DNA of 52,270 bases. Source: an uncultured bacterium. GTDB lineage: Bacteria > Patescibacteriota > Minisyncoccia > Phycocordibacterales > UBA1006. How positions within the stretch are numbered: position 1 is the first letter of the stretch; each line of letters begins with the position of its first letter. This document shows, piece after piece, positions 1 through 52,270 of the stretch. The translations under genes were made by a program, and so were the position numbers. The notes beneath the pieces were generated by a model, which worked only from the letters and a program-made list of their open reading frames with translations, searched no databases and was not told where the DNA came from. Location of the stretch: the NCBI GenBank assembly GCA_937868685.1, contig CALMMZ010000181.1:1-52270 (forward strand), written 5' to 3'.

Positions 1-806
1 GTCCGACCATGACTTCCTTGGTCAGCTTGCACCTTTTCACCCTTCGGGGTAAGATATTGATGATAGACTTGTAAATAATACTTAAAATTTTTGTCACTTG
101 CAAAGGGAGAAGAAAAATCTTTTAATTGACATCCTGAAACTTGATAAGAGAGTGTAGCAATGTTTTTGGCCGCGACAAAAATATTTTGCCAATCTTGAGA
201 AGAAAGAGTATTTCCTTTGCGAAAAGGAGAAATCTTAGCTGCATATAAAATTTCGGCCACTAAATAATTACCAATTCCCGAGACAAATTTTTCTTGATCC
301 ATCAAGAGAGAAAGTATATCTCTGTTTGATTTTTGAGCAGCAACTCGAGTGATGAAATTTTCCCAAGTACTGTCTTGAAGTATACCTGGAGCTAACTTTT
401 GAGATAAATCTTCAGGAGAAAAATAAACATTACCAAATCTTCTTGCGTCTGAATAAACAAATGATGTGGGAAAAGGTGCTTTTCCTTCAATGTTAAATTT
501 AAAGGCAGCATGTTTCATCTCTTGTTCAGAAGGTGTAAAAGTAAAGGTGCCAGTCATACCCAAACCAGCATAAATATTAAATATTGCTTTTTCTCCTGAG
601 ATTTGTTTTAGCGAGAAAATAATCATCTTTCCTTTGGCTGAAACTTTTTCTACATATAAGGGAAGTTGAGCAAGAAATTCTTTGAAAAATGGAGGAGGTT
701 TATTTTTATATTTACCACCAACAATTTCAATATGTTTTAAGGCCTTTCCTTGTAAATATAAATGGAGATAATCAGCTACCAATTGTACTTCTGGACCTTC
801 GGGCAT
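1..806 (-). CDS. Nei/Fpg-family DNA glycosylase (endonuclease VIII-like); C-terminus runs off the window start
   Basis: Minus-strand frame is open from the window edge up to the ATG at 806. It is missing from the ORF track because no stop lies in the window. Own translation: MPEGPEVQLVADYLHLYLQGKALKHIEIVGGKYKNKPPPFFKEFLAQLPLYVEKVSAKGKMIIFSLKQI... It has the N-terminal P-E-G-P-E-V catalytic motif of Fpg/Nei enzymes and an H2TH-like SGIGNYLVAEILYA stretch encoded near 241-300. The upstream in-frame ATG at 842 is unlikely because catalysis uses Pro2. Confidence 0.75.
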   Translation of the reverse strand, partial: MPEGPEVQLVADYLHLYLQGKALKHIEIVGGKYKNKPPPFFKEFLAQLPLYVEKVSAKGKMIIFSLKQISGEKAIFNIYAGLGMTGTFTFTPSEQEMKHAAFKFNIEGKAPFPTSFVYSDARRFGNVYFSPEDLSQKLAPGILQDSTWENFITRVAAQKSNRDILSLLMDQEKFVSGIGNYLVAEILYAAKISPFRKGNTLSSQDWQNIFVAAKNIATLSYQVSGCQLKDFSSPFASDKNFKYYLQVYHQYLTPKGEKVQADQGSHGR

Positions 807-851
807 GTTCTTTTTCTTTCTTAAAGAAGAAAGAAATTTCATTTTATTTCT

Positions 852-1547
852 TTACAATCGGAGCAACTTCAAAGTGTAGTTAATTTCATTATCCTTACGA
901 ACCATGTTAATATCCATCTCACTTAGAGGTCCAGCTGAAGCGTTTCCTTTTTCAATTGCCTTTACTTTCATCTTTGCCGCTGTATACAAAATCTCACGAA
1001 CAAACATTCTCACAAAAATGTCAATTAAATCAGCTTGATTATTAAGTACACATTCGGTAGGTCCGTCACCAAAAGAACATTGAGTTGAGATTTGTTTCAA
1101 TTGATAAGTTTCAATATTCTTAATTAAAGCTCGGCGAATTCCACCAATTGTAAGTAAACGAAGAAGTGAGATCACTTCGGATGTATGTGAAATCACACGC
1201 TTTTCAATCAACTTACTCAAGAGATATGAAAGATCACGAGCGAAGACAATTAAAATCAATTTGACATCTGTAGTCATTTCAATCTGAAGAGATTGAGCAA
1301 TATTTGTCACCATATTAGCAGTGTCACTTGGATCAGCAGCAGTGTCACTGGGTGCGATTACATTACTAATTTTAGCAAACAAAGTTGGACGGATTCGTTG
1401 AATCAATGGAGAATGAACTTCTTTCACTTCCTTTCGCAACTTCAAAGAGGGTTGTTTCGGACTTCGCCGCGAACTCTTTCGTGAGCGTGAACTCTTCCGC
1501 GAACTCTTTCGTGAGCGTGAACTCTTCCGTGAATGTGACTTGGGCAT
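852..1547 (-). CDS. Histone doublet: H2B-like plus H2A-like histone folds in one chain, with a Ser/Arg/Lys-rich N-terminal tail
   Basis: 231 aa. First fold: ISHTSEVISLLRLLTIGGIRRALIKNIETYQ resembles H2B [29 protein letters not shown]. Second fold: ADLIDIFVRMFVREILYTAAKMKVKA...INMVRKDNEINYTLKLL resembles H2A [24 protein letters not shown]...LAIRNDEELNKLL. Tail: SRKSSRSRKSSRKSSRSRKSSRRSPK. Confidence 0.7.
   Translation of the reverse strand: MPKSHSRKSSRSRKSSRKSSRSRKSSRRSPKQPSLKLRKEVKEVHSPLIQRIRPTLFAKISNVIAPSDTAADPSDTANMVTNIAQSLQIEMTTDVKLILIVFARDLSYLLSKLIEKRVISHTSEVISLLRLLTIGGIRRALIKNIETYQLKQISTQCSFGDGPTECVLNNQADLIDIFVRMFVREILYTAAKMKVKAIEKGNASAGPLSEMDINMVRKDNEINYTLKLLRL
1471..1530. repeat. 30-bp tandem repeat x2, coding for the histone tail
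   Basis: gaactctttcgtgagcgtgaactcttccgc at 1471..1500 is repeated at 1501..1530 with one mismatch. It encodes SRKSSRSRKS units. Confidence 0.85.
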
Positions 1548-1594
1548 AGTTTTTGAAGAGTATCAAAATTTTTATTTTAATTTTAAAGGAAAGA

Positions 1595-1813
1595 ATGACA
1601 ACACCACGAGTTGGAATTCACCAATGGAGAACTCCGGGTGATCTTGCAGCAGTTGATTTAATTGGAACTTTTTTGTTTGCCTTGATTCTAGCGAAACCTT
1701 TGAAGATGAATGTTTGGCAACTTTTCTTTCTTTTGGTTTTAATTGGTATTCTAGTTCATTTGTTACTAGGAATTGAAACTGCTCTTATTGAAAAATTAAG
1801 GAAATTAGTCTAA
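1595..1813 (+). CDS. small membrane protein (two hydrophobic helices)
   Basis: ATG at 1595 lies inside the 1553..1813 ORF, whose listed start is a TTG. Hydrophobic stretches: LIGTFLFALILA and LFFLLVLIGILVHLLLGI. Confidence 0.4.
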   Translation: MTTPRVGIHQWRTPGDLAAVDLIGTFLFALILAKPLKMNVWQLFFLLVLIGILVHLLLGIETALIEKLRKLV

Positions 1814-1821
1814 ATGAAAAT

Positions 1822-2286
1822 ATGTCTCAGTTAGATTGTGTTATTTACGAAATTCCTTTTATTGAAAGTAAAGAGATAAACAAATTTTTGAATTTATTAA
1901 ATTTGATATTTCCCAATTATAATTATTATCAATCTTTCTTTTCAGAGTTTTGTATTAAAAGAAAATCTCAAATTGTTTATGCTGAAGTCGATGGGGTTCT
2001 TCGGGGTCTCGCAATAGTTTATGTTGATGATGAAATAGGAAAGTATCATATGACAAATTTTGGGGTACATCAAGACTATCGAAAAAAAGGAATTGGTGAT
2101 AAAATTCTTTCAAAAATTAAACAAAAATATTCACCTTTTGTTCTCATGGTTGACAGAAGTGATAAACAGACTATTGAATTCTATCAAAAAAGAGGTTTAA
2201 CCCCGGAAGGATGTTTCCCCAATTGTAAAGAGATTGAGGAATTTTTATTATTGAAATATTCTAATACATCGATTAAAAATGATTAA
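1822..2286 (+). CDS. GNAT-family N-acetyltransferase
   Basis: 154 aa. HQDYRKKGIGDKIL matches the acetyl-CoA binding Q/R-x-x-G-x-G/A motif. C-terminal FYQKRGL is typical of GNAT folds. Confidence 0.7.
   Translation: MSQLDCVIYEIPFIESKEINKFLNLLNLIFPNYNYYQSFFSEFCIKRKSQIVYAEVDGVLRGLAIVYVDDEIGKYHMTNFGVHQDYRKKGIGDKILSKIKQKYSPFVLMVDRSDKQTIEFYQKRGLTPEGCFPNCKEIEEFLLLKYSNTSIKND
2194..2216. repeat. GTTTAAC-family repeat copy inside the GNAT ORF
   Basis: ggtttaaccccggaaggatgttt, encoding GLTPEGCF. Confidence 0.5.
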
Positions 2287-2315
2287 GTTTTTTAAGTATT
2301 CATTTAAGAGAAATA

Positions 2316-2645
2316 ATGAGAAAGAGATCTCCACGACAAAAATCTCCACGATTGGGAAAACGATCTCCACGATTGGGAAAACGATCTCCACGATTGGGAA
2401 AAGGATCTCCACGATTGGGAAAAGGATCTCCACGACGAAAAGAAAGACCTCCACGTCGGCCTGTACCTCCAATACGTCAGGAACGTCGACACACTCGATA
2501 TTTCGAATTTGTTTCTCTGATTGCTGCAGGTTTAACCTCAGAAGGAAGTTTAACCTCGGAAAAATGGTCATCTTTTCTTCTAAAAGGTTTGTACAATCCT
2601 CAACTTTTCATTTTGATAGCTAAGTTTATCTATTTTAAAAATTGA
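2316..2645 (+). CDS. basic SPRLGK-repeat protein carrying the shared C-terminal W-x-x-FL-x-x-x-LYDPRL module
   Basis: Three ORFs overlap across the 21-bp repeat. Only this frame ends in a tail (GLTSEGSLTSEKWSSFLLKGLYNPQLFILIAKFIYF) that is conserved at the C-termini of ORFs 49291..50274 and 51129..51800. The N-terminus has five (K/G)SPRLGK units (SPKK-like). Confidence 0.5.
   Translation: MRKRSPRQKSPRLGKRSPRLGKRSPRLGKGSPRLGKGSPRRKERPPRRPVPPIRQERRHTRYFEFVSLIAAGLTSEGSLTSEKWSSFLLKGLYNPQLFILIAKFIYFKN
2326..2460. repeat. 21-bp tandem repeat array
   Basis: atctccacgattgggaaaa(c/g)g occurs four times (2342..2425), flanked by degenerate copies. Confidence 0.85.
2529..2566. repeat. GTTTAAC-family repeat copies inside ORF 2316..2645
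   Basis: ggtttaacctcagaaggaagtttaacctcggaaaaatg, encoding GLTSEGSLTSEKW. Confidence 0.6.
2638..2645 (+). promoter_or_regulatory. AAAATTGA early-promoter-like motif
   Basis: Exact AAAATTGA(TTTC) overlapping the stop of the upstream gene. Lies upstream of ATG 2686. Confidence 0.55.
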
Positions 2646-2669
2646 TTTCTTTTCTCTTGAGAAAAGAAA
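2646..2669. terminator. intergenic palindromic hairpin (putative 3'-end formation signal)
   Basis: Arm tttcttttctc, spacer tt, arm gagaaaagaaa, immediately after the stop of 2316..2645. Confidence 0.5.
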
Positions 2670-2685
2670 AGAGATAAATTTTCTC

Positions 2686-3066
2686 ATGGCTGCTGTCAAG
2701 AAATCAACATTTGTAGTGCGAAATAACTCATATGGGTCAAACGATGTTCTAGTCTATAAGATTGTGACAGCTTCTTCTGTAAAGAAAGTGTGGGAGTATC
2801 TTGTTCTCCATTTTAATGATGATTTGGATCATCATTATAGTCTAGCCGATTTCAAGGAATATGTGGAATATGTGGAAGATGTTGAAGATTTGAAAGATAT
2901 CGACCAGTTTATCACAGAAGGTCTAAAATATCTCAAAGAGAATAAGACTCCTTCTAAAGATGTCTTCAACATGGACAAATTTCGTCAAATTCTTTTAAGT
3001 TTTTTGGAAGCTTGGCTTCGAATTGATAACTATGCCCAAACTGAAATTCCCACGATTGAATTGTGA
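2686..3066 (+). CDS. hypothetical protein
   Basis: 126-aa ORF preceded by AAAATTGA (2638..2645) and followed by a hairpin. No recognisable domain. Confidence 0.45.
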   Translation: MAAVKKSTFVVRNNSYGSNDVLVYKIVTASSVKKVWEYLVLHFNDDLDHHYSLADFKEYVEYVEDVEDLKDIDQFITEGLKYLKENKTPSKDVFNMDKFRQILLSFLEAWLRIDNYAQTEIPTIEL

Positions 3067-3092
3067 TTTCTGTTCCCCGCGGGGAAAGGAAA
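3067..3092. terminator. intergenic palindromic hairpin shared by convergent genes
   Basis: tttctgttccccgcggggaaaggaaa, with perfect core ttccccgcggggaa at 3073..3086. Confidence 0.55.
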
Positions 3093-3097
3093 ATTTT

Positions 3098-3427
3098 TTA
3101 ACAGGTGAAAAGACTAATAACACGTGTTACATTTTTAAGATATGGTGTAATTTGAGTTGTTTGCTTGAATTTACCCGGTTCAAATTTACCTTCTTGACCA
3201 TATCCTGTGAGCATGCGGTACAGATCGTAGTATCTTTGTTGTCCTTCTGGAGCTTTGTCATAAGGAGTTCCCAGAGAACAATCCTCTGAAGTGTATCCTT
3301 TCTCATTTTCTTGCACCCAATAATCAAGTAACTTATTTTCTTCTTCAGTAAGGTCCTTATTTTCAACTACATAAGCGGTAAAAGAACCGATTTTATTTTC
3401 ATCAGTTAAAATAACAATGGTGGACAT
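3098..3427 (-). CDS. hypothetical protein, tandem paralogue A
   Basis: MSTIVILTDENKIGSFTAYVVENKDLTEEENKLLDYWVQENEKG...ITPYLKNVTRVI is clearly homologous to ORF 3529..3864. ATG 3427 is preferred because the longer ORF start (3466) lies inside a palindrome. Confidence 0.6.
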   Translation of the reverse strand: MSTIVILTDENKIGSFTAYVVENKDLTEEENKLLDYWVQENEKGYTSEDCSLGTPYDKAPEGQQRYYDLYRMLTGYGQEGKFEPGKFKQTTQITPYLKNVTRVISLFTC

Positions 3428-3488
3428 TTGAAGTTTTCTTTCCTTTGAAAGGGAAAGAGAAATCATTTTTTTGAAGAGCGAATTGTAC

Positions 3489-3513
3489 TTTCTGTTCCCC
3501 GCGGGGAAAGAAA
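3489..3513. terminator. intergenic palindromic hairpin
   Basis: tttctgttccccgcggggaaagaaa, nearly identical to the 3067..3092 copy. Follows the stop of 3529..3864(-). Confidence 0.55.
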
Positions 3514-3528
3514 AATTTTTAACAACAA

Positions 3529-3864
3529 TTAAAAATCATAAAATTTAATCAAACGAGTTACATTTTTGAGATATGGTGTAATACAGTTTGTCTTCTTAAA
3601 TTTACCTGGTTTAAATTGACCCTCTTCACCACGGCCATAACCAGTAGTCATATAAAAGATATCATAATGTTTTTGTTCTTCTTCAGAAGCTTTGTCATAA
3701 GGAGTTCGTAAAGAACAATCTGCATTCGAAATTCCTTTTTCATTCTGTTTTACCCAATAATCAAGAACTTTGTTTTCTTCTTCAGTAAGTTCCTTATTGT
3801 CGACTACATAAAAATCAGGACCTTCCAAGGTTCCATCAACTCCCACTACCACAATAGTCGTCAT
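3529..3864 (-). CDS. hypothetical protein, tandem paralogue B
   Basis: MTTIVVVGVDGTLEGPDFYVVDNKELTEEENKVLDYWVKQNEKG...ITPYLKNVTRLI. Has TCAATTTT (the AAAATTGA motif on its own strand) at 3904..3911. Confidence 0.6.
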   Translation of the reverse strand: MTTIVVVGVDGTLEGPDFYVVDNKELTEEENKVLDYWVKQNEKGISNADCSLRTPYDKASEEEQKHYDIFYMTTGYGRGEEGQFKPGKFKKTNCITPYLKNVTRLIKFYDF

Positions 3865-3903
3865 CTAAAGTTTTTATTTAAGCAAAAAAGATCCTAAAAG
3901 AAA

Positions 3904-3911
3904 TCAATTTT
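3904..3911 (-). promoter_or_regulatory. AAAATTGA early-promoter-like motif
   Basis: TCAATTTT on the plus strand. Lies upstream of minus-strand ATG 3864. Confidence 0.55.
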
Positions 3912-4496
3912 TTAGAAGTAACTTGCAGTTGCTTCTGCCCAAGGTTTACTTGGTTTTTTCAATTGGCTATTGACTCGTTCATGGAGGAGATAACTCCAAT
4001 GAAAGAGTTTAACATTCGAGGCAAAGAATTGATCAATGGGGTGATCAGCTAAATTACCAGAAAGATGAGCACGACATTTCGGACAAGGTAAACAAAATTG
4101 AAGACAGCTCACGAAAGCTTTGTAACTTTTCGCATATTGGGTCGTATTATTATAATTTGCTGCAAACCAATGGATCATTTTCCAAGTGGGGTGCGACCAA
4201 ACAGTGATAGTAATATTTGAATCGGCATACTTTTTCAATAATTCATCATATTGTACCATCACAAAATGATGGACATACTTATTCACTTCTTGATGAAGAT
4301 TGAACACCCATTCGAAAGCCTTTTGTGAATAGGGATATTTAGCGTAAGCTTCTGTCAACCATTTCTTCTCCTGAGCTGGCATCATTGTAAGAGATGACTC
4401 AAAGAGACATTGAAAAGGTTGAATCATCTCCGCTCGGTAATACGACGCCATTGCGTAGAGCATTTGAAAGAAATCAACCAACGGAAAAATAGCCAT
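3912..4496 (-). CDS. Erv1/ALR-family FAD-linked sulfhydryl oxidase
   Basis: 194 aa. C-x-x-C redox motif in LPCPKCRAHL, then HWSYLLHERVNSQLKK (Erv1/ALR-type H...N core). Confidence 0.75.
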   Translation of the reverse strand: MAIFPLVDFFQMLYAMASYYRAEMIQPFQCLFESSLTMMPAQEKKWLTEAYAKYPYSQKAFEWVFNLHQEVNKYVHHFVMVQYDELLKKYADSNITITVWSHPTWKMIHWFAANYNNTTQYAKSYKAFVSCLQFCLPCPKCRAHLSGNLADHPIDQFFASNVKLFHWSYLLHERVNSQLKKPSKPWAEATASYF

Positions 4497-4501
4497 TTTC
4501 T

Positions 4502-4525
4502 TTCTTTTCTTGAAAAAGAAAAGAA
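4502..4525. terminator. intergenic palindromic hairpin
   Basis: Arm ttcttttct, loop tgaaaa, arm agaaaagaa, after the stop of 4538..6280(-). Confidence 0.5.
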
Positions 4526-4537
4526 TTTAAATTTCCT

Positions 4538-6280
4538 TTACAATCCATTTCGACTTCGCAAATACTCAAGAATTTTCATGAGAGCTTGACAATCAAGCTG
4601 ATTATACTTAATAATTTCTTCCATTTCTGGAGTAGGAAAATACGTTTTGTATACAGAGTAATGTTGAACAGCTTTGACAGCAGCAGTTAATCCATCTTGC
4701 ACTTCTCCTGCTTTGTAATCAAGATGAATCACATTTTTCATCGCTTTAACAATTGATTTTAAAGAAAAATTAAAAGCTCCTTTCACCGTAATTGGTTCTT
4801 CTTTAAACACATATAACAAATCAGTCCAACGATCTCCCAAGGAAAAAAGAGGATCGGTCAATTTTCCCATTCGAACCAAAAAACTTTCCCAAATATGATA
4901 TTCGGCATCAGCCCAATGATATAATTCACTATCTTGACCAATTAAAGTTACAAAATCGGTGGCCATCTTTAATTCGGCAGCATCACTCAATTCTTCTAAC
5001 GGAAAGGTCTCACAACACCATTCACTCGCTTCATTTAACCAGCCGACACTGATCATGAAAATTCTTTCTTCTCCTAAGAACTCGGGAATAGTTTCAAAAT
5101 CGACGTAAAACTCTTTCGAATTGACACAAGAAATAGCTTTCTGCATTTTCTCAATTCGATGAGGAAGCATAAAAGGTCCATTTGGGCGATTGACTTCTAA
5201 AATAGCATCTAAGATTCTTGCCCGTTGCCCTTGAAAACCAACTGTTTCAGAGGAGAATCCTGGATCATGCCAACTATAAATTTCTTTTTGGAAAGCCTTT
5301 TTTCGTTCTTTCATACCACAATACCATAAGGAAGTAATTTCTCCCAATCCTTCCGCCAAACCTTCTTTAAAAGGATTACTTTCATTTGATTTCATATTAG
5401 GGTACAATTCTGGGTGTTGAGCCAAATCATCTAACCAATGTTCTCCTTCGCGTCGACAACTTCGGAGCCATTCTGCTCCAGCTTGAACTTCTTGACACAC
5501 TTCTTTATCACGAAGAGAGAAATGGACTCGACCCAATTTTTGAAAAGATGTGAAATAATAAGTTTCTCCCTTTGACGTTTGTTTGGCAGCTCTGCCGAGT
5601 AAACAAGCAAAAGGAACGACAGTTTGTTTCAACTTTTTACTAATTTCTTTCAAAATGGTATGATAAATATATAATTGTCCTTTGTAAGCTCGAATGTGTC
5701 CACTGTTCAAAAGGTGTTGTCCATCGGCGGCCAATGGAAGTGTCATGAATTTCACATCAATAATCAGATAGCCATTTTGATATTGTTCGAGTTCTTCTAA
5801 AGTGAATGCGTCTGGAATTAAAGTATTTATAATATTTGTGCGAACCAAAAGGTCTGGTACTCCGTAAAACTTTTCTTTTTCTGAATAAATACTTGGTGAA
5901 AAGATAACATCTACTTTTTCTCTCATTGCTTGCATTACATTTGATAATTGTAATCGATCGTAATATCCTGGAAACTCTCGATATGAGAAACTTGATTCTT
6001 CCAACATCCCCTTCAAAAGGGAAACAATACCTTTTTCAAACTCTTTCCCTGCCTGTAACAACGTTTCTAAAAATAAACTCTTACTCGAAAGTAAAGAAGG
6101 TGAATGAATTTTTAACCATTCTTGAAGATGGTCCTGGAGCAAAATGTGGTACAATCCTGTTCCAGAAATCCAATCTCCTTTTTTAGATTCGTGATTTCTT
6201 GTCTTCTTTTCGGGAACCTCGCTTGAAGATGACTTTCTCTTTTCAGCCATTTCTTCTTCATCAAAAGGAACGAAATTCAT
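4538..6280 (-). CDS. RecB-family (PD-(D/E)XK) nuclease fused to an RNase-H-like exonuclease domain
   Basis: 580 aa. N-terminal half: GVPDLLVR ... YLIIDVKF (D...D/E-x-K pattern). C-terminal half: FYVDFETIPE, HWADAE, YNQLDCQAL (DEDD-type/RNase-H-like). This is the architecture of TM0106-type RecB-family nucleases. Confidence 0.6.
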   Translation of the reverse strand: MNFVPFDEEEMAEKRKSSSSEVPEKKTRNHESKKGDWISGTGLYHILLQDHLQEWLKIHSPSLLSSKSLFLETLLQAGKEFEKGIVSLLKGMLEESSFSYREFPGYYDRLQLSNVMQAMREKVDVIFSPSIYSEKEKFYGVPDLLVRTNIINTLIPDAFTLEELEQYQNGYLIIDVKFMTLPLAADGQHLLNSGHIRAYKGQLYIYHTILKEISKKLKQTVVPFACLLGRAAKQTSKGETYYFTSFQKLGRVHFSLRDKEVCQEVQAGAEWLRSCRREGEHWLDDLAQHPELYPNMKSNESNPFKEGLAEGLGEITSLWYCGMKERKKAFQKEIYSWHDPGFSSETVGFQGQRARILDAILEVNRPNGPFMLPHRIEKMQKAISCVNSKEFYVDFETIPEFLGEERIFMISVGWLNEASEWCCETFPLEELSDAAELKMATDFVTLIGQDSELYHWADAEYHIWESFLVRMGKLTDPLFSLGDRWTDLLYVFKEEPITVKGAFNFSLKSIVKAMKNVIHLDYKAGEVQDGLTAAVKAVQHYSVYKTYFPTPEMEEIIKYNQLDCQALMKILEYLRSRNGL

Positions 6281-6318
6281 TTTTTAGGTTCAATTAAAAG
6301 TTTCTCTTCTCATTTAAA

Positions 6319-7002
6319 ATGAATGCAAGAGTTACTTTGAATCGGGTTTGTCAAGTTGAACGAATTCCTTATCCGGTTTTTAACACGGTAAAAACTGGTC
6401 ATTTGTGGCAGGCTCAATGTTTATTTCAAAATAAACAACTCTCTAGCATTCAAACTCCACGAAAGAGAGATGCCGAAGAACATCTCGCTCAAATTTGTTT
6501 AGATGTTTTGCATTATAATCCCCGGGAAGAAAAGAGATTTGAAGATTCAAAAGAGGAAAGTAAACTTTTACAAGTAATAGCGCAACTGCAACATGAAGTG
6601 ATGTCACTAAAAACTAAAGTATCTTCCATTACCGCCGAAGAAAAATTTACTTTTGCGGACAATCCCTTTGATGACGAGCTCATTAATTTTTTACAAACCA
6701 ATTGTCAAGCAAAGAAAATCATTTTCATCCATCCTCCAGAAAAGCCAGCTGTTCATAATCCAGTGTCTGGTTATGATATTACTGTTTATTTTCTTTCTTC
6801 TCTTGATGAAATTGAAGTTTATACGGTTCCTTCTATCGAAGGGAGGAAAGGTGTTTTTTATTTGCCTTGTTATGAAACACAGGAAGACTATCGAACTGCA
6901 TTGTGGATGGCAACTTTTCTTCAATTTGGAGCAAGAACAGTTGATGTCATGAATCAAGAGAGAAATGTTGATTTTATCGAAATGCCCATTAACATGCCTT
7001 GA
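6319..7002 (+). CDS. hypothetical protein with a possible N-terminal dsRNA-binding-like motif
   Basis: 227 aa. LNRVCQVERIPYPVFNTVKTGHLWQAQCLFQNKQLSSIQTPRKRDAEEHLAQICLDVL loosely follows the dsRBD alpha-beta-beta-beta-alpha pattern. The rest is unassigned. Confidence 0.4.
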   Translation: MNARVTLNRVCQVERIPYPVFNTVKTGHLWQAQCLFQNKQLSSIQTPRKRDAEEHLAQICLDVLHYNPREEKRFEDSKEESKLLQVIAQLQHEVMSLKTKVSSITAEEKFTFADNPFDDELINFLQTNCQAKKIIFIHPPEKPAVHNPVSGYDITVYFLSSLDEIEVYTVPSIEGRKGVFYLPCYETQEDYRTALWMATFLQFGARTVDVMNQERNVDFIEMPINMP

Positions 7003-7024
7003 TTTATTTCCCGAGGGAAATAAA
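7003..7024. terminator. intergenic palindromic hairpin shared by convergent genes
   Basis: Arm tttatttccc, spacer ga, arm gggaaataaa. It fills the whole 22-bp gap between stops 7002(+) and 7025(-). Confidence 0.55.
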
Positions 7025-7870
7025 TTATTCTAAACGAAGTTCGCCCGATTGTAGCATTTGTGTAACTAACAATGAGATACGCTCAATATATTTTTGATCA
7101 GGAGGGAGACGATAATAAATGATTGCTTTTAAATCTTCATCATTAAGGGCTGCATCAATCATACCATTATCACCTTTCTTTCCAATTACTTTTCCATCAT
7201 CAAAAATCATTCCTGTCCAACGATGTTCCTTTTGTCCAAATGGATTAATAGTAAGCACATAATTTGAGGTGTCAATAGAAAGTTCTTGAATAAGATGAAT
7301 TCGACAATAGCTTTGTGTAGGGCTAAAATCGGATAAAGGTTGACCACAAGGTTTACCACATACTGAAAAAATACACGATTTCTTTTTATGTCTATTGCAA
7401 TAAATTTCTCCAACCAACGTTTTAGCTCCACATGGTTGTCCCATACGAACACCAGACTTCATTATCATTTCACAAGTCCCACCATAATTTTTTTGTTCAG
7501 TAGCACCCCCATGACGTCCACATTTTCCATTATTGATGGCAGGTTTCATACACATTTGTCCTGCACGAGCTCCAGATTTCATGATGGTGGTACAAAAAGA
7601 TCCTTCAGGTAACTTTTTTTCTTCCAGTAAATTTTTGGCACATTCTTTCGAAGCAATTGGAGGAATAAAAGCCTCGCCCGAGGAGCAACTTGAAGTCGGT
7701 AGTTCGTCTTCAAATTGGATAATTCTTTTTTCAATTGCCTTTCGAATATATGGCAAGACGGCTTCTAATTCTTTGGGAATAGTATCTTCAAGTTCTCGAT
7801 TTAAATCAAAGAGTAGACGATTGACATAACGCTGAATGGCATCTTGAATTTCATTCAATGGGGAATTCAT
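7025..7870 (-). CDS. Cys-rich protein with three C-x13-C-x9-10-C-x2-H motifs
   Basis: 281 aa. Motifs: CTTIMKSGARAGQMCMKPAINNGKCGRH, CEMIMKSGVRMGQPCGAKTLVGEIYCNRH, and a degenerate third copy CGKPCGQPLSDFSPTQSYCRIH. The same motif occurs twice in ORF 39466..40461. Confidence 0.5.
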   Translation of the reverse strand: MNSPLNEIQDAIQRYVNRLLFDLNRELEDTIPKELEAVLPYIRKAIEKRIIQFEDELPTSSCSSGEAFIPPIASKECAKNLLEEKKLPEGSFCTTIMKSGARAGQMCMKPAINNGKCGRHGGATEQKNYGGTCEMIMKSGVRMGQPCGAKTLVGEIYCNRHKKKSCIFSVCGKPCGQPLSDFSPTQSYCRIHLIQELSIDTSNYVLTINPFGQKEHRWTGMIFDDGKVIGKKGDNGMIDAALNDEDLKAIIYYRLPPDQKYIERISLLVTQMLQSGELRLE

Positions 7871-7887
7871 TTGAGAAGTGGCAAAGA

Positions 7888-7948
7888 CACTTTAACCCCT
7901 TGAAGGATGTTTAACCCCTTGAAGGATGTTTAACTTGAGTTAAACATC
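7888..7948. repeat. GTTTAAC-family repeat array (2.5 units) in a divergent intergenic region
   Basis: cactttaaccccttgaaggatg tttaaccccttgaaggatg tttaacttgagttaaacatc. The last unit forms a palindrome. Confidence 0.8.
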
Positions 7949-7977
7949 TTTTATCTCTTATAAAGAAATCATTTTTT

Positions 7978-8481
7978 ATGTGGTACTTTTTATTTGGATT
8001 TTTATTTGGATATCTCTTCGAAGATGTTCGAAGTTTGTATCAAAGAGCAAAACGTGAAAGTGCACGTCCAATTGTTCAGACTCTAACTTGGTTACAAGCA
8101 TTCGCCTTTCGAGCCTTCGAAAGAAAATGGGAAAAAATTCGAGATCTCTTTCCTCGAATTATTGAACATCAAAAATTTTTAGAAATTACCTATTGGTGGA
8201 AAAATAAAAAGTATTGTATTCATGTTCCCATTAAGAGCAGTTCCCGTTTGTTGGCTATCAAGAACAAAGATAATCAAAACATTACTTCCGAAGTGCAAAA
8301 ATATCTTGGACCACACGAAGATTTTCATGGCTCATTACATCTTCTGCAAAAAGTATTTACTGCTCATGGCACAATTGTAATTGAAAATTTAGGACAAAAA
8401 ATAGAACTCAAAAACTTTGAAGACTTTATGAAATATTTTTCTTCATTACATGGGGATGCTTTATTAACTAATTCTTCGTAG
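7978..8481 (+). CDS. hypothetical protein with an N-terminal hydrophobic anchor
   Basis: 167-aa ORF starting MWYFLFGFLFGYLF. No recognisable domain. Confidence 0.4.
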   Translation: MWYFLFGFLFGYLFEDVRSLYQRAKRESARPIVQTLTWLQAFAFRAFERKWEKIRDLFPRIIEHQKFLEITYWWKNKKYCIHVPIKSSSRLLAIKNKDNQNITSEVQKYLGPHEDFHGSLHLLQKVFTAHGTIVIENLGQKIELKNFEDFMKYFSSLHGDALLTNSS

Positions 8482-8538
8482 AAGGTATCATAAATAAAAC
8501 TCCGTAGAGTTTTATTTATGATACCCACCAAACGGTGA

Positions 8539-8817
8539 TTAGTTATCCTCAATCCAACGAGGATATTGCGAGACAGCGTGACGGAGATTAAAATAATCTA
8601 CCATCCAATTGCCATAAAAAGTTTCATGATTCTCACAGAGGGCAATCAAGCAGATTCGATGATAATTTTCAATTATTCGACGCAAACAAGAAGGTAGACG
8701 AGTTCTTTCTTCTTGTAAGAAAGAGCTCAGGGCGAGATTAAAAAACAATCCTACACACAAGAGAATGTGATAGGCAACAAATGCAATAACAGTCAAAAAC
8801 AAGTAGACAAACAACAT
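8539..8817 (-). CDS. small membrane protein
   Basis: ATG at 8817 (MLFVYLFLTVIAFVAYHILLCVGLFF...); the listed start at 8847 is a TTG. TCAATTTT lies at 8866..8873 upstream. Confidence 0.35.
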   Translation of the reverse strand: MLFVYLFLTVIAFVAYHILLCVGLFFNLALSSFLQEERTRLPSCLRRIIENYHRICLIALCENHETFYGNWMVDYFNLRHAVSQYPRWIEDN

Positions 8818-8865
8818 GGTTACTCTTTGCACTTCGAGATTTGTCAAAGATTTTGAAAGAAAAAA

Positions 8866-8873
8866 TCAATTTT
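8866..8873 (-). promoter_or_regulatory. AAAATTGA early-promoter-like motif
   Basis: TCAATTTT on the plus strand. Lies upstream of minus-strand ATG 8817. Confidence 0.5.
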
Positions 8874-8933
8874 CGGGGGGGGGTTCGTGCAAAAAAATGA
8901 TTGAATCATTTTTTGCCTCTTTAAAAAAGAACC

Positions 8934-11912
8934 ATGTCACTCACTCCAGCAACCGGGTACATTTTTTCATGGTACGCCGAAGATGATGGTGTGATTCATG
9001 CGTTTGCAATGTCACCTGAAAATGAAACAATTCACCTAATTATTCTCAATTTTACTCGTTATTGTTATGTTGAACTTCCTGAAGATGTTGATTGGGACAA
9101 TGCCATTCATCAACGAAGTTTGCAATCGGCGATTGGTAATCTATCTATTGAAATTCATCCGAAACAAATGGTGGTGATGAAAAAACATCGATTATATCAA
9201 GCCCATGTTATCCCCACTGCCGAAGGATATCAACGAAAACTCTTTCCTTATCTCTTTGTTTGTTTTGATACACAAAAAGCCATGTTTGATTTTACACGTC
9301 GAATGACTTGGGGAATTTATGTCGATTCCCTCGGTCGAAAGTTAAATATGAAATGTCATGAACAAGATGCGTCTCCCTTTTTACAATTGTCTGTTTGTCG
9401 AGACATTCCTATCACAGGATGGGTTGACTTTCAAGGAGTTCGCCAATCGGATGACTGGAATAGTTCCTATTGTAAACATGAATATATTGTTGATTGGAGA
9501 ACTCTCACCTTGTCTAAAAATACTGCTTTGTTAAAAACTTTACCCAAGGTTCGTGTTCTCTCTTTTGATTGGGAAGCAAATTCTACCAATCACAACCGCA
9601 TGCCTAACGAAAAGAAACCAGGTGATGTGCTGTTCCAATGTTCAATGACCGTATTTGAACACGGTTCAGAAAAAATGGAATATCACTTATTAACTTTAGG
9701 CCAACCCGATCCGGCGATAGTTCAAGGTGAGAGAAAAGAGAAAGTACACATTCACAATTTTGCCAATGAAGCTGACATTTTAGAAGGTTTTGCTTCAATC
9801 GTTATTCAAATTGATCCACAAATTATTACCGGTTACAATATTATGGGGTGGGATTTTCATTATATGACCGCTCGAGCAAAATTGTTAAACGTATATCAAT
9901 CTTTTAGTCAATTTGGTTATTTGAAAGGATTTTCTGCAAAAGAGAAAACTATTTCTTGGTCAAGTTCAGCCTTTAGTAAACAAAACTTTTCTTATCCTGA
10001 TGTTCCAGGAAGAATTATTATTGATATGTTACCAGTTGTTAAAAGAGATTTTAAAATGTCGAGTTACAGTTTGAGTTCAGTATCAGCTGAATTGTTGGGA
10101 GCCAATCAAACAAAGGATCCATTGACACCGCAAGGAATCTTTAAATGTTATAAGATTCACAGCCCAGAAACTCTAGGAGTTGTTGGAAAATATTGCTTAA
10201 AAGATTCAGAAGTAACTGCCTATCTTTTTATCAAATTGAAGACTTGGGTAGGTAGTTGTCAAATGTCTGCTACAATGGGTGTGCCAATTTTTGCTCTTTC
10301 TACTCAAGGTCAACAAGTCAAGATTTACGCTCAAATCTATCGTGACTGTTTCTTGAAAAATACAGTCGTGGAAAAGAATGGTTATGTGTGTGGAAAAGAT
10401 GAATCTTACACTGGTGCGATTGTACTCGATCCGATTCCTGGATTGCATGAAAATGTGGTTACTTTCGATTTTGCCAGTTTATATCCTTCAACTATTATTG
10501 AAAAGAATATTTGTTATTCAACTTGGGTCACTGATGAGAAAATTCCTGATATTGATTGCCATGTTCTCGAATGGGAAGATCATATTAACTGTCCCCATGA
10601 TACAGTCAAAAGAACTGACAAAAAGAAAGTCTTTTGTTGCAAACGGCGTTATCGCTTTCTCCGAAAACCATTGGGTATTTTGCCCAGTATTTTGACTCGG
10701 TTAACCGCAGAAAGAAAGAAGGTGAAGAAAGAACTTGAATCAGTCGAACTCAAAGCCAAGGAAGAAAAAGATACTCTGTTAAAGAAAGAGTATAATATGT
10801 ACGCCACTATTCTCGATTTAACTCAATTAGCCATCAAATTAGTTTCAAATAGTATGTATGGTGTAATGGGTGTTCGAGAAGGTCGTCTACCTTTTATGCC
10901 GGGAGCAATGTCAACAACAGCCGGAGGTCGTGCCGCCATTATGAAAGCCAAAAGTATCATTTTAGAAAAGTTTCCTGGAAAAGTAATCTACGGTGATACC
11001 GATTCGCTGATGTATATTTTCGACAACACCAAAGACTTCTTGAAACCATCTCCAGATGGTAAAGAGAGTAAAATGGATTACGAGGAATTTGAGAAGTTTT
11101 GTCATCTCGTTTCTGAAACGATCTCCTCTCAATTTGAAAAGCCGATGAAACTAGAATTCGAAAACATTGCCGAACTCTTTTTCCTTTTGACTAAAAAGAG
11201 ATATATTTCCAAATTGACTAATGGTAAAGTTAAAAAACGTGGTATTATGTTAAGTCGTCGTGACAATGCGGCTTGTTGTCGAAGTGTATATGAAGGATTA
11301 CTGAAACATATCTTTGCTAAAAGTAGCTTAAACACTGTATTGGAATATATTGTTGAAGCAATGAATAAAATTTATTCTTACAGTTTTCCCAGCAAGGATT
11401 ATGCCATTACTAAAAGTATCAAAGATGTTAGTGATTACAAGGTGAAACCTCTAGATCTCGATCCAACAAAAAGACAAAAGCAATTAGCCAATAAATTCCT
11501 TCCTTACGTCGATCCTCATAACAAAGAAATGACAGATCGAATTGAGGCGGAATATAAACTTCGTTGTTTGCCGGCTCATGTTCAATTGGCAGAAACCATG
11601 CGTTCTCGAGGAAATATTGTTGAATCGGGTAGTCGCTTTGCCTTTGTAGTAACTACTAAAGGTGGACCAGTCGCAAAAATGTGGCAAAAGATTGAAAGTT
11701 TGGAATATTATACTCGACATCAAGGTTTAATTACGTTGGACACTAATTATTATGGAAAGGCTTTGATTAATCCGTTTGATGAGGTATTGGAGGTTCAATT
11801 TCATCTTTCAGGCTTTGTGAAAAAGCAACACAAACTTCGTTTGCAAAAATATATGATGTTGCAAGAATTGAAACAACTTCTTCGCCCTCAACTCGTGGCT
11901 TGGACAATTTAA
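8934..11912 (+). CDS. family-B DNA polymerase
   Basis: 992 aa. Exonuclease motifs: LSFDWEAN (ExoI), YNIMGWDFHY (ExoII), YCLKDSEV (ExoIII). Polymerase motifs: DFASLYPS (A), KLVSNSMYGVMG (B), VIYGDTDS (C). No intein-like insertion. Confidence 0.95.
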   Translation: MSLTPATGYIFSWYAEDDGVIHAFAMSPENETIHLIILNFTRYCYVELPEDVDWDNAIHQRSLQSAIGNLSIEIHPKQMVVMKKHRLYQAHVIPTAEGYQRKLFPYLFVCFDTQKAMFDFTRRMTWGIYVDSLGRKLNMKCHEQDASPFLQLSVCRDIPITGWVDFQGVRQSDDWNSSYCKHEYIVDWRTLTLSKNTALLKTLPKVRVLSFDWEANSTNHNRMPNEKKPGDVLFQCSMTVFEHGSEKMEYHLLTLGQPDPAIVQGERKEKVHIHNFANEADILEGFASIVIQIDPQIITGYNIMGWDFHYMTARAKLLNVYQSFSQFGYLKGFSAKEKTISWSSSAFSKQNFSYPDVPGRIIIDMLPVVKRDFKMSSYSLSSVSAELLGANQTKDPLTPQGIFKCYKIHSPETLGVVGKYCLKDSEVTAYLFIKLKTWVGSCQMSATMGVPIFALSTQGQQVKIYAQIYRDCFLKNTVVEKNGYVCGKDESYTGAIVLDPIPGLHENVVTFDFASLYPSTIIEKNICYSTWVTDEKIPDIDCHVLEWEDHINCPHDTVKRTDKKKVFCCKRRYRFLRKPLGILPSILTRLTAERKKVKKELESVELKAKEEKDTLLKKEYNMYATILDLTQLAIKLVSNSMYGVMGVREGRLPFMPGAMSTTAGGRAAIMKAKSIILEKFPGKVIYGDTDSLMYIFDNTKDFLKPSPDGKESKMDYEEFEKFCHLVSETISSQFEKPMKLEFENIAELFFLLTKKRYISKLTNGKVKKRGIMLSRRDNAACCRSVYEGLLKHIFAKSSLNTVLEYIVEAMNKIYSYSFPSKDYAITKSIKDVSDYKVKPLDLDPTKRQKQLANKFLPYVDPHNKEMTDRIEAEYKLRCLPAHVQLAETMRSRGNIVESGSRFAFVVTTKGGPVAKMWQKIESLEYYTRHQGLITLDTNYYGKALINPFDEVLEVQFHLSGFVKKQHKLRLQKYMMLQELKQLLRPQLVAWTI

Positions 11913-11930
11913 ATTTCCCCTTGGGGAAAT
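11913..11930. terminator. intergenic palindromic hairpin
   Basis: Arm atttcccc, spacer tt, arm ggggaaat, directly after the PolB stop. Confidence 0.5.
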
Positions 11931-12104
11931 CTAATGAAAAGGTAATTTTTAAGATATTGAAACGAATAGTGGTTTGAACAAATTATTAAAGGATGTCGCA
12001 ATTTGATAATGTCATTGAAACGGATTCAATTGTAGGATATTTTGAATTTTCTTAAAGAAAATTCAAAAATTCTTTCAAAAAGAAAGTTTTCCTTTCAAAA
12101 GAAA

Positions 12105-13451
12105 ATGGGTCAATTTATATCCGCACCGACGGCAGACCAACTATCAGCTGAACAAATTGCAACTTTTCAACAAGAAATGAAAGGAGTTATTCGAGTAATG
12201 GAGGAAAAATTCAAATTTCTTTATGTTGATCCCAAAGCTATCTCACTCGACGCATATAAATCAGATCCCAAAGAATATGTTCCATTAAAATATGAAGGGG
12301 CCTTTAAAGAAGTTCATCTCTTTCATCCTGTTATAAAAGAAGACAAACAATTTGTTGCACATAGTTTGGTTCCAGAAGAAGGAATTGTTGGCCTTCAGAA
12401 ATATCATCTTCAACTTCTTTCTTATATTCAACTTTTGGAACAGTCTCAACCATATGTCACAAAATCGGCTCTCCCTCAATTAAAGTATTGGACTGTGCTT
12501 GAAAAAGAACGTACAGGGCAAAAATTTCTACAACTTCTCTTTATTTATGACGAGTTTGATTTTAATTCTTCTCTTCAAATGAAGGCACAACAACAAATTT
12601 TTAATTGTCAAATAGTATATTCATATGCTATTCAAATTTTTAAAACTTTAGTAGTGACTAGAAATTTGAAAATTATGGCACATTTTGATGGTAATTTAAT
12701 TTTTAATAGGAGTAATCCAGAGCATTTAATTATGATACCCAGTCTTCCTTGTGGAGAAAATTATAATCAATGTCAAGATTATCTCACAGAGCCAATTGGA
12801 GAAGGTAAATTTCCAGCTGAATTAAAATTTATTAATGAAAAAGCTTTGGCTGAACTTCGATCTCTTGCTTTATTGTTAATTAAATTAATCTACGGGCCTG
12901 CCGCAGCTAAATCTTTTCTCGGCAATATTTTTATAAATTCAAAAACGAAAGAAATTTTTGCAAAACAATATTTTGAGAAAAAGAATGCGGTTCAAGAAGA
13001 GTTAGCAAATTTGACTAGTTTATGCCGTGAAATTATTGAACCTTTTCTAGGACCTCCACAAATGATTCCCTCACCCGTCGAATATTTGAAACATCTTCAA
13101 TCTCCAAAAATGGTTAAATTGTTTCAAAGGGGCAGTGTTTCCTTTTCGGCTGACTCTGATGCAGTTGGTCAAGCTTTAATTGGTCAAGATCTCGAGCAAA
13201 TTCAACAAATTAACAATGAATCATTTAAAAAGCATTGTCTCCAGCGAGAGTCGTTACTAGAAGCTTTAACATCATCTGGCCAGTGCCTTTTCGCAGCTTC
13301 ATCTGACCTTTCTCGCGAAGAATTTGTTGTGATTCTTAAAGAATTAATTTCTCAATTACCACGCAGCTACCAGTTTCAAGCTTGTTACACAGACAGTGAA
13401 CTTGATCAAGCCTTAAGACAAATCTATCTTTCGGTGAGCGGCAAACAATAA
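12105..13451 (+). CDS. hypothetical protein with an N-myristoylation-type start; possible degenerate kinase-like fold
   Basis: ATG 12105 is preferred over TTG 12042, which lies in a palindrome. Begins MGQFISAP (M-G-x-x-x-S). Weak kinase-like remnants: IMAHFDGNLIFN and LALLLIKLIYGP. Confidence 0.5.
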   Translation: MGQFISAPTADQLSAEQIATFQQEMKGVIRVMEEKFKFLYVDPKAISLDAYKSDPKEYVPLKYEGAFKEVHLFHPVIKEDKQFVAHSLVPEEGIVGLQKYHLQLLSYIQLLEQSQPYVTKSALPQLKYWTVLEKERTGQKFLQLLFIYDEFDFNSSLQMKAQQQIFNCQIVYSYAIQIFKTLVVTRNLKIMAHFDGNLIFNRSNPEHLIMIPSLPCGENYNQCQDYLTEPIGEGKFPAELKFINEKALAELRSLALLLIKLIYGPAAAKSFLGNIFINSKTKEIFAKQYFEKKNAVQEELANLTSLCREIIEPFLGPPQMIPSPVEYLKHLQSPKMVKLFQRGSVSFSADSDAVGQALIGQDLEQIQQINNESFKKHCLQRESLLEALTSSGQCLFAASSDLSREEFVVILKELISQLPRSYQFQACYTDSELDQALRQIYLSVSGKQ

Positions 13452-13501
13452 AAATCAAAGAAAATCAAAAATCAAAAAGATTTTTAATTTTTTAATTCAA
13501 A

Positions 13502-15148
13502 ATGTCGCTTTACGAAGTCAAATTCAAAGGAGAACAAAAAGGTCCATGGATCCCTTTTCGTGGAGAAGCTACTGAAGTTATTGAGTCGGGATTTCGCGTG
13601 TTAAACAAACCAGTTTTGTTATATGAACATGCTTATGTCGGAGAAAAGATTAATCCAAATGACAAAACTTTTCCAGATGAATTTATAGTACAATTATTTT
13701 ATAACTATGATCAACAGAGTTTTATTCGTAATAAGAATTTACTCCGCATGCTAGAGAAGATGTCACAAAATTTATCTGCCGAAGGATTTTTCAGCATGGC
13801 ATCGATTCCTTTTGCTTATCGATTTTATCCTAGTCCTCGTTCTTTTAACAAACAAACGAACACAAGTTATGCACTCATGAGATCACCCCCTGTTTGGAAG
13901 CATATTCTCGATACTTCAACTTCTCGTTTTCATTGGTTTATGTTTAATGCGTTGTCAGCTCTTTTTTATCTCCATAAATTGGGTATTGTACATCGTGCTA
14001 TTTCACCAGAAACTGTCTATTTTTCAAAGGATAATAATGACTATTCACCTTCTATTTTTATTCACGATTTTAGCTCGGCTTGCTGGTTAGAAGATCAAAC
14101 TGATCTCACTCAAATTGTAAGATGTCGTGAATCACCTCCAATGTATGATTATACTGATCCTGTTTTATTGCCAAAATCAAGACAATTATTGCAACAACAA
14201 CGAGATAAAAATAAAAGTAAGATCTCTTCCGAAGAAGAAAAGAAAATTCGTGATGACATGGATGGTCTCAAGAAGAAAATGGCCGAGTTAAATAAAGAAA
14301 TCAACGACGCAAAAGGAAATGATCGTACTCGTCTAGAAGGACAGCGAAAAGAACTAAGAAAAAGATTGGGCGAACTTGGGGGAAAATTACACGGTCGTCC
14401 AGGAGAAGGAGAACGAATGTCACAAGCAGTGTACGCTCCTTACACTGATAAATCTGATGTATTTTCAATGGGGATGTTATTTTATCAAATTGCAACTCAA
14501 GGCATCGGTTATACCAATGAAGCGCTCGATCCTTGGGATCCAACCAGAGAAAATACTATTAGTATGCCTCCAGATCAAATTGAAGTTTTTAACGCGCGTA
14601 AACAGCGTTTAACTCGTACAAATCTTTCGCCATTGTTGCGAGATATCATTTTGGGGATGATTCAACCTGAACATAAAGATCGCTTGGATGCTGGTATGGC
14701 TTTAAAGAAATTAATTTCTGCACACAATCCTGAGATGCAGATTCCCGATTTACCACCTTTTACCTCGGGAGCACCACAAAAAGAAATTCTACAATATCTT
14801 GGTTCGCGAGAATATCCCGAATTACAAGGAGCAAATATTAATACTCTGGCTAAAATGATGACGCAAAAATGGGCTGATGTTGACGCAAAAATTGACCATC
14901 AAGATCCAGCTAGTGAATTTTATGGATCATTCCGAGAAAGTAGGTTAAATCCCTCTCCTCCACCAGCTGAATTTTGGGCTTACTGCGTTGGTAAAGGTTT
15001 GTGTTACACAGCTGCGGTGGGAATTCCTCTTGTGGTTGGTGGTTTAAATCCAGTTGCTGCGGGTGTTGGATTGGCGACCGCCGGACTTGGAGCCGCCGGT
15101 GTACACAATCGATTGTTGCAAAAGATATCGGAGCGATGGAGACGGTAA
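13502..15148 (+). CDS. protein-kinase-like protein, probable pseudokinase, with a coiled-coil insert and a Gly-rich C-terminal hydrophobic segment
   Basis: 548 aa. LHKLGIVHRAISPETVYF (HRD replaced by HRA), IHDFSSA (DFG-like), SDVFSMGMLFYQI (subdomain IX-like). Charged insert KISSEEEKKIRDDMDGLKKKMAELNKEINDAKG. C-terminal GIPLVVGGLNPVAAGVGLATAGLGAAGV. Confidence 0.6.
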   Translation: MSLYEVKFKGEQKGPWIPFRGEATEVIESGFRVLNKPVLLYEHAYVGEKINPNDKTFPDEFIVQLFYNYDQQSFIRNKNLLRMLEKMSQNLSAEGFFSMASIPFAYRFYPSPRSFNKQTNTSYALMRSPPVWKHILDTSTSRFHWFMFNALSALFYLHKLGIVHRAISPETVYFSKDNNDYSPSIFIHDFSSACWLEDQTDLTQIVRCRESPPMYDYTDPVLLPKSRQLLQQQRDKNKSKISSEEEKKIRDDMDGLKKKMAELNKEINDAKGNDRTRLEGQRKELRKRLGELGGKLHGRPGEGERMSQAVYAPYTDKSDVFSMGMLFYQIATQGIGYTNEALDPWDPTRENTISMPPDQIEVFNARKQRLTRTNLSPLLRDIILGMIQPEHKDRLDAGMALKKLISAHNPEMQIPDLPPFTSGAPQKEILQYLGSREYPELQGANINTLAKMMTQKWADVDAKIDHQDPASEFYGSFRESRLNPSPPPAEFWAYCVGKGLCYTAAVGIPLVVGGLNPVAAGVGLATAGLGAAGVHNRLLQKISERWRR

Positions 15149-15153
15149 AGGGT

Positions 15154-15170
15154 GGGAAGGATGTTTAAAC
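15154..15170. repeat. GTTTAAC-family half-copy
   Basis: gggaaggatgtttaaac, just after stop 15148 and upstream of ATG 15189. Confidence 0.45.
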
Positions 15171-15188
15171 ACTTTTCTCCGCAAAGAA

Positions 15189-15533
15189 ATGTCGGAGATC
15201 GATTTTACTGAAATTAATAAACATCTCGTTTCTATTGCCTCATATCGAAATCAATTGGCAAAATGTGAGAGAATTGATGAAATTACCCGCATCAAAAACG
15301 CCATCATCGAAGCAGAGTTAAAAATTTTTGCTGAAAGAGAAAAAGGTTTGAAGGTTCTTCAAAATAAGAAAGAAGAAATACTTCAAAAAACAGCTCATCT
15401 TCAAATTGAGCTTGACAATTTAAAAACTGAGCTTGACACAGTAAACGTTCAACTTGCAACTCATACTGAAAAGTACAAGAGTTCTGTATTTCGAAAAATT
15501 GCCGATTTGGAAGGTGATGGAGAAAAAAAGTAA
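15189..15533 (+). CDS. coiled-coil protein
   Basis: ATG 15189 (MSEIDFTEINKH...) lies inside ORF 15054..15533. The longer version overlaps the upstream gene. Heptad-like Glu/Lys/Leu-rich sequence. Confidence 0.45.
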   Translation: MSEIDFTEINKHLVSIASYRNQLAKCERIDEITRIKNAIIEAELKIFAEREKGLKVLQNKKEEILQKTAHLQIELDNLKTELDTVNVQLATHTEKYKSSVFRKIADLEGDGEKK

Positions 15534-15575
15534 TTTGTCTCTCTTCAAGGAACAGAGAAAACCGAAAAAATGAAT

Positions 15576-15600
15576 TTTTCTTTTCCCGGGGAAAAGAAAA
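15576..15600. terminator. intergenic palindromic hairpin
   Basis: Arm ttttcttttccc, spacer g, arm gggaaaagaaaa, between 15189..15533 and the RNR2 ATG 15606. Confidence 0.5.
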
Positions 15601-15605
15601 CTGGG

Positions 15606-16583
15606 ATGAACCTTCTTCGAGTACCAGAAAATAAGTATGACCTCTTTAACACTCAATACCCAGATATTATGGAGTTTGGAATGAAACAACTTCGCGCAGT
15701 CTGGTTGCCGAATGAAATTTCCTATGATGAAGACCGGACTCATTTTCAAGAATTAAAAGATGATCGTATTAAACATATCTTAAAACGAATTATTGGATTC
15801 TTTTTTACCAGTGATGGAATTGTATTTGCTAATCTTGACGAAAACTTTAAAGAAGAGTTTAAATCTCCTGATGTTAAATTTACACTTGGAGCTTTTGAAG
15901 TTATAGAAAGAATTCACGCAATTTCTTATGGATTTCAACTTGATTCAATTATCATCGATGAAGAAGAAAAGAAAAGTTTAATGAATGCAATTGTCGAGGT
16001 TGAATCGATTAAAAAGATGGCTGAATTTGCCTTTAAATATATGAAACAAGAAACCCCTCTTTATTTGAGAATTGTAGCCTTCTTGTGCATTGAAGGTATT
16101 TTCTTCTCCTCACCTTTTGCTTTTATTTTTTGGATTCGTAAATACCTTCCCAAGAAATTTCCTGGTATTGTCTCAGCAAATGACTTTATTTCCAAAGATG
16201 AAAATCTCCATTCTGAATATAGCGCCTATGTCATCAATTTGTTTCGAAATGAAGGAATCTTTGAACAAAAAGAGGCTACCGCCATCTTTCGTGAGGCCAC
16301 CGCAGTGGCACTTGATTTTGTTGATGACACCTTTCCTGATGATTTACTCGGAATGACTCGAGGAATGATGCGAACTCATGTGAAATATATTGCAAATCGT
16401 TGGGCTCAAATGATTGGATTGCCAGTATTGCATGATGATGCTCGCAAAACGCCTTTTACTTTTATGGACAATATTGCTCTCGGAAAGAAAGATAACTTTT
16501 TCGAAGTCAAAGATTTAACAGAATATCAAGGTGCTCCCAACGTCAATGTTTCTTTTACAAATCCCGAAAATGAAAGCTTCTAA
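15606..16583 (+). CDS. ribonucleotide reductase small subunit (R2)
   Basis: Iron-ligand motifs: EVIERIHAISY (E-x-x-H), CIEGIFF, DENLHSEY (E-x-x-H). R2-like LRAVWLPNEISYDED near the N-terminus. ATG 15606 is chosen because the 15570 ATG precedes the hairpin at 15576..15600. Confidence 0.9.
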   Translation: MNLLRVPENKYDLFNTQYPDIMEFGMKQLRAVWLPNEISYDEDRTHFQELKDDRIKHILKRIIGFFFTSDGIVFANLDENFKEEFKSPDVKFTLGAFEVIERIHAISYGFQLDSIIIDEEEKKSLMNAIVEVESIKKMAEFAFKYMKQETPLYLRIVAFLCIEGIFFSSPFAFIFWIRKYLPKKFPGIVSANDFISKDENLHSEYSAYVINLFRNEGIFEQKEATAIFREATAVALDFVDDTFPDDLLGMTRGMMRTHVKYIANRWAQMIGLPVLHDDARKTPFTFMDNIALGKKDNFFEVKDLTEYQGAPNVNVSFTNPENESF

Positions 16584-16638
16584 AAGTTACAAACTTTTTT
16601 TTCAAAAATAAAAGTTCTTCTTTCAATAAAAACACTCC

Positions 16639-16845
16639 ATGCATACTCCGATTGCGCTCGTTTTGGCCGTTGCTGCGGCAATTTCGTTGGTTATCAATCT
16701 TTATTATGCCGAAAAGGACCCTGCCAAGGCAAAGAAGGCTTCAATTGCGGCAGTTGTGCTTTTGGCCGTCCTAGCACTCGTTTTGGTCCACAAGAAATTT
16801 GGTCTCCCAATGATGGGATCGAGCTACGGCTACGGTGATTTCTAA
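16639..16845 (+). CDS. small membrane protein (two helices)
   Basis: 68 aa, with IALVLAVAAAISLVINLYY and AAVVLLAVLALVLV. Confidence 0.4.
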   Translation: MHTPIALVLAVAAAISLVINLYYAEKDPAKAKKASIAAVVLLAVLALVLVHKKFGLPMMGSSYGYGDF

Positions 16846-16874
16846 AGAATGATTCAACCTCTTCAGAATAGTTA

Positions 16875-16882
16875 AAAATTGA
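16875..16882 (+). promoter_or_regulatory. AAAATTGA early-promoter-like motif
   Basis: Exact motif upstream of ATG 16921. Confidence 0.55.
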
Positions 16883-16920
16883 TTCTCTTTTTAATCGTAT
16901 ATCAAACTTTTAGAAGTTTG

Positions 16921-17484
16921 ATGAATGATAGTAAATGCATTATTTGTTTCAATTCTGGGCAAGCAAAGTATTGCACCCATGCCTATTGTGTAGCTTGTTT
17001 GCGAAAATACTGTGAAAGACAATTAAATCAAAAAAGAAAGTGTTCCTGTGCCATTCCTGGTTGTAAAAGTTATTCTCCAAGTGAATTGAAAGAGATTCTC
17101 GATGAAAAATCTTACTCTTGTTACTCCTCTCAAATTGATGAGAATGCAATACAAGACTATTTAAATCGTCATGGGCAACAATGTACTCAATGTCAAGAAT
17201 GGGTCACCAAAGGTGAAGGATGCAATCGAGTCAACTGTCGATGTGGTTTAAGTTGGGACTGGCGCTATGGGCCACCTCAATTTGTACCACCTTCTTCACC
17301 TTCTTCTTCATCAACTTCTCCCTCTTTTTGGTGTTTGCGTTGGTTTCGCGATGAGACAAAGATTTTTCTAAATCAATTAAGTCCACAGACACTCATACTC
17401 ATTGAACTTGAATTAACTAAAAGTTATTCAGCTTCAAAAGAGATGTCAATTCGGAACATTCGCAATCATCTCAAAAAGTTGTAA
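16921..17484 (+). CDS. RBR-like (RING-between-RING) E3 ubiquitin-ligase-like protein
   Basis: RING1-like CIICFNSGQAKYCTHAYCVACL, then CSCAIPGC, then Rcat-like CTQCQEWVTKGEGCNRVNCRCGLSWDW (compare C-x2-C...GGCNHMxC-x-C). ATG 16921; the listed 16879 start is a TTG overlapping AAAATTGA. Confidence 0.55.
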   Translation: MNDSKCIICFNSGQAKYCTHAYCVACLRKYCERQLNQKRKCSCAIPGCKSYSPSELKEILDEKSYSCYSSQIDENAIQDYLNRHGQQCTQCQEWVTKGEGCNRVNCRCGLSWDWRYGPPQFVPPSSPSSSSTSPSFWCLRWFRDETKIFLNQLSPQTLILIELELTKSYSASKEMSIRNIRNHLKKL

Positions 17485-18054
17485 TTCACTCTATCACCTT
17501 TTGAGGTGATAAGGTGAACCATTCTAAAGAATGGTAAAAGGGGAAATGTTAAACTACTCCGAAGAGTCTTTTAAAATTTCCCCAGTAAGGTGTTTTTTTC
17601 TTTTGTTAATTAGAGAGCAAAAACTTAATAATCTTTGTACAATGGTCAACATCATTTTTGGTAAGATAATCAAACGTACGCTGCAAATGATAGGGAAGGA
17701 GATCTCGAATCGAGAGAATCAAATAGACCACTCCCATACTGAAAAGCACATAGCCAATCAGACAAAGGTAAAATACAAAGAGGAGAAGGTAAAAAAGCCA
17801 GAAACAATGGCAAACGCCAATGCATACACAAGAACAACATCAATGAAAGTGGACATTGTTATTTGCAGATACAAAATTATCCAACGATTTTCAAAGAAAA
17901 ATTAATTTTCAGGTGTGAGCATATTTAACTTCTATTGGGGGTTACTCAGAAAAGATTGAATGATCTTCATTAATCATGTTTATCCCTGAAAATTTTTTCC
18001 ACAGAGAAAAATGATAAAATCAATTCATAACTTTTAAAAAGTTAAGCAAAGACA

Positions 18055-19482
18055 ATGTCAAAAACTCTTGAATGGTTATATTCACTTGAACCAAAAAGAC
18101 AAAAAAGACCTTCAACTCCAGAAAGAAAAATATTTTTATTGAAATATATTGCAACTACTGATCGTAATAATCTTTGTTCTTTCTTTCATGTGCTTGATGT
18201 CTTAGATATGTATGGTGTATGGAATCAGGAGAGCTTAAACATGGCACAATACCTTGTCGCTCAATACTATTTTATAGATAATGGTATGAAAGTTTCAGAA
18301 GAAAAGAGTGCTCACTTTTTTGTTAAATTAGCTTGTTCGTTGCACTTTCCTTCATTTTTTTACTATATTACCTTGCTGAGCAAGCAAAAAAAGTGTCATA
18401 AAGATGAAATTGATACATACTTTAATGTAGCACTATTGTTAATGTTATCAAATGATTATTACAAATATTCGAACTATCAGTTGATCCAAAGTGTTTTTCT
18501 TTTATTTGAAAAGAAAGAAGGGCCTGTATCATTAAAGAAGATTTTTTCAGATATTCTACTTCAGGCTGAAGGGCAGTTCCCAACTGAGATGTTAATTCTT
18601 TGTCGAAAAGTACAACAAAACTTTATGACATTGACTGAACAACCACTTGAAGAAGTTAAGTATATTGACTTAGTTTGTCCACAACGAATTTATTCTTTCG
18701 ATCAAAAAGATTTCCCTTTTTCACTCAACTCTTTACGACTTGGTGTTGGTGTATTAGGAACAGTTTATCAAGATAAAAACGGAAATGCTGTTAAGAGATG
18801 TAAATGGGAATACAAATCGGATGTTATGAGTGAAACATCGTTAGTTCGTTTTTTGGATCATCCCAATTTAATTCAACATTATTGTGTTTCTGTTCACAAC
18901 ATGGTACATCTTCGCTTTCATATTGAAATGCCCCGTTTTCCATTTAATTTAAATGATAAGTTTAATGAGATACGTGGTAATTCAAAAATTATTAAACCTA
19001 TTATTGCACAGGTACTAAAAGCTTTATTGTATCTTCACGAGCGCTCGATCCTCCACCGAGATGTTAAATTATCAAATATATTGTTTGATGAAAAATATCA
19101 CGCCGTTTTGTGTGATTTCTCTTTGGCTAAATTTTCTCCAATTCAAGAGAAGGCCGAAAGACTTGTACAAACTTATGAGTATCGAGCTCCTGAAGTATAC
19201 ACCAATAAAATCTCCACCGACAAGATGGATATTTGGTCGGTGGGAAGTGTATTAATTCATCTTTATTCGTCAGCCCGGTTTATACAACATTTAAAAGGAA
19301 TCAATTCAATTGGTGAAAGAGAATGGGGCATCATGATTCGAAAAGAAGATTGGTGGGAACCATTGGTTGAAATCCAAGATCTCTTGTTGAAAGATTTAAT
19401 TCGACAGATGGTCAAACAAGATCCCTCCCAACGTTATTCAGCACATGAGTGTTTACAACATGAATACTTTTACAAGAAATAA
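18055..19482 (+). CDS. Ser/Thr protein kinase with a ~220-aa N-terminal helical (cyclin-like?) domain
   Basis: 475 aa. GVGVLGTVY (G-loop), AVKRCK, LHERSILHRDVKLSNILF (HRD...N), LCDFSLAK, TYEYRAPEV, DIWSVGSVL. The N-terminal TPERKIFLLKYI motif is shared with ORFs 28919 and 30877. Confidence 0.8.
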   Translation: MSKTLEWLYSLEPKRQKRPSTPERKIFLLKYIATTDRNNLCSFFHVLDVLDMYGVWNQESLNMAQYLVAQYYFIDNGMKVSEEKSAHFFVKLACSLHFPSFFYYITLLSKQKKCHKDEIDTYFNVALLLMLSNDYYKYSNYQLIQSVFLLFEKKEGPVSLKKIFSDILLQAEGQFPTEMLILCRKVQQNFMTLTEQPLEEVKYIDLVCPQRIYSFDQKDFPFSLNSLRLGVGVLGTVYQDKNGNAVKRCKWEYKSDVMSETSLVRFLDHPNLIQHYCVSVHNMVHLRFHIEMPRFPFNLNDKFNEIRGNSKIIKPIIAQVLKALLYLHERSILHRDVKLSNILFDEKYHAVLCDFSLAKFSPIQEKAERLVQTYEYRAPEVYTNKISTDKMDIWSVGSVLIHLYSSARFIQHLKGINSIGEREWGIMIRKEDWWEPLVEIQDLLLKDLIRQMVKQDPSQRYSAHECLQHEYFYKK

Positions 19483-19483
19483 C

Positions 19484-19501
19484 TTTTCTCTGCGGAGAAA
19501 A
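19484..19501. terminator. intergenic palindromic hairpin
   Basis: Arm ttttctc, loop tgcg, arm gagaaaa, after the kinase stop at 19482. Confidence 0.5.
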
Positions 19502-19505
19502 TTGA
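19498..19505 (+). promoter_or_regulatory. AAAATTGA early-promoter-like motif
   Basis: Exact motif fused to the right arm of the hairpin at 19484..19501. Lies upstream of ATG 19547. Confidence 0.55.
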
Positions 19506-19546
19506 CTTTTTCTTTTGAGACATTTGAATAAAAATGTCCTTCGAAA

Positions 19547-19972
19547 ATGCAACGTAATATCGAGATTCTTCACCAACAGCCAAAGTCGGCTGGAGTGATG
19601 TTGATTGCTTACGATCATGTATTATTCGTGAAAGAAAAATCCTCTGGAAAGTGGGGTTTTCCCAAGGGTTCGATCGAAAAAGGTGAAACGCCTGAAGCTT
19701 GTTGGCAACGAGAATTGTTGGAAGAAACTACTTTAGATATTAAGAAATATCAATACAGAACTACATATCGGAAAGTCCGTTCGCGATATCTTGTCCACAC
19801 TGTTCGAATGTATCTTCCACGAGACGCCTTTCAAACTATGAAAGAAGAGATGGATCAAAAGAGTACCACTGAAATCAAAACAATGAAATGGTTCCCTCTT
19901 GAAGAGGCGAGCAAAATGATGGATCGAGTGAATGATGTCACCCGCAATACAATGACGTTGAAGACCCATTAA
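19547..19972 (+). CDS. Nudix hydrolase
   Basis: 141 aa. Nudix box GFPKGSIEKGETPEACWQRELLEETTL (G-x5-E-x7-R-E-x2-E-E-x-G/T). Confidence 0.8.
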   Translation: MQRNIEILHQQPKSAGVMLIAYDHVLFVKEKSSGKWGFPKGSIEKGETPEACWQRELLEETTLDIKKYQYRTTYRKVRSRYLVHTVRMYLPRDAFQTMKEEMDQKSTTEIKTMKWFPLEEASKMMDRVNDVTRNTMTLKTH

Positions 19973-19975
19973 AAT

Positions 19976-20001
19976 TTTTATCTTTCTTCGGAAAGATAAA
20001 A
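19976..20001. terminator. intergenic palindromic hairpin
   Basis: Arm ttttatctttc, loop ttcg, arm gaaagataaaa, after the Nudix stop at 19972. Confidence 0.55.
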
Positions 20002-20040
20002 TGATTTTCCTTCTTGGATTGAAGAGGAGAAAACTCCAAG

Positions 20041-20048
20041 AAAATTGA
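20041..20048 (+). promoter_or_regulatory. AAAATTGA early-promoter-like motif
   Basis: Exact motif upstream of ATG 20086. Confidence 0.55.
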
Positions 20049-20085
20049 CTTAAAGAATTTTTTCTCTTTTTTACAGAGTTAAAGG

Positions 20086-20988
20086 ATGGTCCTTCCGCCG
20101 TTAAAGCGTTATACCATTACTTTTACTGTGGCAACCAATTGGAGTATCAATCATATTCTTTTCTTCCAAGAACATCAATTTGCTCAATGTTCCAAAGATC
20201 CTCTCTTAGATTTGAAAAAGAATCAACACTCTCTGCCCCACGTTCCAATTGGTACCATTTTGTCCCTGAAATACAAAGATGAAAATGGAAAGGTTCACTT
20301 CCGCGGCTATGGAAATGCGTCTACATCTTGTTTTTCCAATGTTACATCGGCCAAAATTTATGTTGGTAAAATTGTTGATGTAAAGATACCTTCTTTTGGG
20401 AAGATTCAAATTACTGGTTGTCTTGATGATTCACAAGCATACAAAACCATTCAAACAATTTGGAAGTCAATTCAAGAAATTGAGAAGAGAAAACCCGAAT
20501 TTGTTACACTTCCTCCACAAGAGCCTCCGAAAGCAATTTACAATCCCGTAATGAACAATGTGAGTATTCATATTAATTTTGAAATTAATCGTAAGAAATT
20601 ACAAACTTTTCTATATCGTTACCAAGGAGATAATTTTCTTCTTCCCGTTAAAGATGAAAGATATGCTGGAATTAAAATTGAAGCCAAAATAAATAGTATT
20701 TCTGAGATTCCGATTGTCCAACATCGATTTTTAAATGGAAAATGGTACAGTTCACAAGTAACAATGAATGACTTCTTGGCATTGCTGACAGGTAAAAGTC
20801 GAAAAGAAGAATTGATGAAGAAGTATCAACATGTAATTTTAATGTTTCACTCAGGTAAATTAATTTACATTGCTCCCCGCTTTGAATTAATGCCTGAATT
20901 CTATCGCTATTTTCTTAATATTCTCCAAGAGAATCGCGACAAAATTGAGGAAACTTGTCAACATGAGACTTCAAAAATAACCACATAA
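20086..20988 (+). CDS. possible TATA-box-binding-protein-like protein
   Basis: 300 aa with two pseudo-repeats, each ending in a TBP-like F-x-(S/F)-GK-(I/L)-x-(I/Y)-(T/I)-(G/A) strand: PSFGKIQITGCLDDSQAYK and MFHSGKLIYIAPRFE. VMNNVSIHINFEINRKKL is like TBP IQNxVxSxDvxfxI. Weak, by-eye call only. Confidence 0.4.
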   Translation: MVLPPLKRYTITFTVATNWSINHILFFQEHQFAQCSKDPLLDLKKNQHSLPHVPIGTILSLKYKDENGKVHFRGYGNASTSCFSNVTSAKIYVGKIVDVKIPSFGKIQITGCLDDSQAYKTIQTIWKSIQEIEKRKPEFVTLPPQEPPKAIYNPVMNNVSIHINFEINRKKLQTFLYRYQGDNFLLPVKDERYAGIKIEAKINSISEIPIVQHRFLNGKWYSSQVTMNDFLALLTGKSRKEELMKKYQHVILMFHSGKLIYIAPRFELMPEFYRYFLNILQENRDKIEETCQHETSKITT

Positions 20989-20999
20989 AAAGTGGACAA

Positions 21000-21023
21000 T
21001 TTCTTTCCTCGCAAGGAAAGAAA
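21000..21023. terminator. intergenic palindromic hairpin shared by convergent genes
   Basis: Arm tttctttcct, loop cgca, arm aggaaagaaa, between 20988(+) and 21029(-). Confidence 0.55.
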
Positions 21024-21028
21024 ACTTT

Positions 21029-21619
21029 TTAAAACTCGAGATCGGGAGATGTAAAGGAAAATTCACTGTCCATATCTTCAAAAATCCATCCATTTTTAGT
21101 TTGTTGTAACACAGGGAAGTGGAAGGGATCTCCTGCTATGTCATATTGACTCACCAAGCGATAATTGGTGTTGTCCAATTTACATGTATTCATTCGGACG
21201 TAGACTTGGTCATTAACGAGTAAAATGACTTCATCTTTACACTGTCGTAAGGAAAGAGTAATTGGATCTTTGCAATCTCCTTGAATTTCATTCGCATTGC
21301 GAATATTTGTAATAGTTCGTTCAATTTCATTGGGAGAGAGTAAAACCAATTTCTTCCGAAAAGAAGGGTGCAACACAACCGAGACCCATTGCTCTCCTCG
21401 CAAAAAAGATAATTCAGATTTGTCATTGTAGAGTCTCAGATAAGCATGTTTGACATCCTCTTGATCTACAGTAGCAAAATAAAGATCTTCCTTGTTAGTT
21501 GGAGTAAAAATGAAAACAAGTTCAATTGCACTCTTGTCAACTAGTGACAAGGTTTGAACACTAGTATTCCAATAGGGAGTATAGTCGCTTTTTTCGAGAA
21601 GAGGAAGTTCTTCAGCCAT
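21029..21619 (-). CDS. hypothetical protein
   Basis: 196-aa ORF. TCAATTTT lies at 21661..21668 upstream, with a shared hairpin at its 3' end. Confidence 0.5.
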   Translation of the reverse strand: MAEELPLLEKSDYTPYWNTSVQTLSLVDKSAIELVFIFTPTNKEDLYFATVDQEDVKHAYLRLYNDKSELSFLRGEQWVSVVLHPSFRKKLVLLSPNEIERTITNIRNANEIQGDCKDPITLSLRQCKDEVILLVNDQVYVRMNTCKLDNTNYRLVSQYDIAGDPFHFPVLQQTKNGWIFEDMDSEFSFTSPDLEF

Positions 21620-21637
21620 TTAAATCTTTGTCATATT

Positions 21638-21754
21638 TCATCTTTTACAAAAGATAAAAATCAATTTTTTAGAAAGTCTTTGAACTATTTCATACAAAAC
21701 TATACCATAGGCTATAACACAACTACCAATTATAACACATCCAATAAATTCCAT
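21638..21754 (-). CDS. possible 38-aa hydrophobic mini-protein
   Basis: Own translation: MEFIGCVIIGSCVIAYGIVLYEIVQRLSKKLIFIFCKR. The N-terminus parallels MEVFGCIMIGLYGMACCLL of ORF 22396..22665. Below the ORF-track size cutoff. Confidence 0.3.
   Translation of the reverse strand: MEFIGCVIIGSCVIAYGIVLYEIVQRLSKKLIFIFCKR
21661..21668 (-). promoter_or_regulatory. AAAATTGA early-promoter-like motif
   Basis: TCAATTTT on the plus strand. Lies upstream of minus-strand ATG 21619. Confidence 0.55.
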
Positions 21755-21770
21755 TTATTTTAAAGGAATT

Positions 21771-21800
21771 ACGTTTAAACCAGTGCTTTCACACGTTAAG
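21771..21800. repeat. GTTTAAC-family-like copy
   Basis: acgtttaaaccagtgctttcacacgttaag. Intergenic, overlapping stop 21796. Confidence 0.4.
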
Positions 21801-22305
21801 CCAATTGATATCTCTCATATCGGTAACACATATTTCCGATGAGTGGAAGATGAAAGAAAGCCACCCAACCTAAAATATAAAAAGCCCTTACTGCCGAAAG
21901 ATATGAACGATGATTTTGTTTCCACCATTTTTCGTCTTCAGAAGATATAAATTGACTCTGATATGCTAAAAATAAACAATAAATACTTCCAAGTATCTGA
22001 AAAATTGCTAAAATAACTAACAAATAAAAATCATATTGAAAAGAACCATTGTAATATTTTTTCCTACATAAAAGTCCTATCAAAGTAAACAAAATTACAA
22101 ACATTGCAATCAAACAAAAGGTTAAAATTGATTGCAAGGAAAAAACAATATTCCCTGGATCTTCTGGAAAAGAAAGAAATATAATTTCACCATTAAAGAG
22201 AAGAAATAAACTATAAATAATTGTACTTAAACTAAAAATAGCAATTGAAATTGCTAGAGAGAGTTGAAAACATAAAGTTTTGTTGTCACTGGGACATTGT
22301 AACAT
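21796..22305 (-). CDS. multi-pass membrane protein
   Basis: ATG at 22305 (MLQCPSDNKT...); the listed start is a TTG. At least four hydrophobic helices. Confidence 0.5.
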   Translation of the reverse strand: MLQCPSDNKTLCFQLSLAISIAIFSLSTIIYSLFLLFNGEIIFLSFPEDPGNIVFSLQSILTFCLIAMFVILFTLIGLLCRKKYYNGSFQYDFYLLVILAIFQILGSIYCLFLAYQSQFISSEDEKWWKQNHRSYLSAVRAFYILGWVAFFHLPLIGNMCYRYERYQLA

Positions 22306-22353
22306 TTTTTTTTGTAGAAAGATACCATCACTCAATTTATTTTTACATAGTAA

Positions 22354-22377
22354 TTAAACGCTTTGCTGGTTAAACGC
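22354..22377. repeat. GTTTAAC-family copy, reverse orientation
   Basis: ttaaacgctttgctggttaaacgc in the divergent spacer 22306..22395. Confidence 0.55.
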
Positions 22378-22395
22378 TTACGGATTATTTCAAAG

Positions 22396-22665
22396 ATGGA
22401 AGTCTTCGGTTGTATTATGATTGGATTATATGGTATGGCTTGTTGTCTTCTTTCAAATGATCAACAAACATCCAATGAAATAAAACAAAAAGATGATGAA
22501 CTTCTCTTTGTGAGCATTGTACCTCAAACTTTTGAAGAAAGAAGTATTTCTCCTTCCCAAGAAAGCGAATCATCCATTGAAAAAGATGAAGAGAATACCT
22601 TAAAACAGAGATATTCTTCTCCGATAGAGGATATGGAGATTGATGATTGGGAAAGTCTAGTTTAA
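22396..22665 (+). CDS. small N-terminally anchored acidic protein ending in an LIR-like W-x-x-L motif
   Basis: ATG 22396: MEVFGCIMIGLYGMACCLLS (hydrophobic), then a Ser/Glu-rich region. C-terminus: SPIEDMEIDDWESLV-stop. Confidence 0.45.
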   Translation: MEVFGCIMIGLYGMACCLLSNDQQTSNEIKQKDDELLFVSIVPQTFEERSISPSQESESSIEKDEENTLKQRYSSPIEDMEIDDWESLV

Positions 22666-22680
22666 CTCCGGAGGTGTTTA
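22660..22680. repeat. GTTTAAC-family copy
   Basis: gtttaactccggaggtgttta spanning the 12-bp gap between convergent stops 22665 and 22678. Confidence 0.55.
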
Positions 22681-23142
22681 TTTCTTCCAATCATTAATAT
22701 GTTTATTACAATATCTTTCTGGAAATGGTAAAGCTGGATTATATAATCGAAGTTGTTCAGCCCTCTTTAAAAGTGTATTATAAATTTGTCCAAATTCAGC
22801 AGGATGATCTTCATCATCTGGTGGCCCTTTAATATGGCCTGGTGTTAAAACATGTGCAATTTCATGTAAATAAACATACACAAGGAAGTTTTCAAAATAC
22901 GGAGATTGACTATCATCATGAACACAAAGATAAACTTCTGTTTTTTCTAAAGCATATGTATTGGAGGAATGGGGATAAACATTTACCTGGGCAATAATTG
23001 GATGTACTGGTATTAATTTTTGCTTTAATTCTTGCAAACGTTGATAATCATTAGCATTTTTCTTGTGTACCACTGGATGATAACGATTTCGCCAAATCAA
23101 CCAGACAAGCAAAAATAAACCAAAGAAAAGGATTTCTTTCAT
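22678..23142 (-). CDS. putative zinc metallopeptidase (HExxH) with an N-terminal membrane anchor
   Basis: ATG 23142 (MKEILFFGLFLLVWLIW). The longer ORF start would contain the palindrome at 23163..23178. VYLHEIAHVLTPGH contains H-E-x-x-H. Confidence 0.55.
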   Translation of the reverse strand: MKEILFFGLFLLVWLIWRNRYHPVVHKKNANDYQRLQELKQKLIPVHPIIAQVNVYPHSSNTYALEKTEVYLCVHDDSQSPYFENFLVYVYLHEIAHVLTPGHIKGPPDDEDHPAEFGQIYNTLLKRAEQLRLYNPALPFPERYCNKHINDWKK

Positions 23143-23162
23143 TTTAGAAAGGGGAAAAATTT

Positions 23163-23178
23163 TTATCCCGCGGGATAA
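23163..23178. terminator. intergenic palindromic hairpin
   Basis: Perfect palindrome ttatcccgcgggataa after the stop of 23187..23570(-). Confidence 0.5.
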
Positions 23179-23186
23179 GAATTTCA

Positions 23187-23570
23187 TTACTTCTGGTTAT
23201 TTTGGTGAGATATTTCTACTCCACCTGATTTTACAGAAGGTTTTATTGGAATCTCAGATTCTTCATTCATGGCAACATCTTCCGTGATATGTGACGATTC
23301 ATCTTCATCTTCATGTGAGGTGTCATCATCTGCGTATGAAATGTCTCCATTGTCTTTAATTTCATAATATTCCAACCTTCTTTTTTCCGGAGCTTTCCTC
23401 GGTGGCAGTTTTTCTTCATTGTTTGTTTCTCGACAAGAACAATGCCAGACCGGACGTTGACATGAAATACAATAAAAATTAACAGGCAACATACTTCCAA
23501 CTCGGGCACAACTGCCGCATAACTGGGAAAAGCTGTCAATTTCCGTCTGACAGCTTGAACAAGTATTCAT
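23187..23570 (-). CDS. zinc-ribbon protein with an acidic C-terminal tail
   Basis: 127 aa. CSSCQTEIDSFSQLCGSC and CISCQRPVWHCSC, then DDDTSHEDEDESSH. Confidence 0.5.
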   Translation of the reverse strand: MNTCSSCQTEIDSFSQLCGSCARVGSMLPVNFYCISCQRPVWHCSCRETNNEEKLPPRKAPEKRRLEYYEIKDNGDISYADDDTSHEDEDESSHITEDVAMNEESEIPIKPSVKSGGVEISHQNNQK

Positions 23571-23609
23571 CTTTTCTTTATTTTTTTAGAATAAGGAAGA
23601 AAAAATCAT

Positions 23610-23633
23610 TTTTCCTCTTCGCAAAGAGGAAAA
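23610..23633. terminator. intergenic palindromic hairpin
   Basis: Arm ttttcctctt, loop cgca, arm aagaggaaaa, after the stop of 23636..24337(-). Confidence 0.55.
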
Positions 23634-23635
23634 TA

Positions 23636-24337
23636 TTAATTTTCATCAGAAGGTATAATCATCCATTTACCTTCTTTTGCTAAAAAGGGCAATGAAGTCA
23701 AACCGTTGTAATCATCTACTATCAAATTAGAATTCATACAATGTAACCTTCCTTTATATCCACCCGAATTTTCAATAATATCATTCTCCAAAGATTTCTC
23801 TTCGACGTGGGTAGTAAAATCATCATAAAAACTAAAGATTCCAAGGTAGTAAATGTCTTCATCTTTTTGAAATCTTTTCGGGTACCACTTTCGCATTTGT
23901 TCAGCCAGAGAAGTTGGCATCAACGTCACAGACAAATGGTTCTTAATTTCATTAAAGAGATGTCCATATTGTTCGAGATAAATTTTAATTATCTCCCGTT
24001 CAAAAGAAAGGTCAGGCTGTTGCTTTGATAATACACTAAAAGGTAAACCTTCACTTTCATATTCTGAAATTGAGTCTTTTTTCTCTTGATACTTTTTCAT
24101 TCCCTCTCCTTCTCGAATAAAAGAAAGAAGTTGTGGACACAATTTTAAGAAATCCGAATCACATTGAACTCCATACATCCAATTTAACATAGTGCTATCA
24201 CCTTCCAAAATACCAATCAAATAATCAGAAGGAATTTGCAATTCTTTTTGAAACTTTGCAGAGAGAAAAGGACGAAAGGTATCTAAAATCTCTGAGGCTG
24301 AACGAACACAGCCATAAAACAGAATTGCACTTAACAT
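23636..24337 (-). CDS. hypothetical protein
   Basis: 233-aa ORF from ATG 24337. TCAATTTT lies at 24380..24387 upstream and a hairpin at 23610..23633 downstream. Confidence 0.5.
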   Translation of the reverse strand: MLSAILFYGCVRSASEILDTFRPFLSAKFQKELQIPSDYLIGILEGDSTMLNWMYGVQCDSDFLKLCPQLLSFIREGEGMKKYQEKKDSISEYESEGLPFSVLSKQQPDLSFEREIIKIYLEQYGHLFNEIKNHLSVTLMPTSLAEQMRKWYPKRFQKDEDIYYLGIFSFYDDFTTHVEEKSLENDIIENSGGYKGRLHCMNSNLIVDDYNGLTSLPFLAKEGKWMIIPSDEN

Positions 24338-24379
24338 CAAAGAATTTTAATTGTCTTGAATTATATTGAGAAAATAAAT

Positions 24380-24387
24380 TCAATTTT
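24380..24387 (-). promoter_or_regulatory. AAAATTGA early-promoter-like motif
   Basis: TCAATTTT overlaps the kinesin stop codon. Lies upstream of minus-strand ATG 24337. Confidence 0.5.
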
Positions 24388-26872
24388 CATTTTGAATTGG
24401 AGTTACAATATTTCTTTCCACAACAGGTGTTTTCAAAATGCGTAATTGTGATTCCAAATCTTTAATCTTTTTCTCATAATCAAGTTGACGTCGTTTAAAG
24501 TCACTCGTTACTTCTTGTAGCTTATTGTTATTATTTCGTAAATGATCTTCTAGAGTCTTGATATGTCTTGAACGACCTTCCAATTGAGCTTTCAATTCTT
24601 CTTCTACAATAGCCAATTGAGAATATTTGTCATGTAAACGATGTAATTCTTCTTTTGTTTGAGTATCTTCTTCAGTTGTTTTCCATGTTTTTAACATATT
24701 TTCACGTAAGGTATTATTTTCTTCACACAAGGAAGCTACTTTTCCTCTCAACCCTCCATTCTCTTCCTCCAAAGTTAATGACCTTTGATTAGCAAATTTA
24801 ATGGCTTGATCGGCAGTCTCTTCTTTTTCTTTCAAACTAGACTGAGATTGTTCCAATTCTTTTTCTAAAGTATAAATTCGTTCTTGAATTATGGTTTGAT
24901 TTTGTCGCAAGTTCTCGATTTCCAGTATCTTTTGTCCTAAATCATCCTGGCAATGACGTAAATCATCTTGATATTTATTTGCTTCTGAACGAACTTTTTC
25001 GATTTCAGATTTAACCACGCTAATACCTTTTTGTAATTCAGTGACTAAAGCAGTCTTACTGTCAAGTTCTTCGGCCAATTTTTGGAATTGATCCAATGAT
25101 TCTTCATAATTGGCCGGTGTTAAAGTTGGTTGGACAATGAGATTATATTCTTTCTTGAAATCTTTGACATCAATCCCTTTTTTCTCACAAATGTCAATCA
25201 GACGATTTAAATCGCTGGTCAATGCAGAAATAATGATTTGTTGTGTTGCTAATTTTTCATTTGCCTCGTAAAGCAATCGTTTATATTCTTCAATATTCAT
25301 TTCTAAATTCACCACTGGTTTATTGAGAATAGTTTGTGTAATTGCCCCAAATCTTAGTGTCGACAAGGTTTCTTCATAATTAAATTTAGCTGGTGAACAG
25401 GTGATCACAAGATGAGTTTTACTATTCCCACCCAATGAATCAGTCAAGAGCCGTGTCAACTTTGAATCGCGATAAGGAATAAAAGGTTTCTTTTCAGCCA
25501 AACAGCGAATAACAATACCTAATGTTAATAGAGATTTATTGGTGGCATTGGCCTGCTTGAGTAATAAACCTTCGGCTTTGGTCTTGGCAATTTTTTCTGA
25601 ACCAGCCAAATCGACAAAGACAATACGAGATGTAATCTTTTTTCCTGTTTTCACATCAGTTTGTTGTACGTGCATCACTAAGATTGAATGACTCCGAGAA
25701 GAATGAGCATTTAAAGCGGTTGCGGCGACTGTTCGATTTAATTCACCTTTTCGCATAATTCGGACAGCATCTTCAAAACAATTGACATAAGTCTCGGTTA
25801 CTTCTTCAATCCACAATCCACGAAAGCGATCTTCACGAATTTTAAGATCATCTCTCAAGGGTGCTAATAAATCGCGAATTTTTTCTAAATAAATTTCCAC
25901 ATAAGACATACTTACAAGAAATTCATATCCTTTTTTGTTGCGAATTGCGGTAAAGAGATCTTTAATCAAACGGGGTACCACTCCCATTTCACTTTCTGTT
26001 TTCCATAATTCACCTTCTTGAGAAAGAAGATCGGCATTGTCGACTGCTGCCGCATAACCGGTCATGGTAGTTGTTTTACCTGAATTATGAGTCACAACTC
26101 CATCTGCAAGTAAAAACCTCGCAGGACATCCTTCAATCGGTTTTAATTGAAAACCAGCATATAATCCCATACTCAATTCCTCAAATTGAATGGGGTAGAC
26201 GATCAATTGTTTTTTATGTTGTCTGACACCAAGATATCCACGTGGATTCTTTAAGACTTCTTTCAAGGGGATATCCACAATTTTACCTTGTAATGATAAA
26301 GTTAGAACGTGATCAAGATTGACTGTATAAAAACTTTTACTTTCAGTGTCAATTACTTTGTACATATGAGAAATACCAGTATATAATTTGATTACTTCAC
26401 GAAGATTTCCTTGATCATCTAGTAATTTGTCTTCGATTTTGATATCTCTGGCTTGAATCGGTGAACCATCAGCCAGCATCACTAAAGTATCAGGAGATAA
26501 ACAAGCCGATTGACCGTAAGCGAAAATAGTGGCATTGTACCCTTGAAGAATCTCATGAATTAAGGGTTTTCCCACTGCAGTGTATACTTGTTCCTGAGTC
26601 GCTTTCTCATCAAAGACTTTATCATAGAAATATTTATTTTCTTTGGTTTCTTGTGGGAGATGTACAACATTTCCTTCCAAACGAATCATTCGAGTTGCAC
26701 CATTTTTCAATTCTGTTTCATTACAAGGTCGAAAACGACAAAAAACTTTGACATTTTTGTCTTCAACCGAGGTTTGCTTATCGGGGAGTTTTTCTTTCTC
26801 ACCTTTTGGTTCTCGTGGCGAAAGAACTTTATTTTTTCCCTTCATAAAAAAGAGATTTTCTTTTCTTAACAT
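24380..26872 (-). CDS. kinesin-like motor protein (N-terminal motor, C-terminal coiled coil) interrupted by a mini-intein
   Basis: 830 aa. VKVFCRFRP, IFAYGQSA[140-aa insert]SGKTTTM (P-loop), NAHSSRSHS (switch I), VDLAGSEK (switch II), YRDSKLTRLL. Residues from about 540 onward are heptad-rich (Glu/Leu/Lys/Gln). Confidence 0.9.
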   Translation of the reverse strand: MLRKENLFFMKGKNKVLSPREPKGEKEKLPDKQTSVEDKNVKVFCRFRPCNETELKNGATRMIRLEGNVVHLPQETKENKYFYDKVFDEKATQEQVYTAVGKPLIHEILQGYNATIFAYGQSACLSPDTLVMLADGSPIQARDIKIEDKLLDDQGNLREVIKLYTGISHMYKVIDTESKSFYTVNLDHVLTLSLQGKIVDIPLKEVLKNPRGYLGVRQHKKQLIVYPIQFEELSMGLYAGFQLKPIEGCPARFLLADGVVTHNSGKTTTMTGYAAAVDNADLLSQEGELWKTESEMGVVPRLIKDLFTAIRNKKGYEFLVSMSYVEIYLEKIRDLLAPLRDDLKIREDRFRGLWIEEVTETYVNCFEDAVRIMRKGELNRTVAATALNAHSSRSHSILVMHVQQTDVKTGKKITSRIVFVDLAGSEKIAKTKAEGLLLKQANATNKSLLTLGIVIRCLAEKKPFIPYRDSKLTRLLTDSLGGNSKTHLVITCSPAKFNYEETLSTLRFGAITQTILNKPVVNLEMNIEEYKRLLYEANEKLATQQIIISALTSDLNRLIDICEKKGIDVKDFKKEYNLIVQPTLTPANYEESLDQFQKLAEELDSKTALVTELQKGISVVKSEIEKVRSEANKYQDDLRHCQDDLGQKILEIENLRQNQTIIQERIYTLEKELEQSQSSLKEKEETADQAIKFANQRSLTLEEENGGLRGKVASLCEENNTLRENMLKTWKTTEEDTQTKEELHRLHDKYSQLAIVEEELKAQLEGRSRHIKTLEDHLRNNNNKLQEVTSDFKRRQLDYEKKIKDLESQLRILKTPVVERNIVTPIQNEN
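26084..26503 (-). mobile_element. mini-intein (140 aa, no homing-endonuclease domain) inside the kinesin P-loop
   Basis: Residues 124-263 of the kinesin ORF. Starts CLSPDTLVMLADGSPI (block-A-like, Cys1). Has NLDH (block-B-like). Ends FLLADGVVTHN, followed by Ser (+1). Removing it restores GQSASGKTTTM. Confidence 0.8.
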
Positions 26873-26895
26873 TTTGAAAAAAATAAAAGTTCTTC

Positions 26896-27306
26896 ATGGA
26901 ATTTCTCGAACGAAATCGAAATTTGGCCGATCAATCACGCTTTGCTGAGGCAATGCGAAAAATTCAACAAAAAAGTCTGGAAGAAAGACGGGCAGAATGT
27001 AAAAGAATTTTCGTCAAAAAGCCTTCTAATATTCCAGTAATCGTGATTCCCGCCAAAGGAATTCAACTCGACAAGTTGAAATACATTTGTGACAATGATA
27101 TGACGATAGAAAAATTAAACTATGTGATTGTCAGGCGAATTATTTCTTCTACACCAGTGCCTGAAAGAGCCTACTTTTTTATTACCGAGGATAAACAAAT
27201 TCCACCAACTGATATGTTAATTCGAGACCTCTATCGTAAACAAAAAAATGAAGATTTTACTCTCCATCTTTACTTAATTGGTGAAGATACTTTTGGTTGT
27301 GATTAA
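26896..27306 (+). CDS. Atg8/LC3/GABARAP-family ubiquitin-like protein
   Basis: 136 aa. Collinear with Atg8/GABARAP: SLEERRAECKRIFVKKPSNIPVIV (compare [23 protein letters not shown]), LDKLKYICDNDMTIEKLNYVIVRRI (compare [25 protein letters not shown]), AYFFITEDKQIPPTDMLIRDLYRKQKNEDFTLHLYLIGEDTFG-CD (compare [42 protein letters not shown]). Confidence 0.85.
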   Translation: MEFLERNRNLADQSRFAEAMRKIQQKSLEERRAECKRIFVKKPSNIPVIVIPAKGIQLDKLKYICDNDMTIEKLNYVIVRRIISSTPVPERAYFFITEDKQIPPTDMLIRDLYRKQKNEDFTLHLYLIGEDTFGCD

Positions 27307-27328
27307 AAAGTTTTTCTCCCTTTCAAAG

Positions 27329-28108
27329 ATGAACATTCAAGCAGTCTGGCAAGATTTTCAAAACAACAACGACCGTTATCGTCAATTGTTAAATAAATTT
27401 GAAATTAATATTCCCCCCGATGTGAAGTCTCTCGAATCGTTTCGCCAATGGGTGGCAGTTGATCCTATGCCTCCATCAGAAAAAAGATTTAAAGTTTTAA
27501 CTCAACCCGAAGATGAAAAATCCTTAATTCCTCGAGCAACTGCTCGTGTAAATGAAATTCAAGAAGCAACCAAGCGAAGAGCTTTTGACGATGGTTTATA
27601 TTTGGATTATGGCTGTAGTGATGGAAAAATGACTCTTGAAATTGCAAAAAAGTTAAACATTCCGTACAACAACGTATACGGAGTTGATAAAGCTGAATTC
27701 ACTGGAGTTGAAATTAAACCAGTCCTTGATAAAGCTAATTTTATACTACTTGATCGAGAAAGTGGTGTACTCCCTTTTGGTAATGAGAGATTTGATCTGA
27801 TTTCAGCTTTTCAAGTCTTACATCATATTCGAAATCCTGAACCAGTAATCAGAGATCTCGTTCGCATTTTGAAGAAGGATGGCATTTTTCTGTTACGCGA
27901 GCATGATGCGCAACCAGAAGATCATCGTTTAATTGATTTTGAACATTTGATTTATCCTCATTCCAACATCGAGACCAATTACATTGGTAATTATCATTCT
28001 TCCGTCGAATGGGATGCTTGGTTGATTAAAGCAGGTTTAATTCCAATCGGATTTACCTTTACAAAAGGACAAACCTTTTATTATATGAAAGCTTACACTA
28101 AAAAATAA
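27329..28108 (+). CDS. class-I SAM-dependent methyltransferase
   Basis: ATG 27329. Motif I YLDYGCSDGKMT, and FDLISAFQVLHHIRNPEPVIRDLVRILKKDGIFLL (Methyltransf_11-like). Confidence 0.7.
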   Translation: MNIQAVWQDFQNNNDRYRQLLNKFEINIPPDVKSLESFRQWVAVDPMPPSEKRFKVLTQPEDEKSLIPRATARVNEIQEATKRRAFDDGLYLDYGCSDGKMTLEIAKKLNIPYNNVYGVDKAEFTGVEIKPVLDKANFILLDRESGVLPFGNERFDLISAFQVLHHIRNPEPVIRDLVRILKKDGIFLLREHDAQPEDHRLIDFEHLIYPHSNIETNYIGNYHSSVEWDAWLIKAGLIPIGFTFTKGQTFYYMKAYTKK

Positions 28109-28130
28109 TTAAGTTTCCGCGGAAACTTAA
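28109..28130. terminator. intergenic palindromic hairpin shared by convergent genes
   Basis: Perfect 22-nt palindrome ttaagtttccgcggaaacttaa spanning the gap between stops 28108(+) and 28127(-). Confidence 0.6.
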
Positions 28131-28888
28131 TGAATGAGACGAGAGCGAATATCCTTCCAAATTAAAGTTGGATAGATGACACATGTTGTGTGAGCTCCTT
28201 CGCAGATAACTAGATTTACTTGAGGAATTTCTGCAATTCCATACTCAGGCGGAACATGAAAGTCATAACGGCTGACTACACAACAATAGTTATGTTTCGA
28301 CTGTTTTAATTTCTCTCTTAATGAAGAAATAATATTACAATCTGGATGCATTGCAAGATATCTTTTTTCTTTGAAAGGAAGAAAACGTAAAGCGGGAGCT
28401 CCTTGTAAAGGTGCATTCAAGGTGATTACTTTAGTATTATAAGGAATCGTATGTTCGGCCATCCATGCTGCTAACAATCCTCCCATTGATGTTCCTATCA
28501 AAGCAGAAATACGAATTCGGTTATCAATCAAGAGAGAAATTAATCGATCAAGAAAGCGGACATAATCATCAAAGGATAAATCTTTCCGAGATAAATTAGG
28601 CAAGATAATTGAATGTTGTGGAAAAGTTAAGCGAAACTCAGGTATTGAATATCTCCATTGTTGTGGACAACTTGAACTTCCATGAATGGCAATTACAACT
28701 GAATCAGACAATGGACGATCGGGAAAAGAAGTAAAATTTTCCGCGTCAACTTCTAGCACATCGTCATCATCAAATTTCTTTTGACGACAGCGGAGACACA
28801 AGTAATACAATTTAATAGGAATTTCTGAAATTTCATGCCAAATTCCTCGCCAACTTAAATGTTGACGAGAAAATTGAAAGAAGCTCAT
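28127..28888 (-). CDS. alpha/beta-hydrolase (lipase/esterase-like)
   Basis: ATG 28888. VVIAIHGSSS (oxyanion-hole-like HG) and nucleophile elbow LIGTSMGGLLAAW (G-x-S-x-G). Confidence 0.6.
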   Translation of the reverse strand: MSFFQFSRQHLSWRGIWHEISEIPIKLYYLCLRCRQKKFDDDDVLEVDAENFTSFPDRPLSDSVVIAIHGSSSCPQQWRYSIPEFRLTFPQHSIILPNLSRKDLSFDDYVRFLDRLISLLIDNRIRISALIGTSMGGLLAAWMAEHTIPYNTKVITLNAPLQGAPALRFLPFKEKRYLAMHPDCNIISSLREKLKQSKHNYCCVVSRYDFHVPPEYGIAEIPQVNLVICEGAHTTCVIYPTLIWKDIRSRLIH

Positions 28889-28918
28889 CTTTAACAAACA
28901 AAAATTAAGTTTTAAATC

Positions 28919-30319
28919 ATGGACCGAGATGATGCTTTTTTGTCAAAAGCTTTACAGCGAAACATAAAACGGAGATATTTGTTTCCTCCCAAAGTGCCAC
29001 CTGTTTTTACATCTCGTGAAGAACGAATAACATATATTTTAGAAATTTATGGTTATATGACATTGCGAAAAAACGATTTTCCCTACGCCGCTGCAATTCA
29101 ATCTATCTGCTACAGCGATACTTTACCTTCAATTGACCGTGAGCTTCTCTTTGGATGTATTGGAATGGGCATTTGTTTGGAAGAAGCTTCGTTGGATGAT
29201 TGTTATTTATATGAAATTTTCTTGGCATCAGGCCATTCCTTCGACGAAGAGGGTAATGAAAAATTTCGTTTGACCCTTAAAGCTATTGATCAATTTCCCA
29301 ACATCTATCTTGAAACACCAGATCGAATGTTATCCCTGTTTTGGAAGGATTATCTTTCACTTGAAATGTATCAAAAAATTTTACTTCATTTATGCCATCA
29401 TCCCTTTGAGGGGAAGAAAACTGCACTTCCCTTCTTACAAGAACGGGAGATTCAACCTTTTCTTTCCTTTGAAAAAATTGTAGAAAAAAAGATACCACGT
29501 TGGAAATTTCTCCCTCATCAAGAAGACGACAGTCTTTATCAAGGTGCTCATTCACAAACTAGAAGATGGGTCTCAGCAGAAGATCCCGAAACTTACATTG
29601 TCAAAACTTATGGTAATCAACTTGAAATGGAGGCGGGCATTCGAGAACTTTATTCTTTAACTATTTTTGATCATCCAAATATTGTCAAGTGTCATGGTTG
29701 GTCTATTTCCGAGGATTTTACTCAAATTCAATTTTTCTTGGAAGATGGTGGAGAAGAAATTGATTGTCGTTACACCACTTTAAAATGGTTGAAGAAATAT
29801 ACACCTCAGATTTTAAGAGCTCTCCGTCATATTCACACTCGAGGATTTGCTTACCGTGATTTGAAAACTCCCAATCTTGTCTTTCGTCGTGGTAAAATTA
29901 CATTAATCGATTTTGGCATGGTTCGTCGAACAAATTGTGTTGGTGGAAGTCCTTACATGATGTCTTTTGCAATTGGACCCGCGGAAATCTTTGCAGGAAG
30001 TTGCATTTATTGGGGAGCAGTTGATATCTGGTCATTGGGTATGTTACTTTATGTTTTAACACAAAAGAAGTATCCACTTGGAGTAAAAGGAATGGCCTCT
30101 TATCGGGGAAAATATTTATATACTAAAGCTTTTCTTGAACAATTAACACCAGAAGAAGAACTTGAATTTAAGCAGATGAAGAAAAATAATACATCTTTAA
30201 TAATTGACGGAAAAGTGTCTGATATTCAAAATCAAAAATTAAGAGCTTTGATTAAACGATGTTTTTCCGCCAGAGCACCTTCGGCAGGTGAATTATTGCA
30301 AGATCCTTTCTTTGAATAA
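28919..30319 (+). CDS. cyclin-box-like N-terminal domain fused to a Ser/Thr protein kinase
   Basis: 466 aa. N-terminal SREERITYILEIYGYM ... FRLTLKAIDQFPNIYLETPDRMLSLFW (cyclin-box-like L-x-F-x-L-x-x-P-T-P-x-x-F-L pattern). Kinase motifs: IHTRGFAYRDLKTPNLVF, LIDFGMVRR, VDIWSLGMLLYVL. Confidence 0.75.
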   Translation: MDRDDAFLSKALQRNIKRRYLFPPKVPPVFTSREERITYILEIYGYMTLRKNDFPYAAAIQSICYSDTLPSIDRELLFGCIGMGICLEEASLDDCYLYEIFLASGHSFDEEGNEKFRLTLKAIDQFPNIYLETPDRMLSLFWKDYLSLEMYQKILLHLCHHPFEGKKTALPFLQEREIQPFLSFEKIVEKKIPRWKFLPHQEDDSLYQGAHSQTRRWVSAEDPETYIVKTYGNQLEMEAGIRELYSLTIFDHPNIVKCHGWSISEDFTQIQFFLEDGGEEIDCRYTTLKWLKKYTPQILRALRHIHTRGFAYRDLKTPNLVFRRGKITLIDFGMVRRTNCVGGSPYMMSFAIGPAEIFAGSCIYWGAVDIWSLGMLLYVLTQKKYPLGVKGMASYRGKYLYTKAFLEQLTPEEELEFKQMKKNNTSLIIDGKVSDIQNQKLRALIKRCFSARAPSAGELLQDPFFE

Positions 30320-30338
30320 TTTCTGAAAAGAAATTATT

Positions 30339-30830
30339 TTAAGCATTTCGAAGTTGATTTAGAAGAGATACAGTAATGGGAGGATGATTTTTCTTTTCGG
30401 CAAAGGCTAAAATATCCTTTCTTCTTTGTTCAAATTGTTCAAGTTTATAAGAAGTATATTTTGCATCGAGAAAGTTATCCAGAAAGTCTGCCACTTTAAT
30501 CATAAAACCATAAACTGACAAAGATTCCAATTTTATTTTCATATATTCAATCTTATTCAGTTGGTTTATTTTTGATTGATCATTTGTTAACTCCTTGACT
30601 AATAAGGAAATTTGTTGATTAAAAGTTTCTTCTAATTCTTCTGGAGTGGTTTTCGTATCTTCCAAAGTATCATGAAGTAAAGCTGCCGCTAAAATGTCTT
30701 CATTTTGCATTCCATGTTGACGAAGTAAACTAGCAACTGAACAACAGTGGACAATATAAGGCAAATGTGTAACTTTACGCTGTTGATCTTTATGTTTGTG
30801 GAGAATAAATGTAAGAGCTTTGGTGAACAT
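30339..30830 (-). CDS. MESH1/SpoT-type HD-domain hydrolase ((p)ppGpp hydrolase-like)
   Basis: ATG 30830. ALTFILHKHKDQQRKVTHLPYIVHCCSVASLL ... ILAAALLHDTLEDTKTTPEELEETF ... LVKELTND is collinear with MESH1 AADFAARKHRQQRRK..PYINHPIGVARIL...AALLHDTVEDTDTT...LVEEVTDD. H-D-x-x-E-D signature present. Confidence 0.8.
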   Translation of the reverse strand: MFTKALTFILHKHKDQQRKVTHLPYIVHCCSVASLLRQHGMQNEDILAAALLHDTLEDTKTTPEELEETFNQQISLLVKELTNDQSKINQLNKIEYMKIKLESLSVYGFMIKVADFLDNFLDAKYTSYKLEQFEQRRKDILAFAEKKNHPPITVSLLNQLRNA

Positions 30831-30867
30831 AAAAATGATTTTACTTTTTGGAAGAAAACTGTTAGAA

Positions 30868-30875
30868 TCAATTTT
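30868..30875 (-). promoter_or_regulatory. AAAATTGA early-promoter-like motif
   Basis: TCAATTTT in the 46-bp divergent spacer. Lies upstream of minus-strand ATG 30830. Confidence 0.5.
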
Positions 30876-30876
30876 T

Positions 30877-32241
30877 ATGGAGTCACACTTCTTTTCTTTC
30901 AAAAAAGAAACTCTGAGTCCTCCAGAAAGGACCGAGGGTATTGAGTATATTCTCAAGGTCTGCGATGAATACAAAATGAATGTTTATACATCTTTGATGG
31001 CTATTGAATTTTTTGACCTTCTTTCATTCAAAATGAAAGAAAAAGATACTGTTCCCTTTGTTTGTGTTTACTTAGCTTTTCTCTTTCGTGGCTCTGAAAA
31101 TCAAAACTTTTTAAATGGTCCAGAGTGTATCAAATATGAAGAAGAATTGTCTTCTTTGTGTTTTGAAGTAGTAGCTTCATTCAAAGGACCTATTTTTAGA
31201 CCTACTGCAATGAGATGTTTATCACTCTTCTTACAAAGAAATTGTACTTCCTTTGAAGAGAATATGATCCTGCTAGGTTATTTGAAACAAAAAGTTACTT
31301 CTTGTCAAGAGATCTGTGAACTCGTCTCTCCCCTCTTACCCGAAGAAAAGAGAGTATCATTTTCCACTTTTGTAGAAAATGAAATAAAACAAACTTCCTC
31401 GAAACCCTTTTACCGGAAATACAGTCCAGGAAAAAGAATTTGTTGTCTAGGTGAAGGGGCTCATGCGAAAGTTTATTGTTGTTTGGAAGATGAAACAACT
31501 AAAATATACACTGCTGTCAAAGTCTATAACATTGGTGAGGGAGAAGAATTGAACGCACTTCGAGAAATTGCGTTGTTAAGTTCGGTATCTCATCCTTCAA
31601 TTGTGCCATTTTTTGGTTGGAGTTTTGAACCGAAAGATCAAAAAGTTTACCTTTATTTGGGACAGGGATATAGGGTGCCTCCTCATGATCTCTCTGAAAA
31701 ATGGATTCAACAATATGGTTATGAAATATTGCAAGCGATTGATTATCTTCATCAAAGAGGATTTGTCCATCGCGATTTAAAACGAACGAATGTAGTTTAT
31801 TCAGATGACAAAAAGCATGTCTGGTTGATTGATTTTGGTATTTCTCGTGAAGAACAAGCTCATGGAATGAGTGCAAAAATGGCCCCTCAAATTTTAATGC
31901 CTCCTGAAATGATTGAAAATTTAGATTATGATGCCTCGATTGATATTTGGCAACTCGGGCTCTTTTTTGCCGGAAGTATTACCAAAGACGAATCTTTTCC
32001 CTCGGCATTGACTGATACAGATTTAACTTATCAATTGTTTTATTTTAAAAACAATCTTTTGATTCACGAAAATTCTTACCGACCTACATATCGACTCTCC
32101 AATATTGTCAATCCTACTTTGAGAGACTTTATTGCTCGTTGTCTTACCGATTATTACCTTCAAAGACCAAAAAGTCATGAATTACTTTCACATCCTTTCT
32201 TTAAAAGTTCGATTCCAGAAAGATCTCTCAAAGACATTTAA
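30877..32241 (+). CDS. cyclin-box-like N-terminal domain fused to a Ser/Thr protein kinase
   Basis: ATG 30877 avoids most of the overlap with the divergent HD gene. N-terminal PPERTEGIEYILKVCDEYKMNVYTSLMAIEFFDLLSF ... EEELSSLCFEVVASFKGPIFRPTAMRCLSLFL (cyclin-box-like). Kinase motifs: LGEGAHAKVY, AVKVY, LHQRGFVHRDLKRTNVVY, LIDFGISRE, IDIWQLGLFF. Confidence 0.8.
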   Translation: MESHFFSFKKETLSPPERTEGIEYILKVCDEYKMNVYTSLMAIEFFDLLSFKMKEKDTVPFVCVYLAFLFRGSENQNFLNGPECIKYEEELSSLCFEVVASFKGPIFRPTAMRCLSLFLQRNCTSFEENMILLGYLKQKVTSCQEICELVSPLLPEEKRVSFSTFVENEIKQTSSKPFYRKYSPGKRICCLGEGAHAKVYCCLEDETTKIYTAVKVYNIGEGEELNALREIALLSSVSHPSIVPFFGWSFEPKDQKVYLYLGQGYRVPPHDLSEKWIQQYGYEILQAIDYLHQRGFVHRDLKRTNVVYSDDKKHVWLIDFGISREEQAHGMSAKMAPQILMPPEMIENLDYDASIDIWQLGLFFAGSITKDESFPSALTDTDLTYQLFYFKNNLLIHENSYRPTYRLSNIVNPTLRDFIARCLTDYYLQRPKSHELLSHPFFKSSIPERSLKDI

Positions 32242-32248
32242 AAATTGA
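32241..32248 (+). promoter_or_regulatory. AAAATTGA early-promoter-like motif
   Basis: Exact AAAATTGATTTC starting in the stop codon of the upstream kinase gene. Lies upstream of ATG 32289. Confidence 0.55.
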
Positions 32249-32272
32249 TTTCTTTTCTCGCGGGAAAAGAAA
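32249..32272. terminator. intergenic palindromic hairpin
   Basis: Arm tttcttttc, loop tcgcgg, arm gaaaagaaa, after the kinase stop at 32241. Confidence 0.5.
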
Positions 32273-32288
32273 AAGTATTTTATTTCCC

Positions 32289-32702
32289 ATGAAGTTTTCA
32301 GATCAGTGTATTGAGCTCGAACAATTAATTCCACGATTGAGGGAGCTAAAACCTTTTTGGATCTTTCTTCGTAAAATAGTTAATAACATTGGAAATATTG
32401 AATATCAATTTAGCCACCAAGAGGAAAGCTATCTCTGGTCAATTTGGGTGAATCAAAGTTTAGAAATGATCGGCTTTGTTTATAAAATTGAAACAAATGA
32501 TGGTTATCTCGAAGTCTGCGAATCCTTTCTTCATAAATATCAAAATTTGAATGATATGATTATGAAGATGGATCTCGAAATTAAACAATTTCTCGTGAAA
32601 CAGGAGGAAAAGTATGAACGTCTCCGTATTAACAAAGCACGATATTCAAAAGAATATCGTGCACGTAAGAAAATGTCTCGGATTGTAATGGCCAAAGCTT
32701 AA
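32289..32702 (+). CDS. hypothetical protein
   Basis: 137-aa ORF. AAAATTGA at 32241..32248 and a hairpin at 32249..32272 lie upstream. Basic C-terminus. Confidence 0.45.
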   Translation: MKFSDQCIELEQLIPRLRELKPFWIFLRKIVNNIGNIEYQFSHQEESYLWSIWVNQSLEMIGFVYKIETNDGYLEVCESFLHKYQNLNDMIMKMDLEIKQFLVKQEEKYERLRINKARYSKEYRARKKMSRIVMAKA

Positions 32703-32731
32703 CATCCATTACAGAAAAGATGAATGCAAAC

Positions 32732-32755
32732 TTTCTTTCTCTTTGGAGAAAGAAA
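32732..32755. terminator. intergenic palindromic hairpin shared by convergent genes
   Basis: Arm tttctttctc, loop tttg, arm gagaaagaaa, between 32702(+) and 32781(-). Confidence 0.55.
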
Positions 32756-32756
32756 A

Positions 32757-32785
32757 GGAAGTTTACTTTCGGAAGGAAGTTTAAA
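32757..32785. repeat. GTTTAAC-family copy
   Basis: ggaagtttactttcggaaggaagtttaaa at convergent 3' ends, overlapping stop 32781. Confidence 0.5.
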
Positions 32786-33314
32786 TACCCTTCAAATGAT
32801 CAAGATGAAAAACTTGAATTTGATATTCAATTTCTTTTCGAATATCTTCATCTGGAGGAATAAAATTTGGGGGCTTGACCCACTTGCCAATTTCATTTAG
32901 ATAACCACCTGGACCAAATTTTGTCATATTAGCTCGATGAACCAAATTCCAAATGGGTTCAATCTGCAATCCAGTATTACTCAAATGTTGGAGACAATAA
33001 TAAATAATATCGATCAAAGCATCAACTTCCTCGGTGAAATTTTTAGCTTCGGCCAATTCCTGTAATTCATCTTTTACCATTTGAGTAATAAATGCTCGGT
33101 CAATTCTTGACTGACCTGTAATTTTCTTGATGCATTGATTCCTCCTCTTTGTAAATTCAAGACAGTCTTGGAAGAAACTTTTACTTTCTTCCAGATGTTT
33201 GGCTTCTGCCGAGGCCACTGCAAGCAACCTTTTCAATTCTTCATTTTGTTGCTGTAGTTTCGAAAGTTTTTGCTGTGTGCTTCGACGAAATTTTCCTTTT
33301 GAAGAATGAGGCAT
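32781..33314 (-). CDS. MazG-like all-alpha NTP pyrophosphohydrolase (putative)
   Basis: 177 aa. FITQMVKDELQELAEAKNFTEEVDALIDIIYYCL and VHRANMTKFGPGGYLNEIGKWVKPPNFIPPD follow the E-x-x-E...D-x-x-D / N-x-x-K...GK-x-x-K-P pattern of phage-type MazG-like enzymes. N-terminal coiled-coil extension. Confidence 0.5.
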   Translation of the reverse strand: MPHSSKGKFRRSTQQKLSKLQQQNEELKRLLAVASAEAKHLEESKSFFQDCLEFTKRRNQCIKKITGQSRIDRAFITQMVKDELQELAEAKNFTEEVDALIDIIYYCLQHLSNTGLQIEPIWNLVHRANMTKFGPGGYLNEIGKWVKPPNFIPPDEDIRKEIEYQIQVFHLDHLKGI

Positions 33315-33341
33315 TTTTTCCTCTCAATTTAAAAAACGCAA

Positions 33342-33349
33342 TCAATTTT
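33342..33349 (-). promoter_or_regulatory. AAAATTGA early-promoter-like motif
   Basis: TCAATTTT on the plus strand. Lies upstream of minus-strand ATG 33314. Confidence 0.55.
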
Positions 33350-33377
33350 TTGGAGAGAAAATATTTTGGTAATAGAA

Positions 33378-33959
33378 ATGAGCAGACTCGTGAGATTTCC
33401 CTCTGTTTTTAATTCAGGGGTAAATCCAAATATACATTTTTTAATTCCTTCAACGGGGCCAACAGGAACTATTGGAAGTACAGGACCAACAGGAGCTAAT
33501 GGAAGTACAGGACCAACGGGACCTGGATTTACTGGGTCTGAAACAGTTCAAGTTGTTGATGTAGGAACAGATCCAAAATGGACCGGAAGTACAGTAATGA
33601 CAAATGATAATTTGGCAGGTACAATGGAAAGAAGATATATTACATTAGCAGCCGGGGGAAATGGTTATATTCAATATAATTTTGGACCAATTTCCACCGG
33701 ATATTATAACGTTAAATTTCATTTGAACAGAGCCAGTAATCAACCAAGCTTAACTGTTTCTGAAGTGACAACTTCGACAACATTGTTAACAATTCCTTTT
33801 ACACATTTGTCAAATTATCTTGGAATATATGAAACTGGTATATTCCGTTGGTTAAATCCTGGAGATTTAATTATTCGCTGGGCAGGAACCTCAACTTCAA
33901 CCGGAAATAATTTTATTATTGTGGTAAACAATATGCAACTGTTAAGATATCTTCATTAA
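33378..33959 (+). CDS. collagen-like triple-helix-repeat protein
   Basis: ATG 33378. GPTGTIGSTGPTGANGSTGPTGPG (eight G-x-y triplets) followed by a ~130-aa beta-rich C-terminal domain. Confidence 0.6.
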   Translation: MSRLVRFPSVFNSGVNPNIHFLIPSTGPTGTIGSTGPTGANGSTGPTGPGFTGSETVQVVDVGTDPKWTGSTVMTNDNLAGTMERRYITLAAGGNGYIQYNFGPISTGYYNVKFHLNRASNQPSLTVSEVTTSTTLLTIPFTHLSNYLGIYETGIFRWLNPGDLIIRWAGTSTSTGNNFIIVVNNMQLLRYLH

Positions 33960-33965
33960 AATTGA
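33958..33965 (+). promoter_or_regulatory. AAAATTGA early-promoter-like motif
   Basis: Exact AAAATTGATTTC overlapping the stop of the collagen-like gene. Lies upstream of ATG 34049. Confidence 0.5.
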
Positions 33966-34000
33966 TTTCTTAAACAGAGTGGATTCGAGAAAGCAAATCG

Positions 34001-34030
34001 TCTAAACATCATCCGGATTAGTTTAAACAT
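34001..34030. repeat. GTTTAAC-family copy, reverse/mixed orientation
   Basis: tctaaacatcatccggattagtttaaacat upstream of ATG 34049. Confidence 0.45.
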
Positions 34031-34048
34031 TTTCTCTCTTTTGTAAAA

Positions 34049-35893
34049 ATGGAATACAAAACACAAGACCAATTAGAATTGGATAATATTTTACAAGATT
34101 GGGAAAAATTTCTTAACAATCACCGTCAACAACCATCTGAAGAAGAACTTAAGAAATTCCCCAATGGAATTGTTATTAATGATTTAGTTAAACATGCCGG
34201 AGGATATGGTGCAATTGGAATTTTTGAATTTCAAAATCGTCCTAAAATTTCTTATGTTTATAAGATTTGTACTGAACCGAGTTTTAATCTCCGCCATGAA
34301 ATGGCCAATCTTGACATTCTTCGAGGATCAAGAGCTTGGTGTCCTCATTTTTGTGAAAGTTACGGCATTGTGCGAGCTAAAGTCGACCCAGTAGGCGGTT
34401 CTCTGTTCAAAGAAAGTGAGACAGCAATTGAAGCCGATATTGCCTTGATGGAATTTATTCCCGGTGAAGCTTTTAGTAAATCAATTAAAGAGCTTAACCA
34501 CGACCAGATTCTATCAGTCTTGCAACAAACGTTATTGGCTATTGATATTATGCAAACCAAATTTCAAATGTCACATTATGATCTCCATACTTCAAATGTG
34601 ATGTTAGTGTGTTGTCATCCTGAAACAGTTTTTGTTTACAAATGGAGGGGAAGAACCTTTGTTATTCCTACCAGAGGTGTCGTACCAGTGATTATTGATT
34701 TTGGATTTGCCTATTCTAATTTACTTGAAGGTCCATTTTATGCCTTGATGTCTTTCACCAATGATGGATGTTTGGGATGCCAAGTGGACAATGTGTATGA
34801 TCCAAGAGTCTTTTTGATGGATACGGTTGATGAACTCGAAAGACTCGATCGATATCCAAATCTTTGCAGCTTCTTACGAGAGTTCTATCCTCTCAAAACC
34901 TTTGATCCAAGAACAGGAGAAGAAATTCACGAATTTGATCCAAATTCAGGAAGAAGTAACGACAAATTTAACCCTGCTACAAAACGAATTGAAGATCAAA
35001 TTCTTGATATTGAAAAAGAGAAAAAGATTTCCTCCTTCTTAGTCGGCTTTTCGGAAACGGAAGATAAAGAAGAGGAACATGAAGATTCTCCAAGAAGACA
35101 TTCACCTTCAATTCGAAGAAGTGATTCGAGAAGTAGATCACATCGTCGTTCCCGCAGTGAATCAAGAAGTAGATCACGTCGTCGTTCCCGCAGTGAATCA
35201 AGAAGTCGTCGTTCTCGCAGTGAATCAAGAAGTGATTCACAATCACAGACTTCCGATGAAAGTGATACCGTTTATTATAATTGTACTTATCTCGTGGAAA
35301 TGGTACAAAGTCTTCAAGAGTATCCATTGAAATTGACTGGAACTCTTAAGACTCATTACAAAGATTTCCGCGCAGCGTATATTGCCTTTGCTCGTCAATT
35401 TGTCAAATATGAAGATACTGTTTCTTCAGACTTTCTTCGCTTTTTAATTCTTCGTAATATGATTGATGCTGCACGTTTGGCAAGAAAAGAGGAAGGGAAA
35501 ACGAGACTTGAAGTTTATCGAAAAGAATTTTTCCATTTAATGAACGAGAGTTGCAAATTTTACAGTCCGCCTAACGATGTAGATGTAGATATTTTGTTGA
35601 CCTCTTTGTATGACATGTCTAAAATTATTTTGAATGGAATTAGTCACGATTTGAAGATGATCAATCGTAAACGTATTAATCGATATCGCATTTCCACACT
35701 CGAATTGTACGATCGTCTTGAAGAAAAGGTGGATCGTTCATTTTCTCTTCGCCAACCACTTCGAATCTGGGATATCGATGGAAAGAAAACCAGTCAATTT
35801 TCCCTCACGACAGAACAACAGAAAGAAATCGAAAAAAGCAAGAAAAAGCAAGCCGGATTGATTCGTTTGTTAGAGAAAAAATTGTCTGACTGA
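34049..35893 (+). CDS. atypical protein-kinase-like protein with an internal Arg/Ser (RS) domain
   Basis: 614 aa. GGYGAIGIF (G-loop-like), YVYKI, SHYDLHTSNVMLV (H-x-D-x-x-x-x-N), VIIDFGFAY. RS tract: SPRRHSPSIRRSDSRSRSHRRSRSESRSRSRRRSRSESRSRRSRSESRSDSQS. Confidence 0.65.
   Translation: MEYKTQDQLELDNILQDWEKFLNNHRQQPSEEELKKFPNGIVINDLVKHAGGYGAIGIFEFQNRPKISYVYKICTEPSFNLRHEMANLDILRGSRAWCPHFCESYGIVRAKVDPVGGSLFKESETAIEADIALMEFIPGEAFSKSIKELNHDQILSVLQQTLLAIDIMQTKFQMSHYDLHTSNVMLVCCHPETVFVYKWRGRTFVIPTRGVVPVIIDFGFAYSNLLEGPFYALMSFTNDGCLGCQVDNVYDPRVFLMDTVDELERLDRYPNLCSFLREFYPLKTFDPRTGEEIHEFDPNSGRSNDKFNPATKRIEDQILDIEKEKKISSFLVGFSETEDKEEEHEDSPRRHSPSIRRSDSRSRSHRRSRSESRSRSRRRSRSESRSRRSRSESRSDSQSQTSDESDTVYYNCTYLVEMVQSLQEYPLKLTGTLKTHYKDFRAAYIAFARQFVKYEDTVSSDFLRFLILRNMIDAARLARKEEGKTRLEVYRKEFFHLMNESCKFYSPPNDVDVDILLTSLYDMSKIILNGISHDLKMINRKRINRYRISTLELYDRLEEKVDRSFSLRQPLRIWDIDGKKTSQFSLTTEQQKEIEKSKKKQAGLIRLLEKKLSD
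35129..35233. repeat. 36-bp tandem repeat (about 2.8 units) encoding the RS tract
   Basis: agaagtagatcacatcgtcgttcccgcagtgaatca at 35129..35164 is repeated at 35165..35200 with one mismatch, then a shortened copy. Confidence 0.85.
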
Positions 35894-35983
35894 GTACCCA
35901 GAAACTCTCAATTTTACCAAAAAAGCTAGAAAAAAATGCCTTGATAATAGGTGAAAAAATTGTGATTTTTTTTGTTGAAAAAG

Positions 35984-36007
35984 TCGATTTCTCCGCGGAG
36001 AAATCGA
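35984..36007. terminator. intergenic palindromic hairpin
   Basis: Perfect 24-nt palindrome tcgatttctccgcggagaaatcga downstream of 35893(+). Confidence 0.55.
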
Positions 36008-36079
36008 ATGAAAATTCATTGAAAATGAAAAAAGTGCAATTTCAATGAATTCAATAAAATTCATTGGTGGTTCAAAATT

Positions 36080-36120
36080 GGAAACTTTTTGAAATTCAAA
36101 CCGAATTTCAAAAAGTTTCC
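36080..36120. repeat. perfect 18-bp-arm inverted repeat
   Basis: Arm ggaaactttttgaaattc, loop aaacc, arm gaatttcaaaaagtttcc. This is the longest hairpin in the window and lies in a 274-bp non-coding gap. Confidence 0.7.
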
Positions 36121-36167
36121 AAATCAATAAATTCAATGAAGTTGTTTTTTTTGAATTCCTGAGGAAT

Positions 36168-36440
36168 TCAAATTGAAACCCAACGAAGATAACTCATCGA
36201 AGGTTTTTCCTTCGGCCAAAACTGATGATCAAAATATAAAGAAGGAGTTTCCCAAGTTGATAAGTAGATTTCTTCTCGAGTTCGAATGTTAGCAGCGTGA
36301 ATGAACCAAACGACACCATCGTCAAACACAATTGGATTGTCTTCAAGAATGATATAACTTGTCCAGGAGGTATGGAAAGTTAGATAATTGAATGTAATTA
36401 CAAATAAAATCACCCAGAGAGGAATGAACATTAAATTCAT
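36168..36440 (-). CDS. small membrane-anchored protein
   Basis: The first ATG in the 36168..36662 frame is at 36440 (MNLMFIPLWVILFVITFNYLTF...). The 74 upstream codons have no ATG; the listed start is a TTG. Confidence 0.35.
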   Translation of the reverse strand: MNLMFIPLWVILFVITFNYLTFHTSWTSYIILEDNPIVFDDGVVWFIHAANIRTREEIYLSTWETPSLYFDHQFWPKEKPSMSYLRWVSI

Positions 36441-36487
36441 CGCCAGCGTCGAGGGAAAGAAATCTTTTTTTGATAGTATTGAATTCC

Positions 36488-36512
36488 ATTTAACCCCGGA
36501 AGGACGTTTAAC
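36488..36512. repeat. GTTTAAC-family copy
   Basis: atttaaccccggaaggacgtttaac in the ATG-less open frame upstream of ATG 36440. Confidence 0.6.
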
Positions 36513-36812
36513 TTGCTCCCGCGATGATATCTTGCTCCTGATCTCATCATGACCGATCTCATCATTAAACCGATGAGCATGACAAGTAAGAGTAATATCA
36601 CGATTGCAATTCCAGTCAATGCTTCCATCTCGTTTTATTATCAAAGAAAAAATAATTTTCAATATAAACGTATTTTAGAGTGTATGACTTCCTTTTGTGG
36701 AAAAGGTACCTTTGTCACAGAAAGTCCTCTTGTCCATTCCTCGATATCTCTCTCTACGATCTTGGACATTATCATGTCAGAAATGAGACGATAAACAATC
36801 GTTGTTAAAAAA

Positions 36813-37463
36813 TTAAACATTTTGATACAACGAAATTATAAAAGTTCCATTTAACAGCATATCATTGTTAACCGAGGTGCGGGGTATAGCTTTAGGCATG
36901 ACTCCACGTTGACTTTTTCCTGGTAAATAAAGATAATTATTATAATTCAATCGCCACAAAGTATACAGAGGGAAATATCCATCTCCAAAATCGGCGTACA
37001 GGAAATAACGTGCATTAACTGCCGGTCCAATGTCAATAAACAAAGTTCCTTCATAAATTTGCCCATCGGGACGAATGAATTTGAAATATCCTTGTTTGAG
37101 AAAAACTCTACGCGCTTCCAATGTTCGAATTTCAGCTTTCTCACCTGGTTTTTGATAGGAAATGTAATTATAATTATAACCCATGTAATTTAAATTGGAC
37201 ATTTCAAAATCGAATTTAATCGAAGGAATTCCTAGAATAGTTCCGTCTTGCATAACTGGATACATTAAATTGGGATAACCCGCTTTTGCTTGAGTGGCAA
37301 GTAAATGTTGAAGAGGTACATCATCAGTAACGAGATAACCGGCTAATTTTTGGCTAGGTGGAACAACTTTGAGTTTTTTGGCTTTTGGCTTCATATTCAT
37401 GACTCCATAAATAATTGTGGCCAATAGCAATAAAACGGCCAAATAAATGATAGCAACTTTCAT
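36813..37463 (-). CDS. type-II-like membrane-anchored protein
   Basis: 216 aa. N-terminal MKVAIIYLAVLLLLATIIYGV, then a Tyr/Gly/Asn-rich domain. Confidence 0.5.
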   Translation of the reverse strand: MKVAIIYLAVLLLLATIIYGVMNMKPKAKKLKVVPPSQKLAGYLVTDDVPLQHLLATQAKAGYPNLMYPVMQDGTILGIPSIKFDFEMSNLNYMGYNYNYISYQKPGEKAEIRTLEARRVFLKQGYFKFIRPDGQIYEGTLFIDIGPAVNARYFLYADFGDGYFPLYTLWRLNYNNYLYLPGKSQRGVMPKAIPRTSVNNDMLLNGTFIISLYQNV

Positions 37464-37497
37464 CGAAAGGAGTGAAGGATTTTAGAAAGGAAAAATA

Positions 37498-37629
37498 TTA
37501 ATATTTTTCCTTTCTTTTTGTGACTTTGACCTTCTTGTTAATCAGAGTAATCAAGAGTAACAACAGACCGAAATAAAAGATGAGTGCAAGAGCAAGTATC
37601 CACCCTACAATTGAAATGATATTGCGCAT
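37498..37629 (-). CDS. possible 43-aa single-pass membrane mini-protein
   Basis: Own translation: MRNIISIVGWILALALIFYFGLLLLLITLINKKVKVTKRKEKY. Lies between two membrane-protein genes on the same strand. Below the ORF-track cutoff. Confidence 0.3.
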   Translation of the reverse strand: MRNIISIVGWILALALIFYFGLLLLLITLINKKVKVTKRKEKY

Positions 37630-37675
37630 TTCTTTTTTACAGAAAAAAGAAATCTTTGTCCATTTTCATTGAATT

Positions 37676-38206
37676 CTACAAAAGTAAATATTGAAAATCA
37701 GTATCTCGAGTGACGCTAAAAGCACCTAAACTTTCTTTACCCGGGATAATAAAAGTATCTCCATTCTTGAGTTTTTTATTATTCTGAGCAGGTAAATTAA
37801 TAATAATTCCTTTATCATTGTCAACTATCCGATATTCAAAAGAATAATCTTCAATAAAAGGAGGGACAAATCTTTGTTCTAAAGAATAAACTGTATCATC
37901 ATTTGTCGACACTGAACTTAATGTACCAACTCGTTCCCAATTTCTTGATAAAGTTTTAGGTACACCTCCATAGAATCTTAAAGGTCCCTGCGTTCCTTTA
38001 GTAATAGGAATGGCGTGGACATTAGCACCGGTTGAAATTTCATAAGGTGGTGGTTGTTCGAACGTTTGATAATAAGGTGGTTGAACATAGCGACTTTGTG
38101 ATCTTTGACTTATGTTATGAATTAGACGTTCACTTTGTGTATAGAGGAAGACCACCGTAAATGCAAGAATAGTAATAAGTCCTGCGATTAATGTAATGAG
38201 AATCAT
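37676..38206 (-). CDS. type-II-like membrane-anchored protein
   Basis: 176 aa. N-terminal MILITLIAGLITILAFTVVFLY, a PPYYQTFEQPPPYE (PPxY-like) segment, then a beta-rich domain. Confidence 0.5.
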   Translation of the reverse strand: MILITLIAGLITILAFTVVFLYTQSERLIHNISQRSQSRYVQPPYYQTFEQPPPYEISTGANVHAIPITKGTQGPLRFYGGVPKTLSRNWERVGTLSSVSTNDDTVYSLEQRFVPPFIEDYSFEYRIVDNDKGIIINLPAQNNKKLKNGDTFIIPGKESLGAFSVTRDTDFQYLLL

Positions 38207-38233
38207 GCTCGAATTCTTTTTAAAAGAAAAAGA

Positions 38234-38241
38234 AAAATTGA
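38234..38241 (+). promoter_or_regulatory. AAAATTGA early-promoter-like motif
   Basis: Exact motif upstream of the FEN1 ATG 38273. Confidence 0.55.
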
Positions 38242-38272
38242 TAAAGTATTTCTTTCGCTTTAATCAAATCAA

Positions 38273-39304
38273 ATGGGTATTAATGGCTTGTTTTCGTTTT
38301 TGAAGAAGAAATTCCCTTCCTTGTTCGAAACAGTTCATTTTTCTCAATTTCGAGGGAAAAGTTTTGCAATTGATGTTTCTGGTCTTATTTGGAAATTCAA
38401 AGTCGTTAATCCCACAAAATGGCTTGATTCATTTGCTTATTTTATTTTTGCTTTGCGGCAAAACCAAATCCATCCTATTTTTGTCTATGATGGGAAAGCG
38501 CCTGTTGAAAAAGAGAAAGAAAAACTTCGCCGAAATGAACAGAGAGTAAAGTTGATCAATAAAACAGAACAACTTCGCGAAGATTTGGATAAATACTACA
38601 ATGAAGGCGAAGCTTCAGAACTCTTATTAGAGAAATCAAAAGAGCTGAAGCCAAATACTTTGGCCAATGTAGTACAAACACAACTTCTTGAACAAAAATA
38701 TCAACAAATGAAAACTCAGATCAACAATTTTACAGATGAAGACAGGAAAAAACTGCAACAACTCTTCGATTTAGCTGGAGTTCCTACGGTGACTTCACCT
38801 TCTGAAGCCGAAACACTGTGTGCTTCCTTGTATCATGAAAAGAAAGTAGACGCTGTAGTAAGTGGAGACTCTGATGTTTGTGCCTATCAAGTTGAAAACT
38901 TCTTGTATGAAATTAATCATTTTAATCACACTGCAATAAAAGTAAGTTTCTCACGTCTTCTTCAAGCTCTTGAATTAACACCAACTCAATTTGTTGATTT
39001 TTGTATTCTCTGTGGTACTGATTACAATGATAATATTCCCAAAGTAGGTCCAGTAAATGCTTACAAACTAATTAAAGAATGTGGCTCAATCGAGAAGATT
39101 GGAGAAAAGGGATATGATATTTCAATTCTCAACCATCAAGTTGTACGAGGGTTGTTTCAACCTCGCCATTCGGTATCAGTCGAAACAGTGTGTCGTGCAC
39201 CAAATACCGTCGAATTATACAACTTCTTGGTAATGAACAATTCGCGTATTAGCTTTGAGACTATTCAAAAGGCTTACGCTCCACCTGTTTTAATTTTTGA
39301 ATAA
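38273..39304 (+). CDS. FEN1/XPG-family flap endonuclease
   Basis: 343 aa. MGINGLFSFLKKKFP (XPG-N start), FAIDVSGLIWKF, VYDGKAPVEKEKE, SPSEAETLCASL...VSGDSDVCAY (XPG-I), GTDYNDNIPKVGPVNAYKLI (H3TH). Confidence 0.85.
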   Translation: MGINGLFSFLKKKFPSLFETVHFSQFRGKSFAIDVSGLIWKFKVVNPTKWLDSFAYFIFALRQNQIHPIFVYDGKAPVEKEKEKLRRNEQRVKLINKTEQLREDLDKYYNEGEASELLLEKSKELKPNTLANVVQTQLLEQKYQQMKTQINNFTDEDRKKLQQLFDLAGVPTVTSPSEAETLCASLYHEKKVDAVVSGDSDVCAYQVENFLYEINHFNHTAIKVSFSRLLQALELTPTQFVDFCILCGTDYNDNIPKVGPVNAYKLIKECGSIEKIGEKGYDISILNHQVVRGLFQPRHSVSVETVCRAPNTVELYNFLVMNNSRISFETIQKAYAPPVLIFE

Positions 39305-39328
39305 CATTCTCTTCTCCGTGGAGAATAG

Positions 39329-39336
39329 AAAATTGA
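39329..39336 (+). promoter_or_regulatory. AAAATTGA early-promoter-like motif
   Basis: First of two exact copies upstream of ATG 39466. Confidence 0.45.
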
Positions 39337-39392
39337 TTTCTTTTGAAATCGAAAGAGAAAGAAATATCTTGAGTTTTCTACATTTAATCTCG

Positions 39393-39400
39393 AAAATTGA
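39393..39400 (+). promoter_or_regulatory. AAAATTGA early-promoter-like motif
   Basis: Second exact copy upstream of ATG 39466. Confidence 0.5.
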
Positions 39401-39465
39401 TTTATTTCTTTATCATTTGAGAACTAAACAAAACCTATTTCAATTAAACAAAATCAACACTTCGA

Positions 39466-40461
39466 ATGAGCACTCAACAAATTGGTACTCCTTTTGCAAC
39501 GATGCCTAGTGCACCTGCTAGTATGATGCCCGCTCCTCTCGGTGCTCCTCTCGGTGCTCCTCTTGGGATGCCTGGGATGCCTGGGATGCCTGGGATGCCT
39601 GGAATGCCTGGAATGCCTCAATCAGAAAAGAAAGATTTTGTTGAAACATTGGCAGTAAACATTGAAACTAAGATTCTTGAAGAAGTGAAAAATCAAATGC
39701 AAACGCAAATCTATGAATTTGCCGCTCTCATTTGCAGTATGCCTGAAGCTCAACAACGAGGTATTACTCCTGCTCACATTATCGAAATTTGGAATTCGGT
39801 GGCTGGACCTCATTTGACCCTGGCTACCACTGCCCCAGTCAAGAGTACCAAAGCTTCAACCAAAGGTAGCGGCAATCAATGTGCTGCAACTTTGGTAAAA
39901 GGTAATAAGCCTGGAAGCCAATGTGGAAACCCGGCAAAGGCTGGTTCTGCTTATTGTGCTCGACATGCAAAGCAGCACGATGCTCCAACTATTTCTGGAA
40001 GTGCTATTGGACTTCCAGGAGTTCCTCCTCCGATGGGAGTTCCTCAAGGATTGCCTCCTCCGATGGGAGTTCCTCAACTCGGAGTTCCTCAAGGATTGCC
40101 TCCTCCAATGGGGCTTCCTCAACTAGGAGTTCCTCCTCCAATGGGAGTTCCTCAAATGAGCGCACCTGCTATGGCTCAGCCAAGTGGAGGATGTTCAGTA
40201 CCTTTGAAATCAGGATCTCGTGCGGGACAACTTTGTGGTGGAAAGGTTGTCGCTGGTTGCACCTATTGCTCACGACATAAGCCCAAGGACGCAGCTCCCA
40301 CAGCAAACGTTATCCCACCTGGAGTTCCCATGAGTAACTTGGGAGCATTTGCCCAACCTCAAATGCAAATGCTTCCACCACAATTCCCGAGTGGAATTCC
40401 TCAATTGCAAATTCCACCACAAATGCAATTGCCTTCACAATTGCCTTCACAACCCCAATAA
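39466..40461 (+). CDS. Pro/Gly/Met-rich repeat protein with two C-x13-C-x10-C-x2-H motifs
   Basis: 331 aa. GMPGMPGMPGMPGMP, (GVPPPMGVPQGLPPPMGVPQL)n, CAATLVKGNKPGSQCGNPAKAGSAYCARH and CSVPLKSGSRAGQLCGGKVVAGCTYCSRH. Confidence 0.55.
   Translation: MSTQQIGTPFATMPSAPASMMPAPLGAPLGAPLGMPGMPGMPGMPGMPGMPQSEKKDFVETLAVNIETKILEEVKNQMQTQIYEFAALICSMPEAQQRGITPAHIIEIWNSVAGPHLTLATTAPVKSTKASTKGSGNQCAATLVKGNKPGSQCGNPAKAGSAYCARHAKQHDAPTISGSAIGLPGVPPPMGVPQGLPPPMGVPQLGVPQGLPPPMGLPQLGVPPPMGVPQMSAPAMAQPSGGCSVPLKSGSRAGQLCGGKVVAGCTYCSRHKPKDAAPTANVIPPGVPMSNLGAFAQPQMQMLPPQFPSGIPQLQIPPQMQLPSQLPSQPQ
39565..39618. repeat. 9-bp tandem repeat x6
   Basis: gggatgcct four times, then ggaatgcct twice. Encodes GMPGMPGMPGMPGMPGMP. 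Confidence 0.9.
40018..40156. repeat. imperfect tandem repeats encoding GVPPPMGVPQGLPPPMGVPQL units
   Basis: Repeated ggagttcctc / ggattgcctcctcc(g/a)atggg blocks. Confidence 0.75.
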
Positions 40462-40491
40462 GTATCTAATTCTCTCGAGAAAAAGATAAGC

Positions 40492-40514
40492 TTTCATTCT
40501 TTTGAAGAATGAAA
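40492..40514. terminator. intergenic palindromic hairpin shared by convergent genes
   Basis: Arm tttcattctt, loop ttg, arm aagaatgaaa, between 40461(+) and 40528(-). Confidence 0.5.
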
Positions 40515-40527
40515 CATCTCAAAGAGA

Positions 40528-40932
40528 TTAAAAATCAGTCACACTTGCCGGCCGCTTCATATCAGGCGGCCAAATCCACAATGAATTAAGCTCTTTATCG
40601 ACAAATGTTTTCCATCCTCTTGCCTGGAGTTCTTGATCCAATTTTTTCACCAAATTACCAAATTCATCCAAGCGAATTTCTCTCTTTTGACGGAAATCAA
40701 TGAGTGAAAAGGGATATTCAAATGGTTGAAGAACTTCATCATTGAGTTGAATGGTTGCAAGATTAATTGGTTTATCAATAAATTTTTCTTCTTTTGTGAC
40801 TTGCTTTGCAGGGCGTACTTTCAAGAAGTGTTCGAAAATGGCTTCACGCAGATATTGTTCTGCACGAATTAAATCTGTTTTGGCAAATGTTTGCCATTCT
40901 TTGGGAGTAAAGGTCAAAGGAAAATCTTTCAT
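40528..40932 (-). CDS. hypothetical protein
   Basis: 134-aa ORF. No recognisable domain. Confidence 0.45.
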   Translation of the reverse strand: MKDFPLTFTPKEWQTFAKTDLIRAEQYLREAIFEHFLKVRPAKQVTKEEKFIDKPINLATIQLNDEVLQPFEYPFSLIDFRQKREIRLDEFGNLVKKLDQELQARGWKTFVDKELNSLWIWPPDMKRPASVTDF

Positions 40933-40955
40933 TGGAAATACTCTTTAGAAAATAA

Positions 40956-40991
40956 AAGAAGTCTTCAAATTAAAAAGTGAAGCAAAGATTT
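40956..40991. repeat. 36-bp direct repeat, copy A
   Basis: aagaagtcttcaaattaaaaagtgaagcaaagattt. 33 of 36 positions are identical to copy B at 41590..41625. Confidence 0.7.
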
Positions 40992-41029
40992 CAATATTTT
41001 TGTCTGGTTGATTAACTCTTTTAGAGGAG

Positions 41030-41458
41030 TCAATCTCTCCGATCTTCGTCTAACATATCTCCATTTGAAGGAGCTCCTCCATTTCGGTCATTTTCTTGGT
41101 CATTATTTGAAAGAGCTCTTCCATTTCGGTCATCTTCTTGGTCATTGTTAGAGGAAGATTGTACTTCACGTACCTCTTCATATGTTTTACCATCTAGATG
41201 TACGGAAAATTCGAGTTTTTCTTCAGTTTGTTCTCCTCCATCTTGAAGAGGACGATAAAAACAATTCATACACAAATCGAAATTGCATTCTGTACAAATG
41301 AACATTCCTTCAATATTTTCATCACCACCGATATCCATTTCTTGACAACAGTCGCATGTAACATAAAGGATATGAGCTACTGTTCTGGGTGTTACGGGCA
41401 CAAAACAAAAAGGATGATCATGTTTCGGGTGATAGTGAAATGTAAATTCTTTTGACAT
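41030..41458 (-). CDS. ZZ-type zinc-finger protein with an acidic repeat tail
   Basis: 142 aa. CDCCQEMDIGGDENIEGMFICTECNFDLCMNCF (ZZ-like C-x2-C...C-x2-C...DLC-x2-C). Tail: NNDQEDDRNGRALS / NNDQENDRNGGAPS. Confidence 0.55.
   Translation of the reverse strand: MSKEFTFHYHPKHDHPFCFVPVTPRTVAHILYVTCDCCQEMDIGGDENIEGMFICTECNFDLCMNCFYRPLQDGGEQTEEKLEFSVHLDGKTYEEVREVQSSSNNDQEDDRNGRALSNNDQENDRNGGAPSNGDMLDEDRRD
41071..41154. repeat. 42-bp tandem repeat x2
   Basis: gagctcctccatttcggtcattttcttggtcattatttgaaa followed by gagctcttccatttcggtcatcttcttggtcattgttagagg. Encodes the NNDQE(D/N)DRNG repeat on the minus strand. Confidence 0.8.
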
Positions 41459-41589
41459 TCTTTACCTTAGAGTAAAAATCTTTTAATCTTCGTTATGGGG
41501 TATCTTTGTTCGAGTTTATGTTTTTTGAATACTTTTGTACAAACGTCTTTTACTCTTTGAAAGTAAGAGAAAGAAAATTTAATTTGAAC

Positions 41590-41625
41590 AAGAAGTCTCC
41601 AAATTAAAAATTGAAGAAAAGATTT
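41590..41625. repeat. 36-bp direct repeat, copy B
   Basis: aagaagtctccaaattaaaaattgaagaaaagattt. The two copies bracket the ZZ-finger gene 41030..41458. Confidence 0.7.
41607..41614 (+). promoter_or_regulatory. AAAATTGA motif, distal
   Basis: Exact motif about 150 nt upstream of ATG 41763, inside direct-repeat copy B. Confidence 0.3.
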
Positions 41626-41658
41626 TTGATCTACTTCAAAGAATTCTTCTTCTTTTAC

Positions 41659-41746
41659 TTTAACCAGTGAGGAGAACGTTTAAACAATTTTGACTTTTTA
41701 TTAAACGTCCTTTCGGGGTTAAACGTCCTTTCGGGGTTAAACGTCT
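41659..41746. repeat. GTTTAAC-family repeat array, mixed orientation, in a divergent intergenic region
   Basis: tttaaccagtgaggagaacgtttaaac, then on the opposite strand ttaaacgtcctttcgggg ttaaacgtcctttcgggg ttaaacgtc. Confidence 0.8.
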
Positions 41747-41762
41747 TTAATCAAGCTGGTTA

Positions 41763-42677
41763 ATGAAGAAGTTAACCCGGCAGGATTTAATTGAACGGCT
41801 TCGAAGTGTTGGGTATACATCACTTTCACGCCTTCGAAAAGATGAATTGGAAGACATGTACAAGAAGATTGAACAAAATATAAAACGAGAGGAGAGTAAA
41901 CTTTCTTCAGAAGAAACAAAAGTCTCTTTTCGAGAACCTCTTGAAAGTGTGAAAATATCCATTCCTGCTTCATTACGGGAATCAACATCTTCGAAAAATG
42001 TGGTTGAAAAGAAAAAACCTCCGACTATTTATTATGAAGAAGAATTTGAGAAACTTCGGTTTGATGGAATTTCAAAATATGTCAAACTTTCACAGTTAGG
42101 TCAATCGGGAAAGGAAGGAACTACATATTTAGTCATGGATCCAGCTTATGCAGGCAAAAGATATGCTATGAAATGTTTTCGTAAAACAAAATCGGAAAAT
42201 CGTATTGCCGAGGAGGCCCATTATCAATGGTTAGTAGCGAAATATGGTATTGCCCCGCAAGTCTATCAATTTAATACAAAAGAAAAGTACATTTTGATGG
42301 AACCTTTGGATCAAACCTTGTTAAGTATTTTGACAGAAAATAAAGGTATTTTTCCCAAGAAACTTCAACAAGAAGTTATCGAACTTTACAAAAAGCTCGA
42401 TGAAACGGGAATTGCTGTCAACGATGGAAATCCAAGAAACATCATGGAGAAAAATGGAAAGTTGTATATGATTGATTATGGGCTGGCCAAAATGGCCTCT
42501 TCCCCTTCTTTCCGGAAATTGAAAACTCCTAATTTGTCTCTTCTTCCAAATGCTTTATTATATTATGTTAAAGAGAGGTTTGATACAACAAGTTGGGTAG
42601 AAATTCGTCAACATGTACCACCCGAATCTCTCCAACATTATGATAAGATTTATCGAATGAAGAATCCAAAAAAATGA
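41763..42677 (+). CDS. small atypical protein kinase with an N-terminal SAP/HeH-like motif
   Basis: 304 aa. LTRQDLIERLRSVGYTSLSRLRKDELEDMY (SAP/HeH-like). GQSGKEGTTYLV, YAMKCF, GIAVNDGNPRNIM, YMIDYGLAK. Confidence 0.65.
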   Translation: MKKLTRQDLIERLRSVGYTSLSRLRKDELEDMYKKIEQNIKREESKLSSEETKVSFREPLESVKISIPASLRESTSSKNVVEKKKPPTIYYEEEFEKLRFDGISKYVKLSQLGQSGKEGTTYLVMDPAYAGKRYAMKCFRKTKSENRIAEEAHYQWLVAKYGIAPQVYQFNTKEKYILMEPLDQTLLSILTENKGIFPKKLQQEVIELYKKLDETGIAVNDGNPRNIMEKNGKLYMIDYGLAKMASSPSFRKLKTPNLSLLPNALLYYVKERFDTTSWVEIRQHVPPESLQHYDKIYRMKNPKK

Positions 42678-42706
42678 TTTCGTTATATCTTCCGTGGTAA
42701 AAGAAA

Positions 42707-43642
42707 ATGGCTCTTCTCTTTTACCATGGACCTTGTTTGGATGGAGAAATGTGTCGTTCCCTTCTTGAAAACAAAATACCTCATCTTATATCGATTTCAG
42801 TCTTAGCGGGCAAGCTGTCTTTTTCTTTGATTCAAGAGAAACTAGCCCAAAATTTGGAAAGAAAAATAGATCAGATCTTTATCTGCGATTTGAGTATTTC
42901 GCAAGAGATCTTAAACGCTTTAGAACTTCTTCCACAAAAAGTATACATTTTTGATCACCATAAGAATTCAATTTCTTTTGTTCCCGCAAATGTAACTTAT
43001 ATATCAGGAACCTTTTGTGCCGCAATCTTAATATGGAACAAAATGTATCCCGATTTAAAAGAGGTTCCTTTAATGTTGAAGTATATTGATGATCAAGATT
43101 GCGGACGACATATTTTACCGCATACGGCAGATGTGTTAAATGCTATTCATTTTCGAAAGCGAACACAAAATCTTTTTCAGATGATGAAAGAGTTTAATCT
43201 TGAAGAATACAAAAAAGAAGGCACTATTTTAACTGAATACCGACAACGACAAATTAAAGACATGGTTCAATTTGGTGATACAAGAAGGTTAGAGTGGAAA
43301 GGTAAAACATATTCTCTTTTATTGTTGACAGGTGATCGTTCATTACGAAGTTTTGGTTTAGAAGAATCAAAAGCTGAGCTTACTTTCTTTTACACATATA
43401 ATATAAAGAGTAACGAATTCTGGATAGCATGTCGAAGTCGAGACATTGATCTTCTTCCCTGGGTCTCTTGTATAAGATGGCTCAACGTGGAAGGAAACTT
43501 TGAATCTGGTGGAGGACATTCCAAAGCATGTGGTTTCACGGTGAATAATCAAACGCAATTTCTTTTTCCTTCTGGAGAAGTGAAGGAAATCTCTTTTACC
43601 TGCTGGTTGACTGACTTATTGAGTTGTATTGCAAAGTGTTGA
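42707..43642 (+). CDS. DHH/DHHA1-family phosphoesterase (NrnA-like)
   Basis: 311 aa. YHGPCLDGEMC (motif I-like), IFICDLS, IFDHHKNS (DHH), and ESGGGHSKACGF (DHHA1 GGGH signature). Confidence 0.7.
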   Translation: MALLFYHGPCLDGEMCRSLLENKIPHLISISVLAGKLSFSLIQEKLAQNLERKIDQIFICDLSISQEILNALELLPQKVYIFDHHKNSISFVPANVTYISGTFCAAILIWNKMYPDLKEVPLMLKYIDDQDCGRHILPHTADVLNAIHFRKRTQNLFQMMKEFNLEEYKKEGTILTEYRQRQIKDMVQFGDTRRLEWKGKTYSLLLLTGDRSLRSFGLEESKAELTFFYTYNIKSNEFWIACRSRDIDLLPWVSCIRWLNVEGNFESGGGHSKACGFTVNNQTQFLFPSGEVKEISFTCWLTDLLSCIAKC

Positions 43643-43692
43643 AATTCTTTTGAGAATTTCAAAGAGTTTCTTCGAAGATTTTTTTCGAAGAA

Positions 43693-44829
43693 TTACGTAA
43701 TCTTCAATCCAAACCGAGCGGCAAACAAATTTTCCAATTGTCGCTCTTCTTTGACCGGAAAGAATTTTCCTTTTTGAAAATAAACTAGCCATGTATATGC
43801 CTCTTGATATGACAATGTTCCAATCATTTGTTCAGGATAAAAGTTAACAATTAGCTCAGAGCGTAGGCGATAATCATTGGTGAGTTTACCAACCAAAGTT
43901 TTCATTTGTGTAGATAAAAAAGAGGGTAAAGAGTGAAGAACACCTTCTTGTTTTAAGCAAGCGTAATCAATCATCGCAACTTCAGGCGGAGCTGGACCAT
44001 CAAAACATAAGGCGAGATCAAAATCAATGATAGCAAATTCAGATCCCGAACGAACTAAATTTCGAATGTAGAGATCAAGATGGACAATTCCAATTTGATG
44101 GAGTTTTTCTACTAAAGTAAGAATCTTTTTCTGTTCTGCGGGAGAAAACTTTCTCGCTTGATCAAACGGAGTGCATTGAGTTAAAATAGCTATCCCATAT
44201 TGCTTCCTTCCAATTTGACAAACTTGATATCCGAGTAATTTAGCCCCGATACCAGCCTTGCCGGCTCGTTGTAACATGACCAATTCCCATTTGTAGGAGT
44301 TATATCCATGGTATGATAAATCGGTCATTTTAAAGACCACCTTCTTTCCAGCATACACTCCTTGAAAAACAGTTCCACTAGTTCCACCGCCAAGTTCTTC
44401 TCCCTGTCCAAAGGTTTCTAAACATTTGTCTAAATTGGCAAATTCTTGAACTTGCATTTTTTGTCCAATTTCTTGATAGTCTTGAAGAGGAGAAGTCAAC
44501 AATGCTTCCTCAGCTTCAACACAATTATTAACTGTAGAACTACCTCCAGTAATTAAACGGTGGAGAAGTTCTTGTAAAATTTCCTTTTTGGAGGTAAATT
44601 TAACTGGTGGAACGGCTTCTTTCGCGATTTGACGCAATTTGGGCAATTTCATGGCAGTTAATTGAAGAGCGGAAGGTCTTTGAAGAACTTTGTATCTTTT
44701 CAACAACCTTTCGCGAATTACTTCAATATTTTCTTCAGAAGAGTATTGAATCGGATAAGGTAATTGGTTATTAAGCTCGGAGAGCGAACGAAAAGTTTTC
44801 GCGCGTTTAATTTGTCCTTCAAGATCCAT
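43693..44829 (-). CDS. atypical protein kinase with an N-terminal SAP/HeH-like motif
   Basis: 378 aa. MKLPKLRQIAKEAVPPVKFTSKKEILQELLHRL (HeH-like). LGGGTSGTVFQG, VVFKM, GIVHLDLYIRNLV, IIDFDLA. Confidence 0.65.
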   Translation of the reverse strand: MDLEGQIKRAKTFRSLSELNNQLPYPIQYSSEENIEVIRERLLKRYKVLQRPSALQLTAMKLPKLRQIAKEAVPPVKFTSKKEILQELLHRLITGGSSTVNNCVEAEEALLTSPLQDYQEIGQKMQVQEFANLDKCLETFGQGEELGGGTSGTVFQGVYAGKKVVFKMTDLSYHGYNSYKWELVMLQRAGKAGIGAKLLGYQVCQIGRKQYGIAILTQCTPFDQARKFSPAEQKKILTLVEKLHQIGIVHLDLYIRNLVRSGSEFAIIDFDLALCFDGPAPPEVAMIDYACLKQEGVLHSLPSFLSTQMKTLVGKLTNDYRLRSELIVNFYPEQMIGTLSYQEAYTWLVYFQKGKFFPVKEERQLENLFAARFGLKIT

Positions 44830-44869
44830 TTCTTTTGAGGAAAAGGAAAAAATTCCTTTTTTTAAAGTA

Positions 44870-45421
44870 ATGGGAACTTCTTTTTCAGAGGCACTTAGTG
44901 AATGGTGGGATGAAAAAGGTGGATATTATATTTTTGGAATTATAATTGGAATTGTGGTTTGGCGGTTAATTTTTCATCGGCAAAAATTAAACAAATCTTT
45001 TTCTGAATATCTCCGCGAAAATTCTCGTCCCAGAGATGAAAAGAAAGAAAAAGGCAGTCAAGGTGAGCAAGAAACTCGATGGGTGTTAGAAAGCATGTTT
45101 CAACGACCTTTTCCTTCCAAAAGGCCTGATATTCTTAAAAATCCAGTGACCGGAAGGAATCTAGAATGTGATATGATGAATGAAGAGTTGAAATTGTGTG
45201 TTGAATATCAAGGAAAACAACACTTTCAATTTGTGAATCACTTCCATACACCAGAGCAATTCCAAGACCAGCAAGCACGTGATTTATTGAAGAAAGAACT
45301 TCTGAAACAACATGGTTACGTTCTGATTGAAATTCCTTATTCAGTGCGAGGAAATGATATTTATCCTTATTTAAAGACGGCCTTAAAACAACATCCAGAA
45401 TATGAAGGGTATTATCAATGA
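44870..45421 (+). CDS. Vsr/DUF559-like PD-(D/E)XK endonuclease with an N-terminal membrane anchor
   Basis: 183 aa. YYIFGIIIGIVVWRLIF, then LECDMMNEELKLCVEYQGKQH ... ARDLLKKELLKQHGYVLIEIPY (D...E-x-x-G-x-Q-H...D-x-x-K pattern). Confidence 0.55.
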   Translation: MGTSFSEALSEWWDEKGGYYIFGIIIGIVVWRLIFHRQKLNKSFSEYLRENSRPRDEKKEKGSQGEQETRWVLESMFQRPFPSKRPDILKNPVTGRNLECDMMNEELKLCVEYQGKQHFQFVNHFHTPEQFQDQQARDLLKKELLKQHGYVLIEIPYSVRGNDIYPYLKTALKQHPEYEGYYQ

Positions 45422-45465
45422 AGTGTATTAAAAAGAAAAAATACAATTGAAAGACTTGTTAAAAA

Positions 45466-46380
45466 ATGCAACATATTAATTACTTCCCTTTACACGATTT
45501 CAGTTTATTTAGTCCAAATGACGAAATAAAATTTGTCGGGTTAGAAGAATTAGCATGGGACAAAATAATGGAAGATCTTTTTGATTCAATAAGGAAAGAT
45601 ATTATTACTAGGTTTACCAAACCCAGAGAAAATATTATAATTGATAATTTTGTAATATTACCACCAAAAAATATTCAAATTCATTTGAGTATTAAATCAA
45701 GGATTGAAGAAAAAATTTCTTGTGGAATAAGATATGAAAAAGACAATTTAAACTTTCAATCTGTATTCATTATTAATATACAAGTAACACCCAATCTTCT
45801 TAAAGAGCCATTATTTAAAGAGAAAATTATGACTCTTACAAATTTTATTTGGACCAGAGACAGTGTTAAAAGTATGTTAAAATTACATTTGTCTCTTGAA
45901 GATTTAAATAATGAAGATTTTATGTCTACGATACCAAATTTCGAAAAAATTCGTCATAAAAAGATTTACATTTCTATTTCCGACGAAGACCAATCAGGTT
46001 CTAATGTGATTTATTTAGATAAATTATTGTATTTTATACGATCTAAGTTTCCTGGTCCTAATATCTTTCATTGGGAATTTAAATCTAATAAACTGGTTCC
46101 TCCTAACAGAGAATATTTAGAGATTCATTTTGAAACAATGAAAAAATTAATAAAACGTGGATCGTTCATACTTATTGATTCTAATGCTGATGAAGAGCAA
46201 AAATTTTCAACAAATGTCATTTGTTACATTTCTGATAACGAAAAGGGCGATATGCAGTCCAGATTTAATGTTCCTATTCCTAATAGTGATCTTATAAAGC
46301 ATCATATTGATAATTTTAGAGATGAATATGTGGAGCATTTTAAAGCTTTTCGTGATAAATACGAAAGTAGAAGATATTAA
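45466..46380 (+). CDS. hypothetical protein
   Basis: 304-aa Asn/Lys/Ile-rich ORF. No recognisable domain. Confidence 0.45.
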   Translation: MQHINYFPLHDFSLFSPNDEIKFVGLEELAWDKIMEDLFDSIRKDIITRFTKPRENIIIDNFVILPPKNIQIHLSIKSRIEEKISCGIRYEKDNLNFQSVFIINIQVTPNLLKEPLFKEKIMTLTNFIWTRDSVKSMLKLHLSLEDLNNEDFMSTIPNFEKIRHKKIYISISDEDQSGSNVIYLDKLLYFIRSKFPGPNIFHWEFKSNKLVPPNREYLEIHFETMKKLIKRGSFILIDSNADEEQKFSTNVICYISDNEKGDMQSRFNVPIPNSDLIKHHIDNFRDEYVEHFKAFRDKYESRRY

Positions 46381-46499
46381 AAAGTCTACATTCGATCTGT
46401 AATGTATGTTTGAATCATTTCTTTGAAAAGAAATGATTTCGATAAAAATGAAAAATATCGCTTTTGTGTATAATTGGAAGCTAATTTATTTATAGGAAT

Positions 46500-46507
46500 A
46501 AAATTGA
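46500..46507 (+). promoter_or_regulatory. AAAATTGA early-promoter-like motif
   Basis: Exact motif upstream of ATG 46534. Confidence 0.55.
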
Positions 46508-46533
46508 TTAGATTTTAATCAATAAGTTAAAAA

Positions 46534-48252
46534 ATGGATTTTGAAACTGCCTTTCAAATATCTCAACATGTCTTTGACCTGGGTGTGTATTACTCTTTAG
46601 AAGAATTGAAAAATGTTCGGTTAATCTTCTCCGAAGAAGTACTTATCCGAAAGTTTGCTCCCAAGAGAGAATTTTTTCTCCAATCTCGAAAATGTGAAGT
46701 CTGTGGTAAAAGGCCAACGTATCATTTTAAATCTGGTGCGACTCAAGGAAAAGGAGTTCGTTGTAAAGCTCATTGTGAAGAAGGCATGATAAATGTGAAC
46801 GATCCAACATGTCTCCATTCCGGATGTAAAACTCGGCCGTCTTACAATTTTCCCGGACAAAAAAAGAGTTATTGTACTCTTCATAAATTGGAAGGTATGA
46901 TAGATGTGGCAAATCCGAAATGTCTCCATCCCGGGTGTGAAACTCATCCAAATTACAATTATCCCGGGCAAAAAGCAAGTTATTGTAATGTTCATAAATT
47001 GGAAGGTATGATAAATGTAGTACATCCGAGATGTCTCCATCTCGGGTGTGAAACTCAACCAAATTACAATTTTCCCGGACAAAAAGCAAGTTATTGCAGT
47101 TTTCATAAATTGGAAGGCATGATAGATGTAAAACATCCAAGATGTCTCCATCCTGGCTGTGAAACTCGACCGACTTACAATTATCCTGGGCAAAAACCAA
47201 GTTATTGTAGTCTTCATAAATTGGAAGGTATGATAAATGTGGTAAGTCCGACTTGTCTCCATCCCGGGTGTGAAACTCAACCAACTTACAATTATCCTGG
47301 GCAAAAACCAAGTTATTGTAGTCTTCATAAATTGGAAGGTATGATAAATGTGGTAAGTCCGACTTGTCTCCATCCCGGGTGTGAAACTCTACCGTCTTAC
47401 AATTTTCCCGGACAAAAAAAGAGTTATTGTAGTCTTCATAAATTGGAAGGTATGGTAGATGTAGTAAATCCAAGATGTGTTTGTGGTACAAGAGCTAATT
47501 TTAATTTTCCTGGTAATCCTCCATCTTGGTGTGCTTCTCATAAATCTCCGGGGATGATTTCTCATCCCACCAAGAAATGTAAGATTGCGAAGTGTCAAAA
47601 GTTGGCTCTTTTTGGAATGACTTCAGCGCTTCATTGCGAAAATCATCGTTTTCCTGAAGAAATTCTTTTGATGGAACGAAATTGTGTGAAATGTCAACGA
47701 TTAGATATCTTAAATCAAGACGGATTGTGCCTTTCTTTTTGTTTAGCTGAAGTTCAATATTACAATAAATATCGAATTCAAAAACCTAAGAAACAAGCAC
47801 GTGTGGTTGAAATGTTAACACGTACAATAGGTGCACCACTTTTTGTGGATACCATCATTGATAAAGTTTGTAACAAATTTCGCCCTGATTGTGTCTATGA
47901 ATTTGATGATTATGTTTTAATTGTCGAAATTGATGAATTTCAACATAAACGATATTCAGATAGTTGTGAATATCGTCGAATGGAAGAAGTTTTTCGTGCC
48001 TTTCTCAAGAAAACACTTTTTATTCGCTATAATCCAGATTCATTTCTTGATTTTGCACAAAAACCAGGGAAATGTGATGTTCGCAAACGAGAGAAAAAAT
48101 TAGTTGAAACAGTACAAAAGTATTATCGGGGTTTTCCTTTTCCCTTTGCTTCAGTCTATCTTTTTTACGATGGATATCATCCAGAAGGAGATAATTTAAT
48201 TTTGTTTCCCGTACCGGAAGGAATTCAAGACTATCGAGGAAAGGTATATTAA
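46534..48252 (+). CDS. EsV-1-7-type cysteine-repeat protein fused to a C-terminal PD-(D/E)XK-like endonuclease domain
   Basis: 572 aa. About nine repeats of C-x4-C-x15-C-x2-H, e.g. CLHPGCETRPTYNYPGQKPSYCSLHKLEGMINV. C-terminal RPDCVYEFDDYVLIVEIDEFQHKRY...LFIRYNPD (D...E-x-D-E-x-Q-H). Confidence 0.75.
   Translation: MDFETAFQISQHVFDLGVYYSLEELKNVRLIFSEEVLIRKFAPKREFFLQSRKCEVCGKRPTYHFKSGATQGKGVRCKAHCEEGMINVNDPTCLHSGCKTRPSYNFPGQKKSYCTLHKLEGMIDVANPKCLHPGCETHPNYNYPGQKASYCNVHKLEGMINVVHPRCLHLGCETQPNYNFPGQKASYCSFHKLEGMIDVKHPRCLHPGCETRPTYNYPGQKPSYCSLHKLEGMINVVSPTCLHPGCETQPTYNYPGQKPSYCSLHKLEGMINVVSPTCLHPGCETLPSYNFPGQKKSYCSLHKLEGMVDVVNPRCVCGTRANFNFPGNPPSWCASHKSPGMISHPTKKCKIAKCQKLALFGMTSALHCENHRFPEEILLMERNCVKCQRLDILNQDGLCLSFCLAEVQYYNKYRIQKPKKQARVVEMLTRTIGAPLFVDTIIDKVCNKFRPDCVYEFDDYVLIVEIDEFQHKRYSDSCEYRRMEEVFRAFLKKTLFIRYNPDSFLDFAQKPGKCDVRKREKKLVETVQKYYRGFPFPFASVYLFYDGYHPEGDNLILFPVPEGIQDYRGKVY
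46693..47660 (+). repeat. 111-bp (37-codon) coding repeat array (EsV-1-7-type Cys motif)
   Basis: About nine units. The copy starting at 47173 and the copy starting at 47284 are identical over roughly 105 bp. Confidence 0.85.
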
Positions 48253-48281
48253 ATATTTTTTGTTTGAGAAGAAAGAATATC

Positions 48282-48641
48282 ATGGAACATAAATCTTTGT
48301 CTCAAGATACTTTAACTCCGGAAAGATGTTTAATCACAGGGAAACTTACTCTTTTTGGCTTGAAACAAATTCTTGGTCCCGCACATCATGTCGAGTTGAT
48401 TCAGGAATATTGCAAGTTTTTTAAATACATGATTTCACTCTTGCCGCATGAGAAGTTATCTTCTTTTCTTCAATTATGTGAGAAGTTAGATCAACTTGCC
48501 GCTTCGCCTTTACCAGGAAAGAAAGTTCATCATGATTTTGTTCGTGCTGGTCATTGGCAAGATCTTGTTAGAGATTATTGCCGCACACATCCCGAATTGG
48601 AAAAGTTAAGTATGCAAGTACCAGAGTCTCCTGAAGGATAA
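48282..48641 (+). CDS. hypothetical protein
   Basis: ATG 48282; the listed 48264 start is a TTG. A GTTTAAC-family repeat copy is embedded at codons 9-16 (TLTPERCL). Confidence 0.4.
   Translation: MEHKSLSQDTLTPERCLITGKLTLFGLKQILGPAHHVELIQEYCKFFKYMISLLPHEKLSSFLQLCEKLDQLAASPLPGKKVHHDFVRAGHWQDLVRDYCRTHPELEKLSMQVPESPEG
48311..48334. repeat. GTTTAAC-family copy inside ORF 48282..48641
   Basis: tttaactccggaaagatgtttaat, encoding LTPERCLI. Confidence 0.55.
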
Positions 48642-48696
48642 AATCTTTTTTAATAGAAAAATGATTATTTTCACTTTATTAAAAATAATAATTAAG

Positions 48697-49236
48697 ATGT
48701 CCCAAATTCAAAGAATTATTGGTTCTCTGCTTCACGAACAAGAGGTGTATGCCTGTTTCAAACAGCATCTCCAAACTGAAGAAGAGAAAAAAACCTTTAC
48801 ATTCGAGTCTTTTCAAAAAGAAATTTCTTTCTTTCTCGACGCTTTTCGTTTCCAAATTGAAGCAAAAGCCTCATCTGGAGATAATCTGCCAGTTCAGCTT
48901 GCAATTCGCTATCAAGAAAAATATGCTCATCTCATACCTCATTTCAAGATTATGAGCGTACATCCATTATCAACAGGAGCAATGCAACACTTGGCTCAAT
49001 CAGGTAGAATTAAGTCACCCGATGAAAAGATTTATTACTTTGGATTTATTAATGACACATATTCTCTGATTAATCCTCATCCAAAGAAGTTTCCCACCAA
49101 TCAAGATCCAAAATATCAAGAATCAAGAAAAAGCACAGATAATTTATTAGCTTTGTATGACAAAATGGACAGCTGGAGTGCACTTCAAAAAGCTTTCCCT
49201 TGGATTGGAGTATCAAGAGATATGATGTTACTATAA
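48697..49236 (+). CDS. hypothetical protein
   Basis: ATG 48697 (MSQIQRII...). The earlier ATG 48661 sits inside an AAAAATGATT promoter-like motif. Confidence 0.4.
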   Translation: MSQIQRIIGSLLHEQEVYACFKQHLQTEEEKKTFTFESFQKEISFFLDAFRFQIEAKASSGDNLPVQLAIRYQEKYAHLIPHFKIMSVHPLSTGAMQHLAQSGRIKSPDEKIYYFGFINDTYSLINPHPKKFPTNQDPKYQESRKSTDNLLALYDKMDSWSALQKAFPWIGVSRDMMLL

Positions 49237-49266
49237 TTTTTTCTTTCCTTGCGAGGAAAGAAAAAA
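49237..49266. terminator. intergenic palindromic hairpin
   Basis: Arm ttttttctttcct, loop tgcg, arm aggaaagaaaaaa, starting one nt after stop 49236. Confidence 0.6.
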
Positions 49267-49290
49267 TGAATTTCAATTTATGACACTCGG

Positions 49291-50274
49291 ATGATTAAAT
49301 TAACTCGTATAATCTTAATGGCAAAATTTTTATCACTCGCCATTTCTCCCGATGAGAAATGGTTAGCCAGTGGTTCTGACAATGGCGAAATTAAAATTTG
49401 GAATGTCGAAAATTGTAAATGTATAAAAACTATAAAACAACCTCGGTCGGTTATATACGTGACTTTTTCTTTTCATGGTAAATGGTTAGCAAGCGTGGCT
49501 GATTGTACAATACAAATTTGGAATACTCAAAATTGGACTTGTATAAAAAATATACAAAATATTAATCGTCTCAATCAAGTGCGTCATTTCATATTTTCAT
49601 CCGATAATCAAAAACTCATCTGTGGATTTGCTGATGGTACAATTCAAATGTATAATACTGAACAATGGTCTCTACAAACAACTTATAAAAATTCAAATTG
49701 TATAAAAAATATTATTTTCTCCCCGGATAGCAAAATCCTATCTAATTTACCCAATGAGGTTATACCAAATTTTTGGGGTGACGATGACGACGTAGATTTG
49801 TCTCGGCAAAATGACACAGAATCATCTTACCAGAGAATCTTCTCTCCCGATGAGAAATGGGTGGTTAATATTGAAAATGGTATTTTAAAAGTTTGTAATA
49901 CCAAAGATTTCCAAAAAAGTCAAACTTTAGATTGTGTCGATGGTGCTATTTTTTCACCTGACAGTCGATGGCTCGCCACTTTTAATGGAAGTACATTTAA
50001 AGTTTGGGCTACTGGAAGTTGGATGTGTCTCAAGATTTTTAATAATAAGCGTCGAGTGACTACACTAACTTTCTTTCCACATCGAAAATGGTTAGTCGTT
50101 GGCTTTAATAACGAAACTCTTAAAATGTATGATTTGGAAGATGAAATCGAATGTTTAAAACTTGAATTATTGATTACATTAGGTTTGGGTATAAATGGAA
50201 AATGGCATTCCTTTTTAACTCAAAATTTATATGATCCTCGTTTATTTATTTTTATTGTGAGATTTCTATTGTAG
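49291..50274 (+). CDS. WD40-repeat protein with the shared C-terminal module
   Basis: 327 aa. Repeated xSPDxKWLAxGSxxGxIKIWN units (ISPDEKWLASGSDNGEIKIWN, FSFHGKWLASVADCTIQIWN, FSSDNQKLICGFADGTIQMYN, FSPDSRWLATFNGSTFKVWA). Tail: GLGINGKWHSFLTQNLYDPRLFIFIVRFLL. Confidence 0.75.
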   Translation: MIKLTRIILMAKFLSLAISPDEKWLASGSDNGEIKIWNVENCKCIKTIKQPRSVIYVTFSFHGKWLASVADCTIQIWNTQNWTCIKNIQNINRLNQVRHFIFSSDNQKLICGFADGTIQMYNTEQWSLQTTYKNSNCIKNIIFSPDSKILSNLPNEVIPNFWGDDDDVDLSRQNDTESSYQRIFSPDEKWVVNIENGILKVCNTKDFQKSQTLDCVDGAIFSPDSRWLATFNGSTFKVWATGSWMCLKIFNNKRRVTTLTFFPHRKWLVVGFNNETLKMYDLEDEIECLKLELLITLGLGINGKWHSFLTQNLYDPRLFIFIVRFLL

Positions 50275-50321
50275 ATATATTAAAAATGATTTTCTTTCTA
50301 GCATCTTTTTGGAAAAGAAAA

Positions 50322-51089
50322 ATGGATTTTAATCGAGTGTTAATCTACACTCGAGTTTCTTCTGAACAACAAAATTATCCTGGTAAAGTCAGTCTAGCTG
50401 TCCAAAGAGAATTATGTTTGAATTGGGCAGAAAAGCATTTTCCAGAGTTACCCATTAGTACTGGGCGAAGAGATGTTGGCTCAGCTTTCCAAGGTTTTTC
50501 ACCAAAAACTAAGGAATTTTTCTCTAAGTTGTCCAACAAAGTAATTGTCTGTAAAAGTATTGATCGATTTTGTCGTTGTTATACAGAAGGTAAGAAAATG
50601 TTGGAACTTCTTCGAGATAATGAAAATCGAATTGTTTTCATCGAAAACAAGTTAGAATATGATTTTACCTCTTCAACTGAAACTTGGAAAAAGGTTCTTA
50701 TCGGTTTGTATACAGCCGAACTTTCTTCTCGGCAAAATAGTAATATGCAACGTTTTTGTGCGAATTTTCGTCGGTTAGGTTTTGTTGAAATCCAAGACGC
50801 TCAACATTGTGAAATTCCTAATTTTGATATTGTTGAAGAAAAGGTAAATCCTTATGATCTTCAAATAGCCAAGTTGATTATGGACTGTCGTAAGAATCTT
50901 ATTTCTCTGGATGATTTCAATATGTATATGAAAAATTTATCTTCTATTCGGGCTCAAAGAACTTCACTTCCCATAAAGAAATCGGCCATTGCTGCTACTC
51001 TCAATTACTTTTTCATTGAAACGTCCACCATTCCAGCTGGAACATGGACAAAAGAAAAAGTGAAATTGCTCTCCCATTTGGCCAAGTAA
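50322..51089 (+). CDS. serine recombinase (resolvase/invertase catalytic domain)
   Basis: ATG 50322. VLIYTRVSSEQQ (Y-x-R-V-S-x-x-x-Q catalytic-Ser motif), DVGSAFQG, VIVCKSIDRFCRC, LYTAELSSRQNSNMQRF (E-helix-like). The C-terminal ~110 aa are unassigned. Confidence 0.7.
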   Translation: MDFNRVLIYTRVSSEQQNYPGKVSLAVQRELCLNWAEKHFPELPISTGRRDVGSAFQGFSPKTKEFFSKLSNKVIVCKSIDRFCRCYTEGKKMLELLRDNENRIVFIENKLEYDFTSSTETWKKVLIGLYTAELSSRQNSNMQRFCANFRRLGFVEIQDAQHCEIPNFDIVEEKVNPYDLQIAKLIMDCRKNLISLDDFNMYMKNLSSIRAQRTSLPIKKSAIAATLNYFFIETSTIPAGTWTKEKVKLLSHLAK

Positions 51090-51097
51090 AAATGATT

Positions 51098-51123
51098 TTT
51101 TTTCTTCTCGTGAGAAGAGAAAA
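51098..51123. terminator. imperfect intergenic hairpin
   Basis: ttttcttctcgtgagaagagaaaa after stop 51089. Near-duplicate of the spacer at 51811..51836. Confidence 0.35.
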
Positions 51124-51128
51124 TAATA

Positions 51129-51800
51129 ATGGATTTTTCTTTCTTGAGTGGAGTTTCTCTTTATGGAGAAGTAACGTGCTATCTTACTCCGACTGAATTT
51201 TCCTCGCTTACTCAAAGAATCTTCCAGCATAATTGTCTTCACAAAAGAAAAATTTATCACACAGTTCTTTTTCTACAGGAAAAAGATTTCTTTCATCCCG
51301 AACAACATGGAGATAAAATAATTCCAATTAAGATTTTTTTCAGAGAAAAAGGGATATCTTTGTATTCAGATATTGTGTTTTCTCGTTTGAAACAAACTTT
51401 GATTTTGTTTGACGTTGCTGTTCCTATCAACGCTTCAATATTAAAGAAACTGACAGAAGATGATTCTTTAATTGAATTACATCATTCTCAATTTGATATC
51501 TCGTATGATAATTGTTTGGATGAGTATAGTCCTACAGTTCGTCTAGTTTACATAATTGATTTCCTCCTTGAATCAAAATCTATTAATCGAAACATTTATT
51601 TTAACAAAGAATCATCCTATGTTGCTCGTGATATCCTGAATAGTATCATGGTTTTTCACAGTTTGATTTGTGTTGGTTTACAACCCGGCAATGGCGATCA
51701 TCCTTGGTCAACCTTTCTTCAAAAGGGATTGTATGATCCCCGTTTGTTAATGTTGATTTCAAGTTTTATACATTTTAAGTTGAACTCTTATTTAATATAA
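51129..51800 (+). CDS. hypothetical protein with the shared C-terminal module
   Basis: 223 aa. Tail GLQPGNGDHPWSTFLQKGLYDPRLLMLISSFIHF matches the tails of ORFs 2316..2645 and 49291..50274. Confidence 0.45.
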   Translation: MDFSFLSGVSLYGEVTCYLTPTEFSSLTQRIFQHNCLHKRKIYHTVLFLQEKDFFHPEQHGDKIIPIKIFFREKGISLYSDIVFSRLKQTLILFDVAVPINASILKKLTEDDSLIELHHSQFDISYDNCLDEYSPTVRLVYIIDFLLESKSINRNIYFNKESSYVARDILNSIMVFHSLICVGLQPGNGDHPWSTFLQKGLYDPRLLMLISSFIHFKLNSYLI

Positions 51801-51810
51801 TGAAAAGTGA

Positions 51811-51836
51811 TTTTTTCTTCTTGTGAGAAGAGAAAA
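51811..51836. terminator. imperfect intergenic hairpin
   Basis: ttttttcttcttgtgagaagagaaaa after stop 51800. Confidence 0.35.
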
Positions 51837-51854
51837 TATAACATTTAATTTTAA

Positions 51855-52270
51855 ATGGCATGGAATGAAAAACTATACTTTCGAAATGAACGGGATTTTC
51901 TTTCCTTTTATAAAACTTTATCAGAAGAGATAAAAGACAAGACTACAATTTATTTTAGATTTTCAACTACTTTCATTGAATGGGAACATTACCAAGGACA
52001 ATATTTTCTTGCATTCAATTATGGAACTTGTGAAAAGCAATATGAAACGTTTAAAAGAGGTGTTCTTTCTTTTGGTAATATTAGATTAGTCACACATCAG
52101 TTCCCCAAACTCTTTTTCAGACTACCCTATCATTTTATCATCACTAAAGCAATTCAATTTCGCATTGTTGATCAAGAAAGATGGCCAGTGATATATCAAA
52201 ACACAGAAAAAATACTTTCATGGGTAGAAAAGAATTTCTTCGAACAATTATCCTCTTCTTTTAGAGGAGA
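51855..52270 (+). CDS. hypothetical protein, 3' end beyond the window
   Basis: Own translation from ATG 51855: MAWNEKLYFRNERDFLSFYKTLSEEIKDKTTIYFRF...; open to the window end. Not in the ORF track because it has no stop. Confidence 0.4.
   Translation, partial: MAWNEKLYFRNERDFLSFYKTLSEEIKDKTTIYFRFSTTFIEWEHYQGQYFLAFNYGTCEKQYETFKRGVLSFGNIRLVTHQFPKLFFRLPYHFIITKAIQFRIVDQERWPVIYQNTEKILSWVEKNFFEQLSSSFRG

What the first reader, a model, noticed from the sequence alone, without database searches (positions are those of the whole stretch)
852..1547. H2B-H2A-like histone doublet with an RS-rich tail in a Mimiviridae-like context
One 231-aa chain carries two histone-fold-like halves:
- the first ends in an H2B-like alphaC region (ISHTSEVISLLRLLTIGGIRRALIKNIETYQ);
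- the second ends in an H2A-like docking segment (MVRKDNEINYTLKLL).

Fused H2B-H2A doublets are the hallmark of viral nucleosomes described for Marseilleviridae. Here the surrounding genome instead shows Mimiviridae-type signals (AAAATTGA motif, hairpin-terminated genes).

The N-terminal tail is unusual: SRKSSRSRKSSRKSSRSRKSSRRSPK, encoded by a 30-bp tandem duplication, rather than a Lys-rich tail. I found no H4-H3 partner in this window.
Basis: partly seen in the sequence, partly recalled or inferred. Interest (0 to 1): 0.7.

Follow-up and report, generated by a model that had tools for sequence, protein, structure and literature searches.

The report
Possible divergent viral histone doublet
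A giant-virus gene encodes a small helical protein with a very basic serine/arginine/lysine repeat tail; it may be an extremely divergent fused histone pair used to condense viral DNA, but only one structure model supports this and every sequence test fails.

Summary
The 231-aa ORF (852-1547, minus strand) is real. It is conserved in five related loci and under purifying selection (dN/dS 0.04-0.19). Its Ser/Arg/Lys tail and the 30-bp duplication encoding part of it are confirmed. The genome context is Mimiviridae-type: AAAATTGA is positioned at -34 to -50, and a conserved 3' hairpin shows compensatory changes.

The histone claim is only weakly supported. Pfam, PDB, HMMER with filters off, and profile-profile comparison with genuine viral and eukaryotic H2B-H2A doublets all find nothing. 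The same method links the most divergent known viral doublet to H2A at E=1e-12.

One of ten AlphaFold models has confident regions. Its only meaningful PDB match is a single-chain H2B-H2A fusion (TM 0.58, prob 0.98, E 0.27). A tail-less re-prediction did not reproduce this. The core is near-neutral, the family is confined to one narrow clade, and no H3/H4 partner was found.

Best reading: a tail-driven DNA-condensing protein whose helical core is possibly a non-canonical histone-fold pair. Histone doublets are already known from Imitervirales metagenomes, so the Marseilleviridae-only framing is outdated.

The parts
852..1547 (-). Complete CDS, 231 aa plus stop; lineage-specific protein family (6 members known)
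   Evidence: ORF. Homologues at 84% and about 50% identity. dN/dS 0.04-0.19.
1380..1547 (-). N-terminal disordered basic tail (residues 1-56): Ser/Arg/Lys repeats, then the conserved segment KLxKEVKxVxSPxxQxxRPxL
   Evidence: pLDDT about 40. Net charge +18, pI 12. Present in every member; length about 30-75 residues through repeat expansion.
1467..1533 (-). 30-bp tandem duplication (2.2 copies, 97%) encoding SRKSSRSRKS units of the tail
   Evidence: Tandem Repeats Finder. Relatives carry 27-bp and 18-bp units encoding KSKSPSRRR-type repeats.
1149..1331 (-). Candidate first helix-loop-long helix-loop-helix unit (residues 73-133: helices 73-86, 93-116, 122-133), including the KR-x6-[DE]-V-x2-L-L-[RK] segment that resembles the histone L2-alpha3 motif
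   Evidence: AF2 model 1 secondary structure and pLDDT 71-85. Best local alignment to H2B falls here but is not significant.
855..1133 (-). Candidate second unit plus C-terminal helix (residues 139-231: helices 139-155, 163-199, 210-218, 220-230). The window and P0001 carry an 8-residue insertion in the loop before residue 206.
   Evidence: AF2 model 1, pLDDT 75-89 for residues 171-231 and about 50 for 139-170. Alignment A1. Top (non-significant) hhalign match to the H2A-like half of Marseilleviridae Hz-He.
1050..1079 (-). Invariant Cys-pair loop C157-S-x3-G-P-x-E-C166 between the two units; no counterpart in canonical H2A or H2B
   Evidence: Invariant columns in A1. Lowest-confidence part of the core in both models.
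813..836 (-). 3' hairpin (10-bp stem, 4-nt loop), 16 nt after the stop codon and before the Nei start at 806
   Evidence: RNA fold in five loci. Stem UUUCUUUCUU/AAGAAAGAAA in the window versus UUUCUUUUCU/AGAAAAGAAA in L001-L003, i.e. compensatory changes.
1548..1594 (.). 47-bp divergent intergenic region shared with the small membrane-protein gene (1595-1813, +). Contains the conserved TTTAAAA(A)TTAAAATAAAAA block and no AAAATTGA.
   Evidence: Upstream comparison in five loci. Motif scan.

Best explanation
The gene encodes a two-part protein specific to one narrow clade of Mimiviridae-type giant viruses. Part one is an intrinsically disordered N-terminal tail made of expanding Ser/Arg/Lys repeats (SPxR/K-rich in relatives). 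It carries essentially all of the protein's positive charge. I infer that it binds and neutralises the AT-rich viral DNA, and that Ser phosphorylation (the window alone encodes at least 7 Ser/Thr-kinase-like genes) switches binding off. This is how SPKK tails of sperm H2B/H1, and protamine-like proteins, work. Part two is a compact, near-neutral alpha-helical core of about 165 residues. It most likely folds as an intramolecular pair of helix-loop-long helix-loop-helix units, i.e. a non-canonical histone-fold-like doublet, and acts as a scaffold or oligomerisation module rather than a DNA-wrapping surface. The gene lacks the early AAAATTGA promoter, which fits non-early expression and a role in genome condensation or packaging. 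Shown: gene reality, tail composition and dynamics, conservation, and transcription signals. Inferred: the fold (one model), DNA binding, phospho-regulation, and timing.
For: The gene is real and constrained: five loci, dN/dS 0.04-0.19 in both tail and core. Gene order is conserved: small TM gene, divergent promoter, this gene, hairpin, Nei glycosylase. The tail has net charge +18 to +37 and the core -3 to +2. The tail is present in all members and its length changes through 18-30-bp tandem repeats. Relatives have 3-5 or more SP[x][KR] units. SPKK motifs bind AT-rich minor grooves and are inactivated by Ser phosphorylation (PMC9903204). The genome is 65% A+T. The window holds several kinases. 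For the fold: AF2 model 1 has two confident blocks (residues 71-120 and 171-231) joined by a beta-bridge between residues 91 and 208. Its only outlying PDB match is the single-chain H2B-H2A fusion 6k03 (TM 0.58 over the whole 166-residue target, rmsd 6.0, prob 0.98; every other hit has TM <=0.28). The best, though non-significant, sequence alignments to H2B, H2A and Hz-He fall at exactly the colinear positions predicted by that model. No AAAATTGA lies upstream in any locus, while 15 of 55 window genes have it.
Against: No sequence method detects a histone fold: Pfam, PDB phmmer/hmmsearch, hhalign, and HMMER --max. The same hhalign set-up links Hz-He to H2A at 1.6e-12 and to archaeal HMfB at 7e-6. 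Only 1 of 10 AF2 models has confident regions (mean pLDDT 63.4). The tail-less run (pLDDT 60) merges helices differently and finds only noise in PDB. BFVD gives nothing. At least 15 other single-chain H2B-H2A PDB entries were not hit, and the Foldseek E-value is only 0.27. The internal-repeat test is not significant. The loops that would face DNA carry invariant acidic residues (E90, D94, E210, D212). The family is absent from the syntenic position in the next-closest viruses and evolves faster than its neighbour (51% vs 72% identity), which is unlike conserved histones. DNA binding, phosphorylation and expression timing are untested.
Confidence: 0.4

Rival explanations
1. A non-histone helical ORFan with a protamine-like tail. 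The core is an unrelated alpha-helical bundle, and the histone resemblance is an artefact of one AF2 model plus a borderline Foldseek hit. The protein still acts through its basic tail as a nucleic-acid-condensing or core protein.
For: All sequence tests are null while positive controls pass. 9 of 10 AF2 models are low confidence and the trimmed model gives no histone hit. BFVD gives no hit. The core is near-neutral. The family has a narrow, ORFan-like distribution in a search of 1.84 billion representatives, and no syntenic homologue exists in sister viruses. An invariant Cys pair has no histone counterpart.
Against: No alternative fold is supported either: every non-histone Foldseek hit has TM <=0.28 and prob <=0.11. 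The single outlier hit is exactly the fold and domain order hypothesised beforehand. The beta-bridge between residues 91 and 208 and the colinear placement of the best local alignments are hard to get by chance (17, 74, 76).
Confidence: 0.35
2. A bona fide H2B-H2A doublet, that pairs with an H4-H3-like protein encoded elsewhere in the genome to build nucleosome-like particles in the virion, as in Marseilleviridae.
For: The top PDB match is a single-chain fusion in the order H2B then H2A. The best local alignments fall on H2B L2-alpha3-alphaC and H2A alpha3-alphaC. H2B-H2A-like doublets exist in Imitervirales MAGs (PMC9145170). The basic N-terminal extension sits on the 'H2B' end, as in sperm H2B.
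Against: No partner was found in 52 kb or in about 75 kb of related loci. Core net charge is -3 to +2, against +9 to +11 for Hz-He. The chain ends at alphaC with no docking domain. In the shorter members only 13 residues precede the second long helix if 139-155 is H2B alphaC, which is too few for H2A alpha1 plus L1. There is no detectable homology to any H2A or H2B, whereas all published viral doublets were found by sequence.
Confidence: 0.12
3. A host-directed effector. The RS-like tail mimics SR-protein RS domains or a nuclear localisation signal and sends the protein to the host nucleus or speckles, where it interferes with splicing or chromatin.
For: The tail has 10 RS/SR dipeptides in 56 residues. 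A compositional Pfam near-hit falls on the SR-rich linker of the coronavirus nucleocapsid (E=0.15).
Against: The tail is as Lys- and SP-rich as it is RS-rich and lacks long (RS)n runs. There is no RRM or other RNA-binding domain. The early promoter motif expected for host-takeover genes is absent. No direct evidence exists.
Confidence: 0.08

Closest known systems
Marseilleviridae H2B-H2A doublets (Hbeta-Halpha, e.g. MEL_369) and the short variant Hzeta-Hepsilon (MEL_149, 'mini H2B-H2A', 168-169 aa)
   Same: A single chain of similar core size (about 165-175 residues) with two candidate histone-fold units. Like Hz-He, it ends soon after the alphaC-equivalent helix. It is encoded by a giant virus. 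The best (non-significant) hhalign alignment pairs residues 177-223 with the H2A-like alpha2-L2-alpha3-alphaC of Hz-He.
   Different: No significant sequence similarity (P=0.19-0.55), whereas Hz-He matches canonical doublets at 1.5e-24. The core is near-neutral (net -3 to +2) against +9 to +11. There is a long S/R/K repeat tail at the N-terminus instead of a short Lys-rich tail. No adjacent divergently transcribed H4-H3 gene: the divergent neighbour is a 72-aa membrane protein. An invariant Cys pair sits between the units.
H2B-H2A-like doublets and '(H2B?)+H2A' proteins of Imitervirales MAGs; H2A-H2B doublets of Klosneuvirus and Indivirus (Talbert et al. 2022, PMC9145170)
   Same: Mimivirus-related genomes encoding fused histone-fold proteins. 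Some lack any H3/H4 partner and have shortened H2B alpha2-L2-alpha3 regions. The first long helix here is also short (24 vs about 29 residues).
   Different: Those proteins were found by BLAST or HHpred similarity to H2A (E 5e-4 to 2e-21). This family is not retrievable that way, and an exhaustive profile search of 1.84 billion protein representatives finds only its own small clade.
Sperm-specific H2B (and H1) with N-terminal SPKK repeats in sea urchins and hydrozoans (PMC9903204)
   Same: An extended, tandemly repeated S-P-basic-basic type N-terminal extension on the (putative) H2B-side end. It is expected to bind AT-rich minor grooves and to be switched off by Ser phosphorylation, and it is used to stabilise a transcriptionally silent, packaged genome.
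   Different: Here the fold is unproven. The window protein itself has no strict SP[KR][KR] unit (its repeats are SRKSS/SRSRK), while relatives have 3-5 or more. The origin is certainly independent.
Protamine-like or Arg/Ser-rich viral DNA-condensing core proteins (e.g. baculovirus P6.9, adenovirus VII; from my own knowledge) and the SR-rich linker of coronavirus N
   Same: A highly basic Ser/Arg-rich disordered segment whose nucleic-acid binding is phospho-regulated. There is a compositional near-hit to the CoV nucleocapsid SR region (E=0.15).
   Different: Those proteins lack a conserved 165-residue helical core of this kind. There is no homology.

Membership tests
Histone-fold superfamily (Pfam Histone PF00125 / CBFD_NFYB_HMF PF00808) | Significant match to a histone-fold sequence profile | tested here: not met
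   Pfam at E<=10 gives only a compositional CoV_nucleocap hit. PDB phmmer and profile hmmsearch give 0 hits at E<=10. hhalign vs H2A, H2B, H3, H4 and HMf gives P>=0.16. HMMER --max with 8 histone HMMs does not rank the candidate above random ORFs.
Histone-fold superfamily | Helix-loop-long helix-loop-helix fold paired head-to-tail with L1-L2 beta-bridges | tested here: inconclusive
   AF2 model 1 has helices 73-86, 93-116, 122-133 and 139-155, 163-199, 210-218, with bridge residues 91 and 208. TM is 0.58 to the single-chain H2B-H2A 6k03. However, 9 of 10 models are low-confidence, and the trimmed model and BFVD give no histone hit. The second L1-L2 site is not formed.
Viral H2B-H2A doublets (Marseilleviridae-type) | Detectable homology of the two halves to H2B and H2A respectively | tested here: not met
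   hhalign vs published Hb-Ha plus eukaryotic doublets gives P=0.19, and vs Hz-He P=0.55. Smith-Waterman gives p=0.75 (H2B) and 0.53 (H2A). Positive control: Hz-He vs H2A 1.6e-12.
Viral H2B-H2A doublets (Marseilleviridae-type) | H2B alphaC helix between the folds, plus H2A alphaN/alpha1 and a docking domain after alphaC | tested here: not met
   The chain ends at residue 231, directly after the alphaC-like helix. If 139-155 is H2B alphaC, only about 13 residues (CSxxEGPxECxxN) remain for H2A alpha1 plus L1 in the short members. No AGLQFPV-type motif is present.
Viral H2B-H2A doublets (Marseilleviridae-type) | Basic fold with positively charged DNA-contact loops | tested here: not met
   Core net charge is -3 to +2 and pI 5.5-8.6, against +9 to +11 and pI 9.6 for Hz-He. 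Invariant E90, D94, E210 and D212 lie in the putative L1 and L2 loops. Only K116-R117 are basic.
Viral H2B-H2A doublets (Marseilleviridae-type) | H4-H3 partner encoded in the same genome (adjacent and divergent in Marseilleviridae) | tested here: not met
   Within the 52-kb window and about 75 kb of related loci there is none by Pfam or custom HMMs. The neighbours beyond Nei are acidic, non-histone-like proteins. The rest of the genome is not available, so a distant partner cannot be excluded.
Viral H2B-H2A doublets (Marseilleviridae-type) | Packaged in virions and forms nucleosome-like particles on DNA | not testable with these tools
   Needs proteomics, MNase digestion, reconstitution and cryo-EM.
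SPKK-type basic N-terminal extensions (sperm H2B/H1) | Tandem S-P-[KR]-[KR]-like units in an N-terminal extension | tested here: inconclusive
   SP-x-[KR] units number 0 in the window protein, 3 in P0001, 5 in P0002/L001 and 4 in L002; L003 also has several. The window tail is SRKSS/SRSRK-type. The repeats are tandem at the DNA level.
Mimiviridae-type (Imitervirales) genome | AAAATTGA early promoter about 40-60 nt upstream of the ATG, and hairpin-type 3' ends | tested here: met
   29 occurrences vs 6.9 expected. 12 genes carry it at -34 to -50. A conserved hairpin with compensatory changes follows this gene. Phylogenetic placement by PolB or MCP could not be named, because the hits carry no organism names.

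The most novel reading that the evidence does not exclude
The core is a genuine histone-fold doublet that has diverged beyond all sequence detection. It has lost the basic DNA-wrapping surface and handed DNA binding to a phospho-switchable SPKK/RS repeat tail. This would be a new class of histone-derived genome-packaging protein in a Mimiviridae-type virus that works without H3-H4. It would also imply that HMM-based censuses of viral histones (258 in 168 genomes) substantially undercount them.
Probability: 0.2. Interest if true: 0.75.

Novelty: new variant of a known kind. Interest (0 to 1): 0.45.

Why it matters
Viral histones are central to the debate on how nucleosomes originated. They have been demonstrated experimentally only for Marseilleviridae and medusaviruses, while mimiviruses are thought to package DNA differently. 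If this protein is a histone-fold pair, that would matter in three ways. It would show histone-derived packaging proteins in a Mimiviridae-type lineage. It would show that such proteins can evolve beyond sequence recognition. And it would show charge neutralisation moved from the fold to a sperm-H2B-like repeat tail, a convergent solution to silencing and compacting a genome for transport. If it is not a histone, it is still a clean example of a lineage-specific, tandem-repeat-driven, probably phospho-regulated DNA-condensing protein. It is also a caution that short motif resemblances to histones arise by chance.

Tried and rejected
(1) Pfam, PHROGs, PDB phmmer and PDB profile searches gave no informative hit.

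(2) An exhaustive HMMER profile search of 1.84 billion representatives found only the family itself, one 49-aa fragment and one repetitive 846-aa protein that I judge spurious.

(3) An IMG/VR scan found nothing. A metagenome scan added one member on a 223-kb contig.

A column-shuffle calibration run timed out and was replaced by positive controls and Smith-Waterman shuffles.

(5) The internal-repeat test between the N- and C-halves gave P=0.35.

(6) A BFVD fold search and a PDB search with the tail-less model returned noise.

(7) Synteny test: I looked beside the Nei orthologue in three more distant viruses for a recognisable histone. None was found, and the family is simply absent there.

(8) I looked for an equally divergent partner among the small ORFs next to Nei in the closest relative. 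These are acidic proteins with no basic tail.

(9) I tried to name the virus from PolB relatives, but the hits carry no organism names.

(10) I considered whether the ORF is a non-coding artefact of the repeat. This is rejected by dN/dS and by conservation across five loci.
Full report
WHAT IS THERE.
A 30-bp unit is tandemly duplicated at 1467-1533 (2.2 copies, 97% identity). It encodes part of the N-terminal tail.

The window is a giant-virus segment with 34.9% G+C. It encodes a family-B DNA polymerase, a ribonucleotide reductase small subunit, FEN1/XPG, NUDIX, a TBP-like protein, an Erv1/Alr thiol oxidase and a Nei/Fpg glycosylase. It also encodes a kinesin interrupted by a Hint/intein domain, an ATG8-like protein, an EsV-1-7 repeat protein and at least seven Ser/Thr-kinase-like genes.

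The octamer AAAATTGA occurs 29 times against 6.9+-2.3 expected. It behaves as a positioned promoter element: 15 of 55 genes carry it, 12 of them at -34 to -50 from the ATG. From my own knowledge, this geometry and 3' hairpins are the transcription signals described for Mimiviridae (Suhre 2005; Byrne 2009). The context claim is therefore confirmed.

THE FAMILY.
A word-indexed search of 5.8 billion clusters found four relatives: P0001 (84% identity) and P0002-P0004 (about 50%). An exhaustive HMMER profile search of 1.84 billion representatives added only a fragment. IMG/VR gave nothing. A metagenome scan added one more member on a 223-kb contig (L002). None carries a name or a Pfam domain.

The window's exact protein is absent from the 15-billion-protein collection although its PolB is present. 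In L003 the gene caller truncated the protein at an internal TTG and called a spurious antisense ORF over the repeat. The family is thus prone to mis-annotation.

Gene order is conserved in all loci. A 72-76-aa membrane protein is transcribed divergently from a 47-50-bp shared intergenic region. Then comes this gene, then a perfect 10-11-bp hairpin, then Nei. The hairpin stems differ between lineages by compensatory changes. This also implies that the Nei start is the ATG at 806 (MPEGPEV), not the one at 842.

dN/dS is 0.04-0.18 for the tail and 0.04-0.17 for the core in the closer pairs (0.19 for the core and 0.54 for the tail between the two subclades). The gene is real and both parts are constrained.

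THE TAIL.
Residues 1-56 are disordered (pLDDT about 40). They are 27% Ser, 20% Arg and 16% Lys, with net charge +18. Every member has such a tail. Its basic repeat portion ranges from about 30 to about 75 residues through expansion of 18-, 27-, 30- and 48-bp units that encode KSKSPSRRR-type repeats. Tail net charge reaches +37 in L002.

Relatives contain 3-5 or more S-P-x-[KR] units. The window protein has none and is SRKSS/SRSRK-type.

The closest functional parallel is the SPKK-repeat N-terminal extension of sperm-specific H2B and H1. That extension binds AT-rich minor grooves and is switched off by Ser phosphorylation (PMC9903204).

IS THE CORE A HISTONE DOUBLET? SEQUENCE EVIDENCE.
Every sequence test is negative.
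- Pfam at E<=10 returns only a compositional match of the tail to the SR region of the coronavirus nucleocapsid.
- PDB phmmer and profile searches return nothing at E<=10.
- hhalign of the family alignment against H2A, H2B, H3, H4 and archaeal HMf gives P>=0.16.
- hhalign against real Marseilleviridae Hb-Ha plus human and Acanthamoeba doublets, rebuilt from Talbert et al. 2022 Fig. S4, gives P=0.19.
- hhalign against the short Hz-He doublets gives P=0.55.
- Unfiltered HMMER with eight histone HMMs does not rank the candidate above random ORFs of the window.

The method does have power. With equally shallow alignments, Hz-He matches Hb-Ha at 1.5e-24, H2A at 1.6e-12 and HMfB at 7e-6.

Their scores equal those of shuffled sequences (p=0.75 and 0.53).

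What can be said in favour is positional only. The best alignments, including residues 177-223 vs the H2A-like alpha2-L2-alpha3-alphaC of Hz-He, fall where the structural hypothesis predicts. An internal-repeat test pairs the centres of the two long helices (VFARDLSYLLSKL and MFVREILYTAAKM) but at P=0.35.

STRUCTURE EVIDENCE.
AlphaFold2 with the 5-sequence alignment gave one model with confident regions. Mean pLDDT was 63, with blocks of 71-85 for residues 71-120 and 75-89 for residues 171-231. The four other models scored 41-46.

The confident model has helices 73-86, 93-116, 122-133, 139-155, 163-199, 210-218 and 220-230. It also has single beta-bridge residues at 91 and 208. This resembles the pairing of L1 of one unit with L2 of the other that characterises histone-fold handshakes.

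Foldseek against PDB returned one outlier, 6k03 (prob 0.98, TM 0.58 on the 166-residue target, rmsd 6.0, 173 columns, E=0.27). Every other hit had prob <=0.11 and TM <=0.28. The 6k03 chain is a single-chain fusion in the order H2B then H2A, which is the order proposed in advance. I regard this as real but fragile support, for four reasons:
- At least 15 other single-chain H2B-H2A entries were not hit.
- BFVD, which should hold marseillevirus doublets, gave nothing.
- The tail-less re-prediction was less confident (pLDDT 60) and merged helices 122-148.
- That tail-less model matched only noise in PDB.

FEATURES THAT FIT POORLY WITH A CANONICAL H2B-H2A DOUBLET.
(i) The core is near-neutral: net charge -3 to +2 and pI 5.5-8.6. 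Hz-He has +9 to +11. The putative L1 and L2 loops carry invariant E90, D94, E210 and D212.

(ii) The chain ends right after the alphaC-like helix, so there is no docking domain.

(iii) In the shorter members the segment from C157 to the C-terminus is 67 residues. That fits alpha2 (27) + L2 (5) + alpha3 (10) + alphaC (12) and leaves only about 13 residues. Helix 139-155 is therefore more plausibly alpha1 of the second unit than an H2B alphaC (inference). If it is a doublet, its class is uncertain; it would be archaeal-style, with the two folds directly linked.

(iv) An invariant Cys pair (C157, C166) sits in the inter-unit loop and has no histone counterpart. An Erv1/Alr thiol oxidase lies 3 kb away.

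(v) No H3/H4-like ORF exists in the window or in about 75 kb of related loci.

(vi) In viruses whose Nei is 39-46% identical, the family is absent from the syntenic position and from the fetched loci. Between the window and L001 lineages the protein is 51% identical, while Nei is about 72% identical. It is a fast-evolving, lineage-restricted gene.

WHAT IS KNOWN.
Fused histone doublets are not confined to Marseilleviridae. H2B-H2A-like doublets, an H2B-H2A-H4-H3 quadruplet and '(H2B?)+H2A' proteins are described from Imitervirales MAGs. Klosneuvirus and Indivirus carry H2A-H2B doublets without H3/H4 (PMC9145170). A census found 258 histones in 168 giant-virus genomes (PMC11222145). All of these were found by sequence similarity, which this family lacks.

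CONCLUSION.
The gene, the tail, the duplication and the context hold up. The histone motifs are not above chance.

I put the probabilities as follows:
- 0.4: a tail-driven DNA-condensing protein with a non-canonical histone-fold-like core.
- 0.35: the same function with an unrelated helical core.
- 0.12: a true nucleosomal H2B-H2A doublet.
- 0.08: a host-directed RS-domain mimic.

The decisive tests are multi-method structure prediction or an experimental structure, HHpred with deep alignments, virion proteomics, and DNA-binding assays with phosphomimetic tails.

Noticed in passing
window 24380-26872 (-): An 830-aa kinesin motor protein is interrupted by a Hint/intein domain. Pfam Hom_end_hint matches residues 124-195, and the kinesin motor domain is matched in two stretches, the best at 263-515 (model positions 85-327 of 327). 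An intein inside a virus-encoded kinesin is unusual.
   Followed up: no
window 26896-27306 (+): A 136-aa ATG8/ubiquitin-like autophagy protein homologue (PF02991, E=2.5e-16) encoded by the virus.
   Followed up: no
window 1822-2286 (+): A GNAT-family N-acetyltransferase (E=1e-9) lies two genes upstream of the candidate. It is absent from the equivalent position in L002, so the linkage is not conserved. It would be worth testing as a tail or lysine acetylase if the protein proves to be chromatin-like.
   Followed up: partly
window 3-806 (-) and 813-836: The Nei/Fpg glycosylase gene has an upstream in-frame ATG at 842. Using it would place the conserved terminator hairpin inside the CDS. The functional start is almost certainly ATG 806 (MPEGPEV, with the catalytic Pro2). 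The gene runs off the left edge of the window.
   Followed up: yes
window 2342-2455: A 21-bp tandem repeat (4.5 copies, 98% identity; also scored as period 42) lies within mutually overlapping ORFs at 2248-2645. Its coding status is unclear.
   Followed up: no
window 3098-3466 (-) and 3529-3864 (-): Two adjacent paralogous small genes (122 and 111 aa, sharing LTEEENK-LDYWV-NEKG motifs) with no Pfam match. This looks like a local tandem duplication.
   Followed up: no
window 13502-15148, 18055-19482, 28919-30319, 30796-32241, 41763-42677, 43693-44829: An unusually dense set of Ser/Thr protein-kinase-like genes (at least six to seven in 52 kb). These are candidate kinases for the Ser-rich tail.
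   Followed up: no
window 46534-48252 (+): A 572-aa protein made of 8 EsV-1-7 cysteine-rich repeats (E=2.5e-106). This motif is typical of phaeovirus and algal giant-virus proteins and hints at an algal or protist host.
   Followed up: no
L003 686-964 (-) and 999-1496 (+); window 852-1547: Gene callers mishandle the repeat-encoded tail. P0004 was truncated to a TTG start and a spurious antisense ORF was called over the repeat. The window protein's exact sequence is missing from a 15-billion-protein collection although the neighbouring PolB is present.
   Followed up: yes
window 1050-1079 (-) and 3912-4496 (-): An invariant Cys pair (CSx3GPxEC) in the candidate lies 3 kb from an Erv1/Alr sulfhydryl oxidase, and the two genes are linked in all loci that extend that far. 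This is compatible with a disulfide-stapled virion protein.
   Followed up: no
window 20086-20988 (+); L006 4780-5694: A weak TBP-like protein (E=9e-4). A homologous 304-aa TBP-like gene sits directly upstream of Nei in the more distant virus L006, showing local gene-order reshuffling around Nei.
   Followed up: no

Follow-up and report, generated by a model that had tools for sequence, protein, structure and literature searches.

A divergently oriented kinesin and Atg8 gene pair retained across an uncultured giant-virus clade, with an intein in the P-loop of the kinesin

The window (the whole stretch of DNA analyzed, 52,270 nucleotides) contains a kinesin gene and an Atg8 gene arranged head to head. 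The first-pass annotation had named both genes and described this layout, and it was borne out on both points. The minus-strand product matched Pfam Kinesin (E=1.9e-95), the plus-strand product matched Pfam ATG8 (E=2.5e-16), and the head-to-head arrangement recurred in 7 further diverged loci. The locus has the following features.

24380..26872, minus strand: kinesin ORF, 830 aa (Pfam Kinesin)
24395..24412, minus strand: C-terminal motif NIVTPI (clade consensus NIFTPLKY), a lead only (clade alignment)
24431..25294, minus strand: predicted coiled-coil stalk, aa 527-814 (AF2 secondary structure and pLDDT)
25076..25105, minus strand: candidate LIR-like motif EESLDQ-F596-Q-K-L599, after the hinge, a lead only (clade alignment)
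25301..25324, minus strand: kinesin-1-type neck linker NKPVVNLE, aa 517-524 (alignment with the fish kinesin-1 heavy chains P0088, P0103, and P0112)
26084..26503, minus strand: mini-intein of 140 aa (aa 124-263) that interrupts the Walker A P-loop (Pfam Hom_end_hint)
26873..26895, no strand: divergent spacer between the longest ORFs, 23 bp, AT-rich, without the AAAATTGA octamer
26846..26895, no strand: divergent spacer if the kinesin starts at Met10, 50 bp
26896..27306, plus strand: Atg8 ORF, 136 aa (Pfam ATG8)
27295..27297, plus strand: conjugation glycine G134 of Atg8 (alignment with the terminal FG of GABARAPL2 and ATG8f)
27329..28108, plus strand: SAM-dependent methyltransferase (Pfam Methyltransf_23, 4.7e-16)
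28127..28897, minus strand: alpha/beta-hydrolase-like ORF, a weak match (Abhydrolase_6, 3.2e-5)

The two starts had been placed 23 bp apart. This holds for the longest ORFs, but the spacer is probably 50 bp. The kinesins of the 77%-identical relatives P0003-5 begin with MKAKSK, which aligns with Met10 of the window kinesin (MKGKNK), so the real start is probably Met10, at position 26845. The distance alone is unremarkable, because the 13 divergent pairs of this compact giant-virus genome include spacers of 4, 23, 30, 38, and 40 bp, and such short distances are ordinary in it. The adjacency itself exceeds chance, given its recurrence in the 7 other loci.

The claim that the two genes share a compact divergent control region gained no positive support. 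The AAAATTGA early-promoter octamer usually lies at -45 to -50 in the window genome, but neither gene was preceded by it in 7 of the 8 pair-bearing lineages, and no common promoter motif was found in the upstream regions of the 8 paired lineages. Two independent octamer-type promoters, with octamers at -45 to -50, cannot fit into the spacer. From this spatial constraint alone, with a spacer of 23 to 50 bp, we infer that the two control regions must overlap. A sigma-70 and terminator scan, which is not applicable to this virus, gave no enrichment. The octamer suggests Mimiviridae-type transcription, but an iridovirus has a motif similar to it. No named virus was among the matches of a PolB search and cluster look-up.

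The match of the window kinesin to the Pfam profile falls in two stretches, and its closest named relatives are KIF5/kinesin-1. The catalytic motifs are intact, with switch I (SSRSHS) at aa 391-396, switch II (DLAGSE) at aa 421-426, and a P-loop that reads GQSA-SGKT only once the intein is removed. The profile match and all three motifs, Walker A being read with the intein removed, identify the product as a predicted member of the kinesin superfamily. In the neck region, ILNKPVVNLEMNIEEYKRLL of the window kinesin aligned with IKNSVTLNVELTAEQWKKKW of fish KIF5. A neck linker of the kinesin-1 type implies a plus-end-directed N-kinesin, and an N-terminal motor, this neck linker, and a neck coil were all present. 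The viral motor is thus predicted to be kinesin-1-like, plus-end directed, and probably dimeric. In the AF2 model of the ORF (mean pLDDT, 74), the stalk comprised the neck coil (aa 527-564), a disordered proline-rich hinge (aa 578-589), and long helices (aa 589-727 and 739-814); it gave weak Tropomyosin/SMC-type profile matches. The stalk is much shorter than that of KIF5, and the tail is short. For the kinesin-1 tail elements (light-chain binding region and autoinhibitory IAK motif), comparison by eye gave no more than a loose resemblance of the NI(F/V)TP(L/I)K sequence of the viral clade to the IAK motif, QIAKPIRP in fish KIF5.

The P-loop is interrupted by an intein, a feature absent from the first-pass account of the kinesin. 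The insertion reads GQSA/C124...H262-N263/S264-GKT, and the inserted domain matched Hom_end_hint at 3.7e-10 (40.6 bits versus a cut-off of 32.1). The residues for splicing were present (Cys1 as C124, block B N185-x-x-H188, terminal H262-N263, and S264 at +1) and were identical in every aligned kinesin mini-intein. About 30 metagenomic kinesins carried an intein at the identical site, while in more than 20 clade relatives the P-loop was uninterrupted, GQ(T/S)(G/S)SGKT, the empty alleles reading GQTGSGKT. Long alleles with two LAGLIDADG motifs occurred in the relatives P0006, P0039, P0040, P0064, and P0084. The 140 aa of the window intein contain no LAGLIDADG motif; because the homing endonuclease domain is absent, this is a mini-intein but still an intein. 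Its closest solved relatives, and its best matches in the PDB, were the PI-SceI and Prp8 inteins, with alignments that begin at residue 1, and AF2 predicted an all-beta domain (pLDDT, ~80-89). The splicing residues, the HINT profile and fold, the insertion site, and the empty alleles all indicate a class-1 PI-SceI-like HINT intein. Its site was considered as that of the VMA1 intein and rejected as such, since the VMA1 site, which we take to be YVG/CGERG, is not Walker A.

Between the window and L006, the intein differs by 6 synonymous changes and 1 nonsynonymous change. Judged by such changes, intein and extein are under purifying selection, which bears indirectly on the predicted splicing. 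Because the intein splits the P-loop, the annotated kinesin ORF is a precursor that is nonfunctional until spliced. The PI-SceI-type mini-intein would have to leave the P-loop by splicing before the kinesin could hydrolyze ATP.

The Atg8 ORF covered positions 1-104 of the 104 in PF02991 with 60.2 bits (cut-off, 27). It matched 111 PDB sequences at E values up to 1e-3 (best, 8.5e-17), including GABARAPL2, ATG8f, and Atg8, with an alignment that runs through F133-G134. The whole-domain match and the aromatic-Gly pair indicate a predicted GABARAP-like member of the Atg8 family. Two residues, Cys-Asp, follow G134. The conjugation glycine was kept in all 8 paired lineages and formed the exact C-terminal end in 5 of them; 57 of 80 other viral Atg8s were likewise Gly terminal. 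The window and L006 copies differ by 4 synonymous and 0 nonsynonymous changes, indicating that the Atg8 gene is under purifying selection. About 12 of 16 positions of the LIR-docking pockets were conserved or conservatively replaced, in an alignment read by eye against what we take to be the HP1 and HP2 residues of GABARAP. The nonconserved positions, from GABARAPL2 to the window Atg8, are P52 to D66, F104 to T122, and R28 to N45. The single-sequence AF2 model of this protein was poor (mean pLDDT, 47). Atg3, Atg4, and Atg7 are not encoded within the window; the host would have to supply the machinery that lipidates the viral Atg8. A word-index homologue search with Atg8 matched only itself, and IMG/VR single-protein locus searches gave no match for the kinesin or Atg8.

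Synteny in related viral genomes had been proposed as a check on the pair. Within one uncultured viral clade, 8 of the 12 lineages sampled kept the pair (window/P0002, L011, L012/13, L014, L015/16, L020, L102, and L184), and flanking junctions were lost. These lineages span kinesin identities of 48 to 81% and PolB identities of ~50 to 76%, with head-to-head spacers of 23 to 128 bp. Of 11 diverged loci, 7 preserved the kinesin-Atg8 junction, versus 2 of 22 for flanking junctions (Fisher p=0.002); sampling was centered on the kinesin, and the loci lack phylogenetic independence. Adjacency and orientation are retained beyond background synteny. Relative to PolB/RNR, the pair is inverted as a unit between the window and L014/L020.

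In a rough tree, the window lineage branches first, followed by P0028, and lineages without the pair fall within groups of lineages that have it, indicating that the pair is ancestral; the trees are neighbor-joining trees without support values. All eight paired Atg8s group in a single clan separate from the 80 other viral Atg8s, showing a single origin in the sequence comparison. Kinesin and Atg8 divergence are correlated (r=0.66), with Atg8 evolving much faster than the kinesin (28 to 45% versus 50 to 80% identity). No adjacent Atg8 was found within 6 to 8 kb of the kinesin in P0027, P0029, P0018, and P0020, even with a clade HMM. A divergent Atg8 hidden among the 111- to 196-aa genes upstream of the kinesin in the pair-lacking loci was also considered and rejected, as the clade HMM found none over six-frame ORFs. 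An adjacent Atg8 is thus missing in at least three separate lineages that retain the kinesin. Since four clade lineages keep the kinesin without one, the motor is not obligately tied to an adjacent Atg8. No kinesin was found near the other giant-virus Atg8 loci (0/80), and no Atg8 was found near further kinesin loci outside the clade (0/103, many of those loci being probably eukaryotic). Another adjacency, of Erv1 and an RNase-H-like gene, was retained in 4 of 4 cases, and Atg8 in other viral lineages has recurrent neighbors (RPB2-like and deaminase-like, by our own reading of the sequences) that seem unrelated in function. Both observations indicate that synteny by descent is common.

The methyltransferase and hydrolase beyond Atg8 had been pointed out as following it immediately. 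The methyltransferase assignment is solid. That of the hydrolase is weak, its Abhydrolase_6 score of 25.1 bits lying under the gathering cut-off of 26.3. Membership of either gene in a module was not upheld, since outside the window lineage their linkage to the pair was confined to L011, its closest relative. PHROGs returned nothing for the unannotated neighbors.

A scan of the kinesin tail for LIR motifs, also proposed earlier, gave one candidate, F596QKL, which is weak, partly conserved, and located at a predicted helix start. The acidic FxxL was present in 6 of the 8 pair-bearing kinesins and was replaced (F to L) or deleted in the other 2 and in all 4 pair-lacking kinesins. The F596 motif lies in the first turns of the helix in the AF2 model (pLDDT, ~59). 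EYNLI (aa 575-579) and the C-terminal NIFTPL were rejected as LIRs, because the lineages do not conserve the pattern [WFY]xx[LIV] at either site. There are precedents: the tail of cellular KIF5A binds GABARAP and GABARAPL1/2 (PMC12172243), and virions of Emiliania huxleyi virus contain host Atg8 (PMC4233938). The functional coupling of the viral kinesin and Atg8 is putative.

As a whole, the reading that we favor falls a little short of an even chance: the genes form an anciently linked divergent pair, and Atg8-tagged membranes or virions would be moved by the viral kinesin. The interdigitated control region would express both genes and thereby hold kinesin and Atg8 together. The host Atg7/Atg3 machinery would attach the viral Atg8 to membranes for virus assembly or exit. 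The viral kinesin could couple to it directly, via its stalk or tail, or through a host LIR adaptor, and would carry Atg8 membranes or virions outward on microtubules, to the periphery of the cell. A bolder form, which we consider quite unlikely, is a self-contained viral transport kit. Here Atg8 would mark a membrane (a virion envelope precursor, a factory membrane, or an exit vesicle), and the motor, active after splicing, would bind Atg8 directly, for instance via the acidic FxxL at the hinge, without a host adaptor or light chain. If true, the two genes would form the first motor-plus-cargo-tag pair encoded by a virus and a minimal system for studies of Atg8-dependent microtubule transport.

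The pair could instead be a frozen accident, an explanation that we hold to be somewhat unlikely: the adjacency arose once, the roles of kinesin and Atg8 are unrelated, and the junction outlives its neighbors for structural reasons, because almost all breakpoints within 23 to 50 bp of interleaved promoters and 5' ends would inactivate one gene. Tiny spacers are indeed the rule in the window genome, and octamers at -45 to -50 would fall inside or against the partner gene. The Erv1/RNase-H-like adjacency, the seemingly unrelated neighbors of other viral Atg8s, and the three or more lineages that lack an adjacent Atg8 and have not lost the kinesin also fit. However, equally tight junctions (4 to 40 bp) were not retained, as the flanking count of 2/22 against 7/11 shows, and in L011 the spacer has grown to ~128 bp with the pair still intact. 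That cell biology independently connects kinesin-1 with the GABARAP family (PMC12172243) also speaks against unrelated roles.

Timing alone might be what the two genes have in common, with Atg8 as an autophagy decoy or modulator and the kinesin positioning the virus factory or exporting virions. Such an Atg8 would soak up Atg4/Atg7/Atg3 or LIR receptors and blunt antiviral xenophagy. The diverged part of the LIR-docking surface (D66, T122, and N45), the much faster evolution of Atg8, and the wide occurrence of viral Atg8 without kinesin and of viral kinesins without Atg8 agree with this, but a glycine kept in 8/8 paired lineages and exposed in 5 fits a conjugated protein better than a pure sink, and a decoy role alone gives no reason for the retention of the junction. 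We regard it as rather improbable. It is very improbable indeed that the pair was captured jointly or repeatedly from a cellular host and that its recurrence reflects repeated transfer, not retention. Both genes are ultimately eukaryotic in origin, and viral kinesins have been placed within eukaryotic lineages (10.1101/2023.07.11.548585). Nevertheless, the paired Atg8s make up a single clan, their kinesins make up a single clade, and the divergence of the two is correlated. In addition, no Atg8 lies near any of the 103 further kinesin loci scanned outside the clade, and intronless head-to-head copies 23 to 67 bp apart would be an implausible arrangement in a eukaryotic donor.

Viral kinesins and viral Atg8s were previously catalogued separately, and the pair yields a testable hypothesis for both at once. 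Its retention across family-level viral divergence suggests that giant viruses may carry their own tools to tag membranes and transport them along microtubules, an idea that fits the need of a coccolithovirus for host Atg8 for release.

In cells, the Atg8 family is linked to kinesin-1 by an adaptor, as in LC3-FYCO1-kinesin-1. The linkage of KIF5A to GABARAP (PMC12172243) likewise couples a plus-end motor of the kinesin-1 class to Atg8-family membranes. The cellular kinesin-1 and Atg8 genes, in contrast, are unlinked, and contact is made through an adaptor or via a 73-aa tail specific to KIF5A. The tail of the viral kinesin differs from that of KIF5A and is much shorter.

Motors encoded by Nucleocytoviricota are known from the giant-virus kinesins (Kijima et al. 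2021, bioRxiv 10.1101/2021.03.14.435220; BsV, PMC5871332), for which a role in carrying virions or membranes along microtubules was proposed. That literature describes co-occurrence with viral myosin and makes no mention of conserved divergent pairing with Atg8 or of a P-loop intein. Giant-virus kinesins were also reported by Ha et al. 2021, as cited in PMC9732441. Virus-encoded Atg8s have likewise been described (Karki and Aylward, bioRxiv 10.1101/2023.07.11.548585; PelV-1 gene 394, PMC12338748), but the paired Atg8s stand apart as a long-branch clan, and none of the 80 others adjoins a kinesin. In Emiliania huxleyi virus (EhV), a large algal DNA virus, an autophagy-like process is needed for release and host Atg8 is found in virions (Schatz et al. 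2014, PMC4233938). EhV thus uses the Atg8 of its host, whereas the virus studied here encodes its own beside a motor gene.

The intein shares the class-1 HINT plan of the PI-SceI (VMA1) and Prp8-type inteins, with Cys1, block B N/TxxH, and a terminal HN followed by Ser. Like them and the Anaeramoeba kinesin intein (PMC10710043), it occupies a highly conserved site and has long alleles with LAGLIDADG motifs. The full-length, mini, and empty alleles at one site form a natural series for the study of intein homing and decay. P-loop insertions and the viral spread of inteins have been described (PMC10710043). The host protein of the window intein is a viral kinesin, for which PMC10710043 lists no counterpart. 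Cytoskeletal exteins were treated as new in 2023 (PMC10710043), and the P-loop intein described here extends inteins to a viral cytoskeletal motor.

The kinesin and Atg8 identities proposed in the first-pass annotation were confirmed by Pfam matches to the kinesin motor (E=1.9e-95) and to ATG8 (E=2.5e-16; 60 bits, cut-off 27), respectively. For the two genes named there as following Atg8, the methyltransferase call is solid, but the hydrolase scores under the Pfam threshold. The features of this region are as follows:

24380..26872, minus strand, kinesin ORF, 830 aa
26084..26503, minus strand, intein, aa 124-263 of the kinesin ORF, P-loop FAYGQSA / CLSPDT…VVTHN / SGKTTTM
26896..27306, plus strand, Atg8 ORF, 136 aa
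27329..28108, methyltransferase

The reported separation of 23 bp is correct for the two annotated ATGs. However, the kinesins of 77%-identical relatives begin with MKAKSK, whose first residue lines up with Met10 in the window protein. Translation of kinesin therefore probably begins at 26845, which would make the spacer 50 bp long. Divergent spacers of 4, 23, 30, 38 and 40 bp occur among the 13 divergent pairs of the window. Tiny divergent spacers are therefore normal in this genome, and the kinesin-Atg8 distance by itself is not special.

The window Atg8 was too divergent for word-based search, and neighborhoods (loci, numbered L) were fetched via the metagenomic relatives of the kinesin (proteins, numbered P) instead. 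Synteny in related viral genomes was borne out, with Atg8 lying head to head beside kinesin in eight lineages, the window's included. The spacers are as follows:

Window lineage, including L006 (a 99% strain with another left flank), 23 bp
P0004/L011, about 128 bp
P0006/L012-13, 37 bp
P0007/L014, 37 bp
P0009/L015-16, 39 bp
P0008/L020, 67 bp
L102, 23 bp
P0028/L184, 27 bp

Identity among the pair-bearing lineages is 48-81% for kinesin and about 50-76% for PolB. In the gene-by-gene comparison, both genes were present in seven diverged loci and were neighbors in 7/7, while the outer neighbor of kinesin and that of Atg8 were each retained in the closest relative only. The kinesin-Atg8 junction survived in 7/11 loci versus 2/22 for the flanking junctions (Fisher p=0.002, with no correction for phylogenetic non-independence). 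With PolB and RNR as reference, the pair was flipped as one unit between the window and L014/L020. Outside the clade, no kinesin was detected within 6 kb of Atg8 in 80 IMG/VR giant-virus Atg8 loci, and no Atg8 was detected near kinesin in 103 further kinesin loci. A clade-specific HMM run over six-frame ORFs detected no hidden Atg8 in the loci lacking the pair.

In the neighbor-joining tree, the window lineage splits first, followed by P0028. The lineages that keep kinesin without a nearby Atg8 (P0027/P0029, P0018 and P0020) are nested among pair-bearing members, which makes the pair ancestral, with three or more losses. All eight paired Atg8s group in a single clan that excludes the 80 other giant-virus Atg8s and the two eukaryotic reference sequences, and the divergences of kinesin and Atg8 are correlated (r=0.66). 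Between the window and its 99% strain, the ratio of synonymous to nonsynonymous changes was 46.5:6.5 in the kinesin extein, 6:1 in the intein and 4:0 in Atg8.

A 169-aa HExxH (HEIAH) protein with no Pfam or PHROG match is encoded at 22678-23187 on the minus strand. Its homologues are located two to five genes from kinesin in 8/11 related loci, two of which are without Atg8. The gene counts as a second member of the local synteny block, though a looser one.

The window is a compact giant-virus (Nucleocytoviricota) stretch with a GC content of ~35%. Its gene set includes a family-B DNA polymerase (PolB), an RNR small subunit, an FEN/XPG nuclease, Erv1/Alr, NUDIX, and an EsV-1-7 cysteine-repeat protein, along with six or more protein-kinase genes; tRNA genes were not detected in the window. 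The best PolB relatives are all metagenomic sequences, indicating that the lineage is uncultured. One relative, the 368-kb contig CAZRRO010000005.1 (L017/L185, GCA_964602595.1), carries PolB, a D5-type primase and a viral kinesin. Its record labels it a MAG of an "uncultured Verrucomicrobiota bacterium", almost certainly through mis-binning of a contig from a giant virus. Three of the six kinase ORFs listed below, found in 52 kb, are about 470 aa long, have the kinase domain at the C terminus and appear to be paralogues. The EsV-1-7 and recombinase genes are both close to the right end of the window.

13502-15148, protein-kinase-domain ORF
18055-19482, protein-kinase-domain ORF
28919-30319, protein-kinase-domain ORF
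30835-32241, protein-kinase-domain ORF
41763-42677, protein-kinase-domain ORF
43693-44829, protein-kinase-domain ORF
46534-48252, plus strand, EsV-1-7 cysteine-rich repeat protein, 572 aa, 8 stretches, E=2.5e-106
50286-51089, plus strand, serine-recombinase (Resolvase) gene

The octamer AAAATTGA, the Mimivirus early-promoter motif (PMC5294985), is found in sense orientation within 100 nt upstream of 16 of the 58 window genes, and 11 of these copies are at -45 to -50. It was absent from the 120 nt upstream of both kinesin and Atg8 in 7/8 pair-bearing lineages, and the sole copy in these upstream stretches precedes Atg8 in L011, the closest diverged relative. The first-pass annotation held that the two genes must share a compact control region. 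The spatial part of this claim stands, since promoters here are usually 45-50 nt upstream, which forces the control elements of kinesin and Atg8 to overlap, either with one another or with the first codons of the partner; a shared promoter, however, is without positive evidence, with the octamer missing in seven of the eight lineages. At the 3' end of kinesin (24380-24387, minus strand), the final codons and stop (GAA AAT TGA) also spell AAAATTGA. This copy serves the next downstream gene (23636..24337), so that a promoter is embedded in the kinesin 3' end.

Another repeat, GGTTAAAC(A/G)TC, is present in 10 copies in the window versus 1.6 expected, with 10 attained in none of the shuffles. Copies are located at 7906-7948, 41717-41745, 2192, 2545, 15160, 36503 and 48325, among them tandem or inverted ones in two upstream regions. 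The element could mark another class of promoter or a site of protein binding. AT-rich intergenic palindromes with a GC core, such as TTCTTTTCTCGCGGGAAAAGAAA, occur at about 2650-2685, 3470-3500, 32255-32288, 49250-49290 and 51095-51128; they look similar to the hairpins that signal transcript ends in Mimiviridae.

A Hom_end_hint domain, overlooked in the first pass, splits the Pfam match to the kinesin motor in two. Because this intein splits the P-loop, the 830-aa ORF is a precursor and ATP binding is impossible before splicing. The splicing residues are all there (Cys1, block B N-x-x-H, terminal His-Asn and +1 Ser), and the AF2 model is an all-beta domain, confident everywhere except at the two junctions. 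Inteins of 137-419 aa occupy the same site in about 30 metagenomic kinesins, the long alleles bearing LLGLWLGDG and LAGLLDSDG motifs, and the site is empty, with an uninterrupted GQ(T/S)(G/S)SGKT, in more than 20 clade relatives. The nearest solved structures are the PI-SceI and Prp8 inteins, and the nearest nonkinesin relatives are within topoisomerase II, Toprim primase, AAA ATPases and Rpb1. The window PolB (8934-11912, plus strand, 992 aa) is without an intein, and the PolB of several clade relatives (L017, L019 and L020; 1302-1481 aa) contains one (Intein_splicing, some LAGLIDADG). Intein load differs by lineage and by gene. The only kinesin intein found in the literature is from the eukaryote Anaeramoeba, in a study (PMC10710043) that presents cytoskeletal exteins as a novelty and names no counterpart in a viral kinesin. 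A viral kinesin P-loop intein was not found in the searched literature, which covers part of the journals.

The spliced kinesin is 690 aa long with an N-terminal motor, and its neck linker and neck coil align with fish kinesin-1. Beyond the neck, AF2 predicts a disordered hinge rich in proline (578-589), then two long helices (589-727 and 739-814) and finally a short tip that is disordered. By analogy with its family, the protein is predicted to be a plus-end-directed dimer. An insertion of ~17 residues just past the P-loop helix (aa 140-156 after splicing; YAAAVDNADLLSQEGELWKTESE) is common to the viral kinesin clade and absent from fish kinesin-1.

The kinesin tail had been suggested as a place to look for LIR motifs, and the scan yielded one conserved acidic [WFY]xx[LIV] candidate, EESL(D/E)x-F-x-x-L, but not in all pair-bearing kinesins. 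The candidate, F596QKL in the window, immediately past the hinge, falls in the opening turns of a predicted helix (AF2). It was found in 6/8 pair-bearing kinesins (the exceptions being L102, with Phe replaced by Leu, and P0028, in which the region is deleted) and was missing from 4/4 pair-lacking kinesins. It is a suggestive lead at most, given its position in a predicted helix and a correlation with pair presence that is confounded by phylogeny.

The window Atg8 aligns with GABARAPL2, ATG8f and Atg8 up to F133-G134, followed by Cys-Asp. The C terminus is exactly at the glycine in 5/8 paired orthologues and in 57/80 other giant-virus Atg8s (L021-L100, IMG/VR). Ending at the conjugation glycine corresponds to the already processed form, for which Atg4 priming would not be needed. 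Homologues of Atg3, Atg4 and Atg7 were not detected in the window. In L020 (7934-8000), an out-of-frame ATG upstream of the Atg8 start encodes MESISNIQRSDV*, which resembles the Atg8 N termini of L012 and L014 (ME...) and points to a frameshift or to recent loss of the N-terminal part.

The best-supported reading, to which we give nearly an even chance, is an ancient divergent pair under selective retention, whose products act in one membrane-tag and motor pathway. The main rival, in which the junction is frozen for structural reasons and the two genes are functionally unlinked, appears somewhat unlikely. Conserved adjacency by descent is common, as other kept adjacencies attest: Erv1/Alr (3912-4496, minus strand) adjoins a 580-aa RNase_H_2-fold gene (4538-6280, minus strand) in 4/4 related loci holding both, and genes resembling RPB2 (14 loci) or a deaminase (11 loci), read from sequence without a domain scan, are recurrent Atg8 neighbors in other viral lineages. 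The kinesin-Atg8 junction outlives its flanks, and it is on this that the case for selection on the pair is built. Co-timed but separate roles, with Atg8 acting for example as a decoy, are the next rival and rather improbable.

Under selective retention in one pathway, host enzymes would conjugate the viral Atg8 to membranes used by the virus, and the spliced viral kinesin would move Atg8-bearing membranes or virions plus-endward. Viral kinesins and viral Atg8 are each already known separately; their conserved pairing was not found in the searched literature, which spans part of the journals. Precedents for this reading are the KIF5A tail, which binds GABARAP-family proteins (PMC12172243), and the use of autophagy by a coccolithovirus, whose release needs autophagy and whose virions contain host Atg8 (PMC4233938).

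What the first reader, a model, noticed from the sequence alone, without database searches (positions are those of the whole stretch)
26084..26503. In-frame mini-intein splitting the P-loop of a viral kinesin motor
The 830-aa kinesin ORF reads NATIFAYGQSA | CLSPDTLVMLADGSPIQARDIKIEDKLL ... CPARFLLADGVVTHN | SGKTTTMTGY.

- Removing residues 124-263 restores GQSASGKTTTM, the kinesin Walker-A P-loop (consensus GQTxSGKT).
- The insert begins with Cys in a CLSxDTxV block-A-like motif, contains an N-L-D-H block-B-like motif, and ends His-Asn followed by Ser (+1). This is canonical class-1 intein junction chemistry.
- At 140 aa it has no room for a homing endonuclease.
- Switch I (NAHSSRSHS) and switch II (DLAGSE) are intact, so the motor should work after splicing.

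Giant-virus inteins are known from replication and nucleotide-metabolism enzymes. I am not aware of one in a cytoskeletal motor. PolB and RNR2 in this same window are intein-free.
Basis: partly seen in the sequence, partly recalled or inferred. Interest (0 to 1): 0.9.

Follow-up and report, generated by a model that had tools for sequence, protein, structure and literature searches.

The report
Mini-intein in viral kinesin P-loop
A giant-virus kinesin motor gene is interrupted, exactly inside its ATP-binding loop, by a small self-splicing protein element (a mini-intein) that almost certainly cuts itself out to give a working motor; the element is real and common in environmental giant viruses, but it is a new host for a well-known kind of element, not a new mechanism.

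Summary
ORF 24380-26872 (-) encodes an 830-aa kinesin. Residues 124-263 (window 26084-26503) are a 140-aa insert, GQSA|CLSPDT…VVTHN|SGKTTTM.

- **It is an intein.** It passes Pfam Hom_end_hint. A profile of its relatives hits PI-SceI (E 1.7e-22) and Prp8 inteins. AlphaFold gives a Hint fold (pLDDT 96; TM 0.83 to the Cryptococcus Prp8 intein).
- **Removal restores the motor.** In-silico excision gives one contiguous kinesin domain.
- **It is widespread.** 27 of the 120 best kinesin homologues carry an insert at the same site. Sizes run from 137 to 419 aa, and the long ones carry LAGLIDADG homing endonucleases. At least 55 more 50%-identity clusters have it, including giant-virus MAG contigs. 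Closely related kinesins are empty.
- **The chemistry is conserved.** Cys1, NxxH, terminal His-Asn and the +1 nucleophile (Ser; Cys in one) are kept throughout the 27. A second subfamily among the further clusters ends Arg-Asn.
- **It is constrained.** Intein dN/dS is about 0.05.

My reading is a class-1 mini-intein that lost its endonuclease and is fixed in this lineage. Splicing itself is untested.

The claim that no cytoskeletal motor hosts an intein is outdated: Anaeramoeba kinesin and dynein inteins were reported in 2023. P-loops are a known intein hot spot. I found no report of one in a viral kinesin.

The parts
24380..26872 (-). Kinesin precursor ORF (830 aa plus stop): N-extein, mini-intein, C-extein. 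The motor is followed by a long coiled-coil tail.
   Evidence: Pfam Kinesin PF00225 E 1.9e-95 in two stretches, plus Hom_end_hint. The identical protein is found on 17 metagenome contigs.
26504..26872 (-). N-extein, residues 1-123. It holds the N-terminal part of the motor and ends in the first half of the Walker-A loop, GQSA (26504-26515).
   Evidence: A close relative (P0122) starts at Met10 (26843-26845), so the true start may be there.
26084..26503 (-). Class-1 mini-intein, 140 aa (protein residues 124-263), with no homing endonuclease domain.
   Evidence: Pfam Hom_end_hint 46.3 bits, cut-off 32.1. AF2 pLDDT 96.2, all-beta. Every listed Foldseek PDB match is an intein or other Hint domain; Prp8 intein TM 0.83. 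dN/dS 0.05.
26465..26503 (-). Block A, CLSPDTLVMLADG. Cys1 (26501-26503) is the first nucleophile.
   Evidence: C1 is invariant in 20/20 aligned kinesin inteins; L2, P4 and T6 are at least 90% conserved.
26300..26323 (-). Block B, VNLDHVLT. Intein Asn62 and His65 form the NxxH motif.
   Evidence: N62 and H65 are invariant.
26144..26167 (-). Block F, GLYAGFQL.
   Evidence: G113, Y115 and G117 are conserved. It aligns with DDYYGITL of PI-SceI.
26084..26119 (-). Block G, RFLLADGVVTHN. It ends in His139-Asn140 (26084-26089), the site of succinimide formation.
   Evidence: R129, H139 and N140 are invariant. It aligns with HQFLLANQVVVHN of PI-SceI.
26063..26083 (-). Start of the C-extein, SGKTTTM: the second half of the Walker-A loop. 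The +1 Ser (26081-26083) is the second nucleophile.
   Evidence: The +1 residue is Ser in 26 of 27 occupied homologues and Cys in one. Empty alleles read GQ[TS]xSGKT.
24380..26083 (-). C-extein, residues 264-830 plus stop. It holds the rest of the motor, with switch I at 25685-25711 and switch II at 25595-25612, then the neck and coiled-coil tail.

Best explanation
The insert is a genuine class-1 mini-intein of the PI-SceI/Prp8-like (Pfam Hom_end_hint) family. It sits between the fourth residue of the kinesin Walker-A loop and the conserved Ser of SGKT.

**Mechanism (inferred from the known chemistry of class-1 inteins).** The gene is translated as an 830-aa precursor whose ATP-binding loop is split, so the motor is inactive. 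The Hint domain folds and then acts in four steps:
1. Cys1 makes an N-S acyl shift.
2. The +1 Ser attacks the thioester, giving a branched ester intermediate.
3. Asn140, helped by His139, cyclises and releases the 16-kDa intein.
4. An O-N shift restores a normal peptide bond.

The product is a 690-aa kinesin with an intact GQSASGKTTTM loop.

**Evolution.** The element descends from a full-length intein carrying a LAGLIDADG homing endonuclease. Such full-length inteins still occupy the same site in related giant-virus kinesins and move horizontally between them. In the window's lineage the endonuclease and its DNA-recognition insert were deleted. The remnant is now inherited vertically. It is kept under purifying selection because any loss of splicing would destroy the motor's P-loop.

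**Shown versus inferred.** Shown are family membership, fold, site, conservation, allele distribution and selection. Inferred is that splicing actually occurs.
For: **Sequence.**
- Pfam Hom_end_hint is above its gathering score.
- A profile of 20 kinesin inteins hits PI-SceI at E 1.7e-22 and Prp8 inteins at about 1e-18.

**Structure.**
- AF2 gives pLDDT 96.2 and pTM 0.88.
- Every listed Foldseek PDB match is an intein or another Hint domain (BIL2, hedgehog); Prp8 intein scores TM 0.83 at E 8e-11.

**Host restoration.** In-silico excision gives one full-length Kinesin match, 1-327/327.

**Alleles.**
- 27 of the 120 best homologues are occupied at the identical site, with inserts of 137-419 aa. 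The long ones have Hom_end and LAGLIDADG_3 domains. The rest are empty.
- Empty, endonuclease-bearing and mini alleles are interleaved on the kinesin tree.
- At least 55 further 50%-identity clusters carry it.
- It is present on giant-virus MAG contigs of IMG/VR.

**Catalytic residues.** C1, N62, H65, H139 and N140 are invariant.

**Selection.** Intein dN/dS is 0.053 and 0.058, against 0.012-0.019 for the motor and 0.025-0.046 for the tail.

**Mobility.** Intein cores are often 63-76% identical where their host motors are only 39-47% identical (Spearman 0.14). The window lineage shows the reverse: intein 42-44%, motor 64-69%.
Against: - No experiment or proteomic data show splicing.
- The NCBIfam intein_Nterm model scores below its cut-off (18.4 against 24.5), and no intein_Cterm model hits.
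- In the window clade the block-F His found in many relatives (DGNHRF) is replaced (EGCPARF), next to a 4-residue insertion. However, that position is also G, E, S or Q in other members and is not conserved in the family.
- Purifying selection would also be expected for a domain that is kept for another reason.
Confidence: 0.9

Rival explanations
1. Conditional-splicing switch. The intein is retained because it is useful, not only because it is hard to lose. Splicing, and therefore ATP binding by the motor, would be gated by the intracellular state during infection (redox, metal ions, temperature). This is as described for P-loop inteins of RadA and DnaB. It adds to the best explanation and does not replace it.
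For: - The insert splits the one loop without which the motor cannot bind ATP.
- It persists under purifying selection long after endonuclease loss.
- Published precedents for environmentally controlled P-loop and ATPase-domain inteins appeared in the search (PMC4513877, PMC7360933, PMC5790916).
- Novikova et al. argue for selective retention of P-loop inteins.
Against: - Nothing in the sequence shows regulation.
- Many close relatives work with empty alleles.
- Purifying selection is fully explained by the need to keep splicing.
- The extra Cys126 is confined to the window's own sub-clade.
Confidence: 0.15
2. Splicing-dead relic. The Hint domain no longer splices. It stays as a permanent insertion, so the kinesin is either non-functional or works with an interrupted P-loop.
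For: - There is no direct evidence of splicing.
- The block-F His is lost in this clade.
- The NCBIfam intein models fall below threshold.
Against: - All catalytic residues are invariant.
- Motor dN/dS of 0.012-0.019 shows the kinesin is functional. A 140-aa domain inside GQxxSGKT is incompatible with nucleotide binding (established kinesin structure).
- The intein itself is at dN/dS 0.05.
Confidence: 0.05
3. A Hint domain that is not an intein, such as a bacterial-intein-like or hedgehog-type autoprocessing domain. It would cleave the protein without ligating the two halves.
For: Foldseek also lists BIL2 and hedgehog Hint domains, at weaker scores (ranks 13 and 40).
Against: - The best sequence and structure matches are true inteins.
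- The C-terminal His-Asn and a +1 Ser are present and conserved.
- The site lies in the middle of an indispensable motif.
- Homologues at the same site carry intein-type LAGLIDADG endonucleases.
Confidence: 0.02
4. Assembly or annotation artefact: a chimeric contig, or an unrecognised intron.
For: None found.
Against: - The identical 830-aa protein is called on 17 independent contigs from several samples.
- The insert is in frame with no stops.
- Its composition matches the flanks.
- Related lineages carry it at the same codon.
Confidence: 0.01

Closest known systems
Prp8 inteins of Cryptococcus neoformans and C. gattii (PDB 6MX6, 6MWY)
   Same: They are the best structural match (TM 0.83/0.82, E about 1e-10) and also match the family profile by sequence (E about 1e-18). 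Both are naturally small eukaryote-type inteins of the Hom_end_hint family with Cys1 and terminal His-Asn. Related Prp8-site inteins (P0213, P0303) read …HN|SGFEES, with Ser at +1.
   Different: The host is the spliceosomal protein Prp8, not an NTPase. The insertion-site sequence is different. Sequence identity is only about 22-25%.
PI-SceI, the VMA1 intein of Saccharomyces cerevisiae
   Same: It is the best sequence relative with a solved structure (E 1.7e-22 to the family profile). Blocks A, F and G align residue for residue (CFAKGTNVLMADGS… / …HQFLLANQVVVHN). The LAGLIDADG motifs of the long kinesin inteins (LAGLIDSDGY) match those of PI-SceI.
   Different: PI-SceI is 454 aa with an active endonuclease and a +1 Cys. 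Its site is IIYVG|CGERGNEM, 23 residues downstream of the Walker-A loop, not in it. My initial recollection that it lies in the P-loop was wrong.
Kinesin and dynein inteins of Anaeramoeba (Gallot-Lavallée et al. 2023, PMC10710043)
   Same: These were the first reported inteins in cytoskeletal motors. That paper also links Anaeramoeba inteins to Nucleocytoviricota inteins and describes intein spread between P-loops of unrelated proteins.
   Different: The host is a cellular eukaryote. The insertion site of its kinesin intein is not given in the text I could read, and the supplements are not held. The P-loop group described there (cluster 1) is class 3, whereas this intein is class 1. Kinesin is not among the hosts that paper lists as shared with giant viruses.
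P-loop inteins of DnaB (site b), MCM (site a) and RFC (site a) (Novikova et al. 2016, PMC4760082)
   Same: The insertion lies inside the Walker-A motif of an NTPase, so splicing is needed for nucleotide binding. This is a recognised hot spot.
   Different: Those hosts are replication proteins of bacteria and archaea.
Related Hom_end_hint inteins in other, largely unnamed metagenomic NTPases
   Same: The intein blocks are nearly identical (CLxxxT…GDLLMGDDSTPR…YYGFxLDGNHRFLLGDFTVTHN). Nearly all sit in Walker-A loops of A32-like ATPases, RFC, AAA, SF2 helicases, thymidine kinase, DnaB and GTPases. About 15 of 80 use the same register as kinesin, G|intein|[ST]GK[ST].
   Different: The host genes differ. 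Most use the neighbouring register, GK|intein|[ST].

Membership tests
Intein (class 1), Hint superfamily | Hint (horseshoe all-beta) fold | tested here: met
   AF2 pLDDT 96.2, pTM 0.88. Foldseek gives 70 PDB matches at E<=1e-3. Every listed match is an intein or another Hint domain, and the top two are Prp8 inteins at TM 0.83 and 0.82.
Intein (class 1), Hint superfamily | In-frame insertion whose removal restores a contiguous, conserved host protein | tested here: met
   Excision gives GQSASGKTTTM and a single Pfam Kinesin match, 1-327/327 at 342.6 bits. Empty orthologues read GQ[TS]xSGKT.
Intein (class 1), Hint superfamily | N-terminal nucleophile (Cys or Ser at position 1, block A) | tested here: met
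   Cys1 is present and invariant in 20/20 aligned inteins and in all 27 occupied homologues.
Intein (class 1), Hint superfamily | Block B (T/N)xxH | tested here: met
   N62-L-D-H65 is present. N62 and H65 are invariant.
Intein (class 1), Hint superfamily | C-terminal Asn, usually preceded by His (block G) | tested here: met
   H139 and N140 are invariant in alignment A1. A sister subfamily in other kinesins ends Arg-Asn.
Intein (class 1), Hint superfamily | +1 nucleophile (Ser, Thr or Cys) on the C-extein | tested here: met
   The +1 Ser is the conserved Ser of SGKT. It is Ser in 26 of 27 occupied alleles and Cys in one.
Intein (class 1), Hint superfamily | Curated sequence models | tested here: inconclusive
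   Pfam PF05203 Hom_end_hint passes (46.3 against 32.1). NCBIfam TIGR01445 intein_Nterm is below its cut-off (18.4 against 24.5), and no C-terminal model hits.
Intein (class 1), Hint superfamily | Autocatalytic protein splicing that yields ligated exteins | not testable with these tools
   This needs expression plus western blot or mass spectrometry. Indirect support comes from dN/dS of 0.05 on the intein and 0.012-0.019 on the motor.
Mobile intein with homing cycle | Empty, endonuclease-bearing and degenerate or mini alleles at one site among orthologues | tested here: met
   Intein/extein incongruence is shown.
Mobile intein with homing cycle | Homing endonuclease domain within this copy | tested here: not met
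   The copy is 140 aa with no Hom_end or LAGLIDADG hit. It is a mini-intein and is not autonomously mobile.
Class 3 intein | No N-terminal nucleophile; WCT triplet with a block-F Cys | tested here: not met
   Cys1 is present. Block F position 4 is Gly. Cys126 is confined to the window's sub-clade.
VMA1-a (PI-SceI) allele | Homologous insertion site | tested here: not met
   The yeast site is IIYVG|CGERGNEM, 23 residues after the Walker-A loop.
Kinesin motor (host protein) | Walker A GQTxSGKT, switch I SSRSH, switch II DLAGSE, full motor-domain model | tested here: met
   The nearest named relatives are kinesin-1 heavy chains and proteins labelled 'kinesin family protein 5'.

The most novel reading that the evidence does not exclude
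The kinesin site may have been colonised by non-allelic homing. The donor would be a promiscuous giant-virus intein lineage that recognises Walker-A coding DNA and hops between unrelated NTPase genes. It has left inteins in both registers of the loop, and sometimes two in one loop. In kinesin the endonuclease-free remnant may have been co-opted as a post-translational timer, keeping the viral motor ATP-blind until splicing conditions are met during infection.
Probability: 0.12. Interest if true: 0.7.

Novelty: new member of a known kind. Interest (0 to 1): 0.5.

Why it matters
- **A new host class for viral inteins.** It adds a cytoskeletal motor to the proteins known to host inteins in viruses. 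The only kinesin inteins I found in the literature are in the eukaryote Anaeramoeba.
- **A complete homing cycle at one site.** Empty, endonuclease-bearing, decaying and mini alleles are all sampled, together with clear horizontal movement between divergent kinesins. This makes a good natural system for studying intein dynamics in giant viruses.
- **A practical point for annotation.** Viral kinesin genes of about 800-1300 aa should be analysed after intein removal. Phylogenies and domain calls on the precursors are distorted.
- **Possible tool use.** Compact 137-147-aa Cys1/Ser+1 inteins that work inside a Walker-A loop could serve as engineered switches for P-loop NTPases.

It does not change what is known about how inteins work.

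Tried and rejected
1. Searching the 5.8-billion-protein index with the 140-aa insert alone found nothing at E<=1e-3. The word prefilter is too coarse for a short divergent query. The full ORF and the intein alignment worked.
2. I expected the yeast VMA1 intein to lie in the Walker-A loop, which would have made this a structurally homologous site. Checking against the PDB precursor 9COP and the mature subunit showed it lies 23 residues downstream, so I dropped the idea.
3. The NCBIfam intein models were below threshold, so membership rests on Pfam, the PDB profile search and the fold.
4. The listing of cluster members gave no organism names or accessions, so the virus could not be named. I infer a member of Nucleocytoviricota from three things: PolB, the RNR small subunit and EsV-1-7 repeats in the window; GVMAG contigs carrying relatives; and the literature on viral kinesins.
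5. The supplements of the Anaeramoeba paper are not held. I could not check whether its kinesin intein uses the same site.
6. The IMG/VR pattern scan returned only 8 loci, too few for an occupancy estimate.
7. An AF2 model of the precursor motor (pLDDT 79, junction residues below 50) added little beyond showing that both domains fold.
8. Class 3, BIL/hedgehog and artefact readings were considered and rejected (see rival explanations and membership test).
Full report
**1. The observation**

The window holds an 830-codon ORF on the minus strand, 24380-26872. Translation and indexing show that residues 124-263 correspond exactly to 26084-26503. They read CLSPDTLVMLADG…RFLLADGVVTHN and are preceded by …NATIFAYGQSA and followed by SGKTTTMTGY….

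Pfam finds the kinesin motor domain in two separated stretches (E 1.9e-95). Between them it finds Hom_end_hint (PF05203) at 40.6 bits. On the insert alone this model scores 46.3 bits, against a gathering cut-off of 32.1.

Removing the 140 residues in silico gives GQSASGKTTTM and a single uninterrupted kinesin match covering profile positions 1-327 of 327, at a higher score of 342.6 bits. Switch I (NAHSSRSHS, residues 388-396) and switch II (DLAGSE, residues 421-426) are present.

The base composition of the insert does not differ from its flanks.

**2. What the insert is**

*Sequence.* The insert alone weakly matches PI-SceI and Prp8 inteins in the PDB (E 8e-4 to 7e-3). A profile built from 20 kinesin inserts (alignment A1) matches PI-SceI at E 1.7e-22 and three Prp8 inteins at about 1e-18. 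The alignment covers blocks A, F and G, and in the long versions both LAGLIDADG motifs.

*Structure.* AlphaFold2 on A1 gives an all-beta model with mean pLDDT 96.2 and pTM 0.88. Foldseek against the PDB returns 70 matches at E<=1e-3. Every listed match is an intein or another Hint domain. The list is led by the Cryptococcus Prp8 inteins (TM 0.83/0.82), followed by PI-SceI domain I, gp41-1, Npu DnaE and others.

The NCBIfam intein_Nterm model is below its cut-off (18.4 against 24.5). This is the only negative result.

**3. Relatives**

A search with the whole ORF, followed by a junction scan, shows that 27 of the 120 best kinesin homologues carry an insert at exactly the same place: GQxx|C…HN|(S/C)GK(T/S). 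Lengths run from 137 to 419 aa.

- The long inserts have Pfam Hom_end and LAGLIDADG_3 domains, for example P0005. They carry motifs such as PYLIGLWLGDGS and LAGLIDSDGY.
- Some long copies have lost the acidic residues (P0007, P0013), and others are of intermediate size. This is the expected decay series.
- The remaining homologues are empty (GQ[TS]xSGKT). They include the closest relatives of occupied genes and all named eukaryotic kinesin-1 sequences.

On a neighbour-joining tree of the motor domains, empty, endonuclease-bearing and mini alleles are interleaved.

An exhaustive HMMER search of 1.84 billion cluster representatives, using the junction region as query, adds at least 55 further 50%-identity clusters of kinesins occupied at this site. 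These include a second subfamily that starts CFAKGT and ends Arg-Asn.

Giant-virus MAG contigs in IMG/VR carry both subfamilies (L010/L011 and L017), and four others are empty.

**4. Evidence for function**

In alignment A1, the residues C1, N62, H65, H139 and N140 are invariant. R129 and several structural residues are invariant as well. The +1 residue is Ser in 26 of 27 occupied alleles and Cys in one.

I made codon alignments with three relatives whose DNA I fetched. Nei-Gojobori estimates are:

| Region | Window vs P0122 | P0002 vs P0004 |
|---|---|---|
| Intein | 0.053 | 0.058 |
| Motor | 0.019 | 0.012 |
| Coiled-coil tail | 0.046 | 0.025 |

The insert is therefore translated and constrained about as strongly as the tail, and the motor is clearly a working gene. 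A working kinesin cannot tolerate 140 residues inside its phosphate-binding loop (established knowledge of kinesin structure). Splicing is thus the only simple way to reconcile these numbers. This is inference, not demonstration.

**5. History**

Across 300 pairs, identity of the intein core barely tracks identity of the host motor (Spearman 0.14). Many pairs have inteins 63-76% identical in motors only 39-47% identical, which indicates horizontal homing between divergent kinesin genes.

The window's lineage shows the opposite pattern. Its intein is 42-44% identical to those of its nearer relatives, while the motors are 64-69% identical. Within its own clade the intein is 60-90% identical against 81-97% for the extein.

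That is what vertical descent of a faster-evolving element looks like. The element cannot move by itself.

Compared with full-length copies, the mini form has lost two segments: one between block B and the conserved xxDIPxxEYL motif, and the endonuclease domain itself. Several mini forms lie in different parts of the tree (window clade, P0006, P0030, P0032, P0033, P0045), which suggests repeated losses.

**6. Mechanism**

I commit to standard class-1 splicing:
1. Cys1 makes an N-S shift.
2. The +1 Ser carries out transesterification.
3. Asn140 cyclises, assisted by His139.
4. An O-N shift completes the peptide bond.

The result is a 690-aa kinesin and a free 16-kDa intein.

It is not a class-3 intein, because Cys1 is present and there is no WCT triplet. 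It is not a BIL or hedgehog domain, because the terminal His-Asn and the +1 nucleophile are conserved and intein-type endonucleases sit in its homologues.

Whether splicing is constitutive or conditional cannot be told from sequence. Conditional splicing is documented for other ATPase-domain inteins (papers listed). It remains a minority possibility here.

**7. Comparison with what is known**

Walker-A loops are a recognised intein hot spot, for example DnaB-b, MCM-a and RFC-a (PMC4760082).

Inteins in cytoskeletal motors were first reported in 2023, in a kinesin and two dyneins of Anaeramoeba. That paper treats 'Cytoskeleton' as a new host category. It lists the hosts shared with Nucleocytoviricota as Lon, DNA polymerases and RNA polymerase subunits, without kinesin (PMC10710043).

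The study that catalogued about 200 giant-virus kinesins does not mention inteins (PMC8407384). Four full-text searches combining intein and kinesin terms found no description of a viral kinesin intein.

A viral kinesin intein appears to be unreported in the literature I could search, although such sequences are plentiful in public data.

The yeast VMA1 intein is the closest solved relative by sequence, but it is not at an equivalent site. It lies 23 residues downstream of the Walker-A loop.

**8. The wider family**

A search with the intein profile alone, with no extein residues in the query, retrieved related inteins in many unrelated proteins. Mapping 80 junctions shows that nearly all lie in Walker-A loops.

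- Most use the register GxxGxGK|intein|[ST]. Hosts include A32-like ATPases, RFC, AAA, SF2 helicases, thymidine kinase, DnaB and GTPases.
- About 15 use GxxG|intein|[ST]GK[ST], which is the kinesin register. Hosts include VirB11-like ATPases, terminase and A32-like ATPases.

This fits, but does not prove, movement of one intein lineage between P-loops of non-homologous genes.

**9. Context and verdict**

The window also encodes an uninterrupted family-B DNA polymerase, an RNR small subunit, several protein kinases and an EsV-1-7 repeat protein. It contains no other Hint domain. The identical kinesin is assembled on 17 contigs from several samples.

The finding is real and correctly interpreted. 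It is a new host, and a well-populated new allele, for a known kind of element. It is not a new mechanism. I score interest at about 0.5.

Noticed in passing
window 26896-27306 (+); also L008 4438-4941 and L009 436-870: An ATG8 (autophagy ubiquitin-like) homologue lies head to head with the kinesin (Pfam ATG8, E 2.5e-16). The ATG8-kinesin pair, followed by the methyltransferase and hydrolase genes, is conserved in related contigs. This hints at a functional module for vesicle or membrane trafficking on microtubules.
   Followed up: partly
proteins P0256, P0287, P0300, P0308, P0317, P0319, P0330, P0340, P0358, P0311 (not in the window): Two related inteins sit in one Walker-A loop, three residues apart, occupying both registers at once. 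An example is P0256: VVLGKPG|intein|TGK|intein|TTLITSLL. I checked the sequence by eye for P0256 and P0300.
   Followed up: partly
proteins P0286, P0347, P0354 (not in the window): Two inteins abut directly with no extein residue between them (…VHN|CFAKDT… or …VVHN|CLGKDT…), inside a Walker-A loop. Cys1 of the second must serve as the +1 nucleophile of the first.
   Followed up: partly
proteins P0257-P0284 and others; locus L017: A second subfamily of kinesin P-loop inteins starts CFAKGT and ends Arg-Asn instead of His-Asn (…VLRN|SGKS). It is present on a giant-virus MAG contig. The same ending occurs in A32-like ATPase inteins (P0161, P0186, P0209, P0212).
   Followed up: no
window 26843-26872 (-): The annotated start (Met1) may be too far upstream. 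The close relative P0122 begins at the equivalent of Met10 (MKGKNKVLSP…), and P0002 to P0004 also start there.
   Followed up: no
window 46534-48252 (+): A 572-aa protein is made of repeated EsV-1-7 cysteine-rich motifs (Pfam PF19114, 347.6 bits, 7 stretches). Two 250-aa ORFs overlap it on the opposite strand and are probably spurious.
   Followed up: no
window 13502-15148, 18055-19482, 28919-30319, 30796-32241 (+): The window has at least four protein-kinase-domain genes. This looks like a local expansion of Ser/Thr kinases around the kinesin locus. The same kinases flank the kinesin in L008.
   Followed up: no

Follow-up and report, generated by a model that had tools for sequence, protein, structure and literature searches.

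A divergent, selectively maintained Atg8-family protein within the known class of giant-virus Atg8s

Atg8 proteins encoded by viruses

Cells use autophagy membranes as a weapon against viruses, and at least one algal giant virus draws on such membranes to build its virions. It has been reported that EhV, a giant virus, depends on an autophagy-like process and that host Atg8-PE is packaged in its virions (PMC4233938). Atg8 sequences have also been described in viral genomes themselves. PelV-1 is reported to encode Atg8 (gene PelV1_394; PMC12338748); ATG8 is among the 'viral eukaryotic signature proteins' of the preprint by Karki & Aylward (bioRxiv 10.1101/2023.07.11.548585), the term ATG8 being absent from the main text of its published version; and cytopathogenic pestiviruses carry LC3, GABARAP and GATE-16 inserts (PMC13517609). 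No functional characterisation of a giant-virus Atg8 was found in the literature searched.

When IMG/VR was scanned with a canonical Atg8 alignment, at least 258 Atg8-encoding stretches were found on viral contigs, mostly giant-virus MAGs; a 53-sequence Atg8 alignment was too diverse to serve in such a locus scan. Eighty of the IMG/VR loci were fetched and gave 66 unique complete ORFs. These viral Atg8s are near-canonical, with about 56% identity to yeast Atg8; 37 of the 66 end exactly at the Gly, 29 carry tails of 1–94 residues beyond it, and several have N-terminal extensions of 10–30 residues. The preliminary description of the DNA studied here had implied that a virus-encoded Atg8 was new, and this was overstated, since such genes are already known and common, as the IMG/VR loci and the three reports above that describe viral Atg8 sequences make plain.

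The whole stretch of DNA that was analysed, 52,270 nucleotides in length, is referred to as the window. Its Atg8-family protein resembles the giant-virus Atg8s of PelV-1, of Karki & Aylward and of IMG/VR in being a stand-alone gene product (about 115–145 aa in that class) with a C-terminal F/Y-G, and some members of the class share short C-terminal tails and N-terminal extensions with it. The differences lie in sequence and processing. Typical viral Atg8s keep R28, R65, F104 and Y106 (GABARAP numbering), whereas the window protein replaces all four; it is 35% identical to yeast Atg8 and, on average, 33% identical to the IMG/VR copies (maximum 40%); and it would need removal of a tail, unlike the 37 viral copies that end at the Gly.

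Cellular Atg8, as represented by yeast Atg8, human GABARAPL2 and plant ATG8f, has in common with the window protein the two N-terminal helices followed by a beta-grasp, residues K46, K48 and Y49, most HP1 residues, F77, the E-x-T-F-G tail, and the layout of a Gly followed by a removable tail. The window protein differs from it in 17–20 extra N-terminal residues, in the substitutions R28N, P52D, Q59K, R65V, F79I, F104T and Y106H, and in an insertion of 2–3 residues after helix alpha3. Moreover, its gene sits in a viral genome in which no Atg4, Atg7 or Atg3 is found close by, homologues of the three having been looked for within the 52-kb window.

Two further viral systems are comparable. The pestivirus BVDV is similar in that its viral genome carries an Atg8-family sequence, and a BVDV polyprotein fragment was the fourth-best structural match of the window protein among viral proteins, with 34% identity. 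In BVDV polyproteins, host ATG4B cleaves after the Gly. The BVDV insert, however, is recent, nearly identical to the host sequence and placed within an RNA-virus polyprotein as a protease cleavage module, whereas the window Atg8 is old and diverged and belongs to a large DNA virus, in which it forms a gene transcribed on its own, with a start and a stop codon to itself. Among predicted structures of viral proteins, those that matched the window protein best were 'ubiquitin-like proteins' of Pithovirus sibericum and Marseilleviridae (W5S5B8, A0A481YW55, A0A481YU40 and D2XB42), amoeba-infecting giant viruses; these share an Atg8-like fold with the window protein (target-normalised TM 0.70–0.90, rmsd 1.6–2.4 Å), but their sequence identity to it is just 17–28%.

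The window Atg8 is a divergent, selectively maintained variant within the known and numerous giant-virus Atg8 class. It does not amount to a new category, since viral Atg8 was already an established idea and so were the gene family and its fold. What it offers is a natural experiment: the conjugation end has stayed as it was, whereas the face that binds partners was remade and has since been maintained by selection. Its re-wired docking surface and conserved N-terminal extension make it a good candidate for a first functional study of a viral Atg8.

The locus, its viral context and its orthologues

The features of the window referred to below are the following.

8934–11912: family B DNA polymerase (PolB) gene
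24380–26872, minus strand: kinesin motor gene, head-to-head with the Atg8 gene (Pfam Kinesin, E 1.9e-95, plus Hom_end_hint)
26846–26895, no strand: short, AT-rich divergent intergenic region between the Atg8 and kinesin genes
26896–27306, plus strand: complete Atg8-family gene, 136 codons plus TAA (Pfam ATG8, E 2.5e-16)
26896–26967, plus strand: lineage-specific N-terminal extension, residues 1–24, predicted to lengthen helix alpha1
26983–27297, plus strand: Atg8 ubiquitin-like domain, residues 30–134 (Pfam envelope), with the LIR-docking surface partly remodelled
27295–27303, plus strand: predicted processing and conjugation site, Gly134 at 27295–27297 followed by the Cys-Asp tail at 27298–27303
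27329–28108, plus strand: SAM-dependent methyltransferase gene (Pfam Methyltransf_23/11/31), starting 22 bp past the Atg8 stop

In the ORF listing, the 136-aa frame at 26896–27306 opens with ATG and closes with ...LIGEDTFG-CD-stop, the stop codon TAA occupying 27304–27306, and all Atg8-like peptides quoted in the preliminary description lie in it. Small ORFs that overlap this frame on either strand are unsupported and were taken as spurious. The spacer to the kinesin gene measures 50 bp if kinesin starts at Met10, as the N-termini of its orthologues suggest, and 23 bp when counted from the first kinesin ATG. The kinesin P-loop is interrupted by a mini-intein at about 26084–26503 (boundaries GQS[AG]/C...HN/SGKT, the stroke marking each junction).

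The window is compactly organised, with a coding density of 87%, short intergenic regions and no sign of introns. In addition to PolB, its genes include an RNR small subunit, FEN1/XPG, an Erv1/Alr thiol oxidase, a NUDIX hydrolase, HD and MazG-like hydrolases, at least six protein-kinase-like genes, an EsV-1-7 cysteine-repeat protein and a serine recombinase, and relatives of PolB are found on giant-virus MAG contigs of IMG/VR. The octamer AAAATTGA, a mimivirus-type early promoter, was seen 29 times in the window against 20.8 expected, and its core AAAATTG lies within 60 nt upstream of 12 of 50 genes, where 1.35 would be expected; given the known Mimiviridae promoters, we take this enrichment to point to an Imitervirales-type virus. 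The octamer does not occur within the Atg8–kinesin intergenic region (26846–26895), and the related locus L102 carries AAAAATTGA about 70 nt upstream of its own Atg8 gene. Since there is no capsid gene within the 52-kb window, viral origin rests on gene content, on the promoter motif and on relatives located on giant-virus MAG contigs, and the taxonomic placement as a mimivirus-like (Imitervirales-type) giant virus is an inferred one. The three lines of evidence agree with the earlier view that the gene is virus-encoded.

The same Atg8 protein, 100% identical, is present on 19 contigs of up to 100 kb from at least three sample sets, always with the same neighbours. Direct searches for relatives were less productive: a word-indexed protein search with the window Atg8 returned the query itself only, IMG/VR scans with the window Atg8 and with the window kinesin gave no matches, and neither did a metagenome scan with a two-orthologue alignment. 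Orthologues were reached through the downstream methyltransferase, whose 49%-identical homologue (P0288) led to the syntenic locus L102 on a 24.6-kb contig of a virus with a PolB 76% identical to that of the window. Another Atg8 copy, which shares 91% identity with the one on that contig, is found in the 223-kb record JACCDN011063176.1. The gene order in the related virus is intein-bearing kinesin (minus), Atg8 (plus), methyltransferase (plus), alpha/beta-hydrolase (minus) and kinase (plus), and the kinesin–Atg8 arrangement is the same at L102 and L104. The orthologous Atg8s are 144 aa long and 55–59% identical to the window Atg8.

Purifying selection acts on the Atg8 gene. For the pair of relative copies dN/dS is 0.089 at a dS of 0.51, similar to the values for neighbouring genes, and between the relative copies and the window Atg8 it is 0.15–0.21. 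A recent host-to-virus transfer was considered and rejected, as no homologue outside the orthologues exceeds 47% identity and the base composition of the gene is that of the genome (GC 0.350 versus 0.349).

Fold, conjugation end and docking surface of the window Atg8

The ORF encodes an Atg8/GABARAP-family protein, and this assignment is secure because Pfam, sequence matches in the PDB, and AlphaFold together with Foldseek all lead to it. Pfam PF02991 (ATG8) matches residues 30–134 over its full length (profile positions 1–104 of 104) with an E-value of 2.5e-16 and 60.2 bits, the curated cut-off being 27 bits, which bears out the Atg8/GABARAP homology previously read by eye. In a phmmer search against the PDB, 111 Atg8/GABARAP/LC3 chains were matched at E ≤ 0.01, with E-values of 1e-15 to 1e-17 for the best of them; the 60 of these matches that were listed are all Atg8, GABARAP, GABARAPL1/2, LGG-1 or plant ATG8. 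Query residues 25–134 were aligned to GATE-16 residues 8–116, so Gly134 is the counterpart of the lipidated Gly116. A HMMER scan of 1.84 billion representative proteins yielded 1044 Atg8 homologues at E ≤ 1e-3, and the closest one outside the query's own cluster is at most 47% identical. The mean identity of the window Atg8 to the family is 0.35, compared with a family median of 0.52, a distance comparable to that of LC3B.

An AlphaFold2 model was built from the 53-sequence alignment, in which the Gly134 column is the sole invariant one besides the start Met; a single-sequence model (pLDDT 47) was set aside. The retained model (pLDDT 89.8, pTM 0.80) has helices at residues 2–25 and 28–41 followed by a beta-beta-alpha-beta-alpha-beta arrangement, that is, a beta-grasp. 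In Foldseek against the PDB, the best 50 matches listed are all Atg8/GABARAP/LC3, with an rmsd of about 2 Å and target-normalised TM of 0.75–0.86 to free chains. Thus, the structural comparison proposed in the preliminary description returned a beta-grasp after N-terminal helices, with Atg8-family proteins alone among the matches listed.

Residue conservation was evaluated against 220 other Atg8s, consisting of 149 representatives, 67 IMG/VR viral copies and four references. Of the four reference sequences, that of GABARAPL2 is confirmed by the PDB alignment. At the C-terminus, F133-G134 aligns with F115-G116 of Atg8/GABARAP and is followed by Cys-Asp, and the Gly is conserved in 99% of the 220 homologues. 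The TFG-CD ending that had been singled out earlier as a processing site therefore does place Gly134 in register with the cleaved and lipidated Gly of cellular Atg8. Residues E112, T114, F115, G116 and F77 (GABARAP numbering) are kept. In the orthologues the tail past the same Gly is 13 aa long (FSF[SP]IQNEHPESL), and since residues follow the Gly in all three copies, all three would need proteolytic priming. As judged from the alignment, the conjugation end (F77 and E-x-T-F-G) is intact, with F79 changed to I.

The LIR-docking surface is conserved in part. In crystal structures of GABARAP–LIR complexes, HP1 is formed by E17, I21, P30, I32, K48, L50 and F104, and HP2 by Y49, V51, P52, L55, F60 and L63, to which R28, K46 and Q59 are added (PMC10986958). 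Positions kept in the window protein are R14, E17, I21, K24, P26, P30, I32, D45, K46, K48, Y49, D54, T56, R67, A75, F77, P85, Y95, D102, L105, E112, T114, F115 and G116, while changes at positions conserved in at least 90% of sequences are R28N, L50I, V51C, P52D, Q59K, R65V, F79I, F104T and Y106H. When only docking residues are counted, E17, I21, P30, I32, K46, K48, Y49 and L63 (as V) are kept, L50I, V51C, L55M and F60L are conservative changes, and R28N, P52D, Q59K and F104T are radical ones. Conservation of the docking pocket, raised in the preliminary description as a point to be checked, accordingly holds for the core (E17, I21, P30, I32, K46, K48 and Y49) but not for R28, P52, Q59 and F104. 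The aromatic pocket HP1 is left without F104 and the electrostatic contact of R28 is lost, whereas the changes in HP2 are conservative except for P52D, which is confined to the window copy.

At R28, R65, F104 and Y106, the window protein has residues that none of the 220 other Atg8s shows. The orthologues have S, T, S and H at these positions, so that all four consensus residues are absent from them as well, a pattern which argues that the substitutions are lineage traits held by selection and not noise. The L104 orthologue has a Cys at the 97%-conserved Y95 position.

The N-terminal extension also appears, from the comparison of orthologues, to be translated and conserved. It is charged, and the motif RF[AS]EA[ML]xK[IL]xQKSLE, located upstream of the Pfam domain, is kept in the orthologues; among the 1044 homologues, those outside the clade show no alignment before about residue 24. 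In the AlphaFold2 model the extension helix (residues 2–25) has a pLDDT of 64–77. Met20 (position 26953) was considered as the true start and rejected: the orthologues have Leu there and keep the upstream peptide, and the L104 ORF begins at a Met equivalent to the upstream Met of the window gene, which makes Met1 the start. The extension of about 20 aa (17–20) described at the outset is hence real and kept in the orthologues; it is not unique, N-terminal extensions of 10–30 residues being present in other viral Atg8 ORFs as well.

A neighbour-joining tree was calculated from 223 sequences and 114 columns with 200 bootstraps. The window Atg8 and its two relatives were monophyletic in 200 of 200 bootstraps, and this three-member clade attached to various long branches, no sister exceeding 21% of the bootstraps. 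The search for a donor lineage, which the preliminary description had envisaged, thus delimited a separate clade and gave no nameable donor. The nearest non-orthologues, P0009 and P0013, are probably viral too, since the contigs on which they lie are compact and lack introns, and one of the two has a topoisomerase IB gene as its neighbour. The window Atg8 belongs to a small, fast-evolving viral Atg8 lineage.

Possible roles in the infected cell

The role that we favour, with a roughly even prospect of being correct, is that host enzymes lipidate the viral Atg8, which would then be used on membranes or in evading autophagy with an altered partner specificity. The precursor would be made in the infected cell; host ATG4 would trim the protein back to Gly134, taking off Cys-Asp in the window copy and 13 residues in the orthologues; host ATG7, ATG3 and ATG12-ATG5-ATG16 would join Gly134 to phosphatidylethanolamine on membranes; and the viral tag would decorate these membranes with a partner set different from that of host Atg8. 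Such tagging with differing partners would be expected because the conjugation tail and the docking core are kept while several docking or near-invariant residues are replaced. The viral Atg8 may in this way provide membranes of the autophagosome type, or label them, for the assembly of virions or factories and evade host selective-autophagy receptors, with the N-terminal helix extension further modifying membrane or partner contacts. Conjugation by the host fits the dependence of EhV on an autophagy-like process and the presence of Atg8-PE in its virions (PMC4233938). Since the window carries no ATG4, ATG7 or ATG3, the scheme would be wholly reliant on host enzymes accepting a protein only about 35% identical to canonical Atg8. 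It could also be that the effect of F79I, F104T and R28N is a loss of strength in ATG4 or LIR-type contacts and not a change of target.

Clearly less probable, and the strongest of the alternatives, is that the viral Atg8 acts as a decoy or dominant negative that ties up host ATG4, ATG7, ATG3 or LIR receptors, gives no productive autophagosomes, and so blocks xenophagy instead of providing membranes. A protein which retains the tail and the ubiquitin-like core, has a partly degraded docking site (R28, F104, Q59 and P52) and has diverged fast from the family, as would be expected of a host-antagonist interface, is compatible with such a role; pure sequestering, however, would need no exact Gly and cleavable tail in both lineages, and the best-studied algal giant virus needs autophagy, not its block (PMC4233938). 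Sequence alone cannot separate the decoy from host-driven lipidation. The outcome of binding and lipidation assays would tell a private tagging system of giant-virus Atg8 from a jamming of the system of the host.

A doubtful reading goes further than host lipidation with altered partners: the protein may be a virus-specific Atg8 paralogue, lipidated by the host, in which the rewiring at R28, R65, F104 and Y106 and the N-terminal helix would make it orthogonal to host receptors and let it recruit viral partners, possibly the kinesin among them. If this were true, Atg8-marked membranes would ride microtubules to the virus factory for assembly of virion membranes.

The neighbouring kinesin has also been considered in a role outside autophagy. 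LC3 and GABARAP originally came to notice through their association with microtubules and tubulin, and the viral Atg8 might act as a trafficking adaptor with the adjacent viral kinesin and microtubules, the extended N-terminus serving as the contact. The head-to-head pair with its tiny intergenic region is kept across lineages whose PolBs are 76% identical, and the N-terminal extension, with its conserved, charged residues, would suit such a contact. Nevertheless, this role is improbable, because the 80 other viral Atg8 loci surveyed (1.3 Mb in total) have no kinesin within about 10 kb, which makes the pairing lineage-specific, and because the genes to either side are syntenic too, as is the neighbourhood as a whole, so that the pairing may be plain synteny. 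The same survey led to the rejection of the idea that kinesin and Atg8 form a module common to viruses. LIR-like cores conserved in the kinesin are uninformative, as almost all of them fall in the intein or in the parts of the protein that form the folded motor and the coiled coil.

It is very improbable that the gene was captured from a host and is now decaying and without function: many substitutions do fall at Atg8 positions conserved in at least 90% of sequences, and one orthologue has Y95C, but three diverged genomes all have an intact ORF, dN/dS is 0.089, an identical protein recurs on the 19 contigs, the derived residues are shared rather than random, and the base composition is fully ameliorated. 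Hardly credible, finally, is a cellular origin of the contig (a protist genome or an integrated element) with Atg8 as a host gene, for which the lack of a major capsid protein gene within the 52-kb window and the placement of the closest relative in a very large WGS assembly could be cited; against it stand the 87% coding density with no sign of introns, the NCLDV-type gene set (PolB, Erv1/Alr, RNR, FEN1, NUDIX and EsV-1-7), the PolB relatives on giant-virus MAG contigs, the enrichment of AAAATTGA upstream of genes, and the recurrence of contigs of up to 100 kb in independent samples.

C-termini of viral Atg8s and Atg8-fold proteins

A 13-residue tail follows the Gly in both orthologues of the window Atg8 (L102 and L104) and runs into the beginning of the methyltransferase ORF, and the orthologue at L104:10001-10435 (JACCDN011063176.1) carries Cys at the Y95 position (GABARAP numbering), where Tyr is found in 97% of 220 Atg8s. 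Among the unique complete giant-virus Atg8 ORFs in the IMG/VR loci fetched (L014-L093), the conjugatable Gly is the last residue in 37 of 66; since these ORFs stop exactly at the Gly, the encoded proteins, judged by sequence, would not need ATG4 priming. The remaining ORFs have post-Gly tails reaching 94 residues, and in L015/L016 this 94-residue C-terminal extension is Cys-rich.

The AlphaFold model of the window Atg8 was matched by four predicted structures in BFVD (W5S5B8, A0A481YW55, A0A481YU40 and D2XB42) from Pithovirus sibericum and marseilleviruses, with target-normalised TM scores of 0.70-0.90 at just 17-28% identity, all of which are annotated as 'ubiquitin-like proteins'. These structural matches suggest that amoeba-infecting giant viruses may hold unrecognised proteins of predicted Atg8 fold.

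The kinesin gene, its intein and a strain-level difference

The gene head-to-head with Atg8 is the following:

24380-26872, (-) strand: kinesin motor gene with a mini-intein (about 26084-26503, Pfam Hom_end_hint)

The P-loop of this kinesin is interrupted by the 140-aa mini-intein, with the junctions GQS[AG] / C...HN / SGKT, and the insertion site is the same in the kinesin orthologues, whose inteins have 152 and 159 aa. Kinesins of Anaeramoeba carry inteins (PMC10710043); because this was the sole match in a literature search for kinesin inteins, an intein in a viral kinesin may be unreported.

A contig from SRR30545107 (L006) represents a strain whose Atg8 is identical to that of the window and whose kinesin is 99% identical. 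Compared with window positions 24340-24380, it has about 3.2 kb (L006:444-3523) with three additional genes (325, 265 and 399 aa; no Pfam match on record) between the kinesin and a 234-aa gene, which adjoin in the window; this difference is a strain-level insertion or deletion.

Regulatory motifs, repeats and other genes

Start codons of many window genes are preceded, more often than expected, by AAAA(A)TTGA, an early promoter motif of the mimivirus type; AAAATTG lies upstream of 12 of 50 genes against 1.35 expected. The region upstream of the window Atg8 is without AAAA(A)TTGA, unlike that of the L102 orthologue, where the motif is present. GC-cored palindromes flanked by A/T runs occur repeatedly in intergenic regions and resemble mimivirus hairpin terminators. 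The two tandem repeats below, both in divergent or promoter-side intergenic regions, have related units with a common GGGGTTAAAC-like core, read on opposite strands.

2638, 16875, 19498, 20041, 32241, 38234, 46500: examples of upstream regions with AAAA(A)TTGA enrichment
7891-7934: intergenic tandem repeat, TTTAACCCCTTGAAGGATG x2.3, 100% matches
41701-41745: intergenic tandem repeat, TTAAACGTCCTTTCGGGG x2.5, 100% matches

Further genes of the window are as follows:

13502-15148, 18055-19482, 28919-30319, 30796-32241, 41763-42677, 43693-44829: six protein-kinase-like genes in 52 kb
33366-33959, (+) strand: ORF with collagen-like triplets
46534-48252, (+) strand: EsV-1-7 repeat protein, 572 aa, 8 cysteine-rich repeats (Pfam E 2.5e-106)
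50286-51089, (+) strand: serine recombinase (resolvase) gene, close to the window end

Several kinase-like genes have long N-terminal regions without a Pfam match, and the copy at 18055-19482 is missing between the RNR and NUDIX genes in the related virus. The serine recombinase gene may mark a mobile element. The EsV-1-7 repeat protein is encoded by a 111-nt tandem array (46780-47478), and the collagen-like triplets by a 27-nt tandem repeat giving Gly-Pro/Ser-Thr-Gly.
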